Assembly: GCA_044892505.1 (NCBI GenBank) | Contig: CM097883.1 | Span: forward strand, 19,840,001-19,904,000 | Source: Schmidtea nova | Taxonomy: Eukaryota | Direction of reading: 5' to 3' | DNA: 64,000 nt | Shown: positions 1-64,000 of the stretch, piece by piece | Layout of the letters: the number at the start of each line of letters is the position of its first letter | Position numbering within the stretch: position 1 is the first letter of the stretch | Program-made: the position numbers and the translations under genes | Notes under the pieces: model-generated | Databases searched by the model: none | What the model saw: only the letters and a program-made list of their open reading frames with translations | What the model was told of the DNA's origin: nothing

Positions 1-259
1 GAATTATCGAAATTAATACCATGTGTTTACGAGCCAGAATTATTTCCAGCTTTGAGATATATCAAATATAATCCCATGTGTGTAAATATATTTGCAAGCG
101 GGAAATTAGTCATATTAGGATTAAAAAACAAAGACTATAGTACTATAGTTGATGATATTATTTACGATATAAAATCAATTATAGAAGATAAAGCCTTTGT
201 TGATTTCATACTAACATGTGACTCATGACTGCAATATCTATGCATTAGAAATGCACGAT

Positions 260-370
260 TCTGATTGGCTCTGTGTGTATCGATAGAATAAAGACATGTT
301 GTGCATGCTTAATTCTGATTGGTTCATTATGTATGTTTCAAATCATGTGTGTTTCTTTGATATATATACT
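260..370 (+). promoter_or_regulatory. Pol II-type promoter (two reverse CCAAT boxes plus TATA-like run)
   Basis: CTGATTGG at about 261-268 and 315-322, TATATATA at about 361, ATG at 404. Confidence 0.45.
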
Positions 371-403
371 ATGAACAATCTCACATAGTTTATATTCACA
401 ATT

Positions 404-851
404 ATGTCTCTTACGCAAACCTTAATTAAAAGCCGTAAGGATTTTAATTATTTATTTAATAAAATTAATATTATTTCTTTTTTAGAAAAGTTGATGAACG
501 TCATTTACAGGAAGCTGGAGGAACTGTTCCCAAATCTTATGCCAGCTCTGGTCTATACGGCTCCGGAGATGTTCCCGTACAAGATAATGGTCTTGACGGG
601 AATCGATATAAATCAGATTGTGCTCGATCATATGACGAGCCAGAATACCGATTTGCCAGTGGTACCCGAGCACATTCTCTGTGCGTACCAATGCGGAAGT
701 TGTGTTGAGCGCATTCGCCAATTCAACATTTGGGTGTTGAGGAATTCCCTCAAATTATATGAAGTCCAACAAATGGACAAAATCGATGAGGAGGAGGAGG
801 AGGACCAAATCAAGGAAACATGGCCCAACTCGACTCCGGAGCCGACTGATG

Positions 852-892
<41 letters not shown>

Positions 893-1081
893 GAATTGGA
901 AGCACCAACTCTAGATGGTCCGTTTCCATCTGTTGAATCCGATGAATCCAATGATTGTATGGATTCACCACAATCACCGGATTGTGCAGAATGCCATCGA
1001 AAGGCAGATGGTATTGAGGATGATGATGATGATGAAGAAGAAGAAGAGGAACAAGAAAAAGAAAAAGAAGATGAACAATAA
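404..1081 (+). CDS. Hypothetical protein with CxxCxxC, poly-Thr and acidic tail; probable 51-nt in-frame intron at 435-485
   Basis: 225-codon ORF that is GC-richer than its flanks. A GTAAGG...TTTTAG AT-rich segment at 435-485 preserves frame. AATAAA at about 1149. Confidence 0.6.
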
Positions 1082-1591
1082 TGATTAATTTGATGTTTTA
1101 TGTATTTAGTTTTTAGTTATGTTATTTTAGTTTGTTGATTTTTATATTAATAAAAGTTTATTATTAATTTTAGTTTTTATTTTTGTATTTTAGTTTTTAT
1201 TTAAATAATAGTTTTTAATTAAATCATTTTTTATGAGTAGTTCTTTATTTAATATATATAAAATAGTAATTAGTTTTTATTAAATAATTAGTAAGAAAGT
1301 GTATTATGAAGAATAATAATAATTAGAATAAAAATAATTGTGAAATAAACTAATACATTAGTAGCAGAACATTGCAAACAGAACCCTGGAAGCAGAACTT
1401 TTTTATGTGTTTGTTTTTTATAAGAAAAAGCTTCATAATAAATAAAACATACATGCATGCATACAACAAAGACATTGCAATACATGTGCATACTGTGTGC
1501 AAAACAAATGCATGAATATGATTGGACAAAGACATCCAGTCATCAGTATAAATACAAAGACATTTAATAAAATATTGTCACTATTTACAAC

Positions 1592-2008
1592 ATGCAATCA
1601 CGAAAACAAAATCTAGATATAAGCGAAGAAAAAATATATCAGACTGAGGTAAAACCAGTTCAGATGTACTATGACAGCCGACTTTATTTTTTGGTTAATG
1701 AAATACCGTATCGATTATCATATCCGGTAAAGTTAACAAAATCATTATATGACAGTCTTGCTGTAATTATTGCCAAGGAAGATATTATCGCATTAAATCG
1801 ATTATTTTCAAAGATGAATGTTAATTTGACATGTAAAGAAACCATGTACATCAATAACCGAAAAACTCGGTTTCATGATGCTTTTCAGACTATTGATTTC
1901 ATGGATCAAGAACACTGGTTCGTTACAGTTATTATTCAAGGGTACAAGATTGATAAAAAAGATGTTGTTACTCCGATTTGGAGAGTTGACAATGCAAGAT
2001 ACGCATAA
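1592..2008 (+). CDS. Hypothetical 138-aa protein
   Basis: ATG-TAA ORF with globular-like composition, co-oriented with its neighbours; no recognisable motif. Confidence 0.55.
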   Translation: MQSRKQNLDISEEKIYQTEVKPVQMYYDSRLYFLVNEIPYRLSYPVKLTKSLYDSLAVIIAKEDIIALNRLFSKMNVNLTCKETMYINNRKTRFHDAFQTIDFMDQEHWFVTVIIQGYKIDKKDVVTPIWRVDNARYA

Positions 2009-2072
2009 TTGTTTTTTAATAAATATTTTAGTATGAACAAATTTAGTTTTTATATTAGTTTTTGTTTTTAAA

Positions 2073-2660
2073 ATGAAATTAATTATAGTTATTTTATTAT
2101 TATTATTATGTGTTGACAATACTGAAGGAGAACAAGCTTTGGAGGATTGTCAATCATCTCATCCGTTTCGAAAACAAGATAGTACTTGCGCGAGTTATAA
2201 TGATATATGTCTTTACTCAAACATTGAATGCAATCAAATAAAATTACAATGTAATCAATGTCCTTCCAAAAATAATGTGATTAATAAAGATATTGAAAAA
2301 ATGATTGACAAAATAATGATGAAAATAGTTGAACGATTAAAATGTATAAATCAAACTTTTGTTAAAAAAGAATATGAAGTCAGATATCAAAATCAAACAG
2401 GTGAAAATGAAAAAACAGCCATTGTTTTACATTATATAAGTTTATTTATATTAATAATTATAATGATGTTATCGGCATCCATACGGCTGGAGAAGATTAC
2501 AAATATTCCAAAGAATAATATTCCGACAAATACTAGTATTCCGATGAATAATATTACAATGAATAATATTCCGATGAATAATATTCCGAGTAACAATTCA
2601 GATGTAAATAATTTTGAAACTAAATTTTGTACACGTACACAACGATATATTTATAAATAA
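2073..2660 (+). CDS. Predicted type I membrane/secreted protein
   Basis: N-terminal hydrophobic signal (MKLIIVILLLLLCVDNTEG), Cys-rich ectodomain, hydrophobic segment HYISLFILIIIMML, and NNIPM repeats in the tail. Confidence 0.6.
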   Translation: MKLIIVILLLLLCVDNTEGEQALEDCQSSHPFRKQDSTCASYNDICLYSNIECNQIKLQCNQCPSKNNVINKDIEKMIDKIMMKIVERLKCINQTFVKKEYEVRYQNQTGENEKTAIVLHYISLFILIIIMMLSASIRLEKITNIPKNNIPTNTSIPMNNITMNNIPMNNIPSNNSDVNNFETKFCTRTQRYIYK

Positions 2661-2675
2661 ATTTTGTCTTTTTAA

Positions 2676-2857
2676 TGTCTTTGTTTATGTGTTGCACGCA
2701 TGTGTCTTTGTTTAGTTTGCATGTGTATTGCAATGTCTTTGTTCATGTTGCATGTGTATTGCAATGTCTTTGTTCATGTTGCATGTGTATTGCAAAGTCC
2801 TTGCACGTGTGTTGCAATGTCTTTGTTAACTTGCACACGTGTTGCAATGTCTTTAGT
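2676..2857. repeat. About 31-bp tandem repeat (TTGCATGTGTATTGCAATGTCTTTGTTCATG)
   Basis: Copies at 2717, 2748, 2779 and degenerate copies beyond. An inverted copy lies at about 1450-1490. The AGCAGAAC..CAGAACCCTGGAAGCAGAAC module is shared between about 1362-1397 and 2881-2948. Confidence 0.85.
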
Positions 2858-3212
2858 TTGAAAAAATAATAATTAAATGTAGCAGAACATTTAGTATCAG
2901 AACCCTGGAAGCAGAACATTGCGATCAGAACCCTGGAAGCAGAACATCTTCTGTGATGGTTTTGAAGTGCAAAAGCTTCATACTTGACAAATAATAATAA
3001 TTAATTAAAAATGTCTTTGTTTAGTTTGCACACCTGTTGTAAATAATTTTGATTACTCTAATTTTGTCTTGTAAAAAAAAAAAAATTTGACTAAAAATAA
3101 TTTGTGTTAAAAAAAAAAAATTCGTCTTAAAAAATTTTTGAAAAAAATAATTTGTCTTAAAAAAATTTTTGAAAAAAAAAATTGTCTTAAAAAAATTTTT
3201 GAAAAAAAAAAA

Positions 3213-3460
3213 TTTGGCGCGAAAATAATTTTTGAAAAAAAAAATTTGGCGCGAAAAAAATTTTTGAAAAAAAAATTATGACTCATCGATGACTCATCGA
3301 TGACTCATCAAAAAAAAAAAAAAAAAAAAAAAAAAGTATGACTCATCGGTGACTCATCGATGACTCATCAAAAAAAAAAAAAAAAAAAATTTTCTACCCC
3401 CCCCCGGGGGGGGGAGGGGGGGGTCTTTGTTCTTTTTTTTTCCGCCCACGCATGAGTCAT
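3213..3460. promoter_or_regulatory. Array of E2F-like and AP-1 consensus sites in the terminal region
   Basis: TTTGGCGCGAAA at 3213 and 3245. TGACTCA at 3279, 3290, 3301, 3339, 3350 and 3361, plus TGAGTCA at about 3453. Confidence 0.6.
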
Positions 3461-3559
3461 AATGTCTTTGTTCCCGGCTCCACACATCTACCTACTCTAG
3501 GGGATTAAATTTTAATTTTTTTGGTAGTATTTAAATTTCAACATTTAATTTTCCTTTAT

Positions 3560-4030
3560 TATTTCATTTATTTTATTATAAACGGCCCAAATCTCTTTTT
3601 GTCAAATGCGCTACAATTTTCATTCTTAGCCATTATACTGTCACTGATTCTTTCTTCAGAATTCTTTCATCACATTATTTGGGGTTTGGGAAATAATACC
3701 AATTGGAAAAAATACCAACTATAAAAAATACCAACTAGCATGCTGGCTGCATTAGGGGGTTAGGGTCAGGGTTATGTGTTAGTGTTAGGGTTAGCTTTAG
3801 GGTTAGCTTAAGGGTTAAGGGTTAGGTTGGTATTTTTCCCTGTTAGTATTTTTTCTTAGAATCCATTATTTGTCATAAGCAAATAAATTTCTTTCGTGAT
3901 TTTGGTCAGTAATTTGTTTCCTTTGTTTGGATACGGTTTTGCAAGCCTTTCCAGACATTTTGTCTTTAGATTTATTGCAGGTCTCATTTGATGTTTGATT
4001 AGTTTCTTGGAATGTTTCATTTTCAGCTAT
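3560..4030 (-). pseudogene. Decayed Gypsy integrase C-terminal (GPF) region
   Basis: Minus-strand pieces ITDQNHERNLFAYDK ... ISDSIMAKNENCSAFDKR / FGPFII resemble the GD-V..N...D.R..GPF module; stops, frameshifts and a MITE insertion interrupt it. Confidence 0.35.
3681..3864. mobile_element. MITE with degenerate telomeric (TTAGGG) core
   Basis: Imperfect 39-bp TIRs (3681-3719 and 3826-3864; about 28/39 identical, AAAAATACCAAC exact). Flanking duplication ATTATTT at 3674-3680 and 3865-3871. About 10 TTAGGG-like units inside. Confidence 0.7.
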
Positions 4031-4254
4031 AGAAATAGCTCAAACAATTTTTATCCTAAAAAGTAAATAATGACTTTGATAATAATATCATTTAATCCTA
4101 AAAAACATTTAAAAATGCAATATCTACAATATCTATAGAGTTTTTAATTAATTTTACTAGGGTTAATAAAAGTTTTATTGGATTGTGCACATGTGATTAT
4201 GTAATCACTAATAAACGTATAAATAAGATCAGTTTTTATTTTATTGAAATTGTT

Positions 4255-4298
4255 TAAAACCTGATGATGACAACTAAGCTGTTGAAATATATTGCAAT
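4255..4298 (+). ncRNA. Degenerate minimal hammerhead ribozyme motif (PLE type)
   Basis: CTGATGA-T-GACAAC-TAA-GCTGTT-GAAA-TATAT; stem II has one mismatch and stem I is weak. Confidence 0.4.
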
Positions 4299-4709
4299 AA
4301 TATATTTTTAAAATATGGTGTTCTTTTATTTATTTGAATAAATTGTCATTTTAATTTAAGTTTATTTAATATTTTGTGGTTTTGTTTACATTTTTTTGAG
4401 AGACAAAATTTTGATAGATTTTATTTTGTTAAAGTAATAAAATAATCAAGAAAATTAATCAAAACTGAAATTAAATAAAAATATATTCTAAATAAAAATG
4501 GATATTCAAAGGTTTTTGTAGAAAGACTGACTAAGGAAACCATTGATCGGCTGTTGATCGAGCCTGATGAAAGCATTGGAAATGGTAGTCCATCTAATGA
4601 TAGTGAACATATAAAAAACGCACGTTTTAGTAATTCCATATTCAGAGAGTTTTAAAACTTTAAGTGTTCTGTAATCAAATCCTTAGGAAATTCTAACATA
4701 TTTAACATA

Positions 4710-5069
4710 ATGCCAAAGTCTTTAAAATCAGTAAATATGTTTAGTAATAAATCTCAAACCCCAATAGGTTTAGTTTCTGATCTAGTGTATAAGTTTTCAT
4801 GTAATGGGTGCAATGCCACATACATTGGAGAGACTTCCCGTCATCTCCGAACACGGGTTCAGGAACATAGTCGCTTGAAAAGTGTGAGTAATATTATTGA
4901 GCATAGAAAAATGTGTAAAGGAGAAACTGATTTAAAAGATTTTAAAATTATATTAAAAAACTTTAACAATAAATGGGAAAGAATTTTATGTGAGGCGTTG
5001 GTGATTAAATCACAATCCCCTACAATTAATATTCAATCAGCAACGAATTTATTGAGATTATTTAATTAA
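4710..5069 (+). CDS. GIY-YIG (Uri) endonuclease domain of a Penelope-like element
   Basis: VY-x-C-x2-C-x2-YIGET-x5-R-x3-H signature with downstream H, E and N residues. Confidence 0.9.
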   Translation: MPKSLKSVNMFSNKSQTPIGLVSDLVYKFSCNGCNATYIGETSRHLRTRVQEHSRLKSVSNIIEHRKMCKGETDLKDFKIILKNFNNKWERILCEALVIKSQSPTINIQSATNLLRLFN

Positions 5070-5135
5070 CTCATTAAATCATAACCATTAGTTCATTACT
5101 GTTTCCGTATATAGCATTGGATTTAGATTATGATG

Positions 5136-5178
5136 GCAGACTGATGATGAGGACTATGTCCTTGAAATATATTTCGAT
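5136..5178 (+). ncRNA. Minimal hammerhead ribozyme motif in the Penelope pseudo-LTR
   Basis: CTGATGA-T-GAGGAC-TAT-GTCCTT-GAAA followed by the palindrome GAAATATATTTC; stem I is only 2 bp. Confidence 0.5.
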
Positions 5179-5214
5179 TATTTGGCAATTTCGTGTTTTT
5201 ATTAAAAATATATT

Positions 5215-5800
5215 TGTTGGGTTATTAATGAGAAGTCGGTTTGTATCTGACTCCGGTGTCTTTTCGTTCACAAAATAAATTAGACCCAATACAGTTCTCA
5301 TTATTTTTCAACTCAATCACAAAGATTTTAATCACAGAAAGTTACAATATTTGTCTGTACTCTTCTGCGTTAGGGTAGAACACCCAATAGGATATCTCCC
5401 TTTTTGGTACGCAAGAAGATCGAGTAAATTCAAATTCTACCTTTAGTTTTCTCTAAGAGTTTCCTCCTCTCGCTTCCACTAGTTTGTTCGATTTTCTATT
5501 CTCAAGATTTATCTTCGACCACTCTGGCCTCGTCAAACTGGTTTCGACAAACTGGCTAGTATGGCAATTTTGACTTGCCTTTTATAGTGATTTTTCGATT
5601 AGTCCTGTCGCGCTTTAATGGATCCGTCAATTCGTTAATTAACTGGGAGCTGCCGCTAAGTGGGTTTTCCCGGGACTTTCTGCAATTAATTAAATTATTA
5701 ATGAATTTATTGATGACCTTGGTTTCCGACGTAGCTTGGGTTTCCTATTAGCTCTGGTTTCCTATTAGCTCTGGGTTCCAAATAGGTAATTAATTATCTT
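5215..5800 (-). repeat. LTR-like dispersed repeat remnant
   Basis: Minus-strand TATAAAAGG near 5580 and a ...CCCAACA end at 5215. GGAAACCAGAGC-AAT-GGAAACCCAAG is shared with 12580-12610 (inverted). Confidence 0.35.
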
Positions 5801-6905
5801 AATTAATTTGTATTTTCTTAATATTTCTCTCTGGGGGTCCTTTTAAAATTTCATATACTATATTTGAATTCATCTCATCATTTTGCATCCTCCCATACCA
5901 GTTTCCCCTCTCAATCTTTATTTTGAATTTTTGTAAATTTTTAATTAATGTTTGCACATTAATTATTTTTTTTCCAATTTTCGTATTTTCATCTATTTGC
6001 ACAGTGTTTTGTGCTTTTAAACTTTTTATTTCAGCCTGTTCAAAAAACCCCAACATATTTATAATTAGATGAAATAGGAATGTGAAAATCTGGTCAAATA
6101 TAGAATCGATCATGTAGAAAAATAGAAGAACATCAGAGGTGTGAAAAAAGTATATGTGAATATTACATAAATGTGGATTGTGAAAAATTGATGAAAGATT
6201 CAAATACTCCAATTAAAGTTTGGAAATTGGTCAGGGTTGAAACAAGTGGCGAGAAATAACATGGTGATAACGGAATTTTTGAAAAGTGCCAGAAAGAGTG
6301 CAAAAAGGTGCGTAAAGATTAAAAAACAAGAAAAGAAAATTTCTTAATTAATTAATTAGCTAGTAGAAAGGAATCCCGAGTTGGGTAAACAACGAGAAAA
6401 ATAAACATAGGGAAACTTTAAGCCCATTATATTGGTATTATGATTAATGGGAGAAGACCAAGAAAAGATATTGCGTGCAGTAAAGTTTGAGACTACCTAT
6501 TAATTATCTTTATTTGTTAGACCATTCTGGGTGACACCCGAAGCAATAGTGTAGAACTAAATGTCAGATGAGAGATTGGCTTGGCAATAATGATTTGTCA
6601 TCCAGATTCGGAAGAGTATAAAAGGAACAGGAAAATCTGAACAAACGGGGATACTAGCCCTAGATAAGGACATGAGAAGAAATTAGAGAGTAGGCGAAAT
6701 TTGCTCAAATTTGTTAGCGAAGTTCAGTTACTAACATGAAGCTCTCCTTAAGTGAAGATATTATGATGTGATAAGACTGAAAAATATTACAGTATTTATA
6801 ACTTTTTCTTGTTGTTACTTTTAAGAATTGAAAAGTGGTTATTTTTGGCAAAAGCTTTGTTTTTTGTAAATAATTTCGTTAAAAATAAGTTTTTGACTTT
6901 TTGTT

Positions 6906-7113
6906 NNNNNNNNNNNNNNNNNNNNNNNNNNNNNNNNNNNNNNNNNNNNNNNNNNNNNNNNNNNNNNNNNNNNNNNNNNNNNNNNNNNNNNNNNNNNNNN
7001 NNNNNNNNNNNNNNNNNNNNNNNNNNNNNNNNNNNNNNNNNNNNNNNNNNNNNNNNNNNNNNNNNNNNNNNNNNNNNNNNNNNNNNNNNNNNNNNNNNNN
7101 NNNNNNNNNNNNN
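6906..7113. other. Assembly gap (N run)
   Basis: 208 N bases. Confidence 1.
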
Positions 7114-7179
7114 TTATTATAAAGAATGAATGTTGATACAATTGTTGGACAAAAACTATATATTGTTTAAATGAAGTGG

Positions 7180-7670
7180 TAACACGACAAGTAGAGAGAG
7201 CGCAAGATTCTAAATTAACCAAAACATAATTAAAACCGAAGTAGTTAATTGAAACACGCTTAAAAATTAAAGTGTACAAAAGCGCATTAACAAGTAGAGC
7301 GCGCGAAATTCTACTCTAAAGTCCTTTAACCAAAACATCAAGTAAAACCAAAAGTGATTAAAAGAAACATGTCTAAAAAGCTAGAATAGACAAAAAAACA
7401 CATCAAATATGCACGTGAAGAACGCATTCATGGTATAAAACCTTGGTTGTGGAGATTTAGCATGTTTTCAGACGGAAAATTGCGATTTTATCTCAAAAGT
7501 TTGTAAAAATATAAAAGAGAATAATTTTGATCGAAAATGTAACAAATTAAATCAAATTAGAATAAACTTTGATTCAAAAGTAAAATTTTGGATTAAAAAT
7601 AAATTATATAAAGTTTTATGAAAATTTTATGTAAAAATATTAATCTTTGTTTCGATAAAACTTATTAGCA
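7180..7670. repeat. Diverged dispersed repeat, second copy at about 9985-10390
   Basis: Collinear shared blocks (GTAGAGAGCGC, AAAACATCAAGTAAAAC, AAAAATATAAAAGA, TTAAAAATAAATTAT.TAAAGTTTTAT). Confidence 0.55.
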
Positions 7671-9099
7671 TAAAACACACAACTCGTTATTCGCCTTCGC
7701 TTTCGCAATAACCTTTTATCTCATCAGAACTTATAGGCCAAATGGAGGTTGATATTATGAAAATCGTTAAAAACAGATGCTCAACGATCAACAAAATCAT
7801 TTAGAGCATGGCCGAAGATGTGAATAATTTTTGATTTATTAAAATCGAAACTCATAGAATTCGAAAATTATAAAATTACAAAACATTTGTTCAAAATAAC
7901 AACTCAATAATTGATAGAAATGTTTCTAGCATATGAATAAAAATTGATTTCATCTATTTGAACTTCATTACATTGAAAATTATTTAGAAAGATTTATTGA
8001 GAATTTTATTATTTTTATAAAATATATGAAAATTTATTTGGAATTTTATTATTTTGACGGTGAAAATCTTATCGAAAAATTTATATTATGATGAATTTGA
8101 TTTATTTTAGAATTTGGATTTTAGCGTGAAAAAATTTATTTAGGATTTTATTATTTCATTTAACCTATAATATTTATTTAGAAATTATTATTATTTTATA
8201 AATTGTGAAAAATTAGAATCTGAATGTTATTAAACTTGTATAGGAAAATTAGAAATAAACATTTATCATAAAATAAATTTGAAAAGTAAATTTAATTATT
8301 CATAAGACCTTATAAATATATAAATAAAATTATTATTTCCTAGAATTATAAAAATTATTTTATATATGTAACCATCATTTTATAATTTACCCCCTCCAAA
8401 AACTATCCATAAAAACCTTCCTTGCAAACTACTACATCCATGCCATTCAATAACATCATCCATATCTAATAACATATACAAAAATTTATTATTCCATAAT
8501 ACATACACTACATCATTTCATTCAACAACATCCATCAACATCACACATCCAGAAAATTCACACAAGAAATTCATTCACAACATTTGTCTGCATCACACAT
8601 CCAGAAAACCCCACAAGCACTTAATCATTCACATCCATCACTGAATCACTTATTTCAACCAACATACAATCACAACAATAGAAAATTCTTCTCGAACCTA
8701 TAACAGTATATACATACACGCACATCTGAAATCATTGCAATTCACCTCACAAAAGCCACAGCATACTCCACATCCATGCTAAATTCTATAATTAAATTGA
8801 AAAGTCTGAGACACTACAATAGCCCCAGCCGACGAACGTGGAGCGTCTCTGTGTACTGAGAAAAAGGGTATTAGCGTCTGAAAGAGTTACTGAAGGTCAT
8901 AATCAAAGAGATATTGAAGGATTTTACGAGCTCTTCCTGAAGGAAATGGAGGATTGTCTTGAGGACCTAGGATATAAGTCATGTTTGTAAGGGTCGTCAG
9001 TGTTCCGTGTCTTTTAGAATGTCTTCGTCAATAAAATCCTCTTTTGTGATATGAATATTTGGCACTTCGTCATGCTAGAGAGTACAAAAAGATGGTTTT

Positions 9100-9671
9100 A
9101 ATCTTGATAGTTGACCATAACGTGGTTGTTGTCAATTTCAAGTTTTGCTGTGTTTTTGTTCAGTTCAATGAAGCGGAGTGGACCTTTGTATCTAGGTTTG
9201 AGGTTTCATGGGTCGATTGTTTTCATCTATGCGTGGGTTGCAGAAGAAAGCTATTGTAGTATATACGGTTTGTATGATGTGAAGTATTTGTATTATAGAT
9301 TCGTGTCGATACTCAAAAAATGTTTGCGTGTGAGGTTGATTTCGTCTAGTGGTGAATCGTTATAGAGGTCGATGAGTTCGTTATACATGAAGGTGTTGGA
9401 TTCAAACAAAAGTAGTGAAGGTGACACATCACTTGAATGATATGGTGTGTTGTGCCATATCAATAACAAATGGTAACATTTTAACCCATGAGGTTGACGC
9501 TGAGAGAACTCTGAGGGACGATTTCAAGGTCCGATGAGCGCGTTCAACTTGACCATTTGTTTACGGGTGATAGGAGCTTGTGCTTAATTGTTTGTTGCCG
9601 AGACTGTTTGCAAAATAATCGTAAAGATCTGATTCGATTTGTATCCCTTGGTCTGTAATTATAGTGGTTAG
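9100..9671 (-). pseudogene. Gypsy/Ty3 integrase pseudogene (rve core plus GPY/F)
   Basis: Minus translation TTIITDQG...SSYHP*TNGQVERAHRTLKSSL...WVKMLPFV...SPSLLLF...LKPRYKGP, with several stops. Confidence 0.85.
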
Positions 9672-11769
9672 GATAAAACGATAAAAAAGAGACATCTCAA
9701 AAGAGACCACAGATTACGAGTGAAGATGAAATTAACATACAAATGACCGCATGAGAGTTAGATGGGGAAAGTCATTGCAAGTATACTAAATACAAAAAAG
9801 CATGATCGAAGAATAAAATTGGTATTAAAAAAAAGGGAATTATTTATTAAAAATCTCCATGAAAATATCGATAAAATTACAGAGATAAGGGCAAAAATAG
9901 AAAACGTTCATTATTAAATCAATTAAAGTAGACAAAATGACGCCATATTGAACTCTTGGGCAAAAACTGAAATTTGTTTAAATAACGTGGTAATACATCA
10001 TGTAGAGAGCGCGCATGAAGTAAATTTAAAATTCTATCATGAAAAACATCAAGTAAAACAAAGTAACAACAAACAGATAAATAATTAATTAAAACACGTT
10101 TAAAATTTAAACTGGACAAAAGTGCATCAGATATACACAAAAATAATATAAAAACATCAATTATGGAATATAATAACAAATAAGAAAAAATTAACATATT
10201 TTCTGAAGGAAAACTTTGAGTTTTACCTAAAAAACTCAAAAAATATAAAAGAAAATCGCTTTAGATAAATATTTTGCAAATTGAATTAAATTTTAAAAAA
10301 CTTTAATTTAAAAGTAATATTTTATATTAAAAATAAATTATTTAAAGTTTTATTAAATTTTTTACAAAAATAATACTTCAATTTTGCTTAACATTTTTAA
10401 ATTTAATTTTGGAAGAATCAAAAATTCCTTCTAGAACAATTTGTTTAAATTCATCAACGAAAATAGCAGTCTGAAATAAGTATATAAACCACCATCAATT
10501 TTAGTAGAAGTAGAACTTATGACTACCAACCAAGTCTAATTACTTTAGGTGAAACCCTGCACGAAAATTTAATTGTCAAAAAAACAAGGTGAACTTCCAA
10601 ATACCTGAGTCGCGAATTTCTGTAAACACTGGATCAACAATTCCGAGAATCGACGAACTTGTCCGGCTAATACCGATCTGGTACCAACGAATCATTTGAA
10701 ACTCATCCAGAACAATCTTTGCAAAATGTGAAATGTATACTTGTTCAGCATGGGTTGACGAATCATACCCTATCAACCCAGACTAGGTATTTTAATCTAT
10801 TTTGTATGCATATTTAATTAATGTCATTTTTGTATTATCATGGTTAATTTAACTATCTATAAATTATATTATTTCATAGGTGATATTATTTTTTTAAACC
10901 CTTATTCAAATTTTATTCATTAGTAATTTATTTTACAAACTTTTTAGATGTTTTCATTTCAGTTGGTTCGATAATTTTGATACACGTTTTATAACGCCTA
11001 TCGAGCGTATTCTCATTCTTTCTGTCACACAACCCATCGAAACTCAAAATGAATTATTATTTTATGATTATTATAAATTTATTTTTATTAATCAGGGCTT
11101 CTACATGTCTGATGAAAGTCCAGCAGTAAGTTGTACCGTCATCAGTCACTCTGGTGAATCATTAGTAAGCTGGGGTTCGTTTAGCTTTCTGATAATAAAC
11201 GCCAATTTAGAGCAGGTGAATTAAGGGTTGAATATCGCCAAATAACGAATATTTCTAACGTTAATGAGCATTCCAAGTCGAGTCATGATAAAATGATTGA
11301 AACCAATAGTATGTCGGGATATAAGCATGAATAACCAATTGTGTTTTGGCGCGTTAACGCCTAACTAATTTTTTTGCCACGAAATAACAGTTTTAATGAC
11401 CACATTTAAGATAATATTCATTTAACACTCCGCTGATTGTTAATATTAACACCCTATTTAACCAAGGGTTTGGTGAAATTAAGTTACGAACAGCATCTTG
11501 AAAAATCCGAAAAACTTCAATACCCTTGGGACGAATGATTTTATTGATTCTGTTTTGTTTGCTATTGTGTTACGTGTATTTCAGATAAATTCTTGTATGA
11601 ATAAGGTTTTGTTAATGTTTTAAGGTTTGAATTATCCATTTTGATGTAGAAATAAATTCTTATTGACGTAGATTATTTATTTTAAATTGCTGATTAAAAT
11701 CTTATTAAATATTAATAGATTATTTCTTGAATTGTGGACTCAAATGGGCACTAAACTTTCTATCGTTCA

Positions 11770-11965
11770 CTCTTGAATCCACTGAGATGTTCCGTCAATC
11801 ATAGATTCGATTTTTCCGACGCTCACTGTTTGCGGATATCGATCCATTTGTTTCATTATCAACGTTACATTGTGACAGGCAACAAGATAGGTAAACTAAT
11901 GTTTTATGTGTTGAGTTGTTGAGAGTCACAATTGACGATCATATTGACGATCAACAACCCGCCAG
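11770..11965. repeat. About 200-bp dispersed repeat, three copies (also 14205-14410 and inverted at 23150-23355)
   Basis: Shared core CAACGTTACATTGTGAC...GCAACAAGATAG and the flanking TATTGACG...CAACCC blocks. Confidence 0.8.
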
Positions 11966-14900
11966 AACATACACATATTATTTAGTAGAATTAAAAAAAT
12001 ATATTTAGAAAATAAATAAAATAAATTAGAAAAATAATTTTACTGGAAAATTTATAAATAATTCATTTATTAAAATAAATAATTAAAATATTAAAATAAA
12101 GATACAAATTAAATTATAAATATTTCTATTTAATGAACAGAATGCGTAGTTGAAACATAAAAATAGTATAAATAGACGCTGAAAAATCATAATTCTTTAC
12201 TTTTAACCATTATTATTGCGGACAGACAATAGAGTTTTGAACCAATCTACCAGCCAGTATTGATATTGTATTTACTTATTCAAGCGGAACGATTGTTACA
12301 AGTATGTTTTATTATTTTATATTGCTGGGGTTTAATAAAATTAGTCAAATACAAAAATAAAAACCACAAAAACTTAGTAAAAATCAATAAAAATTTAATA
12401 CTTTGAAAATCAATTAAAAAATCTAGAAAATTTGAAAATAACGATTTAGCGAGGGAAATTGGTATTGGTCTATGTCGAATATTGAGATAAATTCAAAAAT
12501 AATAAAATTAAATTAATGGGCGGTAACCAGAAGAAAAGAATTTTTAAAAATTAATTAATTAAGAGTTAGTTGGCTAATTGGAAACCAGAGCAAATGGGAA
12601 ACCCAAGACAATAGAGAGCGCAAATAGTGTGGGAAGCCCGGGTGGGCAGAACAGTGGCTTCACCAAGGCCAAGGTGTTTTTCAAATTAATGATATGCCCA
12701 GAATCTTATTGAATTTTTTTTAGAATTTAGTAATTGATTCGAAGACAAAGGTTTAAAATTCTTATTCATATTATTACAGTATCTTATCTGAATTTATAAT
12801 ATTGTATATAATGTTTACCTACTACTCACAAATATATTACCGTTATTGGACATATAATCGTAAAAACAATGATAAGCTGTCATCAAAAACACTAAAACAT
12901 GACTTAGATTTTGTTATACATTCATATAGTTTTTGAGTAATTTCTTGATAATGTATACATAAATGTCGGCAAAAATAGTAGAAGCTGGTAAAATGAAATA
13001 TAAAAAGCATAAATAGCCGAAAATTCGCTTAAAATATAATCAGAGACTAGAATTTAGCGCTTTTGATTCCGATTTGTTGATATTTTTTTCGACAATCCGA
13101 ACTTAAAAACGAAAATCTTTTGACGAAAGTTAGAATTTTATGAACAAATAATTATTGCATTAGGCCAGATTTAGCAGTGATAATGAAAAGAAGCAAAAGA
13201 AAAAAATCCTAAAATCAATTTTAGCAAATATTTATAAGAAAAAATTTGCCCGATTTTCACCCTATTCATTATGCCATATTAGCACCGGGAACAGCATGCT
13301 TCTCTGTAATATTGAATCATTTATTCAACGTTTTGTTGAGAATTGTGGCGTAATAAATGAATGATTGATAAAGCGATTGAATGCAGAAAATTTCCTTTTG
13401 TTTAGGAGTATTTTTGCCAAATAAATGGATGTGGTGGGTCAGATAAATCGAAATAACTTATTTTTCATAAACATTTCGGACCAAAATGATTTCAATTTAT
13501 GCAAATTTTCTTTAAGACGCCGTAGATTGGTCTATATTCTCCTCCAACTTGATCGTGGAAGCGCTAAACGAAAAGTATGAACCGAATTTCCCCAAAAATT
13601 CGCAAAGATTTGACTGTTGTTGGCCATGATTGTGATGATTGGTTTTGGTTTACATATTTATTTCTTGTATGTAACATGGATTATGGATCAAATCAAATAT
13701 TCTTTTTGGTTACCTATTTATAGCGAATATTATGAGTTTAAAAGGCTATATTAACATTTAAATGTAAAAATAATTTTAATATAATATTTTGTTTTAATTG
13801 TCGTATCTTATTATATTTTATTTTTGTATTATATTGTTATATTATTAAATAAATTTCATATATTAACAAGATTATCTTTTTGTTACATATTTGATCTTTT
13901 TTTAATATTTCTATCAATAATTACCATAATGGTAAGACTACAGATCAAAGTTTCTTTAAATAAATACACAATATTTTGGGACAGCCTTTTGATCTATAAT
14001 CTGACTATTATGGGAATTATTGATATTCATATATTAAGCCTATTAATTTGAATGTATAAGTGCAATAGGGAAACAGGAAACTTCAAATTTCACCAAAATA
14101 GATATCGTCAAATTATAAATGTGCTAAAGTGATTTTAATCAGCAAATCAGATGTAGTCATGATATATTCTGGGACTAAATCTTCTATTAAATCTTATATT
14201 GGTAGCCCTTGAACTCACTGTGATGTTCAGTCAATCATAGTTTCAAACTTTTGACGCTCATTGTTTGCGAACATCCACTCATTTGTTGCATTACCAACGT
14301 TACATTGTGACGAGCAACAAGATAGTTAAACTAAAATGTTATGTGTTGAATTGTTTTTAGGAGCCACAGCAACGTCAAGGTTATATTGACGGTAGACAAC
14401 CCACCAAAATTATAAAAATATCCCTATTGGAATATAGTAAAAATAACAAAGATAAGAATGAAAATAGAATTAAATTAAATTTGATTGTTTTAATCAATCA
14501 ATTAATGTACAAAAACAATGGATACACACATAATTAAATGGAATGAAAAACAAATATTTTAGAAAATAAATAAATCAAATAATAAAATTAAATTTACAAA
14601 AAATAAATAAATACTCACTTATAAACTAAAAAGTAAGTTTAAATTGTTATATCATTATTTAAATAACAACATTTGAGAGCGCCAGTAGATTTAGTATAAA
14701 TAGACGCTCAAAAATCAAATCTAAACTTATTTTTTTTGTAGTGAGTACGATTTTGTATTTCGCTAGCTAGTGGAGTGCATAAGTAGATTTGTCTTTCTTT
14801 TAAGTTGATGGAAAAAAAAATCTTTTTCAATTTGTAATTTGTATTGGGAGTAATAAATATTTGATTTTTTACGTTTATTTACATTTATTTACGGGTAATC

Positions 14901-14971
14901 CTTATAGAATCCTGGGTAAGATCTATAAGGGAAACCTCGTTAGTTGTTGAACACGAGGTTAACAACCTCTC

Positions 14972-15420
14972 TGTTACGACTCCTTCGGGGTTTGGCTGAT
15001 GCGGTAACTTTGAACTAAATTTGGGGGAATGGGATTACACATAGATCTTCATCATTTTAGTGAAAAATTTTAAAAATTGATATATAATATTTTAAGAATG
15101 AATAAAAGTAGATATGTAATAGTAAGGAGTAATAGATAGTTAAGATGTAATCATGCGATCGGACCGAAAAGTAAGCAGATATGTAAGTCCTTCTATAGGC
15201 AGCAGGAACCCGAAAGAGAGAATACAGTGATGAGTAGTTTCGGCAACTAAACTCACCTACTCACTAGATTCTCGCCACTGTGTACAGTATCAACATAGTT
15301 ATTCAGGGAATAACTATGGGTACACGAGTGAGGTGGATTAAAATTTATAATACGGCATAAGCTGTATTAATCTCTAGAAATCAGTAATAATTTTTATAAC
15401 AACCCCCATACCTCTCAACA
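14972..15420 (+). repeat. Solo-LTR-like remnant related to 36310-36455
   Basis: Starts TGTTACG and ends ...CTCAACA. Shares GGCTGATGCGG...TAACTTT...ACATAG with the TGTAACG-starting segment at 36310. No TSD found. Confidence 0.3.
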
Positions 15421-17088
15421 TTATTAATTTGTTAACTTGGTGTTTTTTTGATTATTTAAATTAGCTGCGTGCGCGACCTCTTCGTACTGTTTTACCGATG
15501 TTATTAGACGAAAATTTGTTGGGTCAAGTTGTTGCCCAACAGTTGTCATGTAATGAGAGCCAAGAGGAGAAAGTTTAAACTTATGTTGCATTTAAGTAGT
15601 TGAGTTAATTGCAAAAGAATTACATAGATTATTTATTAAATCAGCTACAAAACATCGATACTAGTACCCCTAACATTTGTAGCCATTAGAAAGCATAAAT
15701 TAGGAATTAGGAAATTTTTTCTTCGATATTTTCATGTTTATAATAATCCCAAATAACTTTAAATAATTCATTTAAATGTAAATATTTTATTTTTATTTGA
15801 TTTATTTTATAGCCTGATTTTAATTTAAATAACGGCAAAATAGTATTATTAAAATTTTTAATATAATGAATCTTTGTTTAAATGCCTACATTAAATAAAT
15901 CATGGCTAATTTATCAAATGAAATTTCTTCTCTTGATCAACTCTTTTCGATATCTTAGAATCAGAAAATGAAGTAGCTAAAAAACGCAAAGCGAAATCTT
16001 TAAGTAACTATTTTACTTATTTTAACATTTTATCTGTTACTATTTTGTTTTTACTATAAGGTCAGTCAAAGCTCAAATCGAAGCAGCAAAAATTGTACGA
16101 AATAACAATTTCTTACAATAATTTCAATTTGTTAGTTGTTTTTATTTTCTTGATTTATTATATAATGTTATAATGTATAAATGATAATTCAGATATAATC
16201 AGAGGTGAATTAATTTTAAAGGAAAAATAAATAAAATTACGCAATAAATTACAATTTAATATTTATTTAGAGAATAAATTAAAGGAAAATAACGAGGACA
16301 AGGTTAGAAAAGCTTTTCCTATTTATTGCCTATTTATTTCCAAATTTATTGTCAAGTGTTTAGTTTCACTGATTAAACTGCCTAAAAATATCACTTATAA
16401 TTATTAAGATCTTACTCTAAAATTAAAAATCTATTTAAATAATCCAATTGTAATAAATGTGAAGTTTTCAAATACATGTAAATGTTCGAATCTATAATTT
16501 AAATCCAGATAATAAATATTCATAATTTATTAAATTCCAACAAATACGATGTTGAGATATATGCTGAATATCATATTTCATTAAGATATTAATTAAACTT
16601 GGATTACTATATCAAATATATTGAGATTGATAATTTAATAGTTGATAGTGCTGGCCAATCATCAAAACGTCCCATATTGTGGAAAATTGTCTTTTTTAAA
16701 CATGTATCGCGTGTATAGGCACTAAATTTTAAGATAATTTAAAAGATTTAATATAATTTCCCTTGAAAGTTATTAAAAAATCATTTGTGGTTTTCGAATT
16801 TATTTATTAATTTGAAAATTTGTCTTTATTAGATTTAAAATTTTTCTGATCAGAACGATTTTTGGTTTTATAATAGGATCTCGATTTCTTGATTGGCTTT
16901 TCTTTTTAAAATTTACTTCTGTAATTTGGATTATAATTTCTCCTCTTTGGGTTAATTACTACCTTCCATACTTCAAGTCACTCAGACGCAACATACAAAT
17001 TACAACAATTTCAGAGAGACAATCGATTTATTTAATAATTTTTCAACTACACTGATCATAGCATTTTCATCGAGCTTTCCCAGGAACC

Positions 17089-19081
17089 TCAGAGGCTCCA
17101 ATCATGAGCGTATTCGCTATCGCTCCGTTGAATCTCGTTTGCGTAGTAGAAATCTGGGTTTGGATCCCAACACAATTTCCTTTTGTATAGAAAGACCTCT
17201 TGCCATTCGACACATGCTGCCCATGTTGAACTTTACTCGCCCGTGGCCGGTGCTCCAGTAGGCAAATTAGTATACGGGATCAGTTAGTCTCCGGTGACCA
17301 GATTCCGTGGTCGCTCCAAAATTATATATCCCAGACGGTGGATTTCGGACACTGCTATTGGCTGAATAGGCGACGCTCTAGTGTATGTCGCCAGAAAATT
17401 TAAAATAAAAAAATGAATTTTAAATTATAATTTAAAACTAAAAACATATATTTATTCAAAAATAAACTAAATAAGTATTAACAACAGTAACAATCAGATT
17501 TTTTATTCTAAATTATTTTAAATTATTTAAATTATTTTAAATTATTTAATTATTTTAAATTATTAAATTATTTAAAATTATTTAATTATTTAAAATTATT
17601 TTTAAAATTATTTTTATTTAAATTTATTTAAAATTTTCGGGCGACATACATATAAATTATTTTATAAATTATAAATTATTTATAAATTATAAATTATTTT
17701 AAATTATTATAAATTATAAATTATAAAATTATAAATTATATATTATATATAAATTATTTATAAATTATTTTATACACATAAATTATTTTAAATTTTTTAA
17801 AATTATTTAATTATTTAAAATTATTTAATTATTTAAAATTATTTAATTATTTAAAATTATTTAATTATTTAAAATTATTTAAAATTATTTTTTAAATTAT
17901 TTTATAAATTATAAATTATTTATAAATTATTTATAAATATTAAATTATTTTAAATTATTTTAAATTATAAATTATTATAAATTATTATAAATTATTATAA
18001 ATTATAAAATTATAAATTATAAATTATATATTATATATAAATTATTTATAGATTATAAATTATTTTATACACATAAATTATTTTAAATTTTTTAAAATTA
18101 TTTAATTATTTAAAATTATTTAATTATTTAAAATTATTTAATTATTTAAAATTATTTAAAATTATTTTTTAAATTATTTTATAAATTATAAATTATTTAT
18201 AAATTATTTATAAATATTAAATTATTTTAAATTATAAATTATTATAAATTATTATAAATTATTATAAATTATAAAATTATAAATTATATATTATATATAA
18301 ATTATTTATAGATTATAAATTATTTTATACACATAAATTATTTTAAATTATTTTAAATTATTTAATTATTTAAAATTATTTAATTATTTAAAATTATTTA
18401 ATTATTTAAAATTATTTAATTATTTAAAATTATTTAAAATTATTTTTAAAATTATTTTATAAATTATAAATTATTTATAAATTATAAATTATTTATAAAT
18501 TATAAATTATTTAAAATTATAAATTATAAATTATTATAAATTATAAATTATTTTATACACATAAGTTATTTTAAATTATTTAAAATTTTTTAAAATTATT
18601 TAATTATTTAAAATTATTTAATTATTTAAAATTATTTAATTATTTAAAATTATTTAATTATTTAAAATTATTTAATTATTTAAAATTATTTAAAATTATT
18701 TTTAAAATTATTTTTTATTTAAAATTATTTAAAATTTTCGGGCGACATACACTAGAGCGTCGCCGGCTGAAAATGGGTTAGCCATCGGGGTTTTTCAGAT
18801 GTTTCCTGCATTTCGATCAACCAATTCAATTTACCCAAAGAGGGTTGGCGGGTTTCTAGCGGCCAATGGAAGTCACCTTCCCATCGCAGCTTGATTCTCA
18901 GTAACTTTTCGCTGGAAAAGAATCCCAATAAATCGTGTGTTCTACGCCAATGGCGCAAATGTCTCTTTATGTCGTCCTGGAGTCGTTTTGGCGCGTCGTT
19001 TAACGCTAATATATTTAAAAATGAACGAGCGGGGTCATTCTTCCACTTCGCGTCTTTATAGAGGTTACGCCGAACTTTCAT
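17089..19081 (-). pseudogene. Unknown ORF family, copy A, split by a foldback MITE
   Basis: 18765-19081 joins 17089-17368 in frame after removing the MITE and one TSD: RHLRHWRRTH..LRWEGDFHWP..WLIEMQETSEKPRWLTHFQP|IAVSEIHRLGYIILERP..EVFLYKRKLCWDPNPDFY. Homologous to copy B. Confidence 0.75.
17369..18764. mobile_element. Foldback/Mutator-like non-autonomous element with an AT-only internal satellite
   Basis: TIR GGCGACGCTCTAGTGTATGTCGCC(A/C)GAAAATTTTAAA at both ends. 9-bp TSD GGCTGAATA/GGCTGAAAA (8/9). Interior of AAATTATTT and TTATAAA repeats. Confidence 0.85.
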
Positions 19082-19791
19082 GTTGATATTTCTAAAACAA
19101 CTGAGATATTATATTTATTTAATTAGGGGTTGGGATTTCGTCTCACTGTGTTCCTCATTCGCACCATTCATTAGACATTCTTTCATCACGGTACCTCATT
19201 TGCTCATCGATTTTATGGTATTTATCACTCTGCATTCTCTCATGCGCACTGTGCTGGTTGCTGTTTTTAGTGTTGGCTGGATCCAATCGGATCGCTGGTT
19301 TTTATATAATACATCATTTTTACCGATTGCATTCAATTTTTCTTGACTAATTTGATTATGGTATCAGCTCATCATTCGACGTGCAACATACGTTTTTGGT
19401 TATTTTGAAATTTACAGTCAATCCAAGTTCTCATCTCTGGCTTCATCAGACTTCGTTATACAACATTCGATCAATCATAACTGTCATTTACAATCATTCG
19501 TAGGGAATGTTCATTTCCCAGTTGCAATATATCTATTTCGGTGGGTACGTTTCAATGCTTCTATCGTCATGTCATTACGAGCGACTTGCATAATCAGTTC
19601 AAAAACTATCCACGATGCTATGTGCATTCCCACCGAGTTCCCTGAGTTTACCGAAAACTACGCCGCATTCACCATCACCCTGAATGATATGCGCTGAGAG
19701 GCCCTTTGGCGCCTTTCAGGTCCCGAGACCCTCCAGACGTGGTCTTAATGATTTTAGACATATTCATCATGAGAGCTCACATCAATTGAAT

Positions 19792-19962
19792 NNNNNNNNN
19801 NNNNNNNNNNNNNNNNNNNNNNNNNNNNNNNNNNNNNNNNNNNNNNNNNNNNNNNNNNNNNNNNNNNNNNNNNNNNNNNNNNNNNNNNNNNNNNNNNNNN
19901 NNNNNNNNNNNNNNNNNNNNNNNNNNNNNNNNNNNNNNNNNNNNNNNNNNNNNNNNNNNNNN
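19792..19962. other. Assembly gap (N run)
   Basis: 171 N bases. Confidence 1.
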
Positions 19963-20399
19963 AGACCCATAGACCGCCCCATTATCTCGAAAACGTACTT
20001 GGTTGAATCGTACCTTTCACGATTATTCCATTTGTCATAGTCAAGTTCGTTCGCTATGAATATTGTGTCATAAGAATCGAGGCCTTGACCTACTGTGGCT
20101 CTGATGAGTTTCTTAGTTATAGATGATAAATCATCCGCCATGGTTATGCCTGGGAACAAAGGGAGAAAATGCTCTTTGATTAAATGCTCAGTGATTACAA
20201 AATAAAGTTGAATCTCTCATGTCATCAATGAAAAGAATCTCTTTTCGTTCTTAAGTTCACGCTCTTTTGGTTTTAAACCAATTACCAAGTCCTCAGAGTT
20301 CAGTCCGTGTTCATTGAACTTAGTAAAAAATTCCCGCACATTCAAATCTTTATTTAGAAGTGACAACATCTCTTTTTCAATTCTTAGACCTCTTACTGC
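19963..20399 (-). pseudogene. L: Endogenous rhabdovirus-like L (RdRp) fragment, pre-motif A and motif A
   Basis: [53 protein letters not shown]...GQGLDSY...IANELDYDKWNNRER matches the vesiculovirus-type KERELK..RFFSLMS / GLTMADDL / DYEKWNNHQR region. One TGA at 20217-20219. Confidence 0.92.
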
Positions 20400-21748
20400 C
20401 TAGTGGGGTTCACTTGGTGGCGTTTCTCTGAGCCGAGACCCCTACCCGTAGCGTAATACCATCTGAGATTGGACTCACTACGCTGTTTTCATGGGTGTAA
20501 CTAATACTCGGTCTTTCTCCGTTATTTGTATTAGTCCACCGGCGCCTAAAAAAATCTTGGCATTTTCTCAAATCATTATCTCAATTAAATCTCAAATAAT
20601 TTCCGAATTCGAATCAAATATTTCATTATCTGAATTAATCTCAAAATTTCTCAAATAAAGCTCAATTTTCTTCATTTATTTCTCAAATATCTTAAATCTC
20701 ATTAATAATTTCCTTCCAAAACCCCAAGCAGGTTTCCTTCATATTCTCCTGACCTTTCCGTGGTCCTAGCAAACTAAACAAAACCTCTTAAATTTCAAAT
20801 CTCAATTTCTCAAATATTTTTTCAATTTTCTGATTTCTCTCTTTTACATGGCCATAAAATCATAATAACTCTTCAGGTACCTCATAAATTTATTCAACTA
20901 TTCTCTATTTTAACTATTCTTTTCCGGTTCTAAATCTTTACATCTCAAAATCTCTTCACTGTTACCAACTGTTTTCTTCGAATACTTGCTCTATTTCCAA
21001 TTCTCAAAATTTCTCGGCCGTATTCAATTATTTTCTTTGAATTATTCTACTATTCTCTTACTTTATCTATTCGTTTACATATTCTCAACTTTTACATTTC
21101 AATATTTCACCAAAAAACTTTTCACTGTTATTGATTGTTTTTTCTCAAATTGTTCTAATACTCAATTACGTATTCTAAAAACTTCTTTAATTGTATTTCA
21201 CAATTTTCCCTAGACTATTCTACTAATTTCTCAATTACTGCAGTAAAATCTTTTCTTATAATGTCGTTATCTATTATAATTATCAAAATTCGTTTTTCTA
21301 CTTTTTAAATTTTCCAAAATCTGCGACTAGGCTCATTTCTCACTCAGTTTTTACTCATTTTTCCTATCGAAATCAATATTTCTATGATAAACTTGTTTTT
21401 CGTTCTAATACTTATTCAAATGAAACCAATATAATAATAACGAAGATTTATAATAATAATGATAAGGAAAATTCAAAACGAAGAAGATAAAAGAAAAGAA
21501 AACCCTGTCACATTTTCCCATTTTCCTAGTGTTTGATTTTTCGACATTACCCATTTCTTGTTGTGTTCGACGATTTTTTTCTCAATTAATAATATCCCAG
21601 TGTTTTGATGTTTAGTCAATGGTTCACGATGACTGGATGCTCAACGAAGTTCGACAAGACTCAAGACATTTATTTTTCCAACGACAAGCTTTACGAATAA
21701 TATACGACAACTTTTTCATTTACTGTTTATTATTACACATTTTTTAAT

Positions 21749-22147
21749 TCACCAGAACACTCCTGGCAGTAGCACAAATGCCCACATGTGATGAGTAGAA
21801 CATTCGCTTCTCTTTGGCGACAACTCGATGTTTCGATTTATCAATTTTTCCAACTTGTCCATAATTTTATCGATTTTATCGATCCATTCTCGTATTTTCA
21901 CGTTGAAGCTCGGTTTTTTCAGTCGTAATCGTTGTAATTCGTAAATCGTCTCTAGTGAAATATCATTTGTTACTCCTGCAATTCCAACGATCACGACTAA
22001 ATTCTCAGATTGAGGCCTAGGTTTCAATAATAATTCATCTCTTTTTTCGTTTATCCGTTCGAGTTTCTCGCTTAACACCTCTAGTGGGTCATTTTTGAAA
22101 TCGAAAAACGACTCGATTCGTTGTAGAATCTGTTCAGTCGATTCCAT
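21749..22147 (-). CDS. Hypothetical 132-aa protein
   Basis: ATG ORF with helical, charged composition; no motif recognised. Confidence 0.35.
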   Translation of the reverse strand: MESTEQILQRIESFFDFKNDPLEVLSEKLERINEKRDELLLKPRPQSENLVVIVGIAGVTNDISLETIYELQRLRLKKPSFNVKIREWIDKIDKIMDKLEKLINRNIELSPKRSECSTHHMWAFVLLPGVFW

Positions 22148-22195
22148 CTAAAATATTTATGATGACCGATTTTTATAATAAATATTATTAATAAT

Positions 22196-22197
<2 letters not shown>

Positions 22198-22248
<51 letters not shown>

Positions 22249-22255
22249 TAATAAT
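22198..22255. repeat. (TAA)n microsatellite
   Basis: Direct reading of the sequence. Confidence 0.95.
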
Positions 22256-23607
22256 GCGCGGTTTATGCGGCAATTCATCCAATCATTACTTATTATACAC
22301 TATTACGTAATACTTATAATAAAAATATAATAAATCAGTTTAGTTTTATATTATTTTGCTAAAATACGGTATTTATGGCTAAAATAATAATAATGATAAT
22401 AGTTCTGATATCCATGCGATTATAAATACGTGGCGTTGCTGTTTTCTTCGGTCAAAACTCGGTGATTTTTCATATTTTTGGTTCTCTTAGCCGCGATTTT
22501 TCGCAAATTACAGTGCTTACCCACTTCCTACGCTTTATAAACATTATTTAATCATATTTCCGATTATCGGCTGCTCGTGGGGTTCAATGGTCGAGATTTT
22601 CCTATATTTTTACCAATCCGGCTTTACTTTTTATCCTATGCAATATTTGTCGTTTATTTGTATTAGACACCCTTATTTTACGCTCTATAGCCATTACTCG
22701 TTCTCATTTTCGATCATCGCTGCTCATGGGCTCAAAATTCGCTTTTTAACTTAAAATTTTTTTTCATTTTCATGGTGACTGCTTTAAATTTCTTGATTTT
22801 TTAAATTTTTCTAATTTTAATCCACAATGTTATCTTAAAACACTGTTTGCGATTTCTATTCTGATAAAATCATCATAATAATACTAATAATACAGATAAT
22901 AATAATAATAGAAATAATAATATTTTTAATTTTTGTTCTATTTTTGTTTTTTATATTGTAAATTTTCGAACTTTTTGCTGTTTTTATTTTTTTCCACGTA
23001 AAATTAGTTAAATCCCATTTTTTTCGTGAATTTTCATCTTTCCCCAACGAAAACAACTAATTAATTCAGCACAAACTCATTCTCATCATTTTCGATTATT
23101 TTTCCAAGCAAAACGACTATAATCCTGGCTGAGCCCCCAAATCTTTATATGGTGGGTTGTTGACCGTCAATATGACCGTGACGTTGCTATGGCTCACATC
23201 TACAACTCAACATGCAAAACATTAGATTAGCCATCTTGTTGCCCGTCACTATGTAACGTTGGTAATGCAACACATGGGTGAGTATTCGCAATCAGTAAGC
23301 GTCGAAAATTCTAAACTATGATTGACCATATATCTCCTGGGTCCAGGGGCTACCGATAGAAGGTTTAATGCCAATTTTGTCCCTTAATTCAATATTAATC
23401 CTACAATCCGCTGTTGAAGTTCCAGATGACGATTACAAGAAGGAAAGATCATGTCACTGAAGTTCATCTCAAGATCTATAACGAAGCATTAACAAACAGC
23501 TTAGCTGTAAATGTCGGAGCAAAAGGTCTTTGTCGTATAATAAAATTTCGTAATTTGCTGACTATCATTAGGCAACATTCATACGAACGCAAATACAGTC
23601 AGCACAT

Positions 23608-24240
23608 TCACTCAACGTAGGAGTAGCTCACTAAAATACAATACATATAATTAACCCGAAACAACAAAAATCGCGATCCACAATACGAATGTTTATTACT
23701 AGTCAGTGATAGATAAGTCGATTGTTTAGACTGACACTTTCCGGAGCAGCCCCAGAAATCGAGCCTCCTGACGCCGCTTTCGAGGGGCACGCACTCCTTT
23801 GCTGGGTCGCCATTTCTTTGGACGATCAGCAACAGCTTTGTTGATGGAACTTGTGTTGAGAATAAGTCGCTTGCCCCAACTGGGAACAACTCCAGGGCGG
23901 GGAATTCAGATTTCGGTTTCACTGCTGTGATGATTCCTGTGTCGATCTTTGCATTGGCGAGTTTCGCGTCCCGTTGCTTGACTGTCATCTTCAATGCGCG
24001 AAATTGGAGCGCATTTTCTGCGGAATGATTTTGCAGCATTTTTATCTGTTTCCGCATCTTCTCGGTGCCTTCCACGTTTGTCCACATGGACTCCACTTTG
24101 CGGCACAGTGCGCGGAATCTCTCCATTCTTTCGGTCATTCCCCGGAGTTTAGCGTACATCAACCTCTTTTCCTCTTCCATTTCAAATACACGGGCTGTCA
24201 GGTGACGTGTGATCCGGTGTACTCCCGTCAACTGCTCCAA
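23608..24240 (-). CDS. Hypothetical protein with an N-terminal coiled coil
   Basis: 210-codon ORF in a GC-richer island; heptad-like charged N-terminal half. Possibly a TE or viral accessory ORF. Confidence 0.45.
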   Translation of the reverse strand: MEQLTGVHRITRHLTARVFEMEEEKRLMYAKLRGMTERMERFRALCRKVESMWTNVEGTEKMRKQIKMLQNHSAENALQFRALKMTVKQRDAKLANAKIDTGIITAVKPKSEFPALELFPVGASDLFSTQVPSTKLLLIVQRNGDPAKECVPLESGVRRLDFWGCSGKCQSKQSTYLSLTSNKHSYCGSRFLLFRVNYMYCILVSYSYVE

Positions 24241-25860
24241 GATTTGGTCAATTTTCTGTTTCTTTTTTCTCTAATTTACTTCTAATCAGTTTAAAATCGG
24301 TCGTCCGAGTTTCCTTCTGCTAAATGTAGCTTCGTCTAGAACAATTATCTTGTTTTCAGTACTAACTCTTCGATATTTGTAAGCCGGCAATTAGTTTAAA
24401 AATTTAGATAAATTGCTTTTATATTTTACAATATAATTTAAGTTTATTTTATTCTTCGATTTCAATAATTTAAGATTTATTAAAATATGCAAGAATTAAT
24501 TTAATAATATCAAAGATAAAATCTATTTTAAAAAGGGGTTATGAGCAATCTGAATAAGTAAAACATGTAAGCAAATCTTACATGTTATTCTCACATATTG
24601 TTAAAATATTGTCAGTTTTAGTAAAATATTTAAACATTCGTAACGTTTAACACAGTAAATAGGGTGGGAATATGAATATTATGTCATGTAAATAGACTGA
24701 AAAAAGTATTTTTGCATAAACATGGATGATTTTAGGATTTATTTTACTGAAAACTCGCCAATTTAGTAATTTTTGATGACTTTAGTAAAAACAGTCATTT
24801 GTAGTGCCTATTTGAGAACCAGTTAGTTAGAAAGCACTTGTTAAAGTAAATCAGTGGGGTTTATGCAAATGTACTACCAATTACTGACACCACACGCAAA
24901 TGATGTGTATAAATAATGCACGTAATCGGTTGACGTAATTTTACCAAACAGGTCACGATTTTCATATAATACAATGTAATAAGTCAAAAGATGGGATATG
25001 GCGGGGATTAAAACATTTTTATAGATAAACTTAAAATTATTAACATTAAGACACTGCTCAACATAGAACACACCAATCAGAGAATATTCAGACAATTAGA
25101 GTCAGAAATTTATCAAATCAAAATTTTTTTCTTTAATGCTAGAGTCATTTTCACTCACAATGATTTGATATGTTTCATCAGAATCTTTATTCAATTTTGT
25201 AGCTTCGTCTTTACAGTTCCACGATCTAAGATAAGTTAGATCGAATTCTAATAGAATCATCAACTTTTGACAAATATATCGAGACAATTATGTTTATTGG
25301 TAACTTCTAACGCGTTTCACAGCTAAGCCGAGTTCGGTACTCAACAATGTCTAGTTCACTTGAAAAAAAAATTAAATAAGTAAAATTAAACTACATATTT
25401 ATTGAATGAAAATACATGATTATACACATCTTGTTTAGTTAATATACAGATTCAAAGATTATTATTACCTTAAAATAATATTTCATGTTATATTCCTATA
25501 TATGTTAGTTGCTTGATATGTATGCATGCTACTAAAGTTCGCCTCTAATGTTATTCATAAGCGACATATTTTAACTGTTTTCAGTGTTTCTTAACAAATG
25601 GTAAAAATGTATTGCTTATATAATTTTTTTGGAGTGGCATTAGCTAATCAAAATGGGTTAAAAGTAAATAAGTCATTTCATATTTTTGGGAAAAATAAAT
25701 CTTGACAGATTTAGTCATTTTCCACATAAAATTAATTATTTTAAATTCTTATATTATAAAAACACACATATTATTTCCTATATTAATTTAAATTATAAGA
25801 AATCAAGTAAGTATTAGTCAAGGGTAGCTAGCTACCAAGACATAATCCACAACGTATTTT

Positions 25861-27006
25861 TCATATGCCATGAATGTGCCGTCAAGACCGCGTTATAAAC
25901 ACTGACCGAATTTATTAAATGTGTTGTATGTTGTGTCATATGCCATGAATGTGTCGTCAAGACCGCGTTATAAACACTATGACCGAATTTATTTAATGTG
26001 TTGTATGTTGTGTCATATGCTATGAATGTGCCGTCAAGACCGCGTTATAAACACTATGACCGAATTTATTTAATGTGTTGTATGTTGTGTCATATGCCAT
26101 GAATGTGCCGTCAAGACCGCGTTATAAACACTTTGACCGAATTTATTAGATGTGTTGTAGCAGAGGTCCCCCATTAGGTTGGATTACGGTCGTCCACCAC
26201 ATTGACTGTATTTTATGTGTTGTATGTTATGTCATATGCCATGAATGTGCCGTCAAGACCGCGTTATAAACACTATGACCGAATTTATTTAATGTGTTGT
26301 ATGTTGTGTCATATGCCATGAATGTGCCGTGAAGACCGCGTTATAAACACTATGACCGAATTTATTAAATGTGTTGTAGCAGAGGTCCCCCATTAGGTTG
26401 GATTACGGTCGTCCACCACATTGACTGTATTTAATGTGTTGTATGTTGTGTCATATGCCATGAATGTGCCGTCAAGACCGCGTTATAAACACTATGACCG
26501 AATTTATTAGATGTGTTGTAGCAGAGGTCCCCCATTAGGTTGGATTACGGTCGTCCACCACATTGACTGTATTTATTGTGTTGTATGTTGTGTCATATGC
26601 CATGAATGTGCCGTCAAGACCGCGTTATAAACACTGTGACCGAATTTATTTGTTGTGTTGTATGTTGTGTCATATGCCATGAATGTGCCGTCAAGACCGC
26701 GTTATAAACACTGTGACCGAATTTATTTGTTGTGTTGTATGTTGTGTCATATGCCATGAATATGTCGTCAAGACCGCGTTATAAACACTATGACCGAATT
26801 TATTAAAAGTGTTGTAGCAGAGGTCCCCCATTAGGTTGGATTACGGTCGTCCACCACATTGACTTTATTTAATGTGTTGTATGTTGTGTCATATGCCATG
26901 AATGTGCCGTCAAGACCCCGTTATGAACACTATGACCGAATTTATTAAATGTGTTGTAGCAGAGGTCCCCAATTAGGTTGGATTACGGTCGTCCACCACA
27001 TTGACT
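25861..27006. repeat. Two-monomer tandem array (77-bp unit A, 65-bp unit B)
   Basis: Unit starts at 25921, 25998, 26075 (A), 26152 (B), 26217, 26294 (A), 26371 (B), 26436 (A), 26513 (B), 26578, 26655, 26732 (A), 26809 (B), 26874 (A), 26951 (B). Confidence 0.95.
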
Positions 27007-28014
27007 GGCATGCTTCTAAATAAAAAATTAAGGAATAACCTCTCACTCAAACCTCATTTATTAATACAATCATTTAAATACATATAAATACAAACATCAA
27101 TTAATACAAAAAACATTTTTTAGAAATATCTGTCACAAAAAATTATAATTAATGATTAAATACATATTTTGTTGGTGTTCGTGAGTTATTGGCAAATAAA
27201 CGAAAAATTATTACTTTGGCTATATCCTCAATAGCGTCGCATGATAACATTGTAAAACCATATTGTTACCCTTTACAATATAACGCTAGTCCTGTAACAA
27301 ATTAGTGGACATCCGCAAAAAGTGAGTTTCAAGTGGGTCAAAACTATAATTGGCCAGATGTCTCTGATGGGTTTAAGGGCGACCGATTGAAGGTATAATC
27401 CTCGTTTATGTCCCTTAATTATTTAAAATATCTACACTCTCCAAGTAACACTAGTATAGAGATTTTATCGATTACTTTGTTAGGCAAGTAATGGTAAAAC
27501 ATTTCTTACTTTTATTGTCTAAACACTTTATAAATGCAAATTTCATTTTAACTACTAGTAATTTATTAATAAAAATAATGACTTGGATTTTGAATTTAAT
27601 AAAATGGAGGGTGACGAATTACGAGCTGGAGACTTATAACGTTCCAAGTGTGAAATACGATCTTTAAGGTCGCGAATGGAACAAAGAGTATGAGCAACCA
27701 AGTTGACGGAGATTGGTTCTCATCTAAAAAGAATGGACAGTTAAAATTTGGTCTCGAGTTAATGTCAGCAAAAACAGCCCCTCGAACAATTTTGGGCTTT
27801 TTAGGCTTAGGTTTGAGCTTCTGACACCATTTTAAGTATCCTCAACACAATTAAAATTTCAAAGGTTCTTAACATCATTTTTATTTAAAAAAAAACCAGA
27901 ACAAATCTGCAAATTTTTTCAAATAAAAAATATAAAAAGGAAAAACTAATCACAATTTTAAAACTAATAATCAAAATAAAGTGAAATAATAAAACAAATG
28001 CCTTTTTCATAGCT

Positions 28015-28290
28015 TTTAAGGTACATAATAATTAATAAAGAAAGCAAAGCAAGAAATATTTACAAATAACTTCCAAATTGGATCCTTTTTTATACTATTT
28101 TGTAATTTCGGGATTTTCTCTATTTCTTCTGCTGTCATTGTTGGTTAATCATTTGCGTTTCTAAGATCTTCAATGCCATAGACCCAATTTACTGCTTTCC
28201 TGTACCAAGGCGAAGGTAAATCACTACTCGTTGTAAAATTATTGCTCTTTTTATCATCTATTTCAAAATCACTTTCATAGCATAAATTTC
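28015..28290 (-). pseudogene. Remnant of the C-terminal exon of an SLC5/SGLT-like sodium:solute symporter
   Basis: PWYRKAVNWVYGIE...*PTMTAEE...KDPIWKLFVNI resembles the SGLT tail (RAYDLFCGLE..PKMTEEE..EKPLWRTVLNV). One TAA; no upstream exons seen. Confidence 0.5.
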
Positions 28291-28790
28291 CGTTTCCTTT
28301 ATTGACTTATGATTTTAATTTTTATATTTATTTATCAATTCCAAAACAACGTTTCCTCTTGATATTTATACTAATTTCTCGTGCTTGAGTAATTTTAAGT
28401 AATTTTCCAAAATTTTTAGACCACTACACCTACTTTTAGTGGATTTTGGATGTGTACTTGGTTTGGAAATTTCCTTATTGTAACTTCTTGGTTGTCTATG
28501 TGTATGTTGTTTTGTATATTTTTATAAAATGTCTTCCAAATTGACGAAATGTTGTTTTGTATATTTTTATAAAATGTCTTGTGGTGCGTGCATGTGTAGC
28601 ATGTATAAGAGTCATTTGAGGACGTTGAATTAAAACACTGGTCTGCGTTAAAAAACTTTTTTGAGGTCAAGGGTTTTGAAGCTTTTTTAGTATAATTTTG
28701 GTATGCTGATTTCGAAATTGCCACTCATTTTACTTGTTTGGCTCTAGTTTTTGTTCTACAGACTAATATTTTATTTTTAACATATGTGGT

Positions 28791-29680
28791 CACTGAATAA
28801 ATACAAAATGGAAATACAATGTTACCAAAGAGATTCAGTCAGACAGAAATGATCGTTTTAGGGCCTTTCGCGCATGTGTCACAACTAGAGTATCTCTTTT
28901 CAAACACCAGCAATAGTCAGCGAGCATATTTATATCCCATCTACCTTGATATCGTTCCTCCATGTTCCCCTTGTTCTTCACTATAATCGCCACAGTTATC
29001 TGGAAAGTAGTCCAAATGAGAACTGAGGAAGTGCAATTTCAATGACATTCGCGCACCAAGTAGTTTGAAGCTCTGAAGAAGATTCTTAATCTCGTGTTGA
29101 TACTGGGGACTCCGATGATTACCTAAGAAATTGATAACTATTGTCTTGAAGGCTTTTCCACGCTGTCTTCTCTTTGGGATTAAGTGACGAATCGAAATTG
29201 TTGTCCTTCATAAGTTCTCAAATCTGCGGGCCATCAAAAATTCCGTTGCTTAGCTTAGATTCTCTGATAGTTGGAAATTTGCGTTTCAGGAAAGTAATTG
29301 CTCGACTATCTTCCCTAAGCACTTTGATAAAAAGCCGCATAATGCCAAGCTTGATGTGGTAGTAGGATTTTTTAAGGATTTAGCAGAGGTTGCGAAAGTA
29401 CGTTGTAGGATCCAGGTTGTAATGCCTGTCTTTCTGGCCAGTCGCACTTGATGTAGTGCTGTTCGTCTGCCCGACTGTCCCACATGCATAAAAAACGGAT
29501 ATTTTGTATAACCACCTTGTAGACCCAAAACCAACTCCACAACCTGAAATGATATTGAGTACAAAAGTTATAGAATTTCTGTAAGTAATTTAAGCGTGCT
29601 GCTTACCTTAAGGTCTCCGCAAATCAACCAATTGTGTTGCGAATAATTCAACGAACAATAGAAGAAACAAAATGCCAGAT
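28791..29680 (-). mobile_element. Chapaev-3 (CMC) DNA transposon remnant with an intron-containing transposase pseudogene
   Basis: NWLICGDLK|intron GTAAG..TTCAG|VV.LVLGLQGGYTKYP...HIKLG..GIFDGPQI..FLGN..MSLKLHFLSSHLDYFP..SEEQGE..MEERYQGRWDINMLADYCW. A CACTG terminus is present at 28791; the other end was not found. Confidence 0.8.
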
Positions 29681-30626
29681 CCTACAAGAGGGATTCAAAA
29701 ATTCATTACAAAGATTAGCTTCCGAGACTTTTCATAAAAAAATACAAACCGTCCATCAACATTCAATTCGCACAAAAAAATTAAAATAAAATAAATTTTT
29801 TCATCCAATAAAATCATTATAAAATATTAAAAAAATAATTAAGGCTACTATTTAGGATTAAGTAAATATAACGATAGAAATACACACTTGATAAAGGCTG
29901 TGCCGAAATATTGTGTTATTGTTTATAAAAAAAATTTTTGATCTATAGTCATTATGAGAATTATTGATAATAATAATAAAAAAAGATCAAAGGTGAAAAA
30001 AGATAATTATGATATTTTAATTTAATGTTATGATAGAAAATTATTTTATAATTGCAAGCCCTTTCTGTTTATGTAATCAACTCTCGATGTTGTGGCGCTT
30101 TCAGCATTTTAATTAAAAAGAACATTTGTTATCCATTTGTTATGTCATTGCATCGCGTGTGGTGTCTCTTGGAAATTAATGATAAAAATAGGATCTCCAT
30201 TAGTTCGTTAAATTTTTACTAATGGAAAATCCATTAGCGATAGGGGAGTTTATTTTTCTCCCCCGGTTAAACCTCGTATCGTCAATTATCTGAGGAAAAC
30301 TGCTAAGTGGTTTTTAATTTAAATTTTCCCTTCTCACCATGAGTTAATGTGCGGGTGTGTTGTCTGAGATCAATTTTCGGATAATGGATTTTCCTTCTCT
30401 CTTGTTAGTACAATTTGGGAAGTGAGGTTTTATTTCTTCTAATTGCAGAAAAATTCAGCTGGTGTCGAATCTGCATGACTGAAATTGACTTCTAAGATTA
30501 TGTTAATTTTATTCTAATATCTACAACAATTTGATTGATTTCGCACATTCTGAGTTAAAATTAAGATATTTTCCGCTACGGGTTCATCGTAATGGATATA
30601 TTTTCACTCCTTGGTTCTATGTTTAG

Positions 30627-30815
30627 TTATCCCGGTCTGTTATCTGGCTCAATGAAACGCAATTTGCATTTGATGGGAATGGGGCTGATATCAAACGGAG
30701 TTTCCTTCGAGAGGCGGTTGCGGGTCTCCTTGAGATCCACGTAAAACTCCCCCGCCCCTCCTGAACTACTTGTTGCTTGAGCAGTTGGTGCTGGAGTTGT
30801 TGATGCTGCTGCCAT
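30627..30815 (-). pseudogene. Start of a possible second structural/capsid ORF (MAAASTTPAP...GGAG), decayed downstream
   Basis: ATG overlaps the end of the 30766 ORF. Stop-interrupted protein-like frames continue toward about 30200. Confidence 0.35.
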
Positions 30816-32534
30816 CGCATTTAATGTTTCTGTAATTGTATGTATGCTTATGAACTTCGTTATTATATACAGTTAGATGATCATTTACAACAGGCGAATG
30901 ATCATGAACTACGACATCATCTCGATTTTCAACGGTCTTATATATCTTTTTTTCATAAGCGACCATGTCGGATGTATATGCAGCACTCCATAACCCACGA
31001 GTAGGAGATTTGTCATGATTAAATTGTCTTAGATAATTTAAAACTCTCCCTCGTTGTAATGTTTTATAAAAATTACTTTGATGGTAATCCTCGTGTTTAA
31101 TCTTATGAATGAATTTATCAAATTTGTCATGTAATTGTTCTGTGGTTTGAAAACCTTTTTTTATTGGTACATTTCTTTTAGTTCTTTCTAAAGTTAGGTC
31201 TTCGTCTTCACCTGGATCTATATGGTCGTGATTTATTAATTTAAACATGCGGTGTTCCGCTAAGCCTTCTAAACTTTCTAACTGCCTCATGGTATTACCT
31301 ATAGCTTGCTGTATCCTCTTAACAGGAGCCAGATCAGGTCTTCTTTGAAAAAAATAAGCATATAGCCATTCGTTACCCTCCATTATAGCCGGTAGATTTT
31401 TATACCACTTCCACCAACCGTGTTTTATTATTTCTTCATCTGTATATTTATCTTTTTTGCGACTATAGGAGAAATATCATTAAGAGGGGTCATATCCATC
31501 CATCGTTTAAGTATGTCATCTGCGTATTTGTGATATTTTGGAGATATATTGATATATTTATCAAGATCTTTATGTTCATCTAAATATCTTGAATCGAGTG
31601 TGTAACGGTGTTGTTTATTATAAGAAAATATTTCTCGCAAATCTACTTTTTTGTATAATTCTTCTATTTTAAAAACATCTATCAGGTCATCTGAATTAAC
31701 ATAATCAAAAAATGCCTTTTCATCCTTAGTATAGTCAAACATAAATTCTCTGGTACTATTATACCTACCAGTCTTCATATTTTGTAAAAGTGTCATAAAG
31801 ACATCACTTATTGTTTGGCCAATAACGTCACCTTTTTTAATTGGTATCTTCCGTAAAGCTCGTAATTGCGGTCTAACATAATTACGTAATGCATAGTCTA
31901 AAGTTTTACTGTTAAATTTCCAGTTCATACCCATTGGATTAAATATATCAGATCGTAACGACTTTAAACTATTGCTCATTAACAGAGAATGATATGGGTT
32001 TGAACGTAATTTATTTTCGAGGTTCCGTAAACCTTTCGAGATAGTTGGTTTAATAGTAGTACTGTATATCTTATACATAAATGTTAATGCATCATAATAC
32101 CAGGTATCATTTAGTTTTTTAATATCCCGACCGCTACTTAAAAATTTTACGATAGACGTTGAATATTCAAGATTTTGTACATAATTTTTCATTGACTTGC
32201 GTTCTTCCGGAGAAAGTATTACACTGTTTATTAATCATAATTTACTTTCAATAACATTTTTTAATTCAAATACGAAAATAATTAGATTACCAACTAGTTC
32301 TTCATGTGTAGTTTTACCCCTCATATATCTGATGTTCATTATCAAATCTTTATCACTGTGATATCGGGCAGTTCTGTCTGTAGTATTACCGTAGACAATG
32401 TCATGTTTCAGACATTGTTCGTCTATTTTATTTATAGAGATCGAAAATTTGCGAGGAATTTTGTTTTTATCAAGCCTGATATCTGTCCTAGTTCCAGGAC
32501 CACGCAAATGAAATTCGCCTTTAAATTTAGTCAT
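30766..32534 (-). pseudogene. Probable single viral structural gene (about 590 aa) with an N-terminal parvovirus-VP1-like PLA2 domain
   Basis: HLRGPGT..RL...INKIDEQCLKHDIVY...RYHSDKDL is the GPG/HDxxY PLA2 signature. 32235-32534 is in frame with 31428-32192 across one TGA. The 30766 ORF frame is open back to an A-run near 31460, suggesting a frameshift. Confidence 0.7.
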
Positions 32535-32568
32535 AATTATTATTTAAATTCAAAATTTAAATCACTAA

Positions 32569-32571
<3 letters not shown>

Positions 32572-32624
<53 letters not shown>
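32572..32624. repeat. (AT)n microsatellite in the viral intergenic region
   Basis: Direct reading of the sequence. Confidence 0.95.
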
Positions 32625-32627
<3 letters not shown>

Positions 32628-32702
32628 TTAATAATTTAAATTTATAATTTATATAGCAACTTAATCACTATATAAGTAAGATTGACTTAAAATCATTTCA
32701 TT

Positions 32703-33155
32703 ATGATTGCTGAAGTTGAAAGTACTGTATCGTTACTTGAAGTCGAAGCCCACACCCGAGCTTTAAAAGAATATAATTTATTATTAATTGGTCCACGCAG
32801 TTTATTACTCAAGAAGTTAATTAAAGTAATAACACCATTAGATCAATTTGAATGCAGCCCATGGATAACAAGGAATCCTCAAAATTTTTGGAGGGAACTT
32901 CAAGTACGTTATTTAATTCTGTAATAATTTTATGTTTTGTAGTATCTAGAAACACTCGTAAGCGACCTCGAAATATGTCCACCACTGCGAATGCTAAACG
33001 ACAACGAACCAAAAAAGATATTCCATCAAGTCCAAACGAAACATCTCCCAATGTGCCAACAGGACAGATGCACAGTGTGCATTGTTCTCCGCAACTCACT
33101 TCGGTGTCTACAACAGATGAGCCAAGGGCCAACATTATCAAACTCCGAGAAATGA
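32703..33155 (+). CDS. Spliced 137-aa accessory ORF (exons 32703-32903 and 32943-33155)
   Basis: 39-nt phase-0 intron GTACGT...TTTGTAG. Exon 2 is open for 70 codons with H..CxxxxCxxC. Its TGA overlaps the Rep ATG (ATGA at 33152-33155). Confidence 0.6.
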
Positions 33156-34111
33156 AAACTGACCAATTGGTTGGTAAAATTAATTCAAGTTCTACTTCCG
33201 CAGTGGGAGATGCAAGCAACAATCCAGGCACTAATATCTTTAGAAAGCGATACTACCTATGGAGTTTTAGTCTCGGAATCCAATATTTTAGAGAACACGA
33301 GCAACTTTTTAGAAGCTTATGGAGCAATGATAAGATATCCCGATTCTTTAGTTGCCAGGAAGAGCTTGGGGATTCTGGTTTCCGGCATCTGCAGTGTATG
33401 CTCGAAACTGCGGCTGTCCGAGCGCAATTCCATATACCTTTTGTTAAATGGCATCCGGCTAATGAACGCTCGATCGTCCATGAGTATGTCACAAAACTCG
33501 AATCCCGCGTCCCAAATGGATTATCAATCCTATATGGAGAGCCGGGTAAGAAAATTGATAATAATAATAATTTTAAGACTGCATTGCTTCTCGATAATTA
33601 TAACGAAGCCCTAAATTTGATAAAAGATAAAGAAGCATTCCACTATATAACCAAACAAAAAGTTATAATAGAGACACTTTTAAATGAATACGGCAAGCCT
33701 ACAGTTGGTAATTTTGATAGTTTTACTGTCGATCCAGTTAATGTTTACGATGAGCACTCTCACATTTTTCTTGGTCCGTCTGGCATTGGCAAAACCAACT
33801 TTGCTCTAAATCATTTCAGAGTTCCAGTACACGTGAAACACTTACAAATGCTTGGTCGAGTTAGTGCCGTTCCAGATAAATGCGATGGGATCGTCTTCGA
33901 TGACCTTTATTTTAATAAATTCAGCGCATCAGAATTCATTGGTTTGGTAGATCTCGCATTTGAGAATTGCATCAATATTAAATACTCAGTTGCCATTATA
34001 CCCAAATGTTGTCCCAGAATCTTTTGTATCAATACCCTTGACAATTTTTTCCCAGATAATATTTCCCCAGAAATAACACATTCATCGTCGTATCAAAATA
34101 CACCATTATAA
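33152..34111 (+). CDS. rep: Rolling-circle replication initiator (HUH endonuclease plus SF3 helicase), CRESS-type
   Basis: Motif I (WSFSL), II (RHLQ), III (YVTK), Walker A GPSGIGKT, Walker B IVFDD, motif C IFCIN. The Arg-finger IHRR continues in another frame after about 34078 (frameshift). The track ORF starts at 32852, but the likely start is ATG 33152. Confidence 0.92.
   Translation: MKTDQLVGKINSSSTSAVGDASNNPGTNIFRKRYYLWSFSLGIQYFREHEQLFRSLWSNDKISRFFSCQEELGDSGFRHLQCMLETAAVRAQFHIPFVKWHPANERSIVHEYVTKLESRVPNGLSILYGEPGKKIDNNNNFKTALLLDNYNEALNLIKDKEAFHYITKQKVIIETLLNEYGKPTVGNFDSFTVDPVNVYDEHSHIFLGPSGIGKTNFALNHFRVPVHVKHLQMLGRVSAVPDKCDGIVFDDLYFNKFSASEFIGLVDLAFENCINIKYSVAIIPKCCPRIFCINTLDNFFPDNISPEITHSSSYQNTPL
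33171..33614 (+). CDS. ORF overprinted on the Rep endonuclease domain
   Basis: 147 open codons in an alternative frame, the same frame as the spliced upstream ORF and separated from it only by TGA 33153-33155. Confidence 0.45.
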   Translation: MVKLIQVLLPQWEMQATIQALISLESDTTYGVLVSESNILENTSNFLEAYGAMIRYPDSLVARKSLGILVSGICSVCSKLRLSERNSIYLLLNGIRLMNARSSMSMSQNSNPASQMDYQSYMESRVRKLIIIIILRLHCFSIIITKP

Positions 34112-34617
34112 AGAAAAATTATTTGAGACATATTTCTGATAACGAAGTAAACATATCATCAAATGTTAATGTATTTATCTTTTATAGGCGATCGAGAACC
34201 CGTATCTGAATGCGAATCAGATATTCAGAACTTTCCTAGAAGACGAGCAAACAGAAGCTTCAGTACAATTTCCTGCCGATATTGTGGCCGACAACTTAGA
34301 CTTTTTCTAGGAATCTGCGATTTAGATTGTTAATATTGTTAAGTTAATATAACTCTGTTAAGTTAAATTGCCTTGTAATGTTATAATTAAATAAATATTA
34401 TTGAAATAATATTGATTTATTTTAAGTTAGTAAAACATTTTATATTAAGTAAGCTACATTAACTTAAATGCATTTTGGGTAAGTAATTATAACTTACTCA
34501 TAATATAAAGTTATAGATAAGTAACATCATATAATTAAAGTCGAAGACTGTCCTCGGCTGGGTTTCAGTACACTTGGGTGAGGGGTGGGGGGGGGGCGAA
34601 GCCTAGAGGGTTTCTAT

Positions 34618-34659
34618 GCACGCCCATGGGCGTGCTATATAGTGAGCCAGGGCTCACTA
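34618..34659. other. Two adjacent palindromes (possible terminal hairpin arms or origin)
   Basis: GCACGCCCATGGGCGTGC is a perfect 18-bp palindrome; TAGTGAGCC-AG-GGCTCACTA is a 9-bp stem. A G-run precedes them. Confidence 0.7.
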
Positions 34660-36456
34660 ATGAAATATTTTCTATAACATTCGAGCATTTCTCGTATCTA
34701 TTGGACAGTTTCCTATGAAATGGTTTACGCTACTACTGATTCCTGCTGGGGATAGTTATTTATGTTTAGGACTTATAAGTAAGGTTCAAAAACTGCCGAG
34801 GCTGGCTAATCATTTATGTTAAGGTTCCAAACGATGATATATTAAATTATCAACCGGGGAACTACTGGCGTCGCATTATTCCGACATTCTTTACTTGCTG
34901 ATTTTATTTTTCACATTCTGCCATTCGATAGTTTCGCCATCCGCCCCACGCTCGAAACGTGAAACTGATGGTCGAACTATCGGAAAGGCGACGACCGTTG
35001 AGGCCGTCCTGACTCTCGAGGGATAGCACTAAAAACCCCATTTTCAAATTGAAAATATTAGTAAAGCAAAAACAAAATTTTTATGCATGAATACATTTAT
35101 TTAACTAGAAAAAAATTACTTACAAATTTATTCTTCCACAGGAATTTTAATATAACAAGTGATGATACGTTGATGATAGTATTACACAAAACGCTGTCAA
35201 AAGTGTTGTTGTAAAAGATTAAATGTTCTCAAGATAATAATAATGCTACTAAAATTGATGTAAAAAACTGCTCAAACGAAATTTTTTTTGAAAATTACAA
35301 GCTGCCTTCCGACTGATTGAGCGCCCCTTTTATAGAATTTCTGCTGCTTAACTATTGGCCTATGTTTTTTTTGTTCCGGAATTTATGTTAATTATTTCTT
35401 TTATTTCCTGATTATTTCCAATTAATTAATTAAATTCTTATTTTTATTTCCTTTTTCCAGCTTTATCTCGATTCAGGGTATTTCTCATTTCTATTTCCAC
35501 TTATTATCCTACTTTTTGACATATTGATCAATCAAAAAGGGTTGAATTTATATTAATCAATTAAAGATGAGAAAATTTCATTATAATGAACTTTAATAGT
35601 AATTTATTTGAAAAAATCGCAACAATGAAAATAAAAAAAAGTTTTACACTAAATTGTTTTTATTTAAGTAAGAATAGCAAAGAAATTTTTTATTAAAATT
35701 AACTATATAGAAGTATTAAATAAAAAAAACTAATCCAAAAAAACATTTAACTAAAAAAAACATTAATTTATATATCAATGTGTTGGGCCAAACAAGTTAC
35801 ATAAAAACCAACATAAATTTATAAATAATGAAATAAAGAACAATAAAGTACCATAGATGAGCAGAAATCATTGAGACCTGAAATAAATGACAACAATGAA
35901 TCAGCAATGAATAATATAAAACTTACGTAACATCCATTGAACCGAAGCGAGATAAATGAGCAGTGAGTGAGGGGATCGCACGGGCGACACTTGAAAATAC
36001 ACTGACAATCTAAAATAATCAAAATTGTCAGAAATATAACGCATCAATTATCACAGAAACTCACCGGGTTAACAACATAATAGCAATCATTAAAAAACAA
36101 ACATGATAAATTCACAAGCAAAAACTGGAAACTACTATATAAGCAATAGTTAAATCAGTTGAAGATATACCTTTTTTCACCATGTGATTTGTAGTGAACA
36201 TTTCTGTAACTTCTGAACTGTAACCAGAGAAATAAAAGGTATGTTAGTTATGTGTTTTACTCGTTTATTGTTTAAACCCTCATATGTTTGGATGCACTAA
36301 ATGAAATAATGTAACGTCCCGACGGTCTGTGGACCCGACGGGCGAAAATGTGCCTCGGCTCAACACCTTCTAGGTGGTGGCTGATGCGGCGTAGGAGCGC
36401 TAACTTTCGGGGGTGGGGTTATACATAGAGTCATCCAGAGTAACACCGTTGACATA

Positions 36457-37556
36457 TTTGGCGTGTCTGAAAAGTAATGAGACTCCCCTTACCCCACTTA
36501 CAAGACAGACAGTTTGCAGTAATGCAATTTATTTTCATACAACATAGTATCCCTTGACTCGAATGACATCTTTAAAATGGGTATACAATCGTTCCCGCTC
36601 AATGCGTCTGAACAGCTGCAACGATTCCTTCTGAACCTCTTCTTTGGAGTGGAAGTCCCTCTTTCTGATGTCTTTTTTCAGGTGGTTGAACAACCAGCAA
36701 TCACGTTGATTCAAGTCTGGACTGTAAGCTGACTGACAGATCAGCTTGACCTGCCTTTGTTCAAAGAATTCCCTGGTGTGTACAGATGCATGAGGACGCG
36801 CATTGTCATGTTGCCACCAGAGCTGGTTAAGTCGTGTTGGAGAAGAAATCAAAGTCCTCCATTTTTCACCAGTATCATGGACAAACTCAGTGTATCGGTG
36901 AGAGGTCACTGTTTCACCAGATGGGACAGCATAAATATTGCACTTGCCATCTCCAGTGAATGTGAGAACAAGCATTGTCTTCTGATTTGTCAACTTTGGG
37001 AGGACAACTCGAGGTCTAGGAAGGTGAGGAGGAAGCCACGCATGGTTTTTCTCTTTTGTCTGTAGCCCTTTGAAGAGTACCCAGGTCTCATCCTGCGTGG
37101 CTCAGTAGCGAAGACAATCATCCATTGAGTTCTGATCCATAAACTTCACAATTGATTTGGCACAATCCACTCTGTCCTTCTTGTTGGCACCTGAGAGGAA
37201 ACTGGGAACCCATACTGAGCAAAGTTTCTTTCGTCCCAAATGATCCACCAGGATTTTACTTGCAGAATCTTTCGAGCAACCAACAGATTCTGATATTCGT
37301 CCACGTTGTTGTTCAATAAACGCATATGCACGAAAGTGCTCTTTGTTCAGCTTCTTTTGTGCAGTCGTTGCACTAAGACAAAGTATGCTACGAATCATGC
37401 CTTATATAGGGTCACACACGCATGTGTGTGAGTAGCCACCTGATTTAGTATAAAGTCTTGTGATTCGTTTAACGCAGTACCAATGCATAGCTAGCAGTTG
37501 TATATGTGTGTGTGTGTGTGGCATACGAAATCTCAATACTTTTCAGACACGCCAAA
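36457..37556 (-). mobile_element. Mariner (DD34D) element, defective
   Basis: 28-bp TIRs (TTTGGCGTGTCTGAAAAGTA.TGAGA.T, 2 mismatches) flanked by TA. A single frame 37398-36535 has WVP, TQDETW, HDNARPH and YSPDL with 34 residues between D2 and D3. One TGA at 37102-37104 and an N-terminal deletion. Confidence 0.95.
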
Positions 37557-38052
37557 TAAATGAACCTAGTAGTCCAAGTTCTCAGATCGGATAACTGTAA
37601 TCCACACAAAGAGTCATAGGTTTTAGCACCTTAGATCCGTTAACACTGAGGATACATGAGCAACATGATTTTCCAATGAGCTTACATTGACTTGCATAAA
37701 TCTTCAATATTTGGTAGAAGATAGCTTTTGATAGATTTCTTAGTAGTATTTAAAAAAAAACTAATTTACGTTGTTTACTCATGCTGGTATTTATTTAAAT
37801 TAATAAATAAGTTAAAAGTAATAACTATTATTTATTAATTTAAATACATACCATCATGTGTAAACTACGTAAATTAGATTTTTTTTAAAAATACTTGCTC
37901 TAATGCTGAGGAAAGCTATCTGTAGTGCCTTAGATTATAAATTTCTCTTTTTTAATTAATTAATTTATTAAATAATTATTGAATGGAAGATTTAAATGGC
38001 TTTGTTTTAATATTTAGTTTTTTATTCCACTTTTTTTTCAAATAAATTCAAC

Positions 38053-38397
38053 ATGCTCCAACAAGAACTAATGCAATTTCTTCCCATCAACATGAATCAA
38101 TTTTCTCAATATCAGCAATCAATGATGTCACCAAACATTGTCATAAAGCCGTTAATGAATCCATCAGAATCCACTCGAACTGCTGCGTCACAATCTAATC
38201 AAATGTTGGCTCGAACCGATCAATCTAACAATCCAATTTCATATCTGGTTGGGCCACACGCATTTTTCAGCATGCCAAGTAGTGGATCAAACCAAACAAA
38301 CTGCACAACAATGAGTCATGATGCTAGAGCTATAATCAATAAAAATCAACGGCCTAGACTGTCAAAGATGCCATCTATGTCAATTCTGAATATATAA
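38053..38397 (+). CDS. Q/N/S/M-rich hypothetical protein or exon
   Basis: 114-codon ATG ORF of low-complexity composition in AT-rich flanks. Confidence 0.35.
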   Translation: MLQQELMQFLPINMNQFSQYQQSMMSPNIVIKPLMNPSESTRTAASQSNQMLARTDQSNNPISYLVGPHAFFSMPSSGSNQTNCTTMSHDARAIINKNQRPRLSKMPSMSILNI

Positions 38398-38957
38398 TAT
38401 TTTCATCATCCTTCTTTCAAATTGATTGTATTCCTACACTAGCCGTCAACAAAAGCTTTAAACAAAAGCTTTAAAACTTTAAACTTCGAACGAATGCTGG
38501 AACCGTTATTTCTTTAATTTCTCACAAAGTCTATAGTAATTTAATAAAATAAAAGTATTTATTTTTAACTATAAACTAAACTAAGATATTAATGCTTATA
38601 GATATATTTTTACTTTTCAATACTTGTATATATATATATGTTTTAGAACGATTTATATAGTATTAATTCAAACAATCTAGGCTATGTTAAATTGAGTTAG
38701 TTAGAAGACGTAGTAGAGCTCGAGAGAGTCTAACAATATAAGTGTACAGACACTCGGGGTGTATGCTGTGTAATGCTTTTGTTTGAATGGAGGTACAAAT
38801 AAAATAATATTCAATCAAATAAAATTATTTAATAAAATTTTATTTAGATAATATAGCATCAACAAATTAATATTTACTTTTAAAATTTCGTTATTAAATT
38901 CTTTCGAATCTTCTCTTGCGTTTCTTTAGAACTTTGAAATTTCTTTAATGTCTCAAT

Positions 38958-39254
38958 ATTAAATTCGTTATCAAATTCGTTATCAAATTCGTTATCAAAT
39001 TCGTTATTAAATTCGTTATTAAATTCGTTATTAAATTCGTTATTAAATTCGTTATTAAATTCGTTATTAAATTCGTTATTAAATTCGTTATTAAATTCGT
39101 TATTAAATTCGTTATTAAATTCGTTATTAAATTCGTTATTAAATTCGTTATTAAATTCGTTATTAAATTCGTTATTAAATTCGTTATTAAATTCGTTATT
39201 AAATTCGTTATTAAATTCGTTATTAAATTCGTTATTAAATTCGTTATTAAATTC
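38958..39254. repeat. 12-bp tandem repeat (AAATTCGTTATT)n
   Basis: About 24 near-perfect copies. Confidence 0.95.
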
Positions 39255-39269
39255 TTCGTTATTCTTTAA

Positions 39270-41312
39270 TTTGATAATGTTTGATAATGTTTTTCGTTTG
39301 ATAATGTCTTAATAATGTTTGATAATGTTTCTCGTTTGATAATGTTTGATAATGTTTCTCGTTTGATAAAGTTTCTCATTTCTCGTTTGATAATGTTTTG
39401 ATAATGTTTGATAATGTTTCTCGTTTGATAAAGTTTCTCGTTTCTCGTTTGATAATGTTTGATAAAGTCTCTCGTTTCTCGTTTGATAATGTTTGATAAT
39501 GTTTCTCGTTTGATAAAGTTTCTCGTTTGATAATGTTTTCATAATGTTTGATAATGTTTTCATAATGTTTGATAATGTTTCTCGTTTGATAATGTTAGAT
39601 AATGTTTGATAATGTTTCTCGTTTGATAAAGTTTCTCATTTCTCGTTTGATAATGTTTTGATAATGTTTGATAATGTTTTCATAATGTTTGATAATGTTT
39701 CTCGTTTGATAATGTTTGATAATGTTTCTCGTTTGATAAAGTTTCTCGTTTGATAATGTTTTGATAATGTTTGATAATGTTTCTCGTTTGATAAAGTTTC
39801 TCGTTTCTCGTTTGATAATGTTTGATAATGTTTCTCGTTTGATAAAGTTTCTCGTTTCTCGTTTGATAATGTTTTGATAATGTTTGATAATGTTTCTCGT
39901 TTGATAAAGTTTCTCATTTCTCGTTTGATAATGTTTTGATAATGTTTGATAATGTTTCTCGTTTGATAAAGTTTCTCATTTCTCGTTTGATAATGTTTTG
40001 ATAATGTTTGATAATGTTTCTCGTTTGATAAAGTTTCTCGTTTCTCGTTTGATAATGTTTGATAATGTTTCTCGTTTGATAAAGTTTCTCGTTTCTCGTT
40101 TGATAATGTTTTGATAATGTTTGATAATGTTTCTCGTTTGATAAAGTTTCTCGTTTCTCGTTTGATAATGTTTGATAAAGTCTCTCGTTTCTCGTTTGAT
40201 AATGTTTGATAATGTTTCTCGTTTGATAAAGTTTCTCGTTTGATAATGTTTTCATAATGTTTGATAATGTTTTCATAATGTTTGATAATGTTTCTCGTTT
40301 GATAATGTTAGATAATGTTTGATAATGTTTCTCGTTTGATAAAGTTTCTCATTTCTCGTTTGATAATGTTTTGATAATGTTTGATAATGTTTTCATAATG
40401 TTTGATAATGTTTCTCGTTTGATAATGTTTGATAATGTTTGATAATGTTTCTCGTTTGATAAAGTTTCTCGTTTGATAATGTTTTGATAATGTTTGATAA
40501 TGTTTCTCGTTTGATAAAGTTTCTCGTTTCTCGTTTGATAATGTTTGATAATGTTTCTCGTTTGATAAAGTTTCTCGTTTCTCGTTTGATAATGTTTTGA
40601 TAATGTTTGATAATGTTTCTCGTTTGATAAAGTTTCTCGTTTCTCGTTTGATAATGTTTGATAATGTTTCTCGTTTGATAAAGTTTCTCGTTTGATAATG
40701 TTTTGATAATGTTTGATAATGTTTCTCGTTTGATAAAGTTTCTCGTTTCTCGTTTGATAATGTTTGATAAAGTCTCTCGTTTCTCGTTTGATAATGTTTG
40801 ATAATGTTTCTCGTTTGATAAAGTTTCTCGTTTGATAATGTTTTCATAATTTTTGATAATGTTTCTCGTTTGATAATGTTAGATAATGTTTGATAATGTT
40901 TCTCGTTTGATAAAGTTTCTCATTTCTCGTTTGATAATGTTTTGATAATGTTTGATAATGTTTTCATAATGTTTGATAATGTTTCTCGTTTGATAATGTT
41001 TGATAATGTTTCTCGTTTGATAAAGTTTCTCGTTTGATAATGTTTTCATAATGTTTGATAATGTTTCTCGTTTGATAATGTTTGATAATGTTTCTCGTTT
41101 GATAAAGTTTCTCATTTCTCGTTTGATAATGTTTTGATAATGTTTGATAATGTTTCTCGTTTGATAAAGTTTCTCGTTTCTCGTTTGATAATGTTTGATA
41201 ATGTTTCTCGTTTGATAAAGTTTCTCGTTTCTCGTTTGATAATGTTTGATAATGTTTCTCGTTTGATAAAGTTTCTCTTTTCTCGTTTCTTATTTCTTGT
41301 TTGATAATATGC
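39270..41312. repeat. Modular satellite built from TTTGATAATG, TTTGATAAAG and TTTCTCG words
   Basis: 2 kb composed almost entirely of these 7-11-bp words; a higher-order duplication with about 713-bp offset is visible. Confidence 0.95.
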
Positions 41313-42367
41313 AACTGTAAAATAGCTGTGCCAATTATTAGCTAGTTTTAGTTTTTAATATTTTTTAGCGATTCGTTTTTAATTTGTGTATTGGACTTAC
41401 TATAGTTATTTACTATAGTAAGACAATTTAAATTCATTTTGAATTTATAATTTAAAATTTGGTTAATTTTGGTTAATTCCAAAATTAATTATAAATAATA
41501 ATAAATAAAAAATATAAATAAAATAAAAGTTGGGAGGGGGGAATATACAACACACGCACTAAAAAACATCCCAAAATAAATAAATTACACAAATTTTGAT
41601 CATAACACACACATATATATATATGTGTGTGTATTTTTTTATTATAATTTTTTATAATTTTATAATTTTTATAATTTTTTTAATTTCTATAATTTTTTTA
41701 TAATTTTTTAAATAATTTTTTTAAATAATTTTATTATTATAATATATATTGTGAATGCTTTTATGTTTTTATCAACAGAAATCTGCAAGGGCCCAAAAAA
41801 GTCTCCAAAAGCTTATTGTTGGGACAATTGGGGTGTATGCTTTGCTGATGCGTTGGTTAAGTTTGTCAACTGAGGTTATATTTGATGTTATTCGTCAGGG
41901 TAACCTCGCCAACATAAAAACGCTTCCCCGTTGACACCCATGATGTATCCCTAACTACTCATCATGTTGGTATTGTTTCAACGTTGTGAAATGACAAGGC
42001 AGGTGAGCAACCTTGCGGCTACTATTCCCTTGTTTATTCACGGGTCCACCACTACCGTTAGAAGGCCTGTGTGGCTTTGTTCCGGTCCCTTCTTACTCAA
42101 TCTCTCAACTAGGGTATATTCGATTTCTGTACGTCCTATAGCATAAAATGAATTTGGTTTTGTTCAATCATCTCATTGATTTAAACGACACATACATTCC
42201 CCATTCATGCAAGTCAATCAATTCAGTTAGAATACATTTATTTAATTCAACAACACAGATGGGTTTATCACTGCGAGTAGCTGTTTCTCGGCGAGACCAC
42301 TCAGAAGGTCCACCTCAATTCCAATTCGTTCGGCATACTTTCTTCTTTCCCACCGTCGTTTCGCGCC

Positions 42368-42799
42368 TTATCGATTTTTCCGTTTTGTTCGCTTGGATCC
42401 CTCGGCTTTCGGTGTAGTTTTCGGAGTATCCACTGTCGAACTCACATCTATCTCTGTCTGCACACTTGTAGAGACACTTGTGGACTCTATCCAGCGGTTG
42501 AAGGTGCTGGCTCGGATGAGAGGTCGTAGCTGTTGTGTTATGAAGTCCTTCATCGACGCCCTCATGTAGTTGTTCAACTCCAGTTTCACGGCCGCTGTTT
42601 CCTGTGCTTGGTCCTCAGCCCTTCGCTCGGCGTGATATATGGCTTCCTGTATCGTTTTCACGCGTTCCGAGTGAAACCACGTCCTTTTGATTATGCGATT
42701 CTTATTTGCCATTTGGCCTATTCTACTTTCGAGTGCTGCAACTCGTTTGCGCGCTTCTTTCGCCTCCTTCCGGTAATCTCGATTGGTTGGGGCATGCAT
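42368..42799 (-). CDS. Hypothetical coiled-coil protein with a basic C-terminal tail
   Basis: 143-codon ATG ORF in a GC-rich island immediately downstream of ORF-family copy B. Confidence 0.5.
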   Translation of the reverse strand: MHAPTNRDYRKEAKEARKRVAALESRIGQMANKNRIIKRTWFHSERVKTIQEAIYHAERRAEDQAQETAAVKLELNNYMRASMKDFITQQLRPLIRASTFNRWIESTSVSTSVQTEIDVSSTVDTPKTTPKAEGSKRTKRKNR

Positions 42800-43667
42800 C
42801 TACAAGGAAAAGAATAAGACGATTTTATCGGTAATTACGTGGATAGCGCCGGCTCTTTCCCTCTCTCTGGGGGCCCTAATAAATCAATTCAATCCGGTTT
42901 TCCCCCAGTAATGCTCTAATTCGTTCTCCACTCATCATTCAATTTCACCCATTCAAGACAGAGAAATTTCTAACTACACATATATTTATTGAGCATTACA
43001 CCCATATACAAATCTATCACAAGTCAGCGAGTCTTTACCAGAAATCTAAGATATCCTGGTCACAACTCCGGTCGTCCCATCCGTGCGCATTTGGTTGGTA
43101 GAATTCCGGACACGGAATTCAGCACAGGGTGTCACGATACATGAAGATCTCGTTCAGTCGGTTGTACTTCTCATTTCGTAGTGAATTCATATCCTGATTT
43201 CCTGGAGCATTTGAGTAGGGACGAAATTCGCCGGTACGTCTACATTGCGGCTGATCTAGCAGCACGTATCCAATCTGCTTTAGCCTCTGGGTTGATAGGT
43301 GATTGAATGCGAGCAACCATTGAGGGGTGGCTTGTGTAATGTTCTGTGGACACCCGTTTGAATACAAAATTCTGACATAAATAGATGTTTATGAGTGTTT
43401 TATGTACCTCTGAAATTGTGTGAATCGGAGTTGTAAAAAGGTTGTTAGATATGTGAAAATTTTATTATTTGGTTATTTTATTGTACATTGTTTAGGATTA
43501 TGTGAATTGGGGTTGTAGAAAGAATTATTAAATATGTAAAAATTTTATTATTTGGATATTTTATTGTGCATTGTTTAAAAGAGTTTGTTAAGCGGTTAAC
43601 CCGCGCACAAATTAATAGAAATAAATATTTAAAAGAAATTTCTTAAAATTTCTTACTAATTGATCAA

Positions 43668-44768
43668 ATGATTTTCATTATGATAAAATTAATATATATT
43701 TTTGAATTTATCCACAGTATCTTTACAAACAAATTGTTGCAAGTCGATATTAGACTGACAGACATCGCCAGGAATATTGAATCTGTTAATGCTACGGCAA
43801 CTTATAATGTTGAATTTGTCAATATGAAGTGGAAAATAAACGTTTTTTATTACAAATACTTTCTAGATGTCAGACCATTGAAAGTTTCTGCTAACGGTAA
43901 ATGTTTGGAAGTGCCTATCAATTCCTATGGATACATCCCTACGGAGTCCAAGGAATCAATGTTGGGATATTTCCGCATCAATGATAAATATGGAATCAGC
44001 AGATTAGTTGAATCGCATGATAAGCGCTATCAACCGATTTACATCGCTAACGTGCCAGTGATTATTCTGCCTGAAATCACAGAAATAGTCGCCTTAGAAA
44101 TGAAGGGATTTATGGAACTATCTAAAACTTTAAAACTAAATAATTTTAATAAACATTGCTATGCCAAAGTTGTTATTGTGCTCTACTTTTATGTCAATCT
44201 TAGTGATAACATTGAATTTGTTACTGAGAGAGAGAAATTTATAAAGATCGAAATATGTGTACAGAATATACTTCTCCGTTTAAACTTGATATTTAATCAA
44301 CTCCCGTGGGAAATAAGGATCGAGTTCTCGGTAGATAACTTGCCTATTTTGACTCCAAAAATGTGCTTGAGTGACTTTAAAGGTCCCCGTTATCCGGTTT
44401 CAGTGAATAGTTATGGCAATTTGAGTTTAAGTGCCCGGGAATTGCTCGAACTTTTTAAAAGTGATTCTTCTAGTAGATGTTTTAAGTTGGAAGGCCAAAT
44501 GCCGTTCACCGGTATGGTTTTAAGGTTGAATGCTACTTTCTATAGATCTTTGACAATGATCGTCCAACATTATTACATCGACATTATTTTCGGATTGTTT
44601 GTATTCATTGTCTGTACAATGTGCATTTTTGAAGGTTCTTATATGATGAACTTATTAGTCTCAAGAAAATTACGATTTTATTGTCAATTGATGTCCTATC
44701 AAAATCCGAAAGTGAATGTAGTTAGAGTATGTACTGTACTATCAAATCCATGTGTGTATCATTTTTAA
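43668..44768 (+). CDS. Unknown 366-aa protein with a two-fold internal repeat and a hydrophobic TM-like segment
   Basis: W.I...P.K....V.(I/V)NSYG occurs twice. Hydrophobic segment YYIDIIFGLFVFIVCTMCIF. The ATG lies inside the left TIR. Confidence 0.65.
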   Translation: MIFIMIKLIYIFEFIHSIFTNKLLQVDIRLTDIARNIESVNATATYNVEFVNMKWKINVFYYKYFLDVRPLKVSANGKCLEVPINSYGYIPTESKESMLGYFRINDKYGISRLVESHDKRYQPIYIANVPVIILPEITEIVALEMKGFMELSKTLKLNNFNKHCYAKVVIVLYFYVNLSDNIEFVTEREKFIKIEICVQNILLRLNLIFNQLPWEIRIEFSVDNLPILTPKMCLSDFKGPRYPVSVNSYGNLSLSARELLELFKSDSSSRCFKLEGQMPFTGMVLRLNATFYRSLTMIVQHYYIDIIFGLFVFIVCTMCIFEGSYMMNLLVSRKLRFYCQLMSYQNPKVNVVRVCTVLSNPCVYHF

Positions 44769-44996
44769 ATGGTTATTCAATCTTATGAGATCCTCCTTGG
44801 GTCATTACCCGATGGTTTCGATAGAGCTTTGGTTCGACCCGGAATCCTCCTTTCCCTGTTATCCGACAAAACTAAAGTATATTCATATTTTTTTGTAAAT
44901 TTATGTAAATTAATCAGCGAGGGAACAAAAATAAAATTGATGAATCGGCAACCACGCCAAAAATCTGCATACCTTGGTGTGGTTTCCGGTTCATCA
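44573..44996 (+). repeat. LTR or LTR-part; 419-bp direct repeat with 47364-47782
   Basis: Two substitutions noticed between the copies. Internal TGATGAAC (44644) and terminal GTTCATCA (44996) form 8-bp inverted termini. AATAAA at 44930. The second copy lacks the final CATCA. Confidence 0.85.
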
Positions 44997-46409
44997 AATT
45001 GGTGTCAGAAGTTACTCCCTCCCTCCAGTAACATTTATATTATCCTAAATAACACTTTATTTTATTCTATTCCCACATTTATTATTTTTCCTATTCCTTC
45101 CCAAATGGAGGCGCTACAATCCTGGGCGGGACTAACTGAATTGAAGGTACATGGAAACCACATCATAAGAACAACCGGGTTTTTAAACATTAAGAGGAAA
45201 CAAGTATCACACAAGTTCCTCTTCCGGTGTCTTAACAAGACTTCCGGATGGCAACCTCTGTGTCCGACGAAGTCACATTTGTCCTCAATGTCTTCATTGC
45301 TCCTAGCAATTGGCGTCCCAAGGGAAACACACCGCCACTTCTTTGTCAAGAAGTCCCAATCGGCGACACATACCCCAGTCATCACCACCTATTTCAACAT
45401 TATTCCCCGTTTGACTGGAGGAATGCAAACCGATGAGGCTAACGCAGACTGTGAAATCAGTCACATACAACCGCCAACACAACAAACAACACCAGTTATT
45501 ACCCCAATACCGTTTTTCCTAGACGGCGTTGGCTCCCCACAAACGTGGTTCCTGGCACTAGAAGTGACTCCAACCTTTCTACCCACTCAATCTCAAGGGC
45601 AGAAGTTTGGTGCACTCTTGTCCATGCTTCCAAGCACGATTTACACCACATTGTCCACCGCCATTGCAACTGCAGCCACGGCAAGTGAGCCCTACAACTC
45701 ACTGAAATCTGCAGTGCTAGACGCTTACCGACCAAAATTAGATCATTTATATGAGGCTTGGTTCCGAAATCAACCTCTCAATAATGAAAGACCAAGCGCC
45801 TTCCTCAAGCGAGCCAAGGAACAACTCGAGAGGATCCAGGCCGGTCTTACCAAAGACGACGCTCTACTCCGTAGGTTCTTTCTAAAAGCACTACCTACAT
45901 CAGCACAGTCCATTCTGGCCGTTGTTCCAAACACAACATTGGAAGAACTAGCCAAAATTGCCGACAAGATCGTGGAAATCAACACGTCACCTGTTACTCC
46001 ATCACCGGTAGTCGCAACAACAAGCCTCCCACACGCCGAATTAGGAGCACTAGTCAGCGCCATAGCTGCTTTAACATCGAGGATGGACAATTTAGACGCA
46101 AGTCTACACACCCGAGGTCGAAGTCGAACAGACAGTCGTGACAACAATCAAAAACGACATCGGTCCACATCTGCACGAGGGCTCATATGCTCCTACCATA
46201 AGACGTACGGAGACAAAGCCCAACATTGCTATGTCGGTTGTAGGTGGAACAACCGACTTCCAACATGCCTGCCTCGCAACCTTTGCATCTATCACGCAAT
46301 ATTTAAGACCGAGGCCAAAACATGCTTGGAAGGCTGCCGTTTCCATACTGGTAATCACAATACCAGTAACGTTAATCAAAATTCGTATAATAAGCCTTCG
46401 GAAAACTGA
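44769..46409 (+). CDS. gag: Gypsy gag (CsRn1-like CHCC type) with a long upstream in-frame extension
   Basis: P.F...P..WF..LE ... PY..LK..L ... RPS.FL ... LR..FL..LP ... LA..AD pattern. Two C-x2-H-x9-C-x3-C motifs. Confidence 0.88.
   Translation: MVIQSYEILLGSLPDGFDRALVRPGILLSLLSDKTKVYSYFFVNLCKLISEGTKIKLMNRQPRQKSAYLGVVSGSSNWCQKLLPPSSNIYIILNNTLFYSIPTFIIFPIPSQMEALQSWAGLTELKVHGNHIIRTTGFLNIKRKQVSHKFLFRCLNKTSGWQPLCPTKSHLSSMSSLLLAIGVPRETHRHFFVKKSQSATHTPVITTYFNIIPRLTGGMQTDEANADCEISHIQPPTQQTTPVITPIPFFLDGVGSPQTWFLALEVTPTFLPTQSQGQKFGALLSMLPSTIYTTLSTAIATAATASEPYNSLKSAVLDAYRPKLDHLYEAWFRNQPLNNERPSAFLKRAKEQLERIQAGLTKDDALLRRFFLKALPTSAQSILAVVPNTTLEELAKIADKIVEINTSPVTPSPVVATTSLPHAELGALVSAIAALTSRMDNLDASLHTRGRSRTDSRDNNQKRHRSTSARGLICSYHKTYGDKAQHCYVGCRWNNRLPTCLPRNLCIYHAIFKTEAKTCLEGCRFHTGNHNTSNVNQNSYNKPSEN
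45000..45012 (+). promoter_or_regulatory. Primer-binding site, tRNA-Leu-like
   Basis: TGGTGTCAGAAGT 3 nt after the LTR end, complementary to a 3' end ACUUCUGACACCA as recalled for tRNA-Leu(CAA). Confidence 0.8.
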
Positions 46410-47363
46410 AAACGCCATCGAACTCCCCCACAGTTTTTGATGGCGATCCCATAACCTGTGGACTCTTTTCTGTTCCCGCCGTACCTCATTCCCAGAACTC
46501 TAACGAAGTCGATGCCCCCATTCACTTCGTTATCGATAGCGGTTCCATCATCTCATTCCTACCTAATCGGTTCGGAACTGATAATAATCAAAAAAGGTCC
46601 TTCCGGACAGCCAGTGGCGAAAACTTTTCCACTATTGGAACAAAAAACTTAATATTCCAAATTCCTGGTCTGTCCAAAACTTTTTCATGGACATTCCAAG
46701 TCGCCGAGGTGATTCATCCACTCTTAGGTGCCGATTTTCTTGATGCTGAAGGTTTACTCCCTGATTGCAGAGAACGCAAATTAATCCTCTCACAACACAC
46801 ACCTAGAGCTCAAGTTCTTGACCACCTCTGTAGTGACGCCCTCAATCTCTTACCCGCCACACCTTGCTATATACAACAATTACTAAAGACGTTCCCAAAC
46901 GTCGAAAAGAGATCAAACAATCACAAACAAACCCTCTCTTTTCTACACGTCATAGTCACCAATAACGGTATGCCTAACAGAGAACGTATGCGACCACTCG
47001 CGCCCGAGAAGCTCACACTTGTCAAGGAAGAATTCAATAAGCTACTCGAAGCCGGTACTATACACCGATCGAATTCCCCTTGGGCATCACCCATCCATGT
47101 GGTTACAAAAAAAGACGGATCTATCCGCGCCTGTGGTGACTACAGACGCCTCAACAAAGTCACTATACATGACTCTTACCCCATGCCACTTATATCAGAC
47201 GTTCTTTCGAGATTACCTGAAGCTACAATCTTCTCCACTCTAGATCTAAAAAAGGCTTACCACCAAATCCCGGTAGCACCAGAAGACATCCCGAAGACCG
47301 CTGTTATCACCCCTTTTGGCTTGTTTGAATACAAATACATGCCATTCGGTCTCCGAAACGCAG
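46390..47363 (+). pseudogene. pol: Gypsy pol, truncated (aspartic protease plus N-terminal half of RT)
   Basis: In the -1 frame relative to gag: FVIDSGS, LLGADFL, SPWASP, DYRRLN, LDLKKAYHQIP, MPFGLRNA. It then joins the LTR repeat at 47364; no YxDD, RNase H or integrase. Confidence 0.92.
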
Positions 47364-48886
47364 TTACATCGACATTATTTTCGGATTGTTTGTATTCATT
47401 GTCTGGACAATGTGCATTTTTGAAGGTTCTTATATGATGAACTTATTAGTCTCAAGAAAATTACGATTTTATTGTCAATTGATGTCCTATCAAAATCCGA
47501 AAGTGAATGTAGTTAGAGTATGTACTGTACTATCAAATCCATGTGTGTATCATTTTTACATGGTTATTCAATCTTATGAGATCCTCCTTGGGTCATTACC
47601 CGATGGTTTCGATAGAGCTTTGGTTCGACCCGGAATCCTCCTTTCCCTGTTATCCGACAAAACTAAAGTATATTCATATTTTTTTGTAAATTTATGTAAA
47701 TTAATCAGCGAGGGAACAAAAATAAAATTGATGAATCGGCAACCACGCCAAAAATCTGCATACCTTGGTGTGGTTTCCGGTTTTAATTTTATCATAATGA
47801 AAATCATTTGATCAATTAGTAATAAATTTTAAGAAATTTCTTTTAAATATTTATTTCTATTAATTTGTGCGCGGGTTAACCGCTTAACAAACTCTTTTAA
47901 ACAATGCACAATAAAATATCCAAATAATAAAATTTTTACATATTTAATAATTCTTTCTACAACCCCAATTCACATAATCCTAAACAATGTACAATAAAAT
48001 AACCAAATAATAAAATTTTCACATATCTAACAACCTTTTTACAACTCCGATTCACACAATTTCAGAGGTACATAAAACACTCATAAACATCTATTTATGT
48101 CAGAATTTTGTATTCAAACGGGTGTCCACAGAACATTACAGCTTGCTCATTTTCAAATTGTATAAACCACTTCGCAGACGTTTCCGTGATTGCTCCTTGC
48201 GGCATTGGCCAAGAGAGGTCTCCTTCCCACCGCACTCGTAGTTGGAACAACAATGTGGTATCACGTACCGATGGATTAACGTGACTCCGCATCCATGCTC
48301 GTAGGTGTCGTTCTGCTGCATTCTTGATACTTATCGGGATAGTTTACGAATTTATGAATTTCATCTCCTTGTCAGAGCGACGCCTCCGCGGGACTTTATC
48401 CTGGTGCATTTTCTGAATAAAGGGTGGAAGAATTAAAGACGGGGTCGGGTAACTCTCGCATCATTTCATCATGCATCTCTCAAACCTCATCATACCTTGT
48501 CGCTCTCAATTCACATCATACATCATACAATCGACATAAATGATCATTACCTGAACGCGTTTATTCGAATTTTTGTTCATCTTCATTCAGTGGCGGACTG
48601 GCTACTTATTCTCAGGGTTGCTGATGTACCTCAGGGGCCCGTAATTGCATGCAGGGTCACGAATTCTTTCTAAACAAATTTTACCTCTATGTTAAATTTA
48701 CGTGAAAAATGACTTTTGTGCACACTATGGTAGTTACACACCAACATTGTAATATCATTTGATTACCCATTAAAAAGAAAATGATTAGATAGGCTACTTA
48801 TTAAATATTACAGCTCATTTAACACCAGAAAACAACACGTACAGTATGTGGAGCAAGTAACAGGCAGAAATAAACAGGAGAAAATG

Positions 48887-51782
48887 TTAGTACAGTAAAG
48901 CACGTTTTAATTCGTTAGAACTTTTTGCAAGGTGGTCTATGATGACATCATGATCTATGGGGAAATTCTTCTCTTCTAAAGCAATCAACATTAGTGCTTC
49001 TAGGTGTGGTTGTCCAATCGTTGAGCGCAATCGACTTTTTATTATTTTCAATTTGCTAAATGAGCGTTCACAACTGACCTGTGTACAGCTGAGTGTCATG
49101 ACCATCTTATACACAATGTACAAATTTGTGTAGGAGGAAACAAATAAATTAAGGAAAATCGAGAGCTTTGAAAGCACATACAAGACAGTTCTGACAAGGA
49201 ATGTTACTTTTCAAGCATATATCTTGAGTGTGCTCGATATCTTCATCAAAATTCAATGGACTGCTAGCCTCATTAACAGAAATTTCAGTTTGAAGGAAAT
49301 TACTGGACTGTATATCCCGGTAGCTGAGAGCAAACGAGACCAATTCATCACGCAAATCACACACATCTACATTCGCCATGCCTGCCAATTTTAAAAGAAG
49401 TGACGGATTTTCTTTGAGATAGGATTGGATGCTGTCAAACTTGTTCGGATCCAAAAGGCTTATGTCCATATACAGATCCTTGTTGGCAGAAAATCTTGAC
49501 TGGACTTGTGTAATTGCATTGTCAATTACACATTTAAAAGTGTCAATTTCAAATTTCCGGTTTGCAGAAAATGTGTATTCTTTTTCGTCATCTGCTTCAT
49601 AATTGAATTTCTTTGGTACACGATGTGGTCGGTGTGTATCATTTGCAATAAGACTTGAACTAACACCATGTTCTGTCAGCAAATTGATTTGTTCGATGAA
49701 CTTTACAGCTTTGGAGTGTATTTCATCAAACTTGTCTCGCATACAAAGTAAATGTCTTTCCAGATTGGTGATCATATTTAAGGCAGTCAAGATATCAAAA
49801 CCCTTGGTCTGCAAGTATTTTGAGACAGGTGATGTCATCAAGAAGATTTCCATGTACATGAAAGCAGATAAAACGTTTTCAAAGTTTTTCCAGTTGTCAT
49901 ACAATGACGATGCTTGAAAAGACACCTTGCTTTGAAATTCCGTAGACTGTGCAATTTCGTTTAATGTGTCCAGGACTAATATGAACCTTTGAGGATCGGG
50001 TTGACTTAAAGAGCCAAATATTGATTTCAAAGAATTTTCCCTAGCACTCCAACGAATCTCAAATATCTTTTTTAGCTTTACCTGTCGAGGTAGACCTTCT
50101 GAGTTTTGGATCCAGACAAGCATGCGTTTGTGAGATTCACTAAAAAAGTTAGCAGTGGAGTTGATTAGTCCAAACAAATTTTTTGTGCTTAAACTGGTGC
50201 TGGTTGCTTGTGCCATAACTAGATTGAGGGCATGTGCATAGCAGTGGATGTAGACCGAATTAGGTGATTCAGATGCAATTCGACTTTGGACACCTTGATA
50301 TTTGCCAGACATATTGGCAACTCCATCAAATGACTCTCCCAATATTCTTTCAACTTTTAAATTATCTTGAGTCAAACTGTCACGCATGATGTTGAACAAG
50401 TTTTCCCCCGAGGAAGAGTTAACAGAGATAAGGTGGTAAAGATGTTCATGAACAACACCTTCACGGACATATCGCAACACAATAGGTAATTGGTCAGTAA
50501 CGGATACATCTTGTGTAGAGTCCATTTGGATACTAAATGTGTAAATACCTCGTTCACTTGTTTGGTCAGTTGCTGTTTAATACAGTTACCAATAATAATC
50601 AAAATTTTGGATAAAATAGTTTTTGAAAAGAATGTTATAAATGATCCTCGTCCTGTTCCAGTTGAATAATGAGATTTTCTCTGCAACTTAGAAATGTGAT
50701 TTTGCAAAACTGAATCATATTTGGCCATTAGTAAGATCAATTCGAGATAATTACCATGATTATTTGAGAAATCCTTCAGAGAAGCGAAATTTTCATTACG
50801 ATAAGCTCTGAAACCAATGCACTGTTTTGCTAAGTACATTATTATATCCACAAGACGATGTAATATCAAGCGATTTGCTTTGACTTCTTGCTGCCGTTTT
50901 GCAATCATGTCAGTGTTTACATAATTTTCAATATTTTGTTCGCTTTTAGCGCGTAAATAAGCATTGACACTTTGCTTGTGGGTATCAGATTGTTCATGCT
51001 TCTGCACTTTAGCGTAAACATTTTTGACTGCTATCAAACAACCATCGTTTGCAAAAGGATGTTGAGCTGTCATATCGTCATCGAAACACATGCATAAAGA
51101 GCAATATAATTTAGAACTGATTGAATTCAATGAAAGCCATGTTCGGTTTACCTTCTCTCCATCGGATATTTGTCGATAATATAAAATCGAATAGTGTTTA
51201 AGGGTAAAGGCATATGTGGTTGTAATGGATGTTTGGCGATGAATTCCATCTTATGTACTAAGGAGGCGGATGAATGTGGTCGCTTAAACAAATCAATGCA
51301 CATTGCTTCATGGTTGTCATGTTCTTCAAAATGTTGCATTTGTTCTGATACAATTGCTCGTACAGAAGTTTGAGAGGATTTGACGATACCATTCTCATCA
51401 TTTTCGACTTCTTGAGAAAGTATCAGTTCAGATGCTGGAAGCTGTTCCGACTGTTGTGACAGTCCAATAATAGATGGTAATATTGAGCTACATATGACAG
51501 GCTGTTGTGAATGCATGATAGAATTGATAACTATCGGTAACATTGATTCTTTGCTGATGGACTGACTTTCTGAATGTGATGGGTTGACTGTTTCTTCAGT
51601 GCTGGCTGTCCTGCACAAATTAAAATAACATAAAACACACATAATGAAATAGGGCCTATATATGATTGCATGACTCACATGACAAATGATAATTTTCTTT
51701 GTTTTGGATCACAAGCTGCCTGGCCAATCTTATTTTGAGATATCAATTTTCGCTTTTCTGCACCTGATTTATGTTTGTACAT
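48887..51782 (-). pseudogene. ZMYM/TTF-type hAT transposase with one intron and three frameshifts
   Basis: Exon 1 MYKHKSGAEKRK (51782-51679), intron 51678-51611 (GTGAGT..TGCAG), RTWLS..LYCSLC, FSIQMDSTQD, FDG..NMSG, HCYAHALNL, RWSAR, and the SCERSFSKLK dimerisation motif. Confidence 0.92.
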
Positions 51783-52842
51783 TATACTGCAACCTAGAAA
51801 GAAAAGGTAAACATGAATGTGGGCATTGTTAATTATAAAGTTTCATATATTTCATAGAAGGGCCTATTTAATAATATTTTAACAAAAATTTAAAATCCTA
51901 ATAAATCAAATTAGGAAGTGAAATGATTTTAAGAAATTTGGTAGAATTTTCGACATTTTTCTTAAGCCCCATGTCCTATTTTCATTCTATAGTTGCGCTG
52001 AAAGAGAGGCTGTTAAATACTTAGAATGTGTCATTGTACATAAAGTCTGTTTTAGCAATTCAAGATGCTTCCTTATGATATGACTGTTAGATGACTGTTA
52101 TATTTTTGTCGACACTGTAATTTGGTAGCCGAAGACTCTTCGTTAGCCCAGACCCAAATTATACGCGGAAAGGTGTTTCAGTCAGTCCAGTTTGTTACGC
52201 CAGACATTAAAAGCTTCAACCTGTCTTTGAGAAAGGAGAACTCTGCAATAACAAAGTTGCCTAAAATAGATCATTCTGAAATCATTGATATTGGCCAGAA
52301 GTATACTTGTCGAATTAATTTGGAAAGTCTCTCTCTTTGATCATCAGTCAAATTATTACTCAGGTGATATAAAGTGGAATTTGACTTTATTGGGAATTTA
52401 TACGGAGCCAGTGGAACTCAATCTCACTATCATACTATAGACTTCCTGTCTATCTGGAAAGCCATCCTGTGAGTATACATATTTCATAGATACTGACATA
52501 AACCATAACAGTTTTAGCTGCTCACTCTAAGGCATAGGCACTAACAGTAAATAAAATACGAATAAAATCAACGCTGACACCAATGAAAGTAGCGTAAAAT
52601 TGATTCGAGAGTATTTTTTGAAAACTCAACTTATTCCTGATTGATATTTGTGTACTATCATTATCCATTATATATATGCAAAACTTTTAGAAGTAGACTT
52701 AATATCGTTTGGTAAATTATAAAGAATGTTGACAAAGAAACGAAAGAGTCCTTTTAATAGCGTAATTTTAATGAAATTTTATAATAATAAATTTAATATC
52801 ACAGTTGAACTTACGTCAAAATGATCCGTTAATGAAATAAAA

Positions 52843-55800
52843 TTGCATGCACAATGCAGAAATAAACTTCCAACAATGATGAAAAAATTTTGTGAAACCT
52901 ACGAATGCTTAGTTGAATTTCTGCACATTGCCATTCAGAGCACTGGTGCAGAAAAAATGAGTTTAAATGATTTCATTTCCCTATTTTATTTCTTTAAAAC
53001 AGGGCAAAAACATTCTATTCAGGAAAAGAAAGCCAAAACCGCATGGGAATTCGCACGGAAACTGATCAACCACCCGAATGGAAGGACGGCCGTATTAATC
53101 AATGAATATTTTAATGAACCCTACTGGTTAAAGAGGGACCCCGCGGTGATGGACCGAGCAGCCAAACTTAGCTGGAAAATGATTGGAACTTTCTTTGTAA
53201 AGAAAAGAGCGGTATTTTGTGATGAATTGATATTCTATATCATAAATTTTATATACACTTTTAAAGACATTTTTACAAAACATTCATCTCTTAAATATTT
53301 CATAAATGATCTACAATCACACCCCTGCTACCTAAAAATTGCTGAAAAAGAAACCTTTAATATAACTCCCTCTAATGAAGGGAATTATAATCAAATTAAA
53401 AATACTAGGAACAATTATATTTTAAATATTGAACAAAATAATAAAAATTTACAAAATCCCAAAATTAATGAATATTATAATAATAAAAATACGGATAGTT
53501 ACTATAAAGACACCATAAAAAATTTTAAATATGACAATTATTTTCTTAATGACAAAAATAAAAATTATGATTATAAATACTATAATAAAACTACATATGA
53601 AAATTTTAAAAATACCAATAATAAAAATTTCAAAAATAACAATTTAGAAAATTATGATAACAATGTCTATAAACTATTAAATAATAATGAAACTTTTCCT
53701 AATAAAAATATTAAAAAAGCATATAATTTTAACAACTCGAAAAATGATCTCCTTATAAATATACGTGATACAACTGACGAATTTTTTTCAAAAATTAAAA
53801 TCATTTTTTCAAAAATCAAAAATCAAAAAATATTAAATGATTACCTCTATATTTTTAAAAACAAAACATGCTTACTTTTTGAACAAAATAATTTGTTTAA
53901 ATATATACCATTAAATCTAACTTCCAACAATGATGAAAAAATTTTTCGACCTCCTTCGGAGGCCGAAAAAACTAATGGACGCAGCTCACAGGCCTTCGGC
54001 CTGTTCGCTGGTCAGAATAAAAGCTCAGAAAACTTATATAACACAAGTGATATGCCACCTACTGAAAATAGCAGAATATGTACTGCGAGAAAATTATACT
54101 CCAAAAACGAACTAAGAAATTCTACGATGAAACTTAATCAGGAAAAAACTCCACCATATGCAAAACCAATAATAACAGCATTTAATCAAAATTCACTTCA
54201 GACGAAAAAATCCGAAATACCTAAAAAAGATGAATTTAGATATATAAAACCAGCCATCTCAACAAAAAACAAGTATGACCTACTTATAAATGTTAAACCA
54301 ATTCAAGAAGACAGAAAAATACCTACAAGCCAAACTCCTCCATATGCAAAACCAATTTTAACATCAACAAATATCTTCTCACAAAAAAACATCACCGTTA
54401 ATAAAATAACCATTAATAAAAACTCCAACAATAAATATTACGGAGAAAATAAAAAAGAAGCAATAAAGTAATATGCCTAGATGAACAAATAAATGAATGT
54501 AAAGCTATTATTAAAGATATTGAAAACAATATTATTGAAGAAATCACTGAACAGAGAAAAAATATAAATACAGTATCTGAAATCACTCCTTTACCTGCAA
54601 TAAATGATACCTCTCCAAATGCGAAAAAAAATAACTTAACTAAATCATTCGACACTGAAAACCTACCTAAAGAATTCCTATCAAATAATAAAAATCTAAA
54701 AAAGAAACATTATTATGATGACCCAATTAAATGTGTTATTGCGTCAAGAAAAATCCAAAGGCTTTGTCGAAATAGCGAGAAAAATTTATCATATCTAAAC
54801 GAAAAAATTAAAAATCAAGAACAAGAAATCACTAATCTCAACAATCTTCTCTCAGCCTACAAATGTAAAAATCAAACAAGCTGCCAAACACCACCTCACT
54901 GCTCCAACCAAGGTACAAGCCATAGTACAACTCCTGATCCCTCTATCTCTTATAGCCCAGATTCATCTTTAAACTCTAGTGTGGGCAAAAATGTTGACAT
55001 TGACAATTCTATCTATAACTCACCAGATAATTCCTCATGCAATTATACTGAAGTCATCTATGCCCAAACACTCCTGAATATGATAATACTGATAAAACTG
55101 AAACCCCGATTCCTGCTTATAATTCTCAAAAAGACTTATTTGATGGCACACCATTAATCATCCCTGAAACTTTTAAATCATCATTACCAGTTTCTCAAAC
55201 ACTTTTTCAAGACACCTTGTCTAAACCACCACTTAATAGCACTCCAAATAGATCTACTCTAAATAACACCAATAATTCTGTTATAAATATTAACTCAACG
55301 ATTACCACCAAAACACCTGAGATGACTATAAGTATTGACAAAGACGATTTTTTGAACCAAAATAACACCTCCTTCGAAGACCTTAATCTATCATATACAT
55401 CAGACCATAATGACTCCACTTTTGCTCAATGTCCAATTGACGAATCAATTCTAGATAATACTATTAAAGGTAAAAAGAATTGTAACTTCGTTGTTGAGGG
55501 GGAAAATGGGAAAGTTTTCGAAATAGCCCACAATTTACAAGTCACAAACGTAACAAAAATAATAAATATCACAAAAAAAATATACGAAGACAATAACAGC
55601 ACAATAAATACCCATAATAGCAGCCAACAAAACACAAGCACAAATTGCAATTTTTTGGAAACAAATGAAACCATTCTTAACACAATAAATGACTCTCACC
55701 TATCAGACACACAAACTTCACACAATAATTCGAAAAATAAAATCCCACTCAAAAGAAACAATTTTTTCAGGAAAATGATCCTACTTTCAGCTATAACAAA

Positions 55801-58800
55801 GACCAATATTGTCACTGCTTACTAGGAGGATGCTCCAGAGTTTTACTAGGAGCAGATAGAATAGAAGAACTTAACAATCACCTCGCAACACATAACGAAA
55901 GAATCACAATAAAAACCACATTCAAATGCAACCTTTGCCTATCTAAAAACTGATTCTTTTTAGCGAAATTCTACAAAACATCAACAAAAATCACCCAACA
56001 CAACCTCCCAAACAAACCAAACAAGACGCCATTTACAATAAAAAACTAATGTTTTTATCCTTCAACAAAGAAGGCACCATTCTATGTAACATCAATGATC
56101 TCACTAGCTGCCCAAACAACCTCACAATCTACTCAACCTATGACCAAATAAATAAACACCTCCACCAAAAACATAGAAAAAAATATGTGACATAAATAAA
56201 ATTAAATGTTATTGTAATACTGAACTTGAGCATCATAACATTAAAGAACACCATAATGAACACTTAGGAATAACACCTGAAGACCCTAACACAATAACCA
56301 TTCCTGACACCATCCTTGTTTCCAACTCTGATATAGGTTCTCATTGACTAGACCAAAACACCATCTCTCTTTTCTTCCACAACTTTGTAAAAAAGACTTC
56401 CACGATCTTTATAGAACCTTTCATAGGCCTTTCTCTTATTAAAAAAGACTTCAATACCTTCTTTAACAACTTCCCTTTCAAAGACTACCCTAAATGGAAT
56501 GAAATTATTTGGCCTTTAAAAATACAAGGGCACCTCTGGATTGTTTTTTATCTTAACAAAAAAAATAAAATAGCTACTATTATTGACCCAACCTCTCCAG
56601 AAAGCCTTGAAAAACATGAAAATATCTTTTTCGATATATACAACGCCATCAAAAACATACACTCTATAATCACACCAATTAATATACCACCAACCAGCCT
56701 CAATATCCCTACTTGTAACAATATTCCACAATCTAACTTTTTTCTCTGCGGCATCCTCAAGGACCTTAACCACAATAATCCAATAACCACTCCATGCATA
56801 GATGACATTAAATATGACCTAGATGAACTCATCAAAAAAAACCATCAACGAAAGAAAACCCGACACAGATGCCACAAAATTTTACAACCACATTAAAAAT
56901 CTGACTGTTTCCCTCAACAACAACGAAGATACAGATTCTAATCTTACTTTAATTAAAAAAATCCACGAAGTTATTTTTAATAATAAATACTTTAAAAATC
57001 AATTAAAAAGAATATTAAATATAAAAAAATTAATCTTACTTATACTCTTAGAAGAAATTACAAAATTAAATGTAAAAAAACGATTGATGACATTATATAT
57101 AATAAACCAAATTTTTCTACTCCAGACCCACTTAATATTTCAAAACATTTTTTAACAAATAAAATTAACCTTAAAAATCTTAGTAATTTATCAAACCAAC
57201 AAATCGATGTTATCACCCCCCAATTCTCACTTATCGAAACTATAACCATCGATGAACTTACGAAAGCCTTCGAAACTCTAGATAAACGTTCCTCTCCTGG
57301 TTCAGATAAAATTTCCTATAGAGAATGGACTTTAATGGATCCTGACCACTCATTCCTTACTGCACTCTTCAACAATATTCTTAGAAATAAAAATAGTCCA
57401 TTAAGCTGGAAAACCTTCAAAACCAAACTTCTGCTTAAGCCTGGTAAAGACAACAAAACCTTCGAACTTTCCTCTTGGCGACCCATAGCTATCCTTGATA
57501 CTTCTTATCGCATATTCTCTTCTGTCCTTAACCTCAGACTCCTTGAATGGATCAAACAATTTAATGTTATTTGTCCAAACCAAAAAGCAATCGGCATCCC
57601 TGCTGGCTGTTCCGAACATAACACTGTCCTATCACTCATTAACGAAAGATCCTTCAGACGAAATACTGATATTAACTTCATATGGCTGGATCTTGCTGAT
57701 GCTTTTGGCAGCGTCCCCCATGATCTAATATGGCATACTCTTGAAAACCTTAATTTTGACACACAATCAATTGACCTTCTAAAAAATATGTATGATGATG
57801 TATACACTTTTTATGATTGTGAGGGAAACCTTACGAATAACATCAAAATTAATAATGGGGTGAAACAAGGCTGCCCCATGTCTATGACCATCTTTTGCCT
57901 TGCTATTGACTTCATCTTAAAAGACATCCTCCTTAACTTTCCTTATATTATCAATGACTACAATATAAGTATTTTGGCGTATGCAGATGACATAGTTCTG
58001 ATAAGTGAGAATAGGGATAAAATGAAAGAGATGCTCAATAGAACAATAAAATTAACTGATAAAGTAGGCTTAAAATTTAGACCAAGCAAATGTGGTTATT
58101 ACCAACATAAGAGAAACCATAACGATGAACCGCTCAAAATATATAATGAAAATATCCCCATAATCAACGAAGAGAATCTTTATAAATATCTAGGTGTGGG
58201 TTTTGGAGAAAAGGGTAAACATAACATCGATAATATCCTAGAAAAGGCACTTTTTGATACTGAAAAGATTTTTCAATCCGACCTCCACCCCACTCAAAAA
58301 ATTCACGCGTATAAAACTTTTATTCACTCCAGACTAATATTCCCCTTTAGAAATTGTAACGTTAACCACATGATCCTAGACTGTAACCGCAATAAGTCCG
58401 TCCAACATAGAGCTAAACAACTAGGCTTTGACCAAAAAATTAAAAAACTCTTAAAAAACCTGGTAAATGATAAATTTCAAAACATAAACAATAACTTTTT
58501 CTACGCTAACATAAACCTTGGGGGTATTGGAGTCACACCTAGTATAGACGAATATCTTATTCAAAGCATTATTCATTTTATTAGACTCCTTAACTCTAAG
58601 GATGAAAAAATGAAAAACTTTATATTAAATGAACTTATTGAAGCTACCCAAAAACGATTCAGAAATAAACAAATCGAAATGGCAGCAGCAATAAAGTGGA
58701 TAAATGGTGATTTGAAAGGGGATAACAGCGGTACTTTTTCTATCTTTTCTAAATTTCGAGATTCGGTTAACAGAATCTTCGAAAAATTTAATATAAAAAT

Positions 58801-59701
58801 TAAAATAGTTCAAATTGACAACACTTACCAACTAAACATTACAAAAGATGAATATAATCATTATATAAAATCTGATAATCTAGACCAAGGCTCTGAGGCC
58901 ATTCATATTTTGACAAGTAAATGGTACGCTGACTGCTGGAATAAAATGACCTGCCAGGGACACATATCTAAAACTATAAGTGATAGTGGCTTTTCCTCAC
59001 ACCTCCTTAAATATGATGAACTAACTGACCAACAATTTTTTTCCCTTATAAAAGCTCGTAATAATAGTCTAAATCTAAACTACTCACAAAATAGAAAAAA
59101 GAACTCCCTTAATATTAACTGTAGACTTTGTAACAAAGACTGGGAAACCCAAGCCCATATTTTTAATCACTGTCCAATTACCCAAAACGCTAGAAGAAAC
59201 AAGCATACACATGTGCTTGAAAAAGTTAAAAATTTTTTCATAAATAAGGAATACCACGTTGACATAGAATGTGCGCCTCCGGGAGTAGAAACCACCCTAA
59301 AACCTGACTTAATTATTTAAAACTTAAATGATAAAAATATTCATATTGTAGACATTAAGGTCCCCTATGACACACAAATAAATTTTGATAACGCGAGAAA
59401 AGATAACTATGATAAATACCTAAAACTCTCCCTAGACACCGCCAAAAACAATAAATGCATAACAACCCTCTCAGCAATAGTTGTAGGAACAATAGGATCT
59501 TGGGACAGTGAAAATGACAAATATCTTAGAAAAATAGGATTAGGTGAAACAGCTATTAAGTCACTTGCCAAAATATGCATGAAAGCAGCAGTTACGGCTA
59601 GTTTTAAAATATATATGGATCACATTACTAATAATGCTCCAACTAATGTTAACCTCCCTTCAAACAACCATTTATCTCCTCAAACAACCATTAAACTTTA
59701 A
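52843..59701 (+). mobile_element. NeSL-clade (RLE-type) non-LTR retrotransposon, disrupted
   Basis: Ulp1-like protease (H*LDQNTI..IIWPL..GHLW..IDP..PQ..LCG, about 56330-56800), RT (SSPGSD, WRPI, DLADAFGSV, GVKQGCP, LAYADD, YKYLG), CCHC knuckle CRLC..H..C, KPD...DIK endonuclease across one TAA at 59318-59320. Frameshifts in the 5' half. Confidence 0.9.
57335..59320 (+). CDS. Reverse transcriptase plus CCHC region of the NeSL-like element
   Basis: 661 open codons containing all non-LTR RT motifs. Confidence 0.93.
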   Translation: MDPDHSFLTALFNNILRNKNSPLSWKTFKTKLLLKPGKDNKTFELSSWRPIAILDTSYRIFSSVLNLRLLEWIKQFNVICPNQKAIGIPAGCSEHNTVLSLINERSFRRNTDINFIWLDLADAFGSVPHDLIWHTLENLNFDTQSIDLLKNMYDDVYTFYDCEGNLTNNIKINNGVKQGCPMSMTIFCLAIDFILKDILLNFPYIINDYNISILAYADDIVLISENRDKMKEMLNRTIKLTDKVGLKFRPSKCGYYQHKRNHNDEPLKIYNENIPIINEENLYKYLGVGFGEKGKHNIDNILEKALFDTEKIFQSDLHPTQKIHAYKTFIHSRLIFPFRNCNVNHMILDCNRNKSVQHRAKQLGFDQKIKKLLKNLVNDKFQNINNNFFYANINLGGIGVTPSIDEYLIQSIIHFIRLLNSKDEKMKNFILNELIEATQKRFRNKQIEMAAAIKWINGDLKGDNSGTFSIFSKFRDSVNRIFEKFNIKIKIVQIDNTYQLNITKDEYNHYIKSDNLDQGSEAIHILTSKWYADCWNKMTCQGHISKTISDSGFSSHLLKYDELTDQQFFSLIKARNNSLNLNYSQNRKKNSLNINCRLCNKDWETQAHIFNHCPITQNARRNKHTHVLEKVKNFFINKEYHVDIECAPPGVETTLKPDLII

Positions 59702-61815
59702 AATTAATTATCATTATATCTCCTCTATTTATATTATAATACCTTTACCATATATAATAAATACTACATTGCCTAAAATTTTAAAATAAATAATGAATAA
59801 TGCTTTGAATAGATATATTTTTTATAGGTATTATTGATAACTTTGTTATTATTGTTTATTGGTATTGTTGTTGTTTTTATTTATTGATGATTATTGTTGT
59901 TACAATTATTGATATTACTATTATTACCGGTTTTGTTAATAAGATACATATATGTCAATAAGACCCTTTTTATGTGTGTTTGATAGTTTTACCATTTCTT
60001 TGTGTGTAGCTTATTTGTCTATCCAATGTATGAAATCCCTGCTGTCTAATTATGTTTTTATGCTTACCCAATATGTGTCTGATAGCTGTACCACTGCTCT
60101 TTATGTACTCTATATGTCTTTCAAATATGTGAAACCCTCATTGTTGTGTAGTTGTACCATTTCTGTATTATATGTGTACTACTTTATGTTTGTCTGTGTT
60201 TGTGTTTGCTATATAATGAAAACCACTTGAATGCGAAAAGAGAAAGCTACATATTCAGACATATATTCGACCCAAAAACAATGGCTGCTGAGCAATCCCA
60301 GGGAATTCGTATGAGGATGTAATCCAAGTGAAAATCCCGACCAACTGGACTGTACCTGCTGATTATGAGGGCCCATCAACGTCCAACACAGAGTTACTGG
60401 AAAAACAATCCTGACAAACACTGATGACGATAGATCCAGACCATCCCTGATGATACGAAAAATCAATCTGATGTCCCTCAACCAGACGTTGGATAAGAAG
60501 TGAATGAATGGACACAATATGCTGGAATAAATGTCTCTGCCCTCCGGGGTGGGACTCGTTCGCCTGTCTCCTCGGAGCAGAAGTTTTCATAAATAAAATT
60601 TATAGGCCCACTGAAAAGGTGGGTCGAATTTAAAAAAAAAAATAATAATTCACGAGAATTTTCTGATAGCGTGGTTAAGTTATACTAACAAACTTAGCAG
60701 TTAAAACAAATATATAAAAAATGTTCGTAAATCAGCCTGATTATTATAATTCTATACTTGCATTGTTGATTTAAATAAATTTTTTTCATAAAATACAAAT
60801 CAATAGGTATTAACTAAAATATATATTTTTATTCTACATTGGGCCCGGATCCCTAACATTTGGAAAGGGCCCGGGTTGCTAACGCAACCCGGCAACCCGG
60901 GTCAGTCCGCTACTGTCTTGATTGTACCAATGATCTGGTGTTGTCCGATGATTATCTTTTATTAATGGCAACCCACACATCTCATTTCATCATTCATTTA
61001 CGTTAGTCTCTGCCGTAACGCTATCAGTCAGACCAGGGTTACGTTTCAATGATTTTATGTAGGCCTAATCATGATCATACTATTATATCGGCCAGTTTGT
61101 TGCTCATACATTTTGTCGATCTATGGTTCGCAACATACACAAATCGCAACATTCAACAGGCATCGGTCAAGTCACAATTCATTTTATAAGCTGGGGATAC
61201 CTCGCAGGGGTGATAGGGGTTCGGGTCATACTAAAGCTTTTATTGCTGTGCTCCTCCACTTGGGTGATAATACATGGTTGGCTATGGTAGAAATTCTACC
61301 CCCATACTGGTGTTATCCGAATTCAGACTATGGTATTCAGGTACCCTGCATAATCGCTTCCTCTCACTCTGACTACTACACTGACGGATAAGTGCTGTGT
61401 TCGATTTGAATTTTGTTAGTCTGTCATTCATCGATATGCTGATTTCACCTCTCCCTCTCAATACTATTTTAGTATTGATTAGCACCCTTCCCTCCCGAAC
61501 TAATTTAGAATACCTATGGTCTCGCCGCATCAACAACCTCACATGAAAATGTGTTGTGCCGAGAGGCCGAGAATCCCGTCAGATCGTCTGACCTTCGGGA
61601 CAAAACTTATGGATTTTTATGATGAGGGTTTGATAAATAAACACAAAACTGAACTCACGTACCTTTATTTTCGTTCACAAGATGTTCTGATAATTCACAA
61701 TTGAACAATTTGCTTTCAGTAAGATTTCATTCAGTGCGAAATTTTACACTCGGTAAAAAATGACCCCTTGCTACTGATTTCACTGCTGTATTTATACTGA
61801 ATGACGTTGCTGGCC

Positions 61816-62230
61816 AGCCAATCAAAATTGAGCATGTCTGTGTGTATTGATTACCTTTCATGGTTAGTGATTTTCTTTTGTGTATTAAATTCGGTAAGTT
61901 ATTGTTTGTTCATCATCATTCTTTTGTTAATCTTTGTTTTGTTTTAGATTATCATCGGTATCGGCCACGCCTGTCAGATTTTGGTTCCATCTGAGTAAGC
62001 TTTTGTATTGATATTTATTTTTGTTTTAATTCTTTTGTTAACTTTTCAGGCTTTGATGTGTACGGGTAATATGCCGACTGGTAGGTTATTTTGCTCAATT
62101 ATTTGCTTTACTTACTGTTATTTTATTTGACTTATTTTTATGTTTTATTTTCAGATTGCTTGGCCCAACAGCTTGTAAAATTTTGTGTGCGTGAAATATA
62201 ATCTTAACAAATAAATAAATATCTTAACAA
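61816..62230 (+). other. Compact four-exon transcription unit (micropeptide or lncRNA)
   Basis: CCAAT at about 61818. Introns 61894-61947, 61995-62049 and 62081-62153 have GTAAG/GTAGG donors and TTTTAG/TTTCAG acceptors. AATAAA at about 62210. Confidence 0.45.
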
Positions 62231-63209
62231 GTAACGAACTTTAAACTAATTATTTTATTGAAAAGATAACAATGTAGCTAAAACAGGTACTCACTCCTTT
62301 CAGTATCAAAAAATAGGTCTTTGAATAATTCTGACATTAAATTTTTAATTTTTCCAATCGTTGTAATCTATTTTTGATTTGGCTCAAATTACGATTTTGA
62401 TGGAATTTTGTATTTTGTATTTACTAATTTTCTTTATTTCTTAATTGGTTTTTTATTTTTGTCTTCAAATTTGTTTGGTAAGTTTTCCTTTTACAATTGT
62501 CGTAAGCTAGTTGAAAGCTGGTTATAATAAATTTTCTTTTTTAAATTTTCAAATCCAATGACCAAGATTTATTATTTTTTTAAAGATTAAACTTTTTAAG
62601 TTAAATTAAACTTCCAATATAAAATTATTTTACAAAATTTACTTAAAATATTATTATATTAAATATAAAATTTTTAATAAAATATTTAAAACTTATTTTA
62701 ACTATCTCCAAATAATTATTTAATTTTAATGCTCGCTAATAACTATGTCCAAAAATCCTCACATCCTCGCAGGTATAATATTATCGCTTTCATGTTCTAA
62801 TTCAAAATATTCTACAGCACATACTTCTATAACATTTTTGTATTTTTTGATTAATTTTCTTTTTAATTTGTTGTCTGAAAGATCTATTACATAACCTTTT
62901 AATTATCTGAGGATATTGTTCTGTTAGTACAGAAATAAATAAGGTACAAATTAAATAATTAATTAGAAAATGACAGTCAGCGAGAAACAATAAAATAATA
63001 ATGAAAGTTGAAAAACAATTAAGAAACAATCAGTATAGAAAAGAATACCATTAAAACAAAAAATAAAATCGATAAAAAATGATAAAAGTATGAAATTAAG
63101 CAGAAATTAAGAAAATAAAAAGAAATAAGAAATAAAATGGAATTAATAAAGAAAAATAATAATAACAAATAAAACAAAATAATAAAATAATATAGAAAAT
63201 CGGGTCATT

Positions 63210-63285
63210 TGACCAATAAAATGATAGCTTGATTCTGATTGGCTTCCTGAACGCTGAATTTAGTATATAAGGAAGCGTTCAGAGT
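63210..63285 (+). promoter_or_regulatory. CCAAT plus TATA promoter with flanking inverted repeats
   Basis: CCAAT 63213, ATTGG 63238, TATATAA 63264. CTGAACGCT (63247-63255) and AGCGTTCAG (63274-63282). Confidence 0.45.
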
Positions 63286-63448
63286 AGTCCCACAATGTTA
63301 TAATATACTCTTAACTTGTCAGTTACACTAGCTAAAATCGTATTTACCATAATTAATCTTGGTTCAAGACAACACTATGAGGAACCAGACCTTTGTTGTC
63401 ATTGAAAATCTTATTCGGAATTGAACTGTGAGTTTCATTTTTTAATAA

Positions 63449-63778
63449 ATGTTTAAAATTGAGAGGTTCTTTGTTGATTTCTATTCTAACGATAATATTA
63501 TAGATAATGCGAGAGTCTGGGCGATCGTGGGAATCGCCGGCTCTCCGGGACGTCGATCTCTGTTTCATGCTTTTGAGCACGGGGCGGAGATAGATATCTC
63601 CATAAAAAACCTTTTTATTTTGGTGAAAGTGATGAGTGTCGGAAAATTGACGACACAGTGTTCCAGTCTCAGGTGCGAATTTGATCGAGGTCCGGATGGC
63701 CAAGTAAAACTAGATTTACCCAGTAAACGAATCCGTAAATACAATAAAAAGCTAACCAATAAAATGATCATGAGCTGA
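63449..63778 (+). CDS. Hypothetical protein or exon
   Basis: 109-codon open frame in a GC-richer block downstream of the promoter-like motif; strand and start are uncertain. Confidence 0.25.
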   Translation: MFKIERFFVDFYSNDNIIDNARVWAIVGIAGSPGRRSLFHAFEHGAEIDISIKNLFILVKVMSVGKLTTQCSSLRCEFDRGPDGQVKLDLPSKRIRKYNKKLTNKMIMS

Positions 63779-64000
63779 ATTTTTCCGAACTCCCGTATTC
63801 CCATTACTGTTTGTTGAATAGAAATCTGTGCCGAGGTAGAAATCCCCCGATGAAAGCTGGTACATGAAATCGCATTTCTTTCTGTGTTTTCTTCAACCAA
63901 CTCAAATACTTCTACCATTTCCTTGTATCTAACAGTTTATTTGATTCAATTCAATCTTGGCGGCGGATATGACCTGTGGCTTATCTGAAATCTATATCAG

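Follow-up and report, generated by a model that had tools for sequence, protein, structure and literature searches.

Giant LTR elements with accessory ORFs have been described in planarians; among them, Burro are giant gypsy-like LTR retrotransposons that carry RING and coiled-coil (Smc-like) motifs and an env region that matches mononegavirus fusion glycoproteins (PMC6431247). This env similarity provides a precedent for exchange between giant elements and such viruses (PMC6431247). Among the viruses themselves, rhabdovirus genes are bordered by transcription start signals and [G/C]A7 termination signals (PMC4334499), U1/U2 is a known rhabdovirus duplication (PMC7967035), and flatworm rhabdoviruses are diverse, some of them with extra ORFs (PMC9241645).

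The window analyzed here, by which we mean the whole 64-kb stretch of DNA, is AT-rich eukaryotic sequence, with a GC content of 22–35% in most 1-kb bins. Mobile elements nested in one another make it up: a hAT-like element, a mariner-type DDE ORF, a gypsy fragment and a non-LTR retrotransposon, along with satellites, TBP-like, RING and GIY-YIG ORFs, and a fragment of a Mononegavirales polymerase. Judged by this content, the host is presumably an invertebrate animal. Exact-sequence lookup in a 15-billion protein collection recovered none of ten window ORFs lying outside the family described below; the host is thus probably poorly represented there.

Several other residents of the window were recorded. 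On the plus strand at 1–3470, the end of a TBP-like ORF (Pfam TBP, E 3.6e-8) is followed by three short intronless ORFs and then a repeat tract; CCAAT/TATA sites lie 5′ of two of these ORFs, and one has signal-peptide and membrane-like stretches by eye. To all appearances, a large DNA virus integrated here and this region is its end. In an ambisense unit at 30627–34111, motifs like those of a rolling-circle Rep and a helicase were noted by eye in the plus-strand ORF, for which Pfam, PDB and NCBIfam gave no support, and the minus-strand ORFs include a parvovirus-type phospholipase A2-like domain (E 6e-5); an AT hairpin (32541–32655) lies between the plus- and minus-strand ORFs, and the unit is possibly an integrated ssDNA virus-like element. 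Seen by eye only, a decayed gypsy-type integrase C-terminal fragment (9293–9700) and a decayed DNA-transposon-like ORF (28941–29600) occupy the minus strand. A short dispersed repeat is present in three copies of 74–79% identity and in both orientations (11742–12030, 14171–14484 and 23150–23383).

Two copies of one protein family

Copy A is encoded on the minus strand in two halves: an open N-terminal half of 105 codons (18765..19081), with a basic N-terminus and the RHLRxWxRxH and RWEGDxxWP motifs, and a C-terminal half of 89 codons (17089..17359) with in-frame stops at its codons 25 and 42. Copy B, on the same strand, likewise consists of an N-terminal half of 89 codons (48141..48409), with one in-frame stop at codon 22, and a C-terminal half of 97 codons (43035..43329), with an in-frame stop at its codon 70. 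For copy B the initial annotation had given a span of 43035–48440; the C-terminal end at 43035 stands, while the start is corrected, as the Met of copy B lies at 48409 with 48440 upstream of it. The family escapes the ORF track, as had been remarked, because inserts interrupt both copies.

The alignment of A and B, originally put at about 150 residues, was borne out and proved significant under shuffling. With X placed at the breaks, 164 pairs align, 48 of them identical (29%), and the local BLOSUM62 scores of the N-terminal halves (108, z 16) and of the C-terminal halves (97, z 15) were reached by 0 of 2000 shuffles each. Within the window, tblastn with each half found the partner copy at E ~1e-7 to 1e-8 and otherwise no match below E 1, while blastn of A against B gave no DNA-level match. 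All eight motifs listed at the outset are present in the translations, with a stop taking the place of the Trp of the last motif in B. Sequence comparison therefore confirms A and B as distantly related copies of a real protein family of ~190–200 residues.

The history of the two copies can be read from their codons. Identity by codon position over 150 aligned A/B codons is 0.41/0.55/0.33, and the third base is shared in only 4 of the 20 identical residues that have degenerate codons; synonymous sites are thus saturated and the protein is conserved. Both lineages passed through long purifying selection and later decay. In-frame stops number two in the 194 codons of A and two in the 186 codons of B, so few that both copies must have been coding until fairly recently; in B they imply a decay of ~0.07 substitutions per site, a rough figure that derives from two events. 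In their present state, A and B are pseudogenes.

Conserved residues comprise eight Pro, six Trp, five Leu, four each of Phe, Tyr and Arg, three His, two Asp, two Glu and one Cys. The first 45 residues of the protein contain 11–12 Lys/Arg, and no transmembrane stretch is present. Because of this Pro, Trp and aromatic conservation, the basic N-terminus and the lack of a membrane stretch, the predicted protein most likely had a structural, nucleic-acid-binding or particle-binding role rather than a catalytic one; two conserved His may nevertheless point to a metal-binding or catalytic role.

The domain had not been recognized in the initial annotation, and no library that we searched recognizes it: the joined halves and the profiles built from them match no well-annotated domain there. 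An exhaustive HMM search of 1,835,955,588 representatives with the N-half profile returned three matches, all three of them sums of weak tandem-repeat matches, the best single stretch among these artefacts scoring 11 bits. In a word-seeded search of 5.8 billion proteins, none of 206 candidates among longer proteins was retained for the N profile and none of 66 for the C profile, for which proteins near its length gave no candidate; in the large protein collections the C half was searched via shared words alone, and profiles of two sequences are weak. Pfam matched none of four halves at E 0.05 and, at E 10, gave one weak match among five A/B pieces (transketolase, E 0.13). PHROGs yielded nothing significant (one of four halves, at E 0.075), NCBIfam matched none of four halves, and profile search of the PDB gave no match for the N halves and one for the C halves, at E 0.99. 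The ESM Atlas held no usable match for the N half of A, none of 85 pattern matches in GTDB genomes was confirmed, and tblastn was empty for the A N half against phages and for the B C half against plasmids. Predicted models of the halves are poor (pLDDT 53 and 36), and fold searches with them gave nothing significant and are uninformative. A literature search by motif strings and topic returned no paper on the family; subscription papers, repeat libraries and bioRxiv supplements were outside its scope, so that unpublished status is not implied. This lack of relatives shows a narrow or unannotated family, real and absent from all libraries searched, rather than a new fold.

Inserts and break points

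The insert in copy A (17369..18764) is a non-autonomous TIR element full of AT-rich satellite, with 40-nt TIRs that are complementary at 38 of 40 positions and a 9-nt target duplication (17360–17368 and 18765–18773; 8/9 match). TIRs with a target duplication of 9 nt are a Mutator-like trait, and by this criterion the A insert is Mutator-like, its interior being only satellite.

The insert in copy B (43335..48140) has 358-nt TIRs (357/358), TGTAA..ACA ends and a 5-nt duplication (5/5). It carries an ORF of 373 codons (43647–44768) that has no family match, Pfam included. The element also contains a gypsy gag-protease-RT fragment between 419-nt direct repeats (99.5%); the 419-nt repeat belongs to the interior of the TIR element itself and its right copy abuts the TIR, and the gypsy piece looks to have been captured via template switching rather than by a true LTR insertion. 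Ginger DNA transposons are described with TGTNR termini, TIRs of 40–270 nt, a gypsy-like integrase transposase and target duplications of 4–5 nt, those of TDD-4/5 being of 5 nt (PMC2836005). The B insert, alone of the two, resembles them in its TGTAA ends, which fit TGTNR, and in a 5-nt duplication as in TDD-4/5; it differs in a TIR of 358 nt, against the 40–270 nt reported, and in an interior without an integrase-like transposase (PMC2836005).

That each copy is split by a different TIR element, about 10 codons apart, holds on inspection. The break in B corresponds to residues 95–96 of A and the break in A to residues 104–106, a distance of 8–10 codons, and the two elements have unrelated TIRs and duplications of 9 and 5 nt. 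From the nearness of the breaks in the alignment it had been proposed that the middle of the gene is an insertion hotspot, or that inactivating insertions were selected, an explanation that we consider extremely improbable and do not retain. In an ORF of 195 codons, a pair of randomly placed points lies no more than 10 codons apart in 10.5% of cases, or in 15–17% if both halves are to be noticeable, and n is 2. The inserts also differ in element type and target sequence, and the two stop codons of either copy are unrelated to its insert. Furthermore, the B insert looks to postdate the start of the decay of B, because its TIRs differ at 1 of 358 sites as compared to the ~0.07 substitutions per site of the copy itself. 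The double insertion is compatible with chance, and neither hotspot nor selection is needed.

Gene signals and a candidate cassette around copy B

Both copies are on the minus strand and are followed by AATAAA, as initially reported: the signal of A (17027..17032, minus strand) starts 57 nt past the ORF end and that of B (42985..42990, minus strand) starts 45 nt past it. Shuffled 100-nt flanks contain AATAAA in 9.2% (A) and 7.5% (B) of cases, jointly ~0.007. The flanks of A and of B have no detectable protein or DNA similarity to one another. A 13-nt motif common to both 3′ flanks was considered as a gene-end signal and rejected, as the flank alignment was matched by 27% of shuffles and by 209 of 1676 window controls.

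Upstream of each start codon lies a candidate intron. That of A, a tentative 55-nt minus-strand intron (19092..19146), has a donor-like GT and a CTAAT branch-like site and ends 11 nt 5′ of the Met at an acceptor that is weak (rank 4 of 35). That of B, a candidate phase-0 intron of 138 nt on the minus strand (48413..48550), ends 4 nt 5′ of the Met at an acceptor ranking second of 75 and begins at a donor-like site at 48550, 5′ of which is an open exon of 12 codons.

A hAT-like element (48588..60915; TIR 13/17, 8-nt duplication 6/8) begins 180 nt upstream of B and splits it from its upstream sequence. Nested within it on the plus strand (52800–59790) is a non-LTR retrotransposon (RT E 3e-33) with a 5′ segment that resembles an Ulp1-type protease by eye and for which Pfam gave no match; this retrotransposon looks NeSL-like.

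With the inserts removed, a GC-rich block of ~2.9 kb emerges around B, in which the minus-strand order is promoter-like site and leader, a decayed ORF termed C, B, a coiled-coil-like ORF, and more decayed sequence. The promoter-like site and leader (61658..61823, minus strand) lie upstream of C and B. The site itself (61823–61789) has a CCAAT box at 61823 and TATAAATA at 61796, and the leader ends at donor-like sites at 61662 and 61658; this CCAAT/TATA pattern occurs six times in the window, one occurrence being upstream of the B cassette on the same strand. Divergent from this promoter, the plus strand at 61800–63800 has three short exon-like pieces with strong acceptors at 61947, 62049 and 62154, a second CCAAT/TATA site at 63237, and decayed ORFs (63350–63940) with no family match.

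The ORF that follows B (42236..42800, minus strand) is basic, coiled-coil-like by eye and open for 143 codons (42799–42368), with an AATAAA at 42242 and the acceptor ranking first of 75 directly 5′ of its ATG. It has no family match, and the ESM Atlas gave only low-score leads for it. The two best of the 75 acceptor-like YAG sites in the B block thus lie 1 nt (coiled-coil-like ORF) and 4 nt (B) 5′ of an ATG. Their scores equal those of the three intron-like plus-strand acceptors at 61947–62154. In the blocks tested such a site accompanies only 3 of 153 ATGs on the minus strand and 1 of 91 on the plus strand; the score is a simple weighting of our own, and we infer the use of these signals from sequence alone.

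ORF C (61150..61632, minus strand) would lie ~0.4 kb upstream of B without the hAT-like element and is a tentative third paralogue. Both first-motif His residues can be aligned to it, as can the last motif, and its score was reached by 0 of 1000 shuffles against the N-half profile, 7 of 1000 against the whole profile and 262 of 1000 against the C-half profile. Other tests gave pairwise p values of 0.15 and 0.39, a window-level E of 5.8, 57 of 200 shuffles in a frameshift-aware comparison and an hhalign E of 0.49; the tests disagree, so C was not accepted as a proven paralogue and its tentative status is retained. A candidate paralogue upstream of A was rejected, its score being reached by 23 of 200 shuffles.

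Two further minus-strand features of this general kind were seen between A and B. At 21700–22147, a short coiled-coil-like ORF occurs with a frameshifted C3HC4 RING finger (E 3e-6), with AG directly 5′ of the ATG. At 23608–24270, a second coiled-coil-like orphan ORF has a GC content of 47% and a GC3 of 0.56, a composition as in A and B; it shows no significant similarity (p 0.06) to the coiled-coil-like ORF that follows B.

The base composition of A and B is foreign to their surroundings. Their GC content is 45–48%, and together with the coiled-coil-like ORF after B they form a set with 45–50% GC, a GC3 of ~0.5 and no CpG depletion; the window yielded no recognizable host gene by which host GC3 could be calibrated. 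The gypsy fragment is similar to A and B (GC 46–48%, no CpG depletion), while the hAT and mariner ORFs have CpG ratios of 0.45–0.59.

Promoter-like site, candidate introns and AATAAA are ordinary signals of a Pol II gene, and A and B might accordingly be pseudogenes of a lineage-specific host gene family, each a last coding exon with its poly(A) signal, that were copied into DNA rich in repeats. That no element boundary was found fits this explanation, as does the missing record of the family, given that the proteins of an unannotated host would be absent from protein collections, like the ten other window ORFs. However, a GC3 near 0.5 is at odds with a window of ~30% GC, ~570 nt of coding sequence run without an internal intron, B is packed tightly in tandem with another orphan ORF, both copies are dead, and all neighbors are mobile or viral. 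We regard a host origin as unlikely, though a serious contender.

That A and B are the dead remains of accessory genes, once carried by a large mobile element transcribed in the nucleus, is modestly probable and is the explanation that we prefer; the element would be an integrated DNA virus or a retroelement of the giant LTR type. In favor of it are the old purifying selection with later decay, the foreign composition, the acceptor-like sites 5′ of start codons, the AATAAA signals, the CCAAT/TATA pattern upstream of the cassette and the residues conserved in the protein. The gene of a small soluble alpha/beta protein would have been carried as cargo by two long-diverged element lineages. Host RNA polymerase II would transcribe a cassette of short ORFs, a leader would be spliced, in cis or in trans, onto the acceptor just 5′ of each ORF, and each message would terminate at its own AATAAA. 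Integration into a transposon-dense region would have been followed by the decay of each copy, and unrelated non-autonomous TIR elements would then have hit the decaying copies by chance. Against this stand the weak acceptor of A, the lack of similarity between the flanks of A and B, and the Pol II signals themselves, which are equally to be expected of a host gene. Neither copy could be linked to an LTR pair or to a gag-pol, capsid or DNA polymerase gene: within the window, no repeat pair brackets either block, both blocks being cut by gap, satellites or inserts; the sole gag-pol piece sits inside the B insert; and Polinton/dsDNA virus genes (DNA polymerase, packaging ATPase, capsid) are absent from 20 neighboring ORFs and from the read-through flanks. 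The TBP-like ORF, at 1–225, is 17 kb from A.

Comparison with rhabdoviruses and giant elements

A fragment of a rhabdovirus-type L polymerase (19965..20378, minus strand, one in-frame stop) lies 0.9 kb upstream of A on the same strand; its closest PDB relatives are VSV L (residues 495–630, E 2e-40) and rabies L (E 2e-35). Between this fragment and A is an assembly gap (N, 19792–19962), into which the fragment runs. We considered A as a part of the L gene and dismissed this, as no L similarity was found past the gap (one frame against PDB, three against Pfam). With the fragment so close by, A and B could instead be endogenised M or M-like accessory genes, akin to the hapavirus PMIPs, that came from two different rhabdo-like viruses and were reverse-transcribed into the genome. 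The size of A and B and their identity of 29% are compatible with two viral M genes, and the low-confidence model of the N half is predicted to be ordered strand-helix-helix-strand-strand. This order would resemble that of the VSV M fold. An EGxxxxP strand and PxW and LG-aromatic motifs resemble, by eye, PMIP alignments (PMC4334499 S2 Fig). In a viral fold search, a 156-residue La Joya virus protein ranked seventh of 197 without being significant (E 1.2, rmsd 15.8); this protein is uncharacterised and at most a putative PMIP.

Several observations weigh against this viral origin. The blocks around A, B and C are free of [G/C]A7 and longer runs; A shows no more than five consecutive A residues, 44 nt beyond its stop, and decay could have erased a viral signal. 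Splice-acceptor, AATAAA and TATA signals are unexpected in a cytoplasmic RNA virus. A lies downstream of the L piece, rather than upstream as in the N-P-M-G-L order, with the assembly gap between them, and the scanned flanks hold no N, P or G gene. Pfam up to E 10 and sequence search of the PDB returned no matrix family, and the last ~60 conserved A/B residues are without counterpart in those PMIPs that were compared (PMC4334499). We therefore rate descent from rhabdovirus genes as distinctly unlikely. A flatworm host would keep it alive, because flatworm rhabdoviruses are diverse and some have extra ORFs (PMC9241645). The planarian virus SmedTV was rejected as a source, being toti-like (10.1101/551184).

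A hybrid of the two origins, which we deem very unlikely, is that a nuclear mobile element of this animal lineage captured a matrix-fold gene from a negative-strand RNA virus, endowed it with a TATA promoter, a spliced leader and a poly(A) signal of its own, and duplicated it in tandem as C-B; a retroelement or DNA virus would then employ a rhabdovirus-type matrix protein in particle assembly or host shut-off. If the fold should prove matrix-like, this would be a case of a nuclear element that acquired a structural gene of an RNA virus. Taken together, A and B are like rhabdovirus M and the hapavirus PMIPs in their size, in tandem duplication (if C is a paralogue), in the low identity of their paralogues, in a few motifs by eye and in the nearby L fragment; in contrast to the viral genes, A and B are without gene-end signals, stand in the wrong order relative to L, have Pol II-type signals and an extra conserved C-terminal part, and gave no significant sequence or fold match (PMC4334499).

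For the preferred origin as cargo of a nuclear mobile element, the closest described systems are Burro and the Terminons of bdelloid rotifers. An Rfam scan at E 0.5 returned one chance histone stem-loop and no hammerhead, and tRNA landmarks were absent. Like Burro, a large nuclear element with accessory ORFs, the locus has coiled-coil-like and RING ORFs near A and B; it differs from Burro, against which it was set by description only, in that A and B are without a linked LTR pair or gag-pol polyprotein, and in that the extra domains of Burro are mostly inside one polyprotein (PMC6431247). With the Terminons it shares chains of co-oriented accessory ORFs that include a coiled-coil, and the window has GIY-YIG and Rep-like ORFs as well; in contrast to them, no Penelope-type RT is linked to A or B and the Rfam scan found no hammerhead ribozyme, and the GIY-YIG and Rep-like ORFs of the window lie on the opposite strand, a long way from A and B (PMC6431247).

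On the best reading, A and B as decayed cargo of a mobile element, and their inserts as ordinary chance insertions, are of a known kind. What is new here, and unexpected, is the candidate spliced cassette around B, perhaps a trace of a large mobile element not yet described, in which several short genes would be expressed via splicing and separate polyadenylation; intact copies, should they exist, would establish a family of elements unknown so far, whose protein may have a new fold as well. By analogy, the A/B gene would work like the accessory ORFs of Burro and of the Terminons, with its parentage in either being putative.

What the first reader, a model, noticed from the sequence alone, without database searches (positions are those of the whole stretch)
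30200..34670. Endogenous hybrid ssDNA virus: CRESS-type Rep back-to-back with a PLA2-bearing structural gene
Seen: a complete HUH+SF3 Rep on plus and a divergent gene beginning with a GPG...HDxxY...D phospholipase A2 motif on minus. Known: PLA2 is a hallmark of parvovirus VP1 and adintovirus PLA2X, not of typical CRESS viruses. The combination recalls parvo-like hybrid viruses (PHV/NIH-CQV), whose natural hosts are poorly established. Inference: germline integration here would link an unusual virus lineage to an animal host.
Basis: partly seen in the sequence, partly recalled or inferred. Interest (0 to 1): 0.85.

Follow-up and report, generated by a model that had tools for sequence, protein, structure and literature searches.

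The report
Endogenous ssDNA virus with PLA2-like gene
A slightly decayed copy of a small single-stranded-DNA virus sits in a repeat-rich, animal-like stretch of genome; it pairs a circovirus-type replication gene with an otherwise unrecognisable gene that begins with a phospholipase-A2-like domain, a pairing known so far only from the 'parvo-like hybrid' viruses (family Oomyviridae).

Summary
On the + strand, 32852-34111 encodes a CRESS-type Rep: an HUH endonuclease plus an SF3 helicase. It has seven distant relatives (best E 1e-13, 31% identity), and a profile of the family matches the solved circovirus Rep at E 3e-21. It is not "complete": the open frame lacks the arginine finger that all seven relatives carry.

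On the - strand, 30623-32534 holds four open stretches of 99, 254, 205 and 62 codons. The first matches Pfam Phospholip_A2_4 at E 5.8e-5, which is 0.2 bits under the curated cut-off, and the Gly-x-Gly, His-Asp and Asp positions are present. The remaining ~540 residues match nothing: 0 hits in 1.84 billion representative proteins, Pfam or PDB. "Structural gene" and "parvo-like" are therefore not shown.

The surroundings are transposon remnants and satellites of an AT-rich eukaryote, probably an animal, with no assembly gap near the junctions. The few breaks point to a young insertion.

Most likely (about 0.6) this is one endogenous copy of an unsampled cressdnavirus lineage. CRESS Rep plus PLA2 is already a recognised architecture (Oomyviridae, predicted stramenopile hosts), but kinship to that family could not be tested. 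Linkage of the gene pair elsewhere was not tested, because fetching the relatives' genomes was referred.

The parts
30196..34659 (.). Proposed extent of the endogenous viral element (about 4.46 kb)
   Evidence: All coding signal lies within 30623-34111. Paired small hairpins lie at both proposed ends. A host repeat ends at 30044 on the left. The limits are inferred, not proven.
32852..34111 (+). Rep gene (419-codon open frame as it stands); one probable frameshift, so the frame lacks the arginine finger
   Evidence: tblastn of 11 relatives gives a single frame with outer bounds 33251-34060.
32852..33250 (+). N-terminal extension of Rep (about 133 residues, basic and Ser/Thr-rich), absent from all relatives
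   Evidence: In alignment A1 the relatives start where the endonuclease starts. An open frame of this length is not expected by chance in 32% GC DNA.
33251..33541 (+). HUH endonuclease domain of Rep (motifs I-III; His179, Tyr212, Lys215)
   Evidence: Invariant columns in A1. The profile of A1 matches solved Rep nuclease domains 7lar, 5xor, 2hw0, 6h8o and 1l2m.
33737..34048 (+). SF3 helicase domain of Rep (Walker A 308-315, Walker B 350-351, motif C Asn394)
   Evidence: Invariant columns in A1; pairwise alignment.
32535..32851 (.). Divergent intergenic region with a (TA)n microsatellite, TATA-like boxes and an upstream + strand ATG at 32703
30623..32534 (-). Second gene cassette: four consecutive open stretches (99, 254, 205, 62 codons). 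Read as one gene it has one in-frame stop and two frame changes.
   Evidence: There is no homologue for the 254- and 205-codon stretches. A 37-residue motif is shared between these two stretches.
32325..32510 (-). PLA2-like domain at the N-terminus of the cassette (residues 9-70: Gly12-x-Gly14, His44-Asp45, Tyr48, Asp61/Asp63)
   Evidence: PF08398 match to residues 33-70, E 5.8e-5, 23.7 bits against a cut-off of 23.9. The residues are read.
30196..30265 (.). Left-end pair of small hairpins, the first with an 8-bp stem whose arm sequence recurs once more just after it
   Evidence: z -2.4.
34618..34659 (.). Right-end pair of G+C-rich hairpins
   Evidence: z -4.8; 0 of 200 shuffles fold as well.
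29893..30044 (.). Neighbour: host repeat (second copy at 13831-13989), which marks host DNA on the left
36455..37558 (.). Neighbour: Tc1/mariner-like remnant (DDE_3 ORF, 28-nt inverted ends)

Best explanation
One young, slightly decayed endogenous copy of the genome of an unsampled single-stranded-DNA virus of the phylum Cressdnaviricota, inserted in a transposon- and satellite-rich region of an AT-rich eukaryotic (probably animal) chromosome. In the free virus the two cassettes would have been transcribed outward from the AT-rich intergenic region. Rep (HUH nuclease plus SF3 helicase) would nick an origin hairpin and drive rolling-circle or rolling-hairpin replication. The second cassette would encode a virion-associated protein whose N-terminal PLA2-like domain helps the particle leave the endosome, as in parvoviruses and oomyvirids. 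As it stands the copy cannot do this. Rep has one probable frameshift and lacks its arginine finger in frame. The second cassette, read as one gene, has one stop and two frame changes. Shown: the Rep identity and its motifs; the PLA2-like profile hit; the orphan nature of the rest; the chromosomal context; the low decay. Inferred: that both cassettes came from one genome; that the second cassette is structural; the role of the end hairpins; the animal host.
For: Rep. PLA2-like domain: with the Gly-x-Gly, His-Asp and Asp positions visible. One unit: the genes are head-to-head, 317 nt between the ORF starts and 168 nt to the first + strand ATG. Both sides carry equally few breaks. Only one stop lies in 3.1 kb of open frames, which implies roughly 1% or less neutral divergence. 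The total of about 4.5 kb is typical of ssDNA viruses. Eukaryote-type TATA and poly(A) signals lie in the expected places. Small hairpin pairs lie at both ends. There is a published precedent for CRESS Rep plus a PLA2-bearing capsid gene (Oomyviridae: PMC13426907, PMC12451638). Integration: a host repeat, Tc1/mariner, hAT, LINE and gag/RT remnants and satellites surround the element. The only N runs are more than 10 kb away. The element's G+C is close to that of its flanks.
Against: The PLA2 hit is 0.2 bits below Pfam's cut-off, no homologue supports it, and the single-sequence model was unusable (pLDDT 41). No capsid-like sequence or fold was found; the 254-codon stretch is predicted mostly helical, but at pLDDT 36. 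GC3 differs between the sides: Rep 0.34, the other cassette 0.24-0.30. The best Rep relatives sit on contigs of about 2.0-2.2 kb, too small for a 640-residue partner gene if those contigs are complete. No second copy is in the window. No canonical origin was found: the nonanucleotide occurs no more often than chance and not in a good hairpin. The ends are not related to each other. The host lineage was not identified (searches found nothing on record).
Confidence: 0.6

Rival explanations
1. Two independent insertions: a CRESS Rep fossil happens to lie next to an unrelated PLA2-bearing gene from another element, such as a very divergent densovirus-, bidnavirus- or adintovirus-like remnant. The region would be a graveyard where foreign DNA accumulates.
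For: The region is packed with unrelated transposon remnants and satellites. GC3 differs between the two sides. The nearest Rep relatives sit on roughly 2-kb contigs. No relative with the gene pair was shown.
Against: The genes start head-to-head within 168-317 nt, with promoter-like signals between them. Both are equally little decayed. There is no hit to parvovirus NS1, capsid, PolB or integrase families anywhere near. No recognisable host sequence lies between the two genes.
Confidence: 0.2
2. The PLA2 likeness is spurious. The minus-strand cassette is the lineage's own unrecognisable gene set (capsid or other) without phospholipase, and the element is an ordinary, if divergent, CRESS-virus fossil.
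For: The score is below the Pfam gathering cut-off and only profile positions 22-64 of 80 are matched. There is no PDB or database homologue. About 27 proteins of this window were scanned, which weakens the E-value to roughly 1e-3.
Against: The hit is the only Pfam family reported for that ORF even at E up to 10. It lies at the very N-terminus of the cassette, where viral PLA2 domains sit. The Gly-x-Gly loop, the His-Asp dyad with Tyr three residues on, and a downstream Asp are all present (motif definition from Zadori et al. 2001, as cited in PMC11945456).
Confidence: 0.15
3. Contamination or misassembly: an exogenous virus contig was stitched into host sequence, or the whole contig is not from the nominal organism.
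For: ssDNA-virus sequences, PHV in particular, are notorious reagent contaminants (PMC13141889). The window's proteins are not on record elsewhere, so no independent assembly could be checked.
Against: The sequence is continuous with no N run within 10 kb. The reading frames are broken. Composition is host-like. A (TA)n microsatellite lies inside the element. Host repeats lie directly on the left.
Confidence: 0.03
4. A non-viral Rep-encoding mobile element (Replitron- or Helitron-like transposon) carrying a passenger gene.
For: Rep-class HUH proteins also serve as transposases (PMC10288648, abstract as listed). No capsid was recognised.
Against: The relatives carry PF02407 and sit on 1.6-5.8 kb contigs typical of CRESS viruses. 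The helicase is SF3, and the profile matches the circovirus Rep. Only a single copy is in the window. Replitrons are described from plants, algae and protists.
Confidence: 0.02

Closest known systems
Oomyviridae (order Lineavirales, class Arfiviricetes, phylum Cressdnaviricota): 'parvo-like hybrid virus' / NIH-CQV
   Same: A CRESS-type Rep combined with a second gene whose product carries a PLA2 domain. Genome of about 4 kb. Endogenous copies are known (PMC13426907, PMC12451638, PMC13499601).
   Different: [quoted passage not shown] Here the 540 residues after the PLA2-like domain match nothing, no jelly-roll was detected, the ends are unrelated small hairpins of unknown meaning, and the surrounding genome looks animal-like at 32% G+C. 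Rep kinship to oomyvirids could not be tested.
Circovirus-type Rep and CRESS-virus fossils in animal genomes
   Same: HUH motifs I-III plus SF3 Walker A, Walker B and motif C. The profile of the family hits the solved circovirus Rep 7lar at E 3e-21, and more weakly nanovirus- and geminivirus-type Rep nuclease domains. Rep-derived endogenous elements in animal genomes are a well-known kind (PMC6069186).
   Different: The window's own Rep does not reach PF02407 or any other Pfam family. It has a 133-residue N-terminal extension. Its relatives' helicase halves hit no SF3 helicase family, only AAA_24 weakly. The partner gene is unlike any circovirus Cap.
Parvoviridae, especially ambisense densoviruses with split VP genes
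   Same: A PLA2 domain at the N-terminus of the structural cassette, ambisense layout, 4-6 kb size and terminal hairpins. In some densoviruses the structural proteins are encoded by two ORFs, with PLA2 in one of them (PMC9896142).
   Different: The replication gene is not NS1-type. No parvovirus or densovirus capsid family or solved capsid is matched. No terminal inverted repeats were found.
Bidnaviridae and adintovirus/Polinton-like elements with PLA2-bearing proteins
   Same: A PLA2-like domain on a virion-associated protein.
   Different: No PolB, integrase or major-capsid gene lies anywhere near. The element is only about 4.5 kb.

Membership tests
Cressdnaviricota Rep (HUH + SF3) | HUH endonuclease motifs I, II (His) and III (Tyr-x-x-Lys) | tested here: met
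   His179, Tyr212 and Lys215 are invariant in alignment A1; the motif I region aligns.
Cressdnaviricota Rep (HUH + SF3) | SF3 helicase Walker A, Walker B and motif C | tested here: met
   Gly308-Thr315, Asp350-Asp351 and Asn394 are invariant.
Cressdnaviricota Rep (HUH + SF3) | Arginine finger after motif C | tested here: not met
   7/7 relatives carry the Arg-Arg pair; the window's open frame has none at those columns. One frameshift is the probable cause.
Cressdnaviricota Rep (HUH + SF3) | Significant similarity to recognised Rep families or structures | tested here: met
   Relatives at E 1.4e-13, four of them with PF02407. The profile matches PDB 7lar at E 3e-21. The window's sequence alone hits no Pfam family.
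Cressdnaviricota genome | Origin stem-loop with a conserved nonanucleotide in the loop | tested here: inconclusive
   The canonical nonamer occurs twice near Rep, but no more than chance and not in a stable hairpin. A hairpin at 30196-30225 with a one-mismatch nonamer-like loop and a repeated arm sequence is a candidate only.
Viral PLA2 domain (Pfam PF08398) | Profile score at or above the gathering cut-off | tested here: inconclusive
   23.7 bits against 23.9; E 5.8e-5.
Viral PLA2 domain (Pfam PF08398) | Ca-binding Gly-x-Gly loop, catalytic His-Asp, downstream Asp | tested here: met
   Gly12-x-Gly14, His44-Asp45 (Tyr48) and Asp61/Asp63 in the 99-residue ORF. The motif definition comes from the literature, not from an alignment made here.
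Oomyviridae / Lineavirales | Rep clusters with oomyvirid Reps | not testable with these tools
   No named oomyvirid protein came back from any search, and no collection here lets one be fetched.
Oomyviridae / Lineavirales | PLA2-containing jelly-roll capsid protein | tested here: inconclusive
   The PLA2-like domain is borderline. No capsid similarity was found. The model was too poor to judge the fold.
Oomyviridae / Lineavirales | Linear genome with defined termini | tested here: inconclusive
   Hairpin pairs lie at both proposed ends, but there is no terminal repeat. Fossil copies may have lost their termini.
Oomyviridae / Lineavirales | Stramenopile (oomycete) host | tested here: inconclusive
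   The context is 32% G+C with LINE, hAT, Tc1/mariner and DUF7041 gag-like remnants. It looks animal-like, but the lineage was not identified.
Parvoviridae | NS1-type replication protein and parvovirus/densovirus capsid | tested here: not met
   No NS1 or parvovirus coat family hit. No solved parvovirus capsid was matched. Rep groups with PF02407-bearing proteins.
Bidnaviridae / adintovirus-Polinton | Protein-primed PolB (plus integrase and capsid genes for adintoviruses) | tested here: not met
   No such ORF lies within or beside the element.

The most novel reading that the evidence does not exclude
An unsampled lineage of cressdnaviruses that infects, or recently infected, an animal. It would carry a PLA2-like domain on a large, non-jelly-roll, mostly helical protein with no relatives in 1.8 billion protein clusters, and may have hairpin-ended linear DNA. 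That would mean either a second, independent union of a CRESS Rep with a viral PLA2, or an animal-associated sister group of the Oomyviridae.
Probability: 0.3. Interest if true: 0.75.

Novelty: new variant of a known kind. Interest (0 to 1): 0.5.

Why it matters
A chromosomal copy ties a virus lineage to a host with a certainty that metagenomic reads cannot give. That matters for CRESS-plus-PLA2 viruses, whose database records are dominated by reagent contaminants and whose hosts are only predicted. If the two cassettes are one genome and the host is an animal, the Rep+PLA2 architecture extends beyond stramenopile-associated oomyvirids. It would also add a 540-residue protein module with no known relatives to the ssDNA-virus repertoire. 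If instead the two genes arrived separately, or the PLA2 hit is chance, this is one more Rep fossil among many.

Tried and rejected
The steps below led nowhere or were rejected.

**Homologue searches**
- The 205-codon stretch found nothing.
- The 254-codon stretch had 0 hits in 1.84 billion representatives.
- The PLA2 ORF had no candidate, but only proteins of 54-173 residues were eligible, so longer kin were not seen.
- PDB sequence searches of all three stretches gave nothing significant.
- NCBIfam gave nothing, and Pfam at E up to 10 gave nothing new.

**Structure**
- Single-sequence structure predictions of the PLA2 ORF (pLDDT 41) and of the 254-codon stretch (pLDDT 36) were too poor.

**Look-ups and context**
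- Exact look-ups of the Rep, of the 254-codon product and of two transposon ORFs, meant to find other assemblies or the host, were not on record.
- Cluster look-up of the Rep relatives returned no names or accessions.
- Rfam and tRNA scans gave nothing to help name the host.

**Ends and origin**
- No terminal direct or inverted repeats lie between the two flanks beyond the shuffle level.
- The canonical origin nonamer was rejected as evidence.
- No second copy was found in the window.

**Not attempted**
- No splice model or joined reading of the cassette was attempted. No tool predicts introns here and no relatives exist to share one.

**Rejected readings**
- Parvovirus or densovirus fossil: the Rep is not NS1-type.
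- Adintovirus or bidnavirus: there is no PolB.
- Replitron or Helitron: the Rep is virus-type with SF3, and the element is single copy.
Full report
**1. What is there**

The window is AT-rich (31.8% G+C) and full of repeats. Between about 30.2 and 34.7 kb lie the only long open frames of that neighbourhood.

On the + strand there is a 419-codon ORF at 32852-34111. On the - strand, starting 317 nt away and pointing the other way, there are four consecutive open stretches of 99, 254, 205 and 62 codons between 32534 and 30623. In 20 shuffles of the window the longest stop-free stretch was 157 codons and none reached 200. All three long stretches are therefore, or very recently were, coding.

**2. 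Rep**

- The 419-residue product finds seven proteins in 5.8 billion, with E-values from 1.4e-13 to 3.6e-5. Four of them carry Pfam PF02407 Viral_Rep.
- Pairwise with the best hit (P0001, 285 aa), residues 134-399 align with residues 3-261 at 31% identity, E 2e-20.
- In the eight-sequence alignment A1 the invariant columns are His179 (motif II), Tyr212 and Lys215 (motif III), Gly308-Thr315 (Walker A), Asp350-Asp351 (Walker B) and Asn394 (motif C).
- A profile of A1 matches solved Rep proteins. The circovirus-type Rep 7lar scores E 3e-21; 5xor, 8h56 and 2hw0 also match. Nanovirus-type (6h8o, 2hwt) and geminivirus-type (1l2m) nuclease domains match more weakly.
- The window's own sequence reaches no Pfam family and no PDB Rep by itself. 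The assignment therefore rests on its relatives.

Two features depart from "complete". First, all seven relatives have an Arg-Arg pair (the arginine finger) after motif C, and the window's frame has none. I take this as one probable frameshift; a second is possible but cannot be tested without closer relatives. Second, the first 133 residues (basic, Ser/Thr-rich) have no counterpart in any relative. tblastn of all 11 relatives and cluster members uses one frame only, with outer bounds 33251-34060.

**3. The other cassette**

The 99-residue ORF hits one Pfam family only, PF08398 Phospholip_A2_4, even when E-values up to 10 are allowed. The E-value is 5.8e-5, the score is 23.7 bits against a curated cut-off of 23.9, and residues 33-70 match profile positions 22-64 of 80. 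With about 27 proteins of this window scanned, the corrected expectation is near 1e-3.

The ORF shows Gly12-x-Gly14, His44-Asp45 with Tyr48, and Asp61/Asp63. These are the positions that define viral PLA2 domains in the literature (Zadori et al. 2001, cited in PMC11945456). No homologue supports it (which saw only proteins of 54-173 residues). No PDB sequence matches, and the single-sequence model is unusable. I rate the domain as genuine at about 0.75.

The remaining ~540 residues are orphans:
- The 254-codon stretch has no hit among 1.84 billion representative proteins read in full by HMMER.
- The 205-codon stretch has none either.
- Pfam, NCBIfam and PDB give nothing.
- The one model is low-confidence and mostly helical.

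Nothing therefore shows a capsid, let alone a parvovirus-type one. The two large stretches share a 37-residue motif (E 0.002 for the single comparison). That is a weak sign that they belong together.

Read as one gene, the cassette has one in-frame stop and two frame changes. No large insertion was recognised, and truncation at its 3' end cannot be judged. Some ambisense densoviruses naturally encode their structural proteins in two ORFs, with the PLA2 in one of them (PMC9896142). The count of three breaks is therefore an upper bound.

**4. One element or two**

For one element:
- The genes are head-to-head, with a TATA-like box about 30 nt before the first + strand ATG (32703). Poly(A) signals lie after both cassettes.
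- Decay is equally low on both sides. 4.8% of possible substitutions in the 3.1 kb of open frames would create a stop, yet only one stop is seen. This implies about 1% or less neutral divergence since inactivation, or else constraint.
- The total size is about 4.5 kb.
- Small hairpin pairs lie at 30196-30265 (z -2.4) and 34618-34659 (z -4.8).
- CRESS Rep plus PLA2 is a published architecture.

Against one element:
- GC3 is 0.34 for Rep and 0.24-0.30 for the other cassette.
- The nearest Rep relatives sit on contigs of 1.6-2.2 kb, though others sit on contigs of 2.7, 3.3 and 5.8 kb, and completeness is unknown.
- There is no second copy in the window.
- The two ends show no related sequence.
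- No convincing origin was found.

I put "one genome" at about 0.6-0.65.

**5. Integration and host**

The left flank (29893-30044) is a repeat with a second copy at 13831-13989. To the right lies a Tc1/mariner-like remnant at 36455-37558. Further out are:
- a gag-like DUF7041 plus RVT_1 retroelement;
- a hAT-like remnant (DUF4371, zf-C17orf113, hAT dimerisation domain);
- a LINE with RVT_1 and zf-RVT;
- a GIY-YIG ORF;
- four satellite arrays.

The only N runs are at 6906-7113 and 19792-19962 and were left untouched. This context argues for a true chromosomal insertion in a eukaryote whose repeat content looks animal-like, but I could not name the organism. Exact look-ups of four window proteins found nothing on record, and there is no tRNA or Rfam hit. 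Nothing in the window looked human.

**6. Comparison with what is known**

These viruses are now the family Oomyviridae, order Lineavirales, class Arfiviricetes, phylum Cressdnaviricota. They have linear ssDNA genomes, a PLA2-containing jelly-roll capsid protein and a CRESS-type Rep. Their likely stramenopile/oomycete hosts are inferred from endogenous copies (PMC12451638, PMC13426907, PMC13499601). Most database PHV sequences are silica-column contaminants (PMC13141889).

Here no oomyvirid protein came back from any search. The cassette beyond PLA2 is unrelated to anything known, and the genome context does not look like an oomycete. Membership is untested, so the likeness is of plan only.

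Parvoviridae, Bidnaviridae and adintoviruses fail on defining features (see the membership table).

**7. Verdict**

This is a real, young endogenous ssDNA-virus element with a CRESS-type Rep and a probable PLA2-like domain on an orphan partner cassette. It is a new variant of a known kind, and of moderate interest. Interest would rise if the pair is found linked elsewhere and the host is confirmed as an animal.

Noticed in passing
window 34180-34310 (+): A 42-codon open stretch lies just 3' of the Rep stop. It is acidic and has 43% G+C. Two Rep relatives (P0002, P0007) have long acidic C-terminal tails, but tblastn showed no significant similarity.
   Followed up: partly
window 32703-32924 (+): A 73-codon ORF begins at the first ATG after a TATA-like box and overlaps the start of the Rep ORF in another frame. 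It has no family hit.
   Followed up: partly
window 32572-32625: A (TA)n microsatellite of about 27 units sits in the middle of the divergent intergenic region of the element.
   Followed up: no
window 43415-48060: A retroelement with a DUF7041 gag-like ORF and RVT_1 fragments is flanked by two 83-bp x2 tandem arrays in inverted orientation (43415-43577 and 47898-48060).
   Followed up: no
window 17503-18736; 25861-27007; 38957-39254; 39270-41281: There are four satellite or minisatellite arrays with units of 10/18 bp, 77/219/438 bp, 12 bp and 17/62 bp. The region resembles repeat-rich heterochromatin, where viral fossils often accumulate.
   Followed up: no
window 48890-51678 (-): A hAT-like transposase remnant is split over several ORFs (DUF4371, zf-C17orf113, hAT dimerisation domain).
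   Followed up: no
window 54001-58000: There is strong negative GC skew (-0.33 to -0.38) with positive AT skew upstream of and into the LINE reverse-transcriptase ORF (57335-59320).
   Followed up: no
window 4710-5069 (+): An ORF has a weak GIY-YIG nuclease hit (E 0.001). It may be a Penelope-like element remnant.
   Followed up: no
window 30680-30815: A G+C-rich (about 56%), Ser/Thr/Gly/Ala-rich low-complexity stretch lies near the 3' end of the minus-strand cassette and is open in two frames.
   Followed up: no

Follow-up and report, generated by a model that had tools for sequence, protein, structure and literature searches.

The question raised by this locus was what kind of unit can be bounded by inverted termini while holding both a host-like open reading frame (ORF) and part of a Gypsy retroelement, and how such a unit came to be inserted. 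It was addressed in a window of 64,000 nt from Schmidtea nova, i.e., the whole stretch of DNA that was analyzed; this window holds two runs of N, so the assembly is not gapless. The reading preferred here, with a probability of roughly 0.4, is that of an LTR-mediated retroposition chimera formed by template switches and then inserted, in an integrase-type reaction, through two identical TG...CA ends. The outer parts of the unit were the following:

43330..43334, no strand: left TSD copy, GCTTG, read directly and the same as 48141-48145
43335..43692, + strand: left inverted arm, 358 nt, GC 0.25, outer end TGTAA, found by repeat comparison
43415..43577, + strand: two tandem copies of an 83-bp unit in the left arm, 86% matches
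47783..48140, - strand: right inverted arm, repeating 43335-43692 in inverted orientation, initial 13 coding bases of the gene included
47898-48060: mirror of the 83-bp tandem pair in the right arm
48141..48145, no strand: right TSD copy, GCTTG, read directly

The unit is 4806 bp long (43335-48140), and the TSD lies outside both arms; the probability that 5 bases at two set positions agree by chance is about 1/1024. By exact count, the arms differ at one of their 358 nt, and inward of them the similarity stops (5/30 identities). The termini are TGT...ACA, with TGTAA at both ends. The 358-bp inverted termini and the 5-bp TSD proposed in the initial annotation were thus recovered in full, and the inverted ends, the TG...CA termini and the TSD together supported its claim of one real insertion of a composite unit. 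An interrupted flanking ORF had also been said to rejoin in frame, and the frame arithmetic agreed, the two minus-strand pieces sharing one frame after subtraction of the 4806+5 bases. This ORF adds little beyond the TSD, since it comprises only about 120 codons and gave no family match. No second copy of the unit was found in the 64-kb window or in the searchable sequence collections, nor a second copy of the arm terminus in the window. With a single copy available, nothing shows that the unit moved more than once, and it is regarded as a lead and not as a demonstrated new class.

The ORF in the left half, initially considered novel, proved to be an internally deleted ADAM/reprolysin-like gene:

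43668..44768, + strand: chimeric 366-codon ORF with its native ATG at 43680, recognized by homology to ADAM/reprolysin relatives

It matched the protein P0121 (810 aa), whose nearest solved structures are ADAM10/17, with an E value of 5e-97, and two further matches were obtained (E 5e-19 and 2e-12); all three are to proteins carrying Reprolysin and Disintegrin domains. These relatives are recorded in UniParc only, as unnamed proteins. By homology it is a fragment of an ADAM/reprolysin (M12B)-type membrane metalloprotease, and no Pfam domain was found in it. The alignment with the relatives spans the N-terminal 247 residues and the transmembrane (TM) segment, the two parts that were kept, and finishes at ...SYMM. 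One internal in-frame deletion removed about 304 codons, including the catalytic zinc motif (HExxHxxxxxH) and the disintegrin/Cys-rich region, all of which are present in P0121 and P0124. The ORF is also truncated at its 3' side, where the cytoplasmic tail is gone and the last 41 codons and the stop come from the LTR. The gene copy forms one uninterrupted ORF.

The native N-terminus aligns from 43680, inside the left arm, which is composed of the 345 nt located 5' of the native ATG and the first 13 coding bases, and the coding sequence continues uninterrupted over the inner boundary of the arm. The description of the arms as discrete TIRs, with a TIR/ORF junction on the left, could therefore not be maintained. 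The arms were not a pre-existing TIR; the right one arose secondarily, by copying of the left end in inverted orientation. The inner part of the arm is host-gene sequence, and the outer part was not assigned to any TIR family; neither such a family nor a second copy of the arms was found in the window and the searchable collections.

The structure of the arms bears on a less likely alternative: a Pack-TIR-like DNA transposon, belonging to a cut-and-paste family with a Ginger/TDD-like or another integrase-related transposase. A short native TIR would then lie in the outer arm, and the 5' region of the ADAM-like gene and a Gypsy cDNA would be the cargo. Repair of a double-strand gap would have taken the wrong (left) end as its template and added it inverted, giving long and near-perfect arms, and template switching in the same repair would have produced the 419-bp re-copy described below. 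The TGTNR-type terminus (TGTAA), the inverted ends and the TSD are consistent with this explanation, as are the subterminal 83-bp tandem repeats of the arms, a feature of many TIR elements. The 345 nt upstream of the native ATG are also unlike a translated leader; they contain eight ATG triplets, which equals the random expectation and is unusual for a translated 5' leader, and this weakens the view of the left end as an mRNA 5' end. Furthermore, Pack-TIRs that arose by gap filling or template switching and have blunt or microhomology junctions are known from animals (PMC8277862). Nevertheless, the start codon of the gene lies inside the arm, so that a native TIR could be part of the arm at most; no transposase was found in the unit by ORF and domain searches, and the terminus did not recur in the window.

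The LTRs and the direct repeat were delimited as follows:

44573..44991, + strand: first copy of the direct repeat, consisting of the 71-bp TM-coding segment of the gene and the LTR minus its last 5 bp
44644..44996, + strand: complete LTR of a Ty3/Gypsy element, 353 bp, TGATGAAC...GTTCATCA
47364..47434, + strand: 71-bp re-copy of the TM-coding segment of the gene, after the truncated RT and before the second LTR
47435..47782, + strand: second LTR copy, without the last 5 bp and without a terminal CA

The true LTR is 353 bp long. Its ends, TGATGAAC (44644) and GTTCATCA (44989-44996), form a perfect 8-bp inverted pair, and TGATGAAC was found once in 43335-44988. The 419-bp direct repeat noted initially was present, with its second copy at 47364-47782, two mismatches and no extension on either side; the second LTR copy is 99.5% identical to the first.

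A 1.66-kb coding LTR (43335-44996), holding the ORF and integrated through two U3 ends, had been proposed as well. Integration through two like ends is consistent with the inverted arm and was retained as an idea, whereas the long LTR was disfavoured and is very improbable. Its outer end is TGT and the ORF is wholly contained in the interval, but its ends (TGTAAT... and ...TCATCA) are not mirror images, in contrast to the 8-bp pair of the 353-bp LTR, and the host-gene homology halts exactly at the start of the latter. Moreover, one replication cycle cannot yield both a long, complete 5' LTR and a 3' LTR reduced to 419 bp, and in the retroviral replication scheme sequence upstream of the 5' LTR is not inherited via the normal strand transfers. 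The 71 bp preceding TGATGAAC, attributed initially to this long LTR, are the TM-coding segment of the gene; hence, a pattern of LTR-mediated retroposition fits better.

The gene homology ends at 44648, which leaves 4-5 nt common to the gene and the LTR start: the last 5 nt of the ...SYMM codons are the first 5 nt of the LTR. Since P0121 has MM and P0124 has MI at this site, the overlap is expected from the gene itself, and its chance is about 1/256 to 1/1024. Host-gene sequence abuts the first U3 base in both LTR copies. In the left half, the same gene extends upstream, past its native ATG, as far as the terminus of the unit; in the right half, the 71-nt piece takes the place of everything from mid-RT to the 3' LTR, so that gene sequence, with no purine run, occupies 47364-47434, where the polypurine tract would be expected. 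The right arm is joined bluntly to the shortened second LTR. No microhomology was seen at 47363/47364 or at 47782/47783, each inspectable from one side. Both LTRs are internal, the TSD flanking the inverted arms, and the outer arm end has just 2-3 of 12 bases in common with either LTR end.

These junctions also weigh against the Pack-TIR-like explanation, because one Gypsy boundary lies exactly at the U3 end, where the 4-5-nt overlap is, while 5 bp separate the other boundary from the U5 end. Such positions argue for free cDNA ends or RT switches, as opposed to a DNA-level capture from the chromosome.

The high identity of the 419-bp copies (99.5%) would allow a short-read graph to swap paths, and the two N runs in the window are compatible with an assembly error. 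A mis-threading of this kind would have fused an arm-gene-LTR-arm element of about 2 kb to a separate Gypsy-derived chimera. This explanation is improbable: the outer junctions are backed by the TSD and the matching flank frames, and the two differing positions between the copies are usually enough for assemblers. Both non-canonical junctions lie outside the repeats and so have to exist somewhere in the genome, and the association of gene and LTR would stay.

Between the LTRs, a Gypsy interior was identified:

45000..45011, + strand: PBS-like sequence starting with TGG, 3 nt past the LTR, read directly
45105..46409, + strand: unbroken gag ORF with DUF7041, 434 codons when counted from the first ATG downstream of the PBS
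46394..47363, + strand: pol, comprising the protease region and the N-terminal part of the RT, RVT_1

The pol region is in the -1 frame relative to gag, with an overlap of 16 nt. Compared with 120 relatives, it gave a single HSP with no stops and no frame changes, and it carries one truncation, at 47363, within the RT. This confirmed the Gypsy interior with a truncated pol (RVT_1) that had been reported. ORF and domain searches of the unit revealed no RNase H, no integrase and no other ORF or domain of the pol type. The RT had 2321 relatives at E<=1e-10, the named ones being Ty3/Gypsy gag-pol or pol polyproteins; by this similarity, the interior is assigned to the Ty3/Gypsy type of LTR retrotransposon, in incomplete form. 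The unit is non-autonomous, since it is devoid of a complete RT, an RNase H, an integrase, a polypurine tract and a U5 terminus. The unbroken gag and pol, together with the 1/358 and 2/419 differences between arms and repeats, indicated that all the parts are young and of similar age.

A DIRS-like element, with inverted terminal repeats and a tyrosine recombinase, was also considered, given the inverted termini around an RT-bearing interior. It was rejected on account of the clean 5-bp TSD and the RT type, whose relatives are Ty3/Gypsy gag-pol proteins, in agreement with its initial exclusion. The unit yielded neither a recombinase ORF nor an internal complementary region, and the inner part of the arm is host-gene sequence.

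The retroposition chimera remains the preferred, if tentative, origin. Under any model several steps are needed. The second LTR, preceded by gene sequence and without its last 5 bp, counted for a retroposition chimera, and the 5-bp TSD with TG...CA ends, both integrase hallmarks, counted for an integrase-type insertion. The building blocks would be one Ty3/Gypsy retroelement and a transcript (or the DNA) of the ADAM-like host gene, joined before a single insertion event by an integrase-type DDE enzyme. A path that follows a single template and switches twice, starting and finishing at 43335, is sufficient to describe the whole unit. During reverse transcription, the minus strand would have copied U3 and jumped to the host mRNA by microsimilarity; after 71 nt, a return switch into the RT would complete a classic LTR-mediated retroposition. 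The same 71-nt homology could later have let synthesis proceed along the host RNA to its 5' end, producing a cDNA whose gene-derived left end finishes in TG/CA. The right (U5) end being defective, it is proposed that integration proceeded through two copies of the good left end, which would have come from two molecules in vivo, and that end joining closed the inner ends left free. An inverted arm, a blunt junction and a 5-bp TSD would be the outcome.

Tan et al. (2016, PMC5131818) documented LTR-mediated retroposition chimeras in animals, in which a piece of host mRNA has taken the place of the interior of an LTR element, with multiple switches and a median microsimilarity of 6 bp; the maize Bs1 and yeast Ty1-mRNA chimeras are among the further cases cited in that work. 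The unit resembles them in having a partial host gene in place of the inner element between pol and the 3' LTR, a putative short microsimilarity at the gene/LTR junction (4-5 nt here, judged from the relatives, versus the median of 6 bp), possibly more than two switches, both LTRs kept and a non-autonomous nature. In contrast to them, the unit has a second, much longer stretch of the same gene in front of the 5' LTR, taking in the ATG and the 345 nt that precede it; the initial 358 nt of this stretch recur in inverted orientation past the 3' LTR, the TSD flanks gene-derived ends, and the 3' LTR is without its terminal 5 bp.

With Pack-TIR and Pack-MULE elements (Tan et al., 2021, PMC8277862) the unit shares a captured, non-transposase cargo enclosed by inverted arms and a TSD, junctions that are blunt or show microhomology, and a chimeric ORF. 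Nevertheless, the arms of Pack-TIRs belong to an identifiable TIR family, whereas the arm of the unit holds the start codon of the captured gene, and the cargo here includes a retroelement with boundaries at its cDNA ends.

The Ginger1 and Ginger2-TDD elements (Bao et al., 2010, PMC2836005) have TGTNR termini and TIRs of some 40-270 bp, which have been proposed to derive from oppositely oriented LTR ends (PMC2836005). Their metazoan TSDs are of 4 bp (CCGG/CCGT or AT-rich RTATAY), 5 bp being found only in Dictyostelium TDD-4/5 (PMC2836005). The TGTNR terminus at both ends of the unit, its inverted ends and its TDD-4/5-like TSD length recall this group. Its TSD of 5 bp (GCTTG) differs from that of metazoan Ginger, and its arm of 358 bp is partly host-gene coding; no Ginger transposase was found in the unit. 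Membership of the Ginger group was thus contradicted by both the TSD and the TIRs, and the misfit of TSD length, TSD sequence and arm length counts as well against the Pack-TIR-like explanation.

Ty1 integrase accepts any DNA that ends in TG...CA and inserts it with 5-bp TSDs; plasmid-Ty composites have also been seen (Friedl et al., 2010, PMC2939329). The unit likewise consists of DNA without LTR ends, with TG...CA termini and a 5-bp TSD. The yeast case was a laboratory one, with overexpressed integrase, whereas the unit is natural and lies in an animal-type repeat-rich genome, and its two ends were copied from one and the same end. Acutely transforming retroviruses carry host coding sequence fused by non-homologous or microhomology switches to a replication-defective retroelement that has partly lost pol. 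The unit has the same components, but its host segment is partly outside the LTR pair and it gives no sign of an infectious agent or of a selected function.

A more far-reaching interpretation, which is doubtful at present, is that the unit shows, caught in nature, how a retroelement chimera can give rise to a DNA element that is bounded by TIRs and mobilised by an integrase. A defective cDNA would have gained a non-LTR TG/CA end from a host transcript, and integration via two inverted copies of that end would have provided ready-made inverted termini. To our knowledge, such an intermediate in the origin of Ginger-like transposons from LTR retrotransposons has been postulated and never seen.

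If the assembly is right, the unit is a young, clean and natural integrase-type insertion that used non-LTR substrate ends, namely two copies of a host-gene-derived end. It would bring together in one molecule three known phenomena: the LTR-mediated retroposition of host mRNA, the acceptance by integrase of any TG...CA end and the transition from LTR to TIR that has been proposed. Additionally, the new ORF joins an ADAM-type N-terminal region directly to a membrane anchor, with the protease and disintegrin parts gone and a tail encoded by the LTR, and such an ORF is the raw material sought by gene-capture studies.

The insertion spans 4806 bp (43335-48140), and its parts, in the order in which they begin, are the following.

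43330-43334: GCTTG, left copy of the target site duplication (TSD)
43335-43692: left arm
43668-44768: ADAM-like open reading frame (ORF) of 366 codons
44573-44991: first copy of a 419-bp direct repeat
44644-44996: first LTR, followed by a primer binding site (PBS)-like sequence
45105-46409: gag, open throughout
46394 onward: pol, in the -1 frame
47364-47782: second copy of the direct repeat
47435-47782: second LTR, without its last 5 bp
47783-48140: right arm, inverted
48141-48145: GCTTG, right copy of the TSD

The two arms were returned by a repeat finder as inverted repeats of 358 nt each, with 4090 nt between them. An exact count gave one mismatch in the 358 positions, and just 5 of 30 bases were identical inward of the arms, where the repeat stops. 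The unit starts with TGTAA and ends with TTACA, and GCTTG lies directly outside both termini. The inverted arms, the TGT...ACA-type ends and the 5-bp duplication described in the initial annotation were therefore confirmed. The interrupted flanking ORF had also been reported to rejoin in frame. By frame arithmetic, its minus-strand pieces do share a frame after discounting 4806+5 bases (the pieces were not joined); nevertheless, this ORF has only about 120 codons and no family match, so that the real evidence for a single insertion is the TSD, and the ORF was dropped as evidence of a disrupted gene. A DIRS element is hardly conceivable here, since a TSD is present and the type of reverse transcriptase (RT) excludes it. 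Two 83-bp subterminal repeats were found in the arms. When folded as single-stranded DNA, the arm was unremarkable (z = -1.85), and an Rfam scan of the unit gave sub-threshold chance matches only. No second copy of any part of the unit was found in the 64-kb window by self-BLAST and a mismatch-tolerant pattern search, and scans of metagenome contigs for other copies, with the terminus pattern and on the basis of protein, were empty.

The GC content around the insertion (41700-43334 and 48141-50000) is 0.40-0.47, versus 0.21-0.35 across most of the window, and this elevation points to a target within another block of foreign or repeat-derived DNA. An older hAT element may have been hit in its 3' part. 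Directly upstream of the insertion site, on the minus strand, there is a hAT-type transposase, with the composite about 750 bp past its last stop. The transposase and the other elements observed in the window are as follows.

6906-7113 and 19792-19962: runs of N (208 and 171 bases)
17369-18764: 1.4-kb block matching itself in direct and inverted orientation (73-88% identity), a complex array of short units, with related units at 32552-32653 and 41633-41750
25861-27007: tandem array with a period of about 75-150 bp, copies 80-96% identical
36535-36993, minus strand: short ORF with a weak match to DDE_3 (Tc1/mariner-type endonuclease), resembling a transposase remnant
40879-41314, minus strand: ORFs in which a short peptide unit is repeated many times, like a minisatellite that looks coding, on the margin of a very AT-rich stretch (GC 0.26)
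42368-42799, minus strand: coiled-coil-like ORF of 143 codons in the high-GC flank, with no significant family match
48887-51678, minus strand: hAT-type transposase with DUF4371, zf-C17orf113 and a C-terminal hAT dimerisation domain, split over at least four ORFs
57335-59320, plus strand: ORF of 661 codons for a reverse transcriptase of the non-LTR (LINE) type, containing RVT_1 and zf-RVT domains

Within the unit, the two copies of the direct repeat differ at two of 419 positions and have sharp edges on both sides. The complete unit can be described as a walk along a single template with two switches, from 43335 to 47363, from 44573 to 44991 and, on the opposite strand, from 43692 to 43335, so that the start and the finish of the walk are the same physical end. 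Mis-threading of the assembly through the 419-bp repeat is quite unlikely as an explanation of this arrangement, since both of the unusual junctions are in unique sequence and have to be real somewhere. Because the pairs differ by only 1/358 and 2/419 and gag-pol is unbroken, all of the parts are young and of like age.

The limits of the LTR were set by its own termini. The sequence GTTCATCA is found at 44989-44996, three bases before a TGG-initiated PBS-like sequence. Its reverse complement, TGATGAAC, has a single match in the preceding 1.65 kb, at 44644; hence, the LTR has 353 bp and perfect 8-bp inverted termini. The gag product carries DUF7041, and pol overlaps gag by 16 nt in the -1 frame, which is an ordinary gag/pol arrangement. 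Each of the 120 retrieved RT relatives matches the interior in one segment with neither a frame change nor a stop, and those with names are Ty3/Gypsy gag-pol or pol polyproteins, the best of them, from a spider, with about 54% identity. The single defect of pol is a truncation within the RT; RNase H and integrase are absent from the unit, and no polypurine tract precedes the second LTR, its place being occupied by host-gene sequence. In its present form the element is unable to replicate as an LTR retrotransposon. The locus of the nearest named RT relative, on the spider contig JAFNEN010001410.1, shows 37% identity to the pol piece and contains a 3.6-kb tandem duplication, and no LTR pair was found there; at 4558-11720, a 3.58-kb unit with a Gypsy-type RT is present in two head-to-tail copies that are 99.8% identical.

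The 366-codon ORF, which had been called novel, has no Pfam match, and a word-indexed protein search for its relatives was empty. An exhaustive HMMER search retrieved three relatives (E values of 5e-97, 5e-19 and 2e-12), all of them with a Reprolysin (M12B) domain and two, P0122 and P0123, also with a Disintegrin domain, so that the ORF is better described as ADAM/reprolysin-like. The best match is P0121 (810 aa), in which the zinc-binding motif is intact; among solved structures, ADAM10 and ADAM17 are the nearest to it. Over the N-terminal 247 residues of P0121, the ORF is 58% identical to this protein, and the next match, past a gap of about 304 residues in P0121, is a segment with a transmembrane (TM) helix. 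The ORF is, as read from these alignments, an ADAM-like gene with two defects: an internal in-frame deletion, which took out the greater part of the catalytic domain along with the disintegrin/Cys-rich region, and a 3' truncation, in which the cytoplasmic tail was replaced by 41 LTR-encoded codons. Neither stops nor frameshifts are present in it. Four UniParc entries are the only known members of the family, and no relatives were found in viral contigs. The TM segment and the N-glycosylation sequons had first pointed to an env-like glycoprotein, with the ORF as its C-terminal half in overlap with the 3' LTR; this was rejected since the relatives belong to the cellular type of ADAM proteins and it is with their N-terminus that the ORF aligns. 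The two closest ADAM-like relatives, P0121 and P0124, share 81% identity as far as about residue 673 of P0121 and diverge fully from there on (about 690-810 in P0121 and 687-987 in P0124); their C-terminal parts may come from different adjoining sequences in the gene models.

The ADAM-like similarity stops at ...SYMM (44648), just within the LTR. Since this site reads MM in P0121 and MI in P0124, the 4-5 nt with which the LTR starts would also be expected from the gene, and the junction between the gene and the LTR lies at the exact U3 terminus, with a short predicted overlap. Such an overlap would arise by chance, as in an insertion made by an integrase, with a probability of about 1/256 to 1/1024, and it is predicted by a template switch guided by microsimilarity or by the joining of a free cDNA end. 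In each copy of the direct repeat, the LTR follows 71 bp that represent the TM-coding segment of the gene; therefore, the right half contains a short host-gene piece between the truncated RT and the 3' LTR. The initial annotation had observed correctly that the direct repeat starts 71 bp upstream of the LTR, and LTR-mediated retroposition suits the origin of these 71 bp better than one of its two models, a coding LTR of 1.66 kb (43335-44996) integrated through two U3 ends. This larger LTR is highly improbable, as it is at odds with the 8-bp inverted termini that bound the 353-bp LTR and with the breakpoint of the homology at the LTR start, its outer end is unlike either LTR end (2-3 of 12 bases), and it breaks the rules of strand transfer.

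The native N-terminus of P0124 aligns from the fifth codon of the ORF, which places the native ATG (43680) within the left arm, and the gene's reading frame crosses the inner boundary of the arm (43692/43693) uninterrupted. Hence, the arm is not a discrete transposon TIR with a cargo behind it; a 358-bp TIR with cargo from 43693 was rejected on this alignment, and the junction formerly placed between the left TIR and the ORF was not borne out. The sequence ...ccacag upstream of the homology was considered as an intron end, which would imply genomic capture, and was also rejected, since P0124 aligns straight across it. Judging from these boundaries, the right arm is secondary, an inverted copy of the unit's first 358 nt with 13 coding bases among them, and the only real junction on its side is 47782/47783, which is blunt and where the last 5 bp of the LTR were removed. 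The arms could alternatively derive from a Pack-TIR-like DNA transposon with a shorter native TIR in the outer arm, the long arms and the internal re-copy having been made by aberrant gap repair. This origin, possible and rather doubtful, would agree with the TGTNR-type end, the subterminal repeats and the 345 nt upstream of the gene, which are not leader-like (8 ATGs, the random expectation); it is opposed by the coding bases within the arm, by the position of both Gypsy boundaries at cDNA ends and by the finding of neither a transposase nor a second copy.

The reading that we prefer, with a probability of about 0.4, is a template-switch chimera inserted through two copies of its left end. 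In LTR-mediated retroposition, short microsimilarities let the RT change template between the RNA of the retroelement and a host mRNA packaged with it; there can be more than two switches, and the copied mRNA may be partial, 5' parts included (PMC5131818). The right half of the unit (LTR, PBS, gag, truncated pol, host piece and LTR) is the documented signature of this process. During minus-strand synthesis, U3 would have been copied and the strand moved to the ADAM-like mRNA at the TGATG overlap, returning into the RT after 71 nt. The 71-nt homology would then have let synthesis continue along the host RNA to its 5' end, which would place the remaining gene and the 345 nt upstream outside the 5' LTR. 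The DNA formed in this way would have a gene-derived left end that terminates in TG/CA, and its right (U5) end would be defective. One concerted insertion would then use the good left end in two copies and the free inner ends would be joined, which would give TSD, arm, unit, shortened LTR, blunt junction, inverted arm and TSD, as seen. An LTR-type integrase requires little beyond TG...CA. Unrelated DNA that ends in TG...CA is inserted by the Ty1 integrase with 5-bp TSDs, and composite molecules are also on record (PMC2939329). The facts at the junctions are established, and both the order of these events and the enzyme are inferred.

The unit had also been likened to Ginger-type transposons. 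Metazoan Ginger elements encode an integrase-like transposase and have TIRs of 40-270 bp and 4-bp TSDs at CCGG/CCGT or RTATAY targets; it has been speculated that their TIRs are LTR ends in opposite orientation (PMC2836005). The TGTNR end of the unit is shared with Ginger, and its 5-bp TSD with the Dictyostelium elements TDD-4/5. Nevertheless, on the features compared, membership of Ginger fails on the length of the TSD (5 versus 4 bp), on the 358-bp arm and on the lack of an encoded transposase. The unit is best filed as an LTR-mediated retroposition chimera with inverted, gene-derived ends. It might, in what we consider an unlikely case, show that inverted ends suited to an integrase can also arise by another route, related to the one speculated for Ginger.

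Follow-up and report, generated by a model that had tools for sequence, protein, structure and literature searches.

A gag reading frame that opens inside the LTR of a Schmidtea nova Ty3/gypsy element carrying an ADAM10-like gene piece, and a putative ubiquitin-like spacer in front of Gag

The window, a stretch of 64,000 nucleotides from Schmidtea nova, contains an inserted unit of 4806 bp (43335-48140, + strand) with TG...CA ends and zero N inside. It is flanked by a 5-bp target-site duplication recognised by sequence (43330-43334 on the left, + strand, and 48141-48145 on the right), and an unoccupied flank with a single copy of the five target bases was found in four of four sequencing runs. 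With its Gag, DSG protease, reverse transcriptase (RT), primer-binding site (PBS), TG...CA ends and short target duplication, the unit is a Ty3/gypsy LTR retrotransposon, present here as an internally deleted copy. Gag proper (45423-46409, + strand; 328 aa) comprises a DUF7041 domain and two knuckles at 46188-46337, the CX2HX9CX3C signature occurring at aa 474-491 and aa 506-523 of the long gag product P0002. The pol gene (46394-47363, + strand), which lies in the -1 frame, encodes the DSG protease and the first half of RT and is cut at 47363, where other copies carry on in RT in four of four runs. The order RT-RNase H-integrase is seen in the relatives L001, L002 and L005, while the window copy, with RT cut and neither RNase H nor integrase, is non-autonomous.

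The 5' LTR was inferred to span 1664 bp (43335-44998, + strand) and to contain a cargo ORF as well as the beginning of the long gag ORF, on the basis of the TG start at the target duplication, the PBS that follows the LTR at 45000, a contig that passes 44573 unbranched, and the presence of cargo sequence in the 3' copy as well. Its first 358 bp (43335-43692, + strand) are AT-rich, include an 83-bp tandem duplication, and recur inverted as the right end of the unit (47783-48140, - strand; one mismatch in 358). This inverted end is likely the product of a late switch of template to the cDNA's left end, before the element integrated; a literature search on inverted LTR ends found nothing. Only 419 bp are directly repeated, since the 3' LTR remnant (47364-47782, + strand) is a copy of 44573-44991 without the final 7 LTR bases. 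This repeat is part of the LTR, and its start is the deletion breakpoint of the window copy. The stretch 44639-44998 (+ strand) is common to a cargo-free sister LTR, the presumed ancestral type being ~378 bp long. In three of four runs, loose ends lie ahead of 44639 or of the duplicate position 47430, two of them showing a purine run followed by a TGTAAT start, and the ADAM homology of the cargo ends at 44648 and thus overlaps this stretch by 10 bases. Directly after the LTR, a tRNA-Leu-type PBS (45000-45012, + strand) is read in frame within the long ORF, and the same motif is present in L005, L007 and L018.

The cargo ORF (43668-44768, + strand; 366 aa) encodes a hydrophobic N-terminus, an ADAM prodomain, the first part of the protease domain, an in-frame jump to a stalk and transmembrane helix, and finally 39 LTR-encoded codons. 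It was compared with an ADAM homolog, P0003, which is reprolysin/ADAM10-like by homology: 43719-44456 matches aa 2-247 with 58% identity and 44463-44648 matches aa 552-613 with 50% identity, whereas aa 248-551, including the HExxHxxGxxH zinc site and the disintegrin and Cys-rich domains, have no counterpart. The tail of ADAM10 homologs is also missing; the prodomain, protease-domain start, stalk and membrane helix are what the cargo shares, via P0003, with ADAM10/Kuzbanian sheddases. The 305-codon deletion within the ADAM gene leaves the reading frame intact. Judged by its sequence, the cargo is a disabled, protease-dead piece of an ADAM10-like gene, likely captured from the host. The predicted transmembrane segment (cargo aa 295-331; 44550-44660, + strand), with hydropathy up to 2.47, aligns with the part of P0003 corresponding to the transmembrane region of ADAM10. 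With a hydrophobic N-terminus and this single helix, any read-through product is predicted to be a type I protein with Gag in the cytosol.

Among the 40 listed of 534 between-copy entries, two of 12 differences in the ADAM part are synonymous, as against a fraction of 0.25 expected at random, and no amino-acid constraint on the cargo is visible. A word-index protein search with the cargo found nothing, an Atlas search gave no usable match, metagenome contigs held no relative, and no title from a literature search on ADAM capture was relevant. The structure model of the cargo (pLDDT 35) is too poor to use, and its most probable Foldseek rows, ADAM17 prodomain at E 0.15 and 0.48, were not counted as evidence. 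According to the available text of PMC6232257, the ADAM10 prodomain acts as an inhibitor. The cargo was speculated to be a membrane-tethered ADAM prodomain that dampens host ADAM10 shedding; this role is favoured here, and a neutral passenger fits about equally. The cargo is a candidate for an inhibitor of host shedding borne by a transposon, although selection on it is not visible.

The LTR, PBS and leader of a retrotransposon are normally treated as non-coding, and the start of Gag is placed after the PBS. In the window, the cargo ORF adjoins, in a common frame, the long gag ORF (P0002; 44769-46409, + strand; 546 aa), which consists of a 147-codon arm encoded by LTR, PBS and leader, a ubiquitin-like segment and Gag; L005, L007 and L018 are laid out alike. 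An earlier note on this DNA had described the two ORFs as contiguous and in frame, broken by a sole stop at 44766-44768, and the coordinates bear this out. Of the 419 positions of the direct repeat (44573-44991 / 47364-47782), two differ, 44615 and 44768, and the codon matching the stop in the second copy (47557-47559) is a sense codon. The note had also called the roughly 260 codons of LTR, PBS and leader unexpectedly open. We confirmed this with 5000 dinucleotide shuffles of 44646-45422 that kept its composition: the 259 codons contain one in-frame stop against a mean of 12.7, and no shuffle had one stop or fewer, whether counted in the original frame or in whichever of the three frames was best. 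Stop triplets are not scarce on this strand, as 28 are present, 27 of them in the other two frames (P = 1.8e-4). The 39 codons between the ADAM part and the ATG at 44769 are stop-free too (61 of 2000 shuffles were as open). Frame-shifting deletions at the LTR end or in the leader, 44965-45021 in run X3 and 45056-45115 in run X4, each occur in a single low-depth contig and may represent decayed single copies.

The relatives show that 'nominally non-coding', as the earlier note had labelled this region, does not describe it, as they have the 5' part of the gag ORF there. In three of four close relatives with DNA upstream of gag, the Gag frame likewise begins within the LTR and reads across the same tRNA-Leu PBS. 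The stop-free run from LTR ATG to spacer is 147 codons in the window, 159 in L007, 134 in L018 and 190 in L005, and none of the four arms has a stop where 7.7-10.5 are expected (0 of 2000 shuffles each). The ATG at 44769 is in the same place as the start codons of the relatives, lying 148 bases from the LTR start when counted from the cargo-free sister LTR, compared with 141, 136 and ~155 bases in three relatives. L007 has no Met from codon 50, in the LTR, to codon 343, in the capsid, and therefore an AUG-started whole Gag must begin in its LTR unless the message is spliced. In L005 the PBS is in another phase and the frame is still open into Gag. The nearest relative of the window, L001, has only 44 open codons before its Met, with 164 upstream bases that contain no PBS. 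Since L007 and L018 are kin, with 68% Gag identity, the relatives amount to two to three lineages.

Neither the cargo nor its ADAM homolog matched any of 35 loci. Three relatives thus keep the frame open through LTR, PBS and leader without a cargo, and the open frame is independent of the cargo and likely older. Together with a stop directly 5' of the ATG in L005, as in the window, this leaves unsupported the earlier proposal of an ancestral fusion of a membrane protein with Gag. Of that proposal's wider reading, the openness beyond chance, its independence of an antisense ORF and the LTR-borne membrane-protein ORF were upheld. The arm of the window could not be aligned with those of the relatives (z 0.3-1.7), a conserved membrane helix in the arms is unsupported (maximum hydropathy 0.94-1.83), P0002 has no helix above 1.6, and a word-index protein search with the long Gag ORF found nothing.

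Directly 5' of Gag lies a degenerate segment ending in RLTGG (45210-45422, + strand), regarded as ubiquitin-like on account of its position, its motif and a weak model. Gly-Gly stands immediately before Gag in five of five aligned ORFs (the window and four relatives). Among the relatives, Pfam ubiquitin matches below Pfam's cut-off were obtained for L018 (E 3.3e-5), L001 (0.0024) and L007 (0.082), the L018 spacer also matches ISG15 (E 2.8e-5), and the L005 spacer had no Pfam match. Between L007 and L018, pN of 0.29 against pS of 0.85 and identities of 0.59/0.80/0.38 by codon position indicate that the spacer is under purifying selection in the relatives. The window spacer has no Pfam or PDB match; 570 of 2000 shuffles score as well against the profile of the relatives, and hhalign gives 0.2%. 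Its model, built with the rows of the relatives included, reaches pLDDT 49, with ubiquitin-fold matches no better than E 0.19 and with Z of 4.4-5.6. Neither DNA alignment nor a three-frame profile search for a hidden, frameshifted ubiquitin match in the window leader did better than shuffles.

On balance, we lean towards the explanation that the Gag frame of this clade opens in the LTR and yields a long precursor cut at the ubiquitin-like spacer, with the protease-dead ADAM10-like gene upstream being a separate ORF captured later. Translation would start at the LTR ATG (44769) and run through PBS and leader, and host deubiquitinases would cut after the spacer Gly-Gly and thereby release Gag. 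The ADAM gene may have been captured by a template switch of reverse transcriptase at the 10-base overlap, the cargo in the LTR being likely a separate ORF and its capture likely later than the open arm. With such a spacer, it would not matter to Gag what is translated ahead of it, so that the arm could stay open while its amino acids drift.

Several observations are counted against the long precursor: the window spacer is unrecognisable by sequence, that of L005 lacks a Pfam match, the window and L001 have a Met directly after Gly-Gly, L001 is open for just 44 codons, the window's arm does not align with those of the relatives, L007 and L018 are kin, and among the between-copy differences listed, none of four in arm and spacer and two of 12 in the ADAM part are synonymous as against five of five in Gag. 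The openness of the 39-codon link, which this reading leaves to chance, is counted likewise.

A possible but rather less probable view is that cargo and Gag form one 913-codon polyprotein in the family, the stop being private to the window's LTR, and that cleavage at Gly-Gly yields a membrane-bound ADAM decoy and free Gag, with the LTR serving as an in-frame cargo slot. The sense codon in the second repeat copy, the cargo in frame with the ATG across an open link, the frame kept by the 305-codon deletion, an AT-rich, promoter-like stretch upstream of 43668, and the lack of any indel in 43673-47904 among the 12 of 24 indels listed all speak for it. However, the two repeat copies carry one state each, stop and sense, position 44768 is absent from the 40 of 534 between-copy entries listed, and in L005 too a stop immediately precedes the ATG. 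An open link needs no fusion, as the cargo-free L007 and L018 are open for 36 and 22 codons ahead of the first ATG. Moreover, the cargo shows no visible constraint, and a word-index search with X at the stop found no junction-spanning fragment among proteins of 30-501 aa. The broader proposal seems slightly more doubtful still, namely that this gypsy clade uses the LTR as an in-frame slot in which a captured host mRNA is translated as a polyprotein with Gag, that the spacer is cut by host deubiquitinases, and that the slot here holds a membrane-tethered ADAM10 prodomain inhibiting the host sheddase.

It is improbable that arm and spacer are instead a decaying relic, with Gag now starting from Met 45423 and the frame open because relaxation is recent. 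A Met directly after Gly-Gly in the window and L001, the short open run of L001, the unrecognisable spacer and Gag-family protein clusters of 270-310 aa are consistent with it, as are the differences between copies, none of four being synonymous in 44649-45422 against five of five in Gag (among the 40 of 534 entries listed). However, RLTGG is intact, three in-frame AUGs (44769, 44940 and 45105) precede Met 45423, and unless the frame is selected it is hard to explain how all detectable similarity was lost while no stop arose in 218 codons.

We consider it very unlikely that a DNA transposon, bounded by terminal inverted repeats of 358 bp, took in part of a retrotransposon together with an ADAM gene to form the unit, or that the inverted end is an assembly error. 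The near-perfect inverted ends, TG...CA and a 5-bp duplication, unlike the 4 bp reported for CsRn1-like elements, would suit a transposon. However, the direct repeat encodes the cargo membrane helix, which is found at both ends, other copies have the left arm continuing into the cargo, the cargo-free sister LTR likewise begins with TGTAAT, and no transposase lies within the unit. As to misassembly, one X4 contig agrees with the right junction (48114-48279, 0 differences), with just 27 letters inside the element, below the 31-letter rule. It is scarcely credible that the openness stems from chance, from base composition or from the antisense ORF at 45062-45388, the last of these raised by the earlier note: this one window was picked for its openness among very many, but the shuffles preserve composition, the minus-strand frames over 44769-45422 have 19, 6 and 16 stops, the antisense ORF has no Pfam match, and three relatives are equally open.

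If the preferred reading of a long precursor cut at the spacer is correct, the clade codes through LTR, PBS and leader and appears to borrow host ubiquitin-cutting enzymes for Gag maturation, and present annotations place its Gag starts wrongly. The spacer would then also provide a testable account of how elements of this kind can accept host genes in frame within their LTR. In the open-access literature searched, no report of ubiquitin-based Gag maturation in retrotransposons was found.

In MMTV, sag encodes a membrane protein from within the LTR and is expressed from the U3 part of the 3' LTR. The likeness to it drawn earlier holds in position, an LTR-borne membrane-protein ORF, while the cargo here is ADAM10-derived and in frame with gag, with no resemblance to a superantigen found or implied. 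MLV glyco-Gag extends Gag N-terminally and in frame, beginning 5' of the normal start; it is a type II membrane protein whose Gag portion lies in the lumen. The window has such an extension in common with it, but the analogy fails on topology, as the read-through product is predicted to be type I with cytosolic Gag and a cut site before Gag; the Gly-Gly site would also free Gag from the membrane part. The closest precedent for the proposed mechanism is in the cytopathic pestiviruses BVDV CP1 and CP Rit, in which, according to the available text of PMC8310069, ubiquitin within the viral polyprotein serves as a signal for processing by cellular hydrolases, whose cut gives the downstream protein a free N-terminus. 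In contrast to that recent, near-intact insertion in an RNA virus (PMC8310069), the segment here is old, diverged, clade-wide and situated before Gag, and its cleavage is a proposal.

Gag, RT and L018 had no relatives among viral contigs, nor RT among prokaryote genomes. An RT tree confined to unnamed loci gave no supported small clade for the window. With CsRn1-like Ty3/gypsy elements (PwRn1, AgCR), as far as the available text of PMC2582038 describes them, the window shares the CX2HX9CX3C knuckle, the DSG protease, TGT...AAA LTR ends, and pol in a -1 frame overlapping gag, as in nine of 14 AgCRs. Those elements have a tRNA-Trp PBS and a 4-bp target duplication, whereas the window has tRNA-Leu and 5 bp (one insertion), and two knuckles, a gag frame from the LTR, a ubiquitin-like spacer and an LTR cargo go unmentioned in that text (PMC2582038). 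The tRNA-Trp-type PBS motif was found in the more distant L009, not in the window. Unlike the window, Steamer elements have LTRs of 153-219 bp and a single gag-pol ORF; they are likened to it by the PBS motif rather than by RT, their 12-base tRNA-Leu motif, in the available text of PMC8905726, being identical to that of the window.

Just as the earlier note had described, the 366-codon cargo ORF (43668-44768) and the long gag ORF (44769-46409) directly adjoin in the same frame with a single stop between them (44766-44768), for which the second copy of a direct repeat carries a sense codon. The two repeat copies (44573-44991 and 47364-47782) differ at 2 of 419 positions. The openness that it reported also lies beyond chance: one in-frame stop was observed over 44646-45422 against 12.7 expected, none of 5000 dinucleotide shuffles was as low, and the other two frames hold all but one of the strand's 28 stop triplets (27 of 28, P = 1.8e-4). 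An antisense ORF, which the note had considered as another cause of this openness, was ruled out because the minus frames over 44769-45422 hold 19, 6 and 16 stops. The ancestral membrane-protein-Gag fusion first proposed did not hold up, however; the feature is real, but appears from sequence to be a clade-wide, LTR-started and ubiquitin-spaced Gag frame, preceded in frame by a protease-dead ADAM10-like cargo that is specific to this lineage.

A reverse transcriptase (RT) scan of metagenomes yielded 35 loci, of which 7 matched Gag and none matched the cargo or its ADAM-type relative P0003. Four close loci extend upstream of gag (RT identity 63-76%, L018 covering only half of the query); L007 and L018 are kin, and the relatives represent two to three lineages besides the window. 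In L005, L007 and L018, the gag frame runs from an ATG within the LTR across the same Leu-type primer site and is free of stops over the 190, 159 and 134 codons, respectively, that precede the spacer (8.6-10.5 expected; 0 of 2000 shuffles each), the L005 frame being read through the 99 bases by which the ends of its contig overlap. The ATG lies 136-155 bases from the LTR start in these loci, and 148 bases for ATG 44769 when counted from the sister-LTR start. L007 has no Met from codon 50 (LTR) to codon 343 (capsid), while L001 has only 44 open codons ahead of Gag and no primer site in 164 upstream bases. An LTR-started gag frame was not found in the more distant L009, L010 and L012-L016: it opens 42 bases past the Trp-type primer site in L009, and the others have gag frames of 329-344 codons with Met at codon 16-17. 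Above the first ATG, AT-rich LTR sequence stays open at L007:452-559 and L018:2489-2554, possibly reflecting a non-AUG start or a former cargo. The order pol, purine tract, one LTR, primer site and gag is seen at L007:1-8349, L018:2419-2758 and L005:3986-4417, so these contigs represent either elements in tandem with one LTR in common or circular assemblies that were collapsed; the two units present in L007 are nearly identical (99.85%).

Gly-Gly stands immediately ahead of Gag in all five aligned ORFs, closing the spacer that occupies 45210-45422 in the window. The Pfam ubiquitin model matched the segment before Gag in L018 (E 3.3e-5; 24 bits, cut-off 25.4), L001 (0.0024) and L007 (0.082), and gave no match for the spacer of L005 or of the window. 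The L018 spacer matches ISG15 and ubiquitin structures, and the spacers of L007 and L018 differ with pN 0.29 and pS 0.85, which resembles Gag (0.21 and 0.79) and suggests that the spacer is translated in this lineage. The window spacer ends in RLTGG; it gave no PDB match and no signal against the relatives' profile (570 of 2000 shuffles scored as well), and no hidden frameshifted ubiquitin match was found in the window leader. Its model (pLDDT 49, with a strand-strand-helix first half) was built with the relatives' rows and is hence not independent; all 47 Foldseek matches listed are ubiquitin-fold by title (E 0.19-0.69), and a wide structure search gave Z 4.4-5.6. We regard the window spacer as degenerate and ubiquitin-like by position. 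From primer site to Gly-Gly end, 422 bases are counted both in the window (45000-45422) and in L018 (2759-3181), whose arms, the codons ahead of the spacer, share no detectable similarity.

On balance, Gag probably derives from an LTR-started precursor cut by deubiquitinases after Gly-Gly, the cargo being a later, separate ORF. Translation of genomic RNA would begin at the LTR ATG and produce arm, spacer and Gag as one precursor, which cellular deubiquitinases may cut after Gly-Gly by analogy with pestivirus polyproteins, in which inserted ubiquitin is cut by cellular hydrolases (excerpt of PMC8310069). Selection would need to keep only the openness and the cut site, which fits the finding that arms do not align between lineages, and the cargo would have arrived later, ending at the stop before the old ATG. 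It is rather unlikely that the family instead reads through, in which case cleavage of a single 913-codon polyprotein at Gly-Gly would yield a membrane-bound decoy and release Gag. This reading is favoured by the sense codon that the second repeat copy carries, by the common frame of cargo and Gag, and by the open 39-codon link (61 of 2000 shuffles as open), but L005, which reads the primer site in another phase, also has a stop directly before its ATG, and L007 and L018 are open for 36 and 22 codons upstream of theirs without any cargo. Position 44768 is absent from the between-copy differences listed (40 of 534). A reading in which Gag begins at Met 45423 behind a decaying arm and spacer is improbable, though it is favoured by the Met that directly follows Gly-Gly in both the window and L001, and by the finding that 0 of 4 differences in 44649-45422 are synonymous.

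An exhaustive search found three relatives of the cargo at E up to 0.001, all reprolysin-type ADAM proteins, and P0003 is nearest to ADAM10 among solved structures (E 4e-15). The cargo is 58% identical to aa 2-247 and 50% identical to aa 552-613 of P0003; by this match it comprises the prodomain and the beginning of the protease domain, joined to stalk and membrane helix, and an in-frame gap takes out the zinc site, disintegrin and Cys-rich region. The ADAM homology extends to 44648 and so overlaps by 10 bases with the sister-LTR identity, which starts at 44639; the cargo may have been captured by a template switch at this overlap. Among the listed between-copy differences, 21 of which fall in the cargo-Gag frame, the ADAM part has 12, and 2 of these are synonymous (a fraction of 0.25 being the random expectation), therefore the cargo is without visible amino-acid constraint; in Gag all five are synonymous, as compared with 2 of 16 in everything upstream (P = 0.001). 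If expressed, the cargo would amount to a prodomain tethered to the membrane, and the ADAM10 prodomain, when isolated, acts as an inhibitor of ADAM10 (excerpt of PMC6232257); a neutral passenger is about as likely. P0003, P0004 and P0005 are very diverged ADAM10-like proteins with an intact zinc motif, each in a one-member cluster, and perhaps belong to a lineage-specific ADAM expansion that supplied the cargo. The host genome is AT-rich and rich in repeats, and the cargo's ADAM10-like source suggests that it is probably that of an invertebrate animal.

The inserted unit (43335-48140, 4806 bp) starts with TG and ends with CA, is bordered by a target duplication of 5 bp, and has inverted terminal arms of 358 bp with one mismatch between them. 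Contigs from all four public runs (one study) contain the insert-free form of the flanking sequence, which is itself repeated, so that the empty sites could be paralogues of the insertion site and not its alleles. In the same four runs, other copies run on into RT where the window copy breaks at 47363. As a high-depth contig (44496-44657) passes 44573 unbranched, this position is a deletion breakpoint of the window copy and not the LTR start, and we infer an LTR of 1664 bp (43335-44998). After it, at 45000, comes a primer site of tRNA-Leu type (motif assigned from an excerpt of PMC8905726). Loose ends in three of four runs join 44639, or its duplicate, to other sequence; in two runs this is a stretch of purines plus a TGTAAT start, pointing to a putative cargo-free sister LTR of about 378 bp. 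At 44784-44916, loose ends in all four runs reveal a sister subfamily whose LTR differs in its middle part. Gag carries DUF7041 together with two CX2HX9CX3C knuckles; it is followed in the -1 frame by pol, which encodes a DSG protease and half an RT. Where the 3' repeat breaks off, 7 bases before the end of the LTR, the first 358 bases set in with inverted orientation and run exactly to the TG terminus; the right end of the element thus repeats its left end in inverted form (43335-43692 and 47783-48140), target duplication intact. This inverted right end could have arisen if synthesis switched template to the left end of the linear cDNA, presenting integrase with two left-type ends. A contig of run X4 shows no differences at the right junction, with only 27 letters inside the element, below the 31-letter rule. 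The insertion target (42800-43334, 48141-48700) is repetitive, each of the four runs containing several diverged copies of it.

MMTV sag is an ORF inside the LTR, and glyco-Gag is an upstream extension of Gag. The earlier note's likening to both stands for sag in the cargo position, whereas the likeness to glyco-Gag is confined to the upstream extension, the predicted topology of the window product being opposite. The element works like CsRn1-type gypsy elements but differs in primer tRNA and duplication length, two defining features according to an excerpt of PMC2582038, and was therefore not filed under CsRn1. No report of a ubiquitin-like domain before a retrotransposon Gag was found in titles and abstract starts of the open-access literature, nor, in that literature, of ADAM capture or of inverted LTR ends.

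Elsewhere in the window, an AT-rich tandem array (17369-18764) flanked by 40-bp inverted repeats (95%) is possibly a fold-back element. On the minus strand, 49149-51678 holds disrupted ORFs, of which one matches DUF4371 weakly, suggesting what we take to be a hAT-type DNA transposon. Finally, 52843-59320 on the plus strand contains a 542-codon Asn-rich ORF without Pfam match and a 661-codon RT with zf-RVT, and represents a LINE-like element with strong strand skew.
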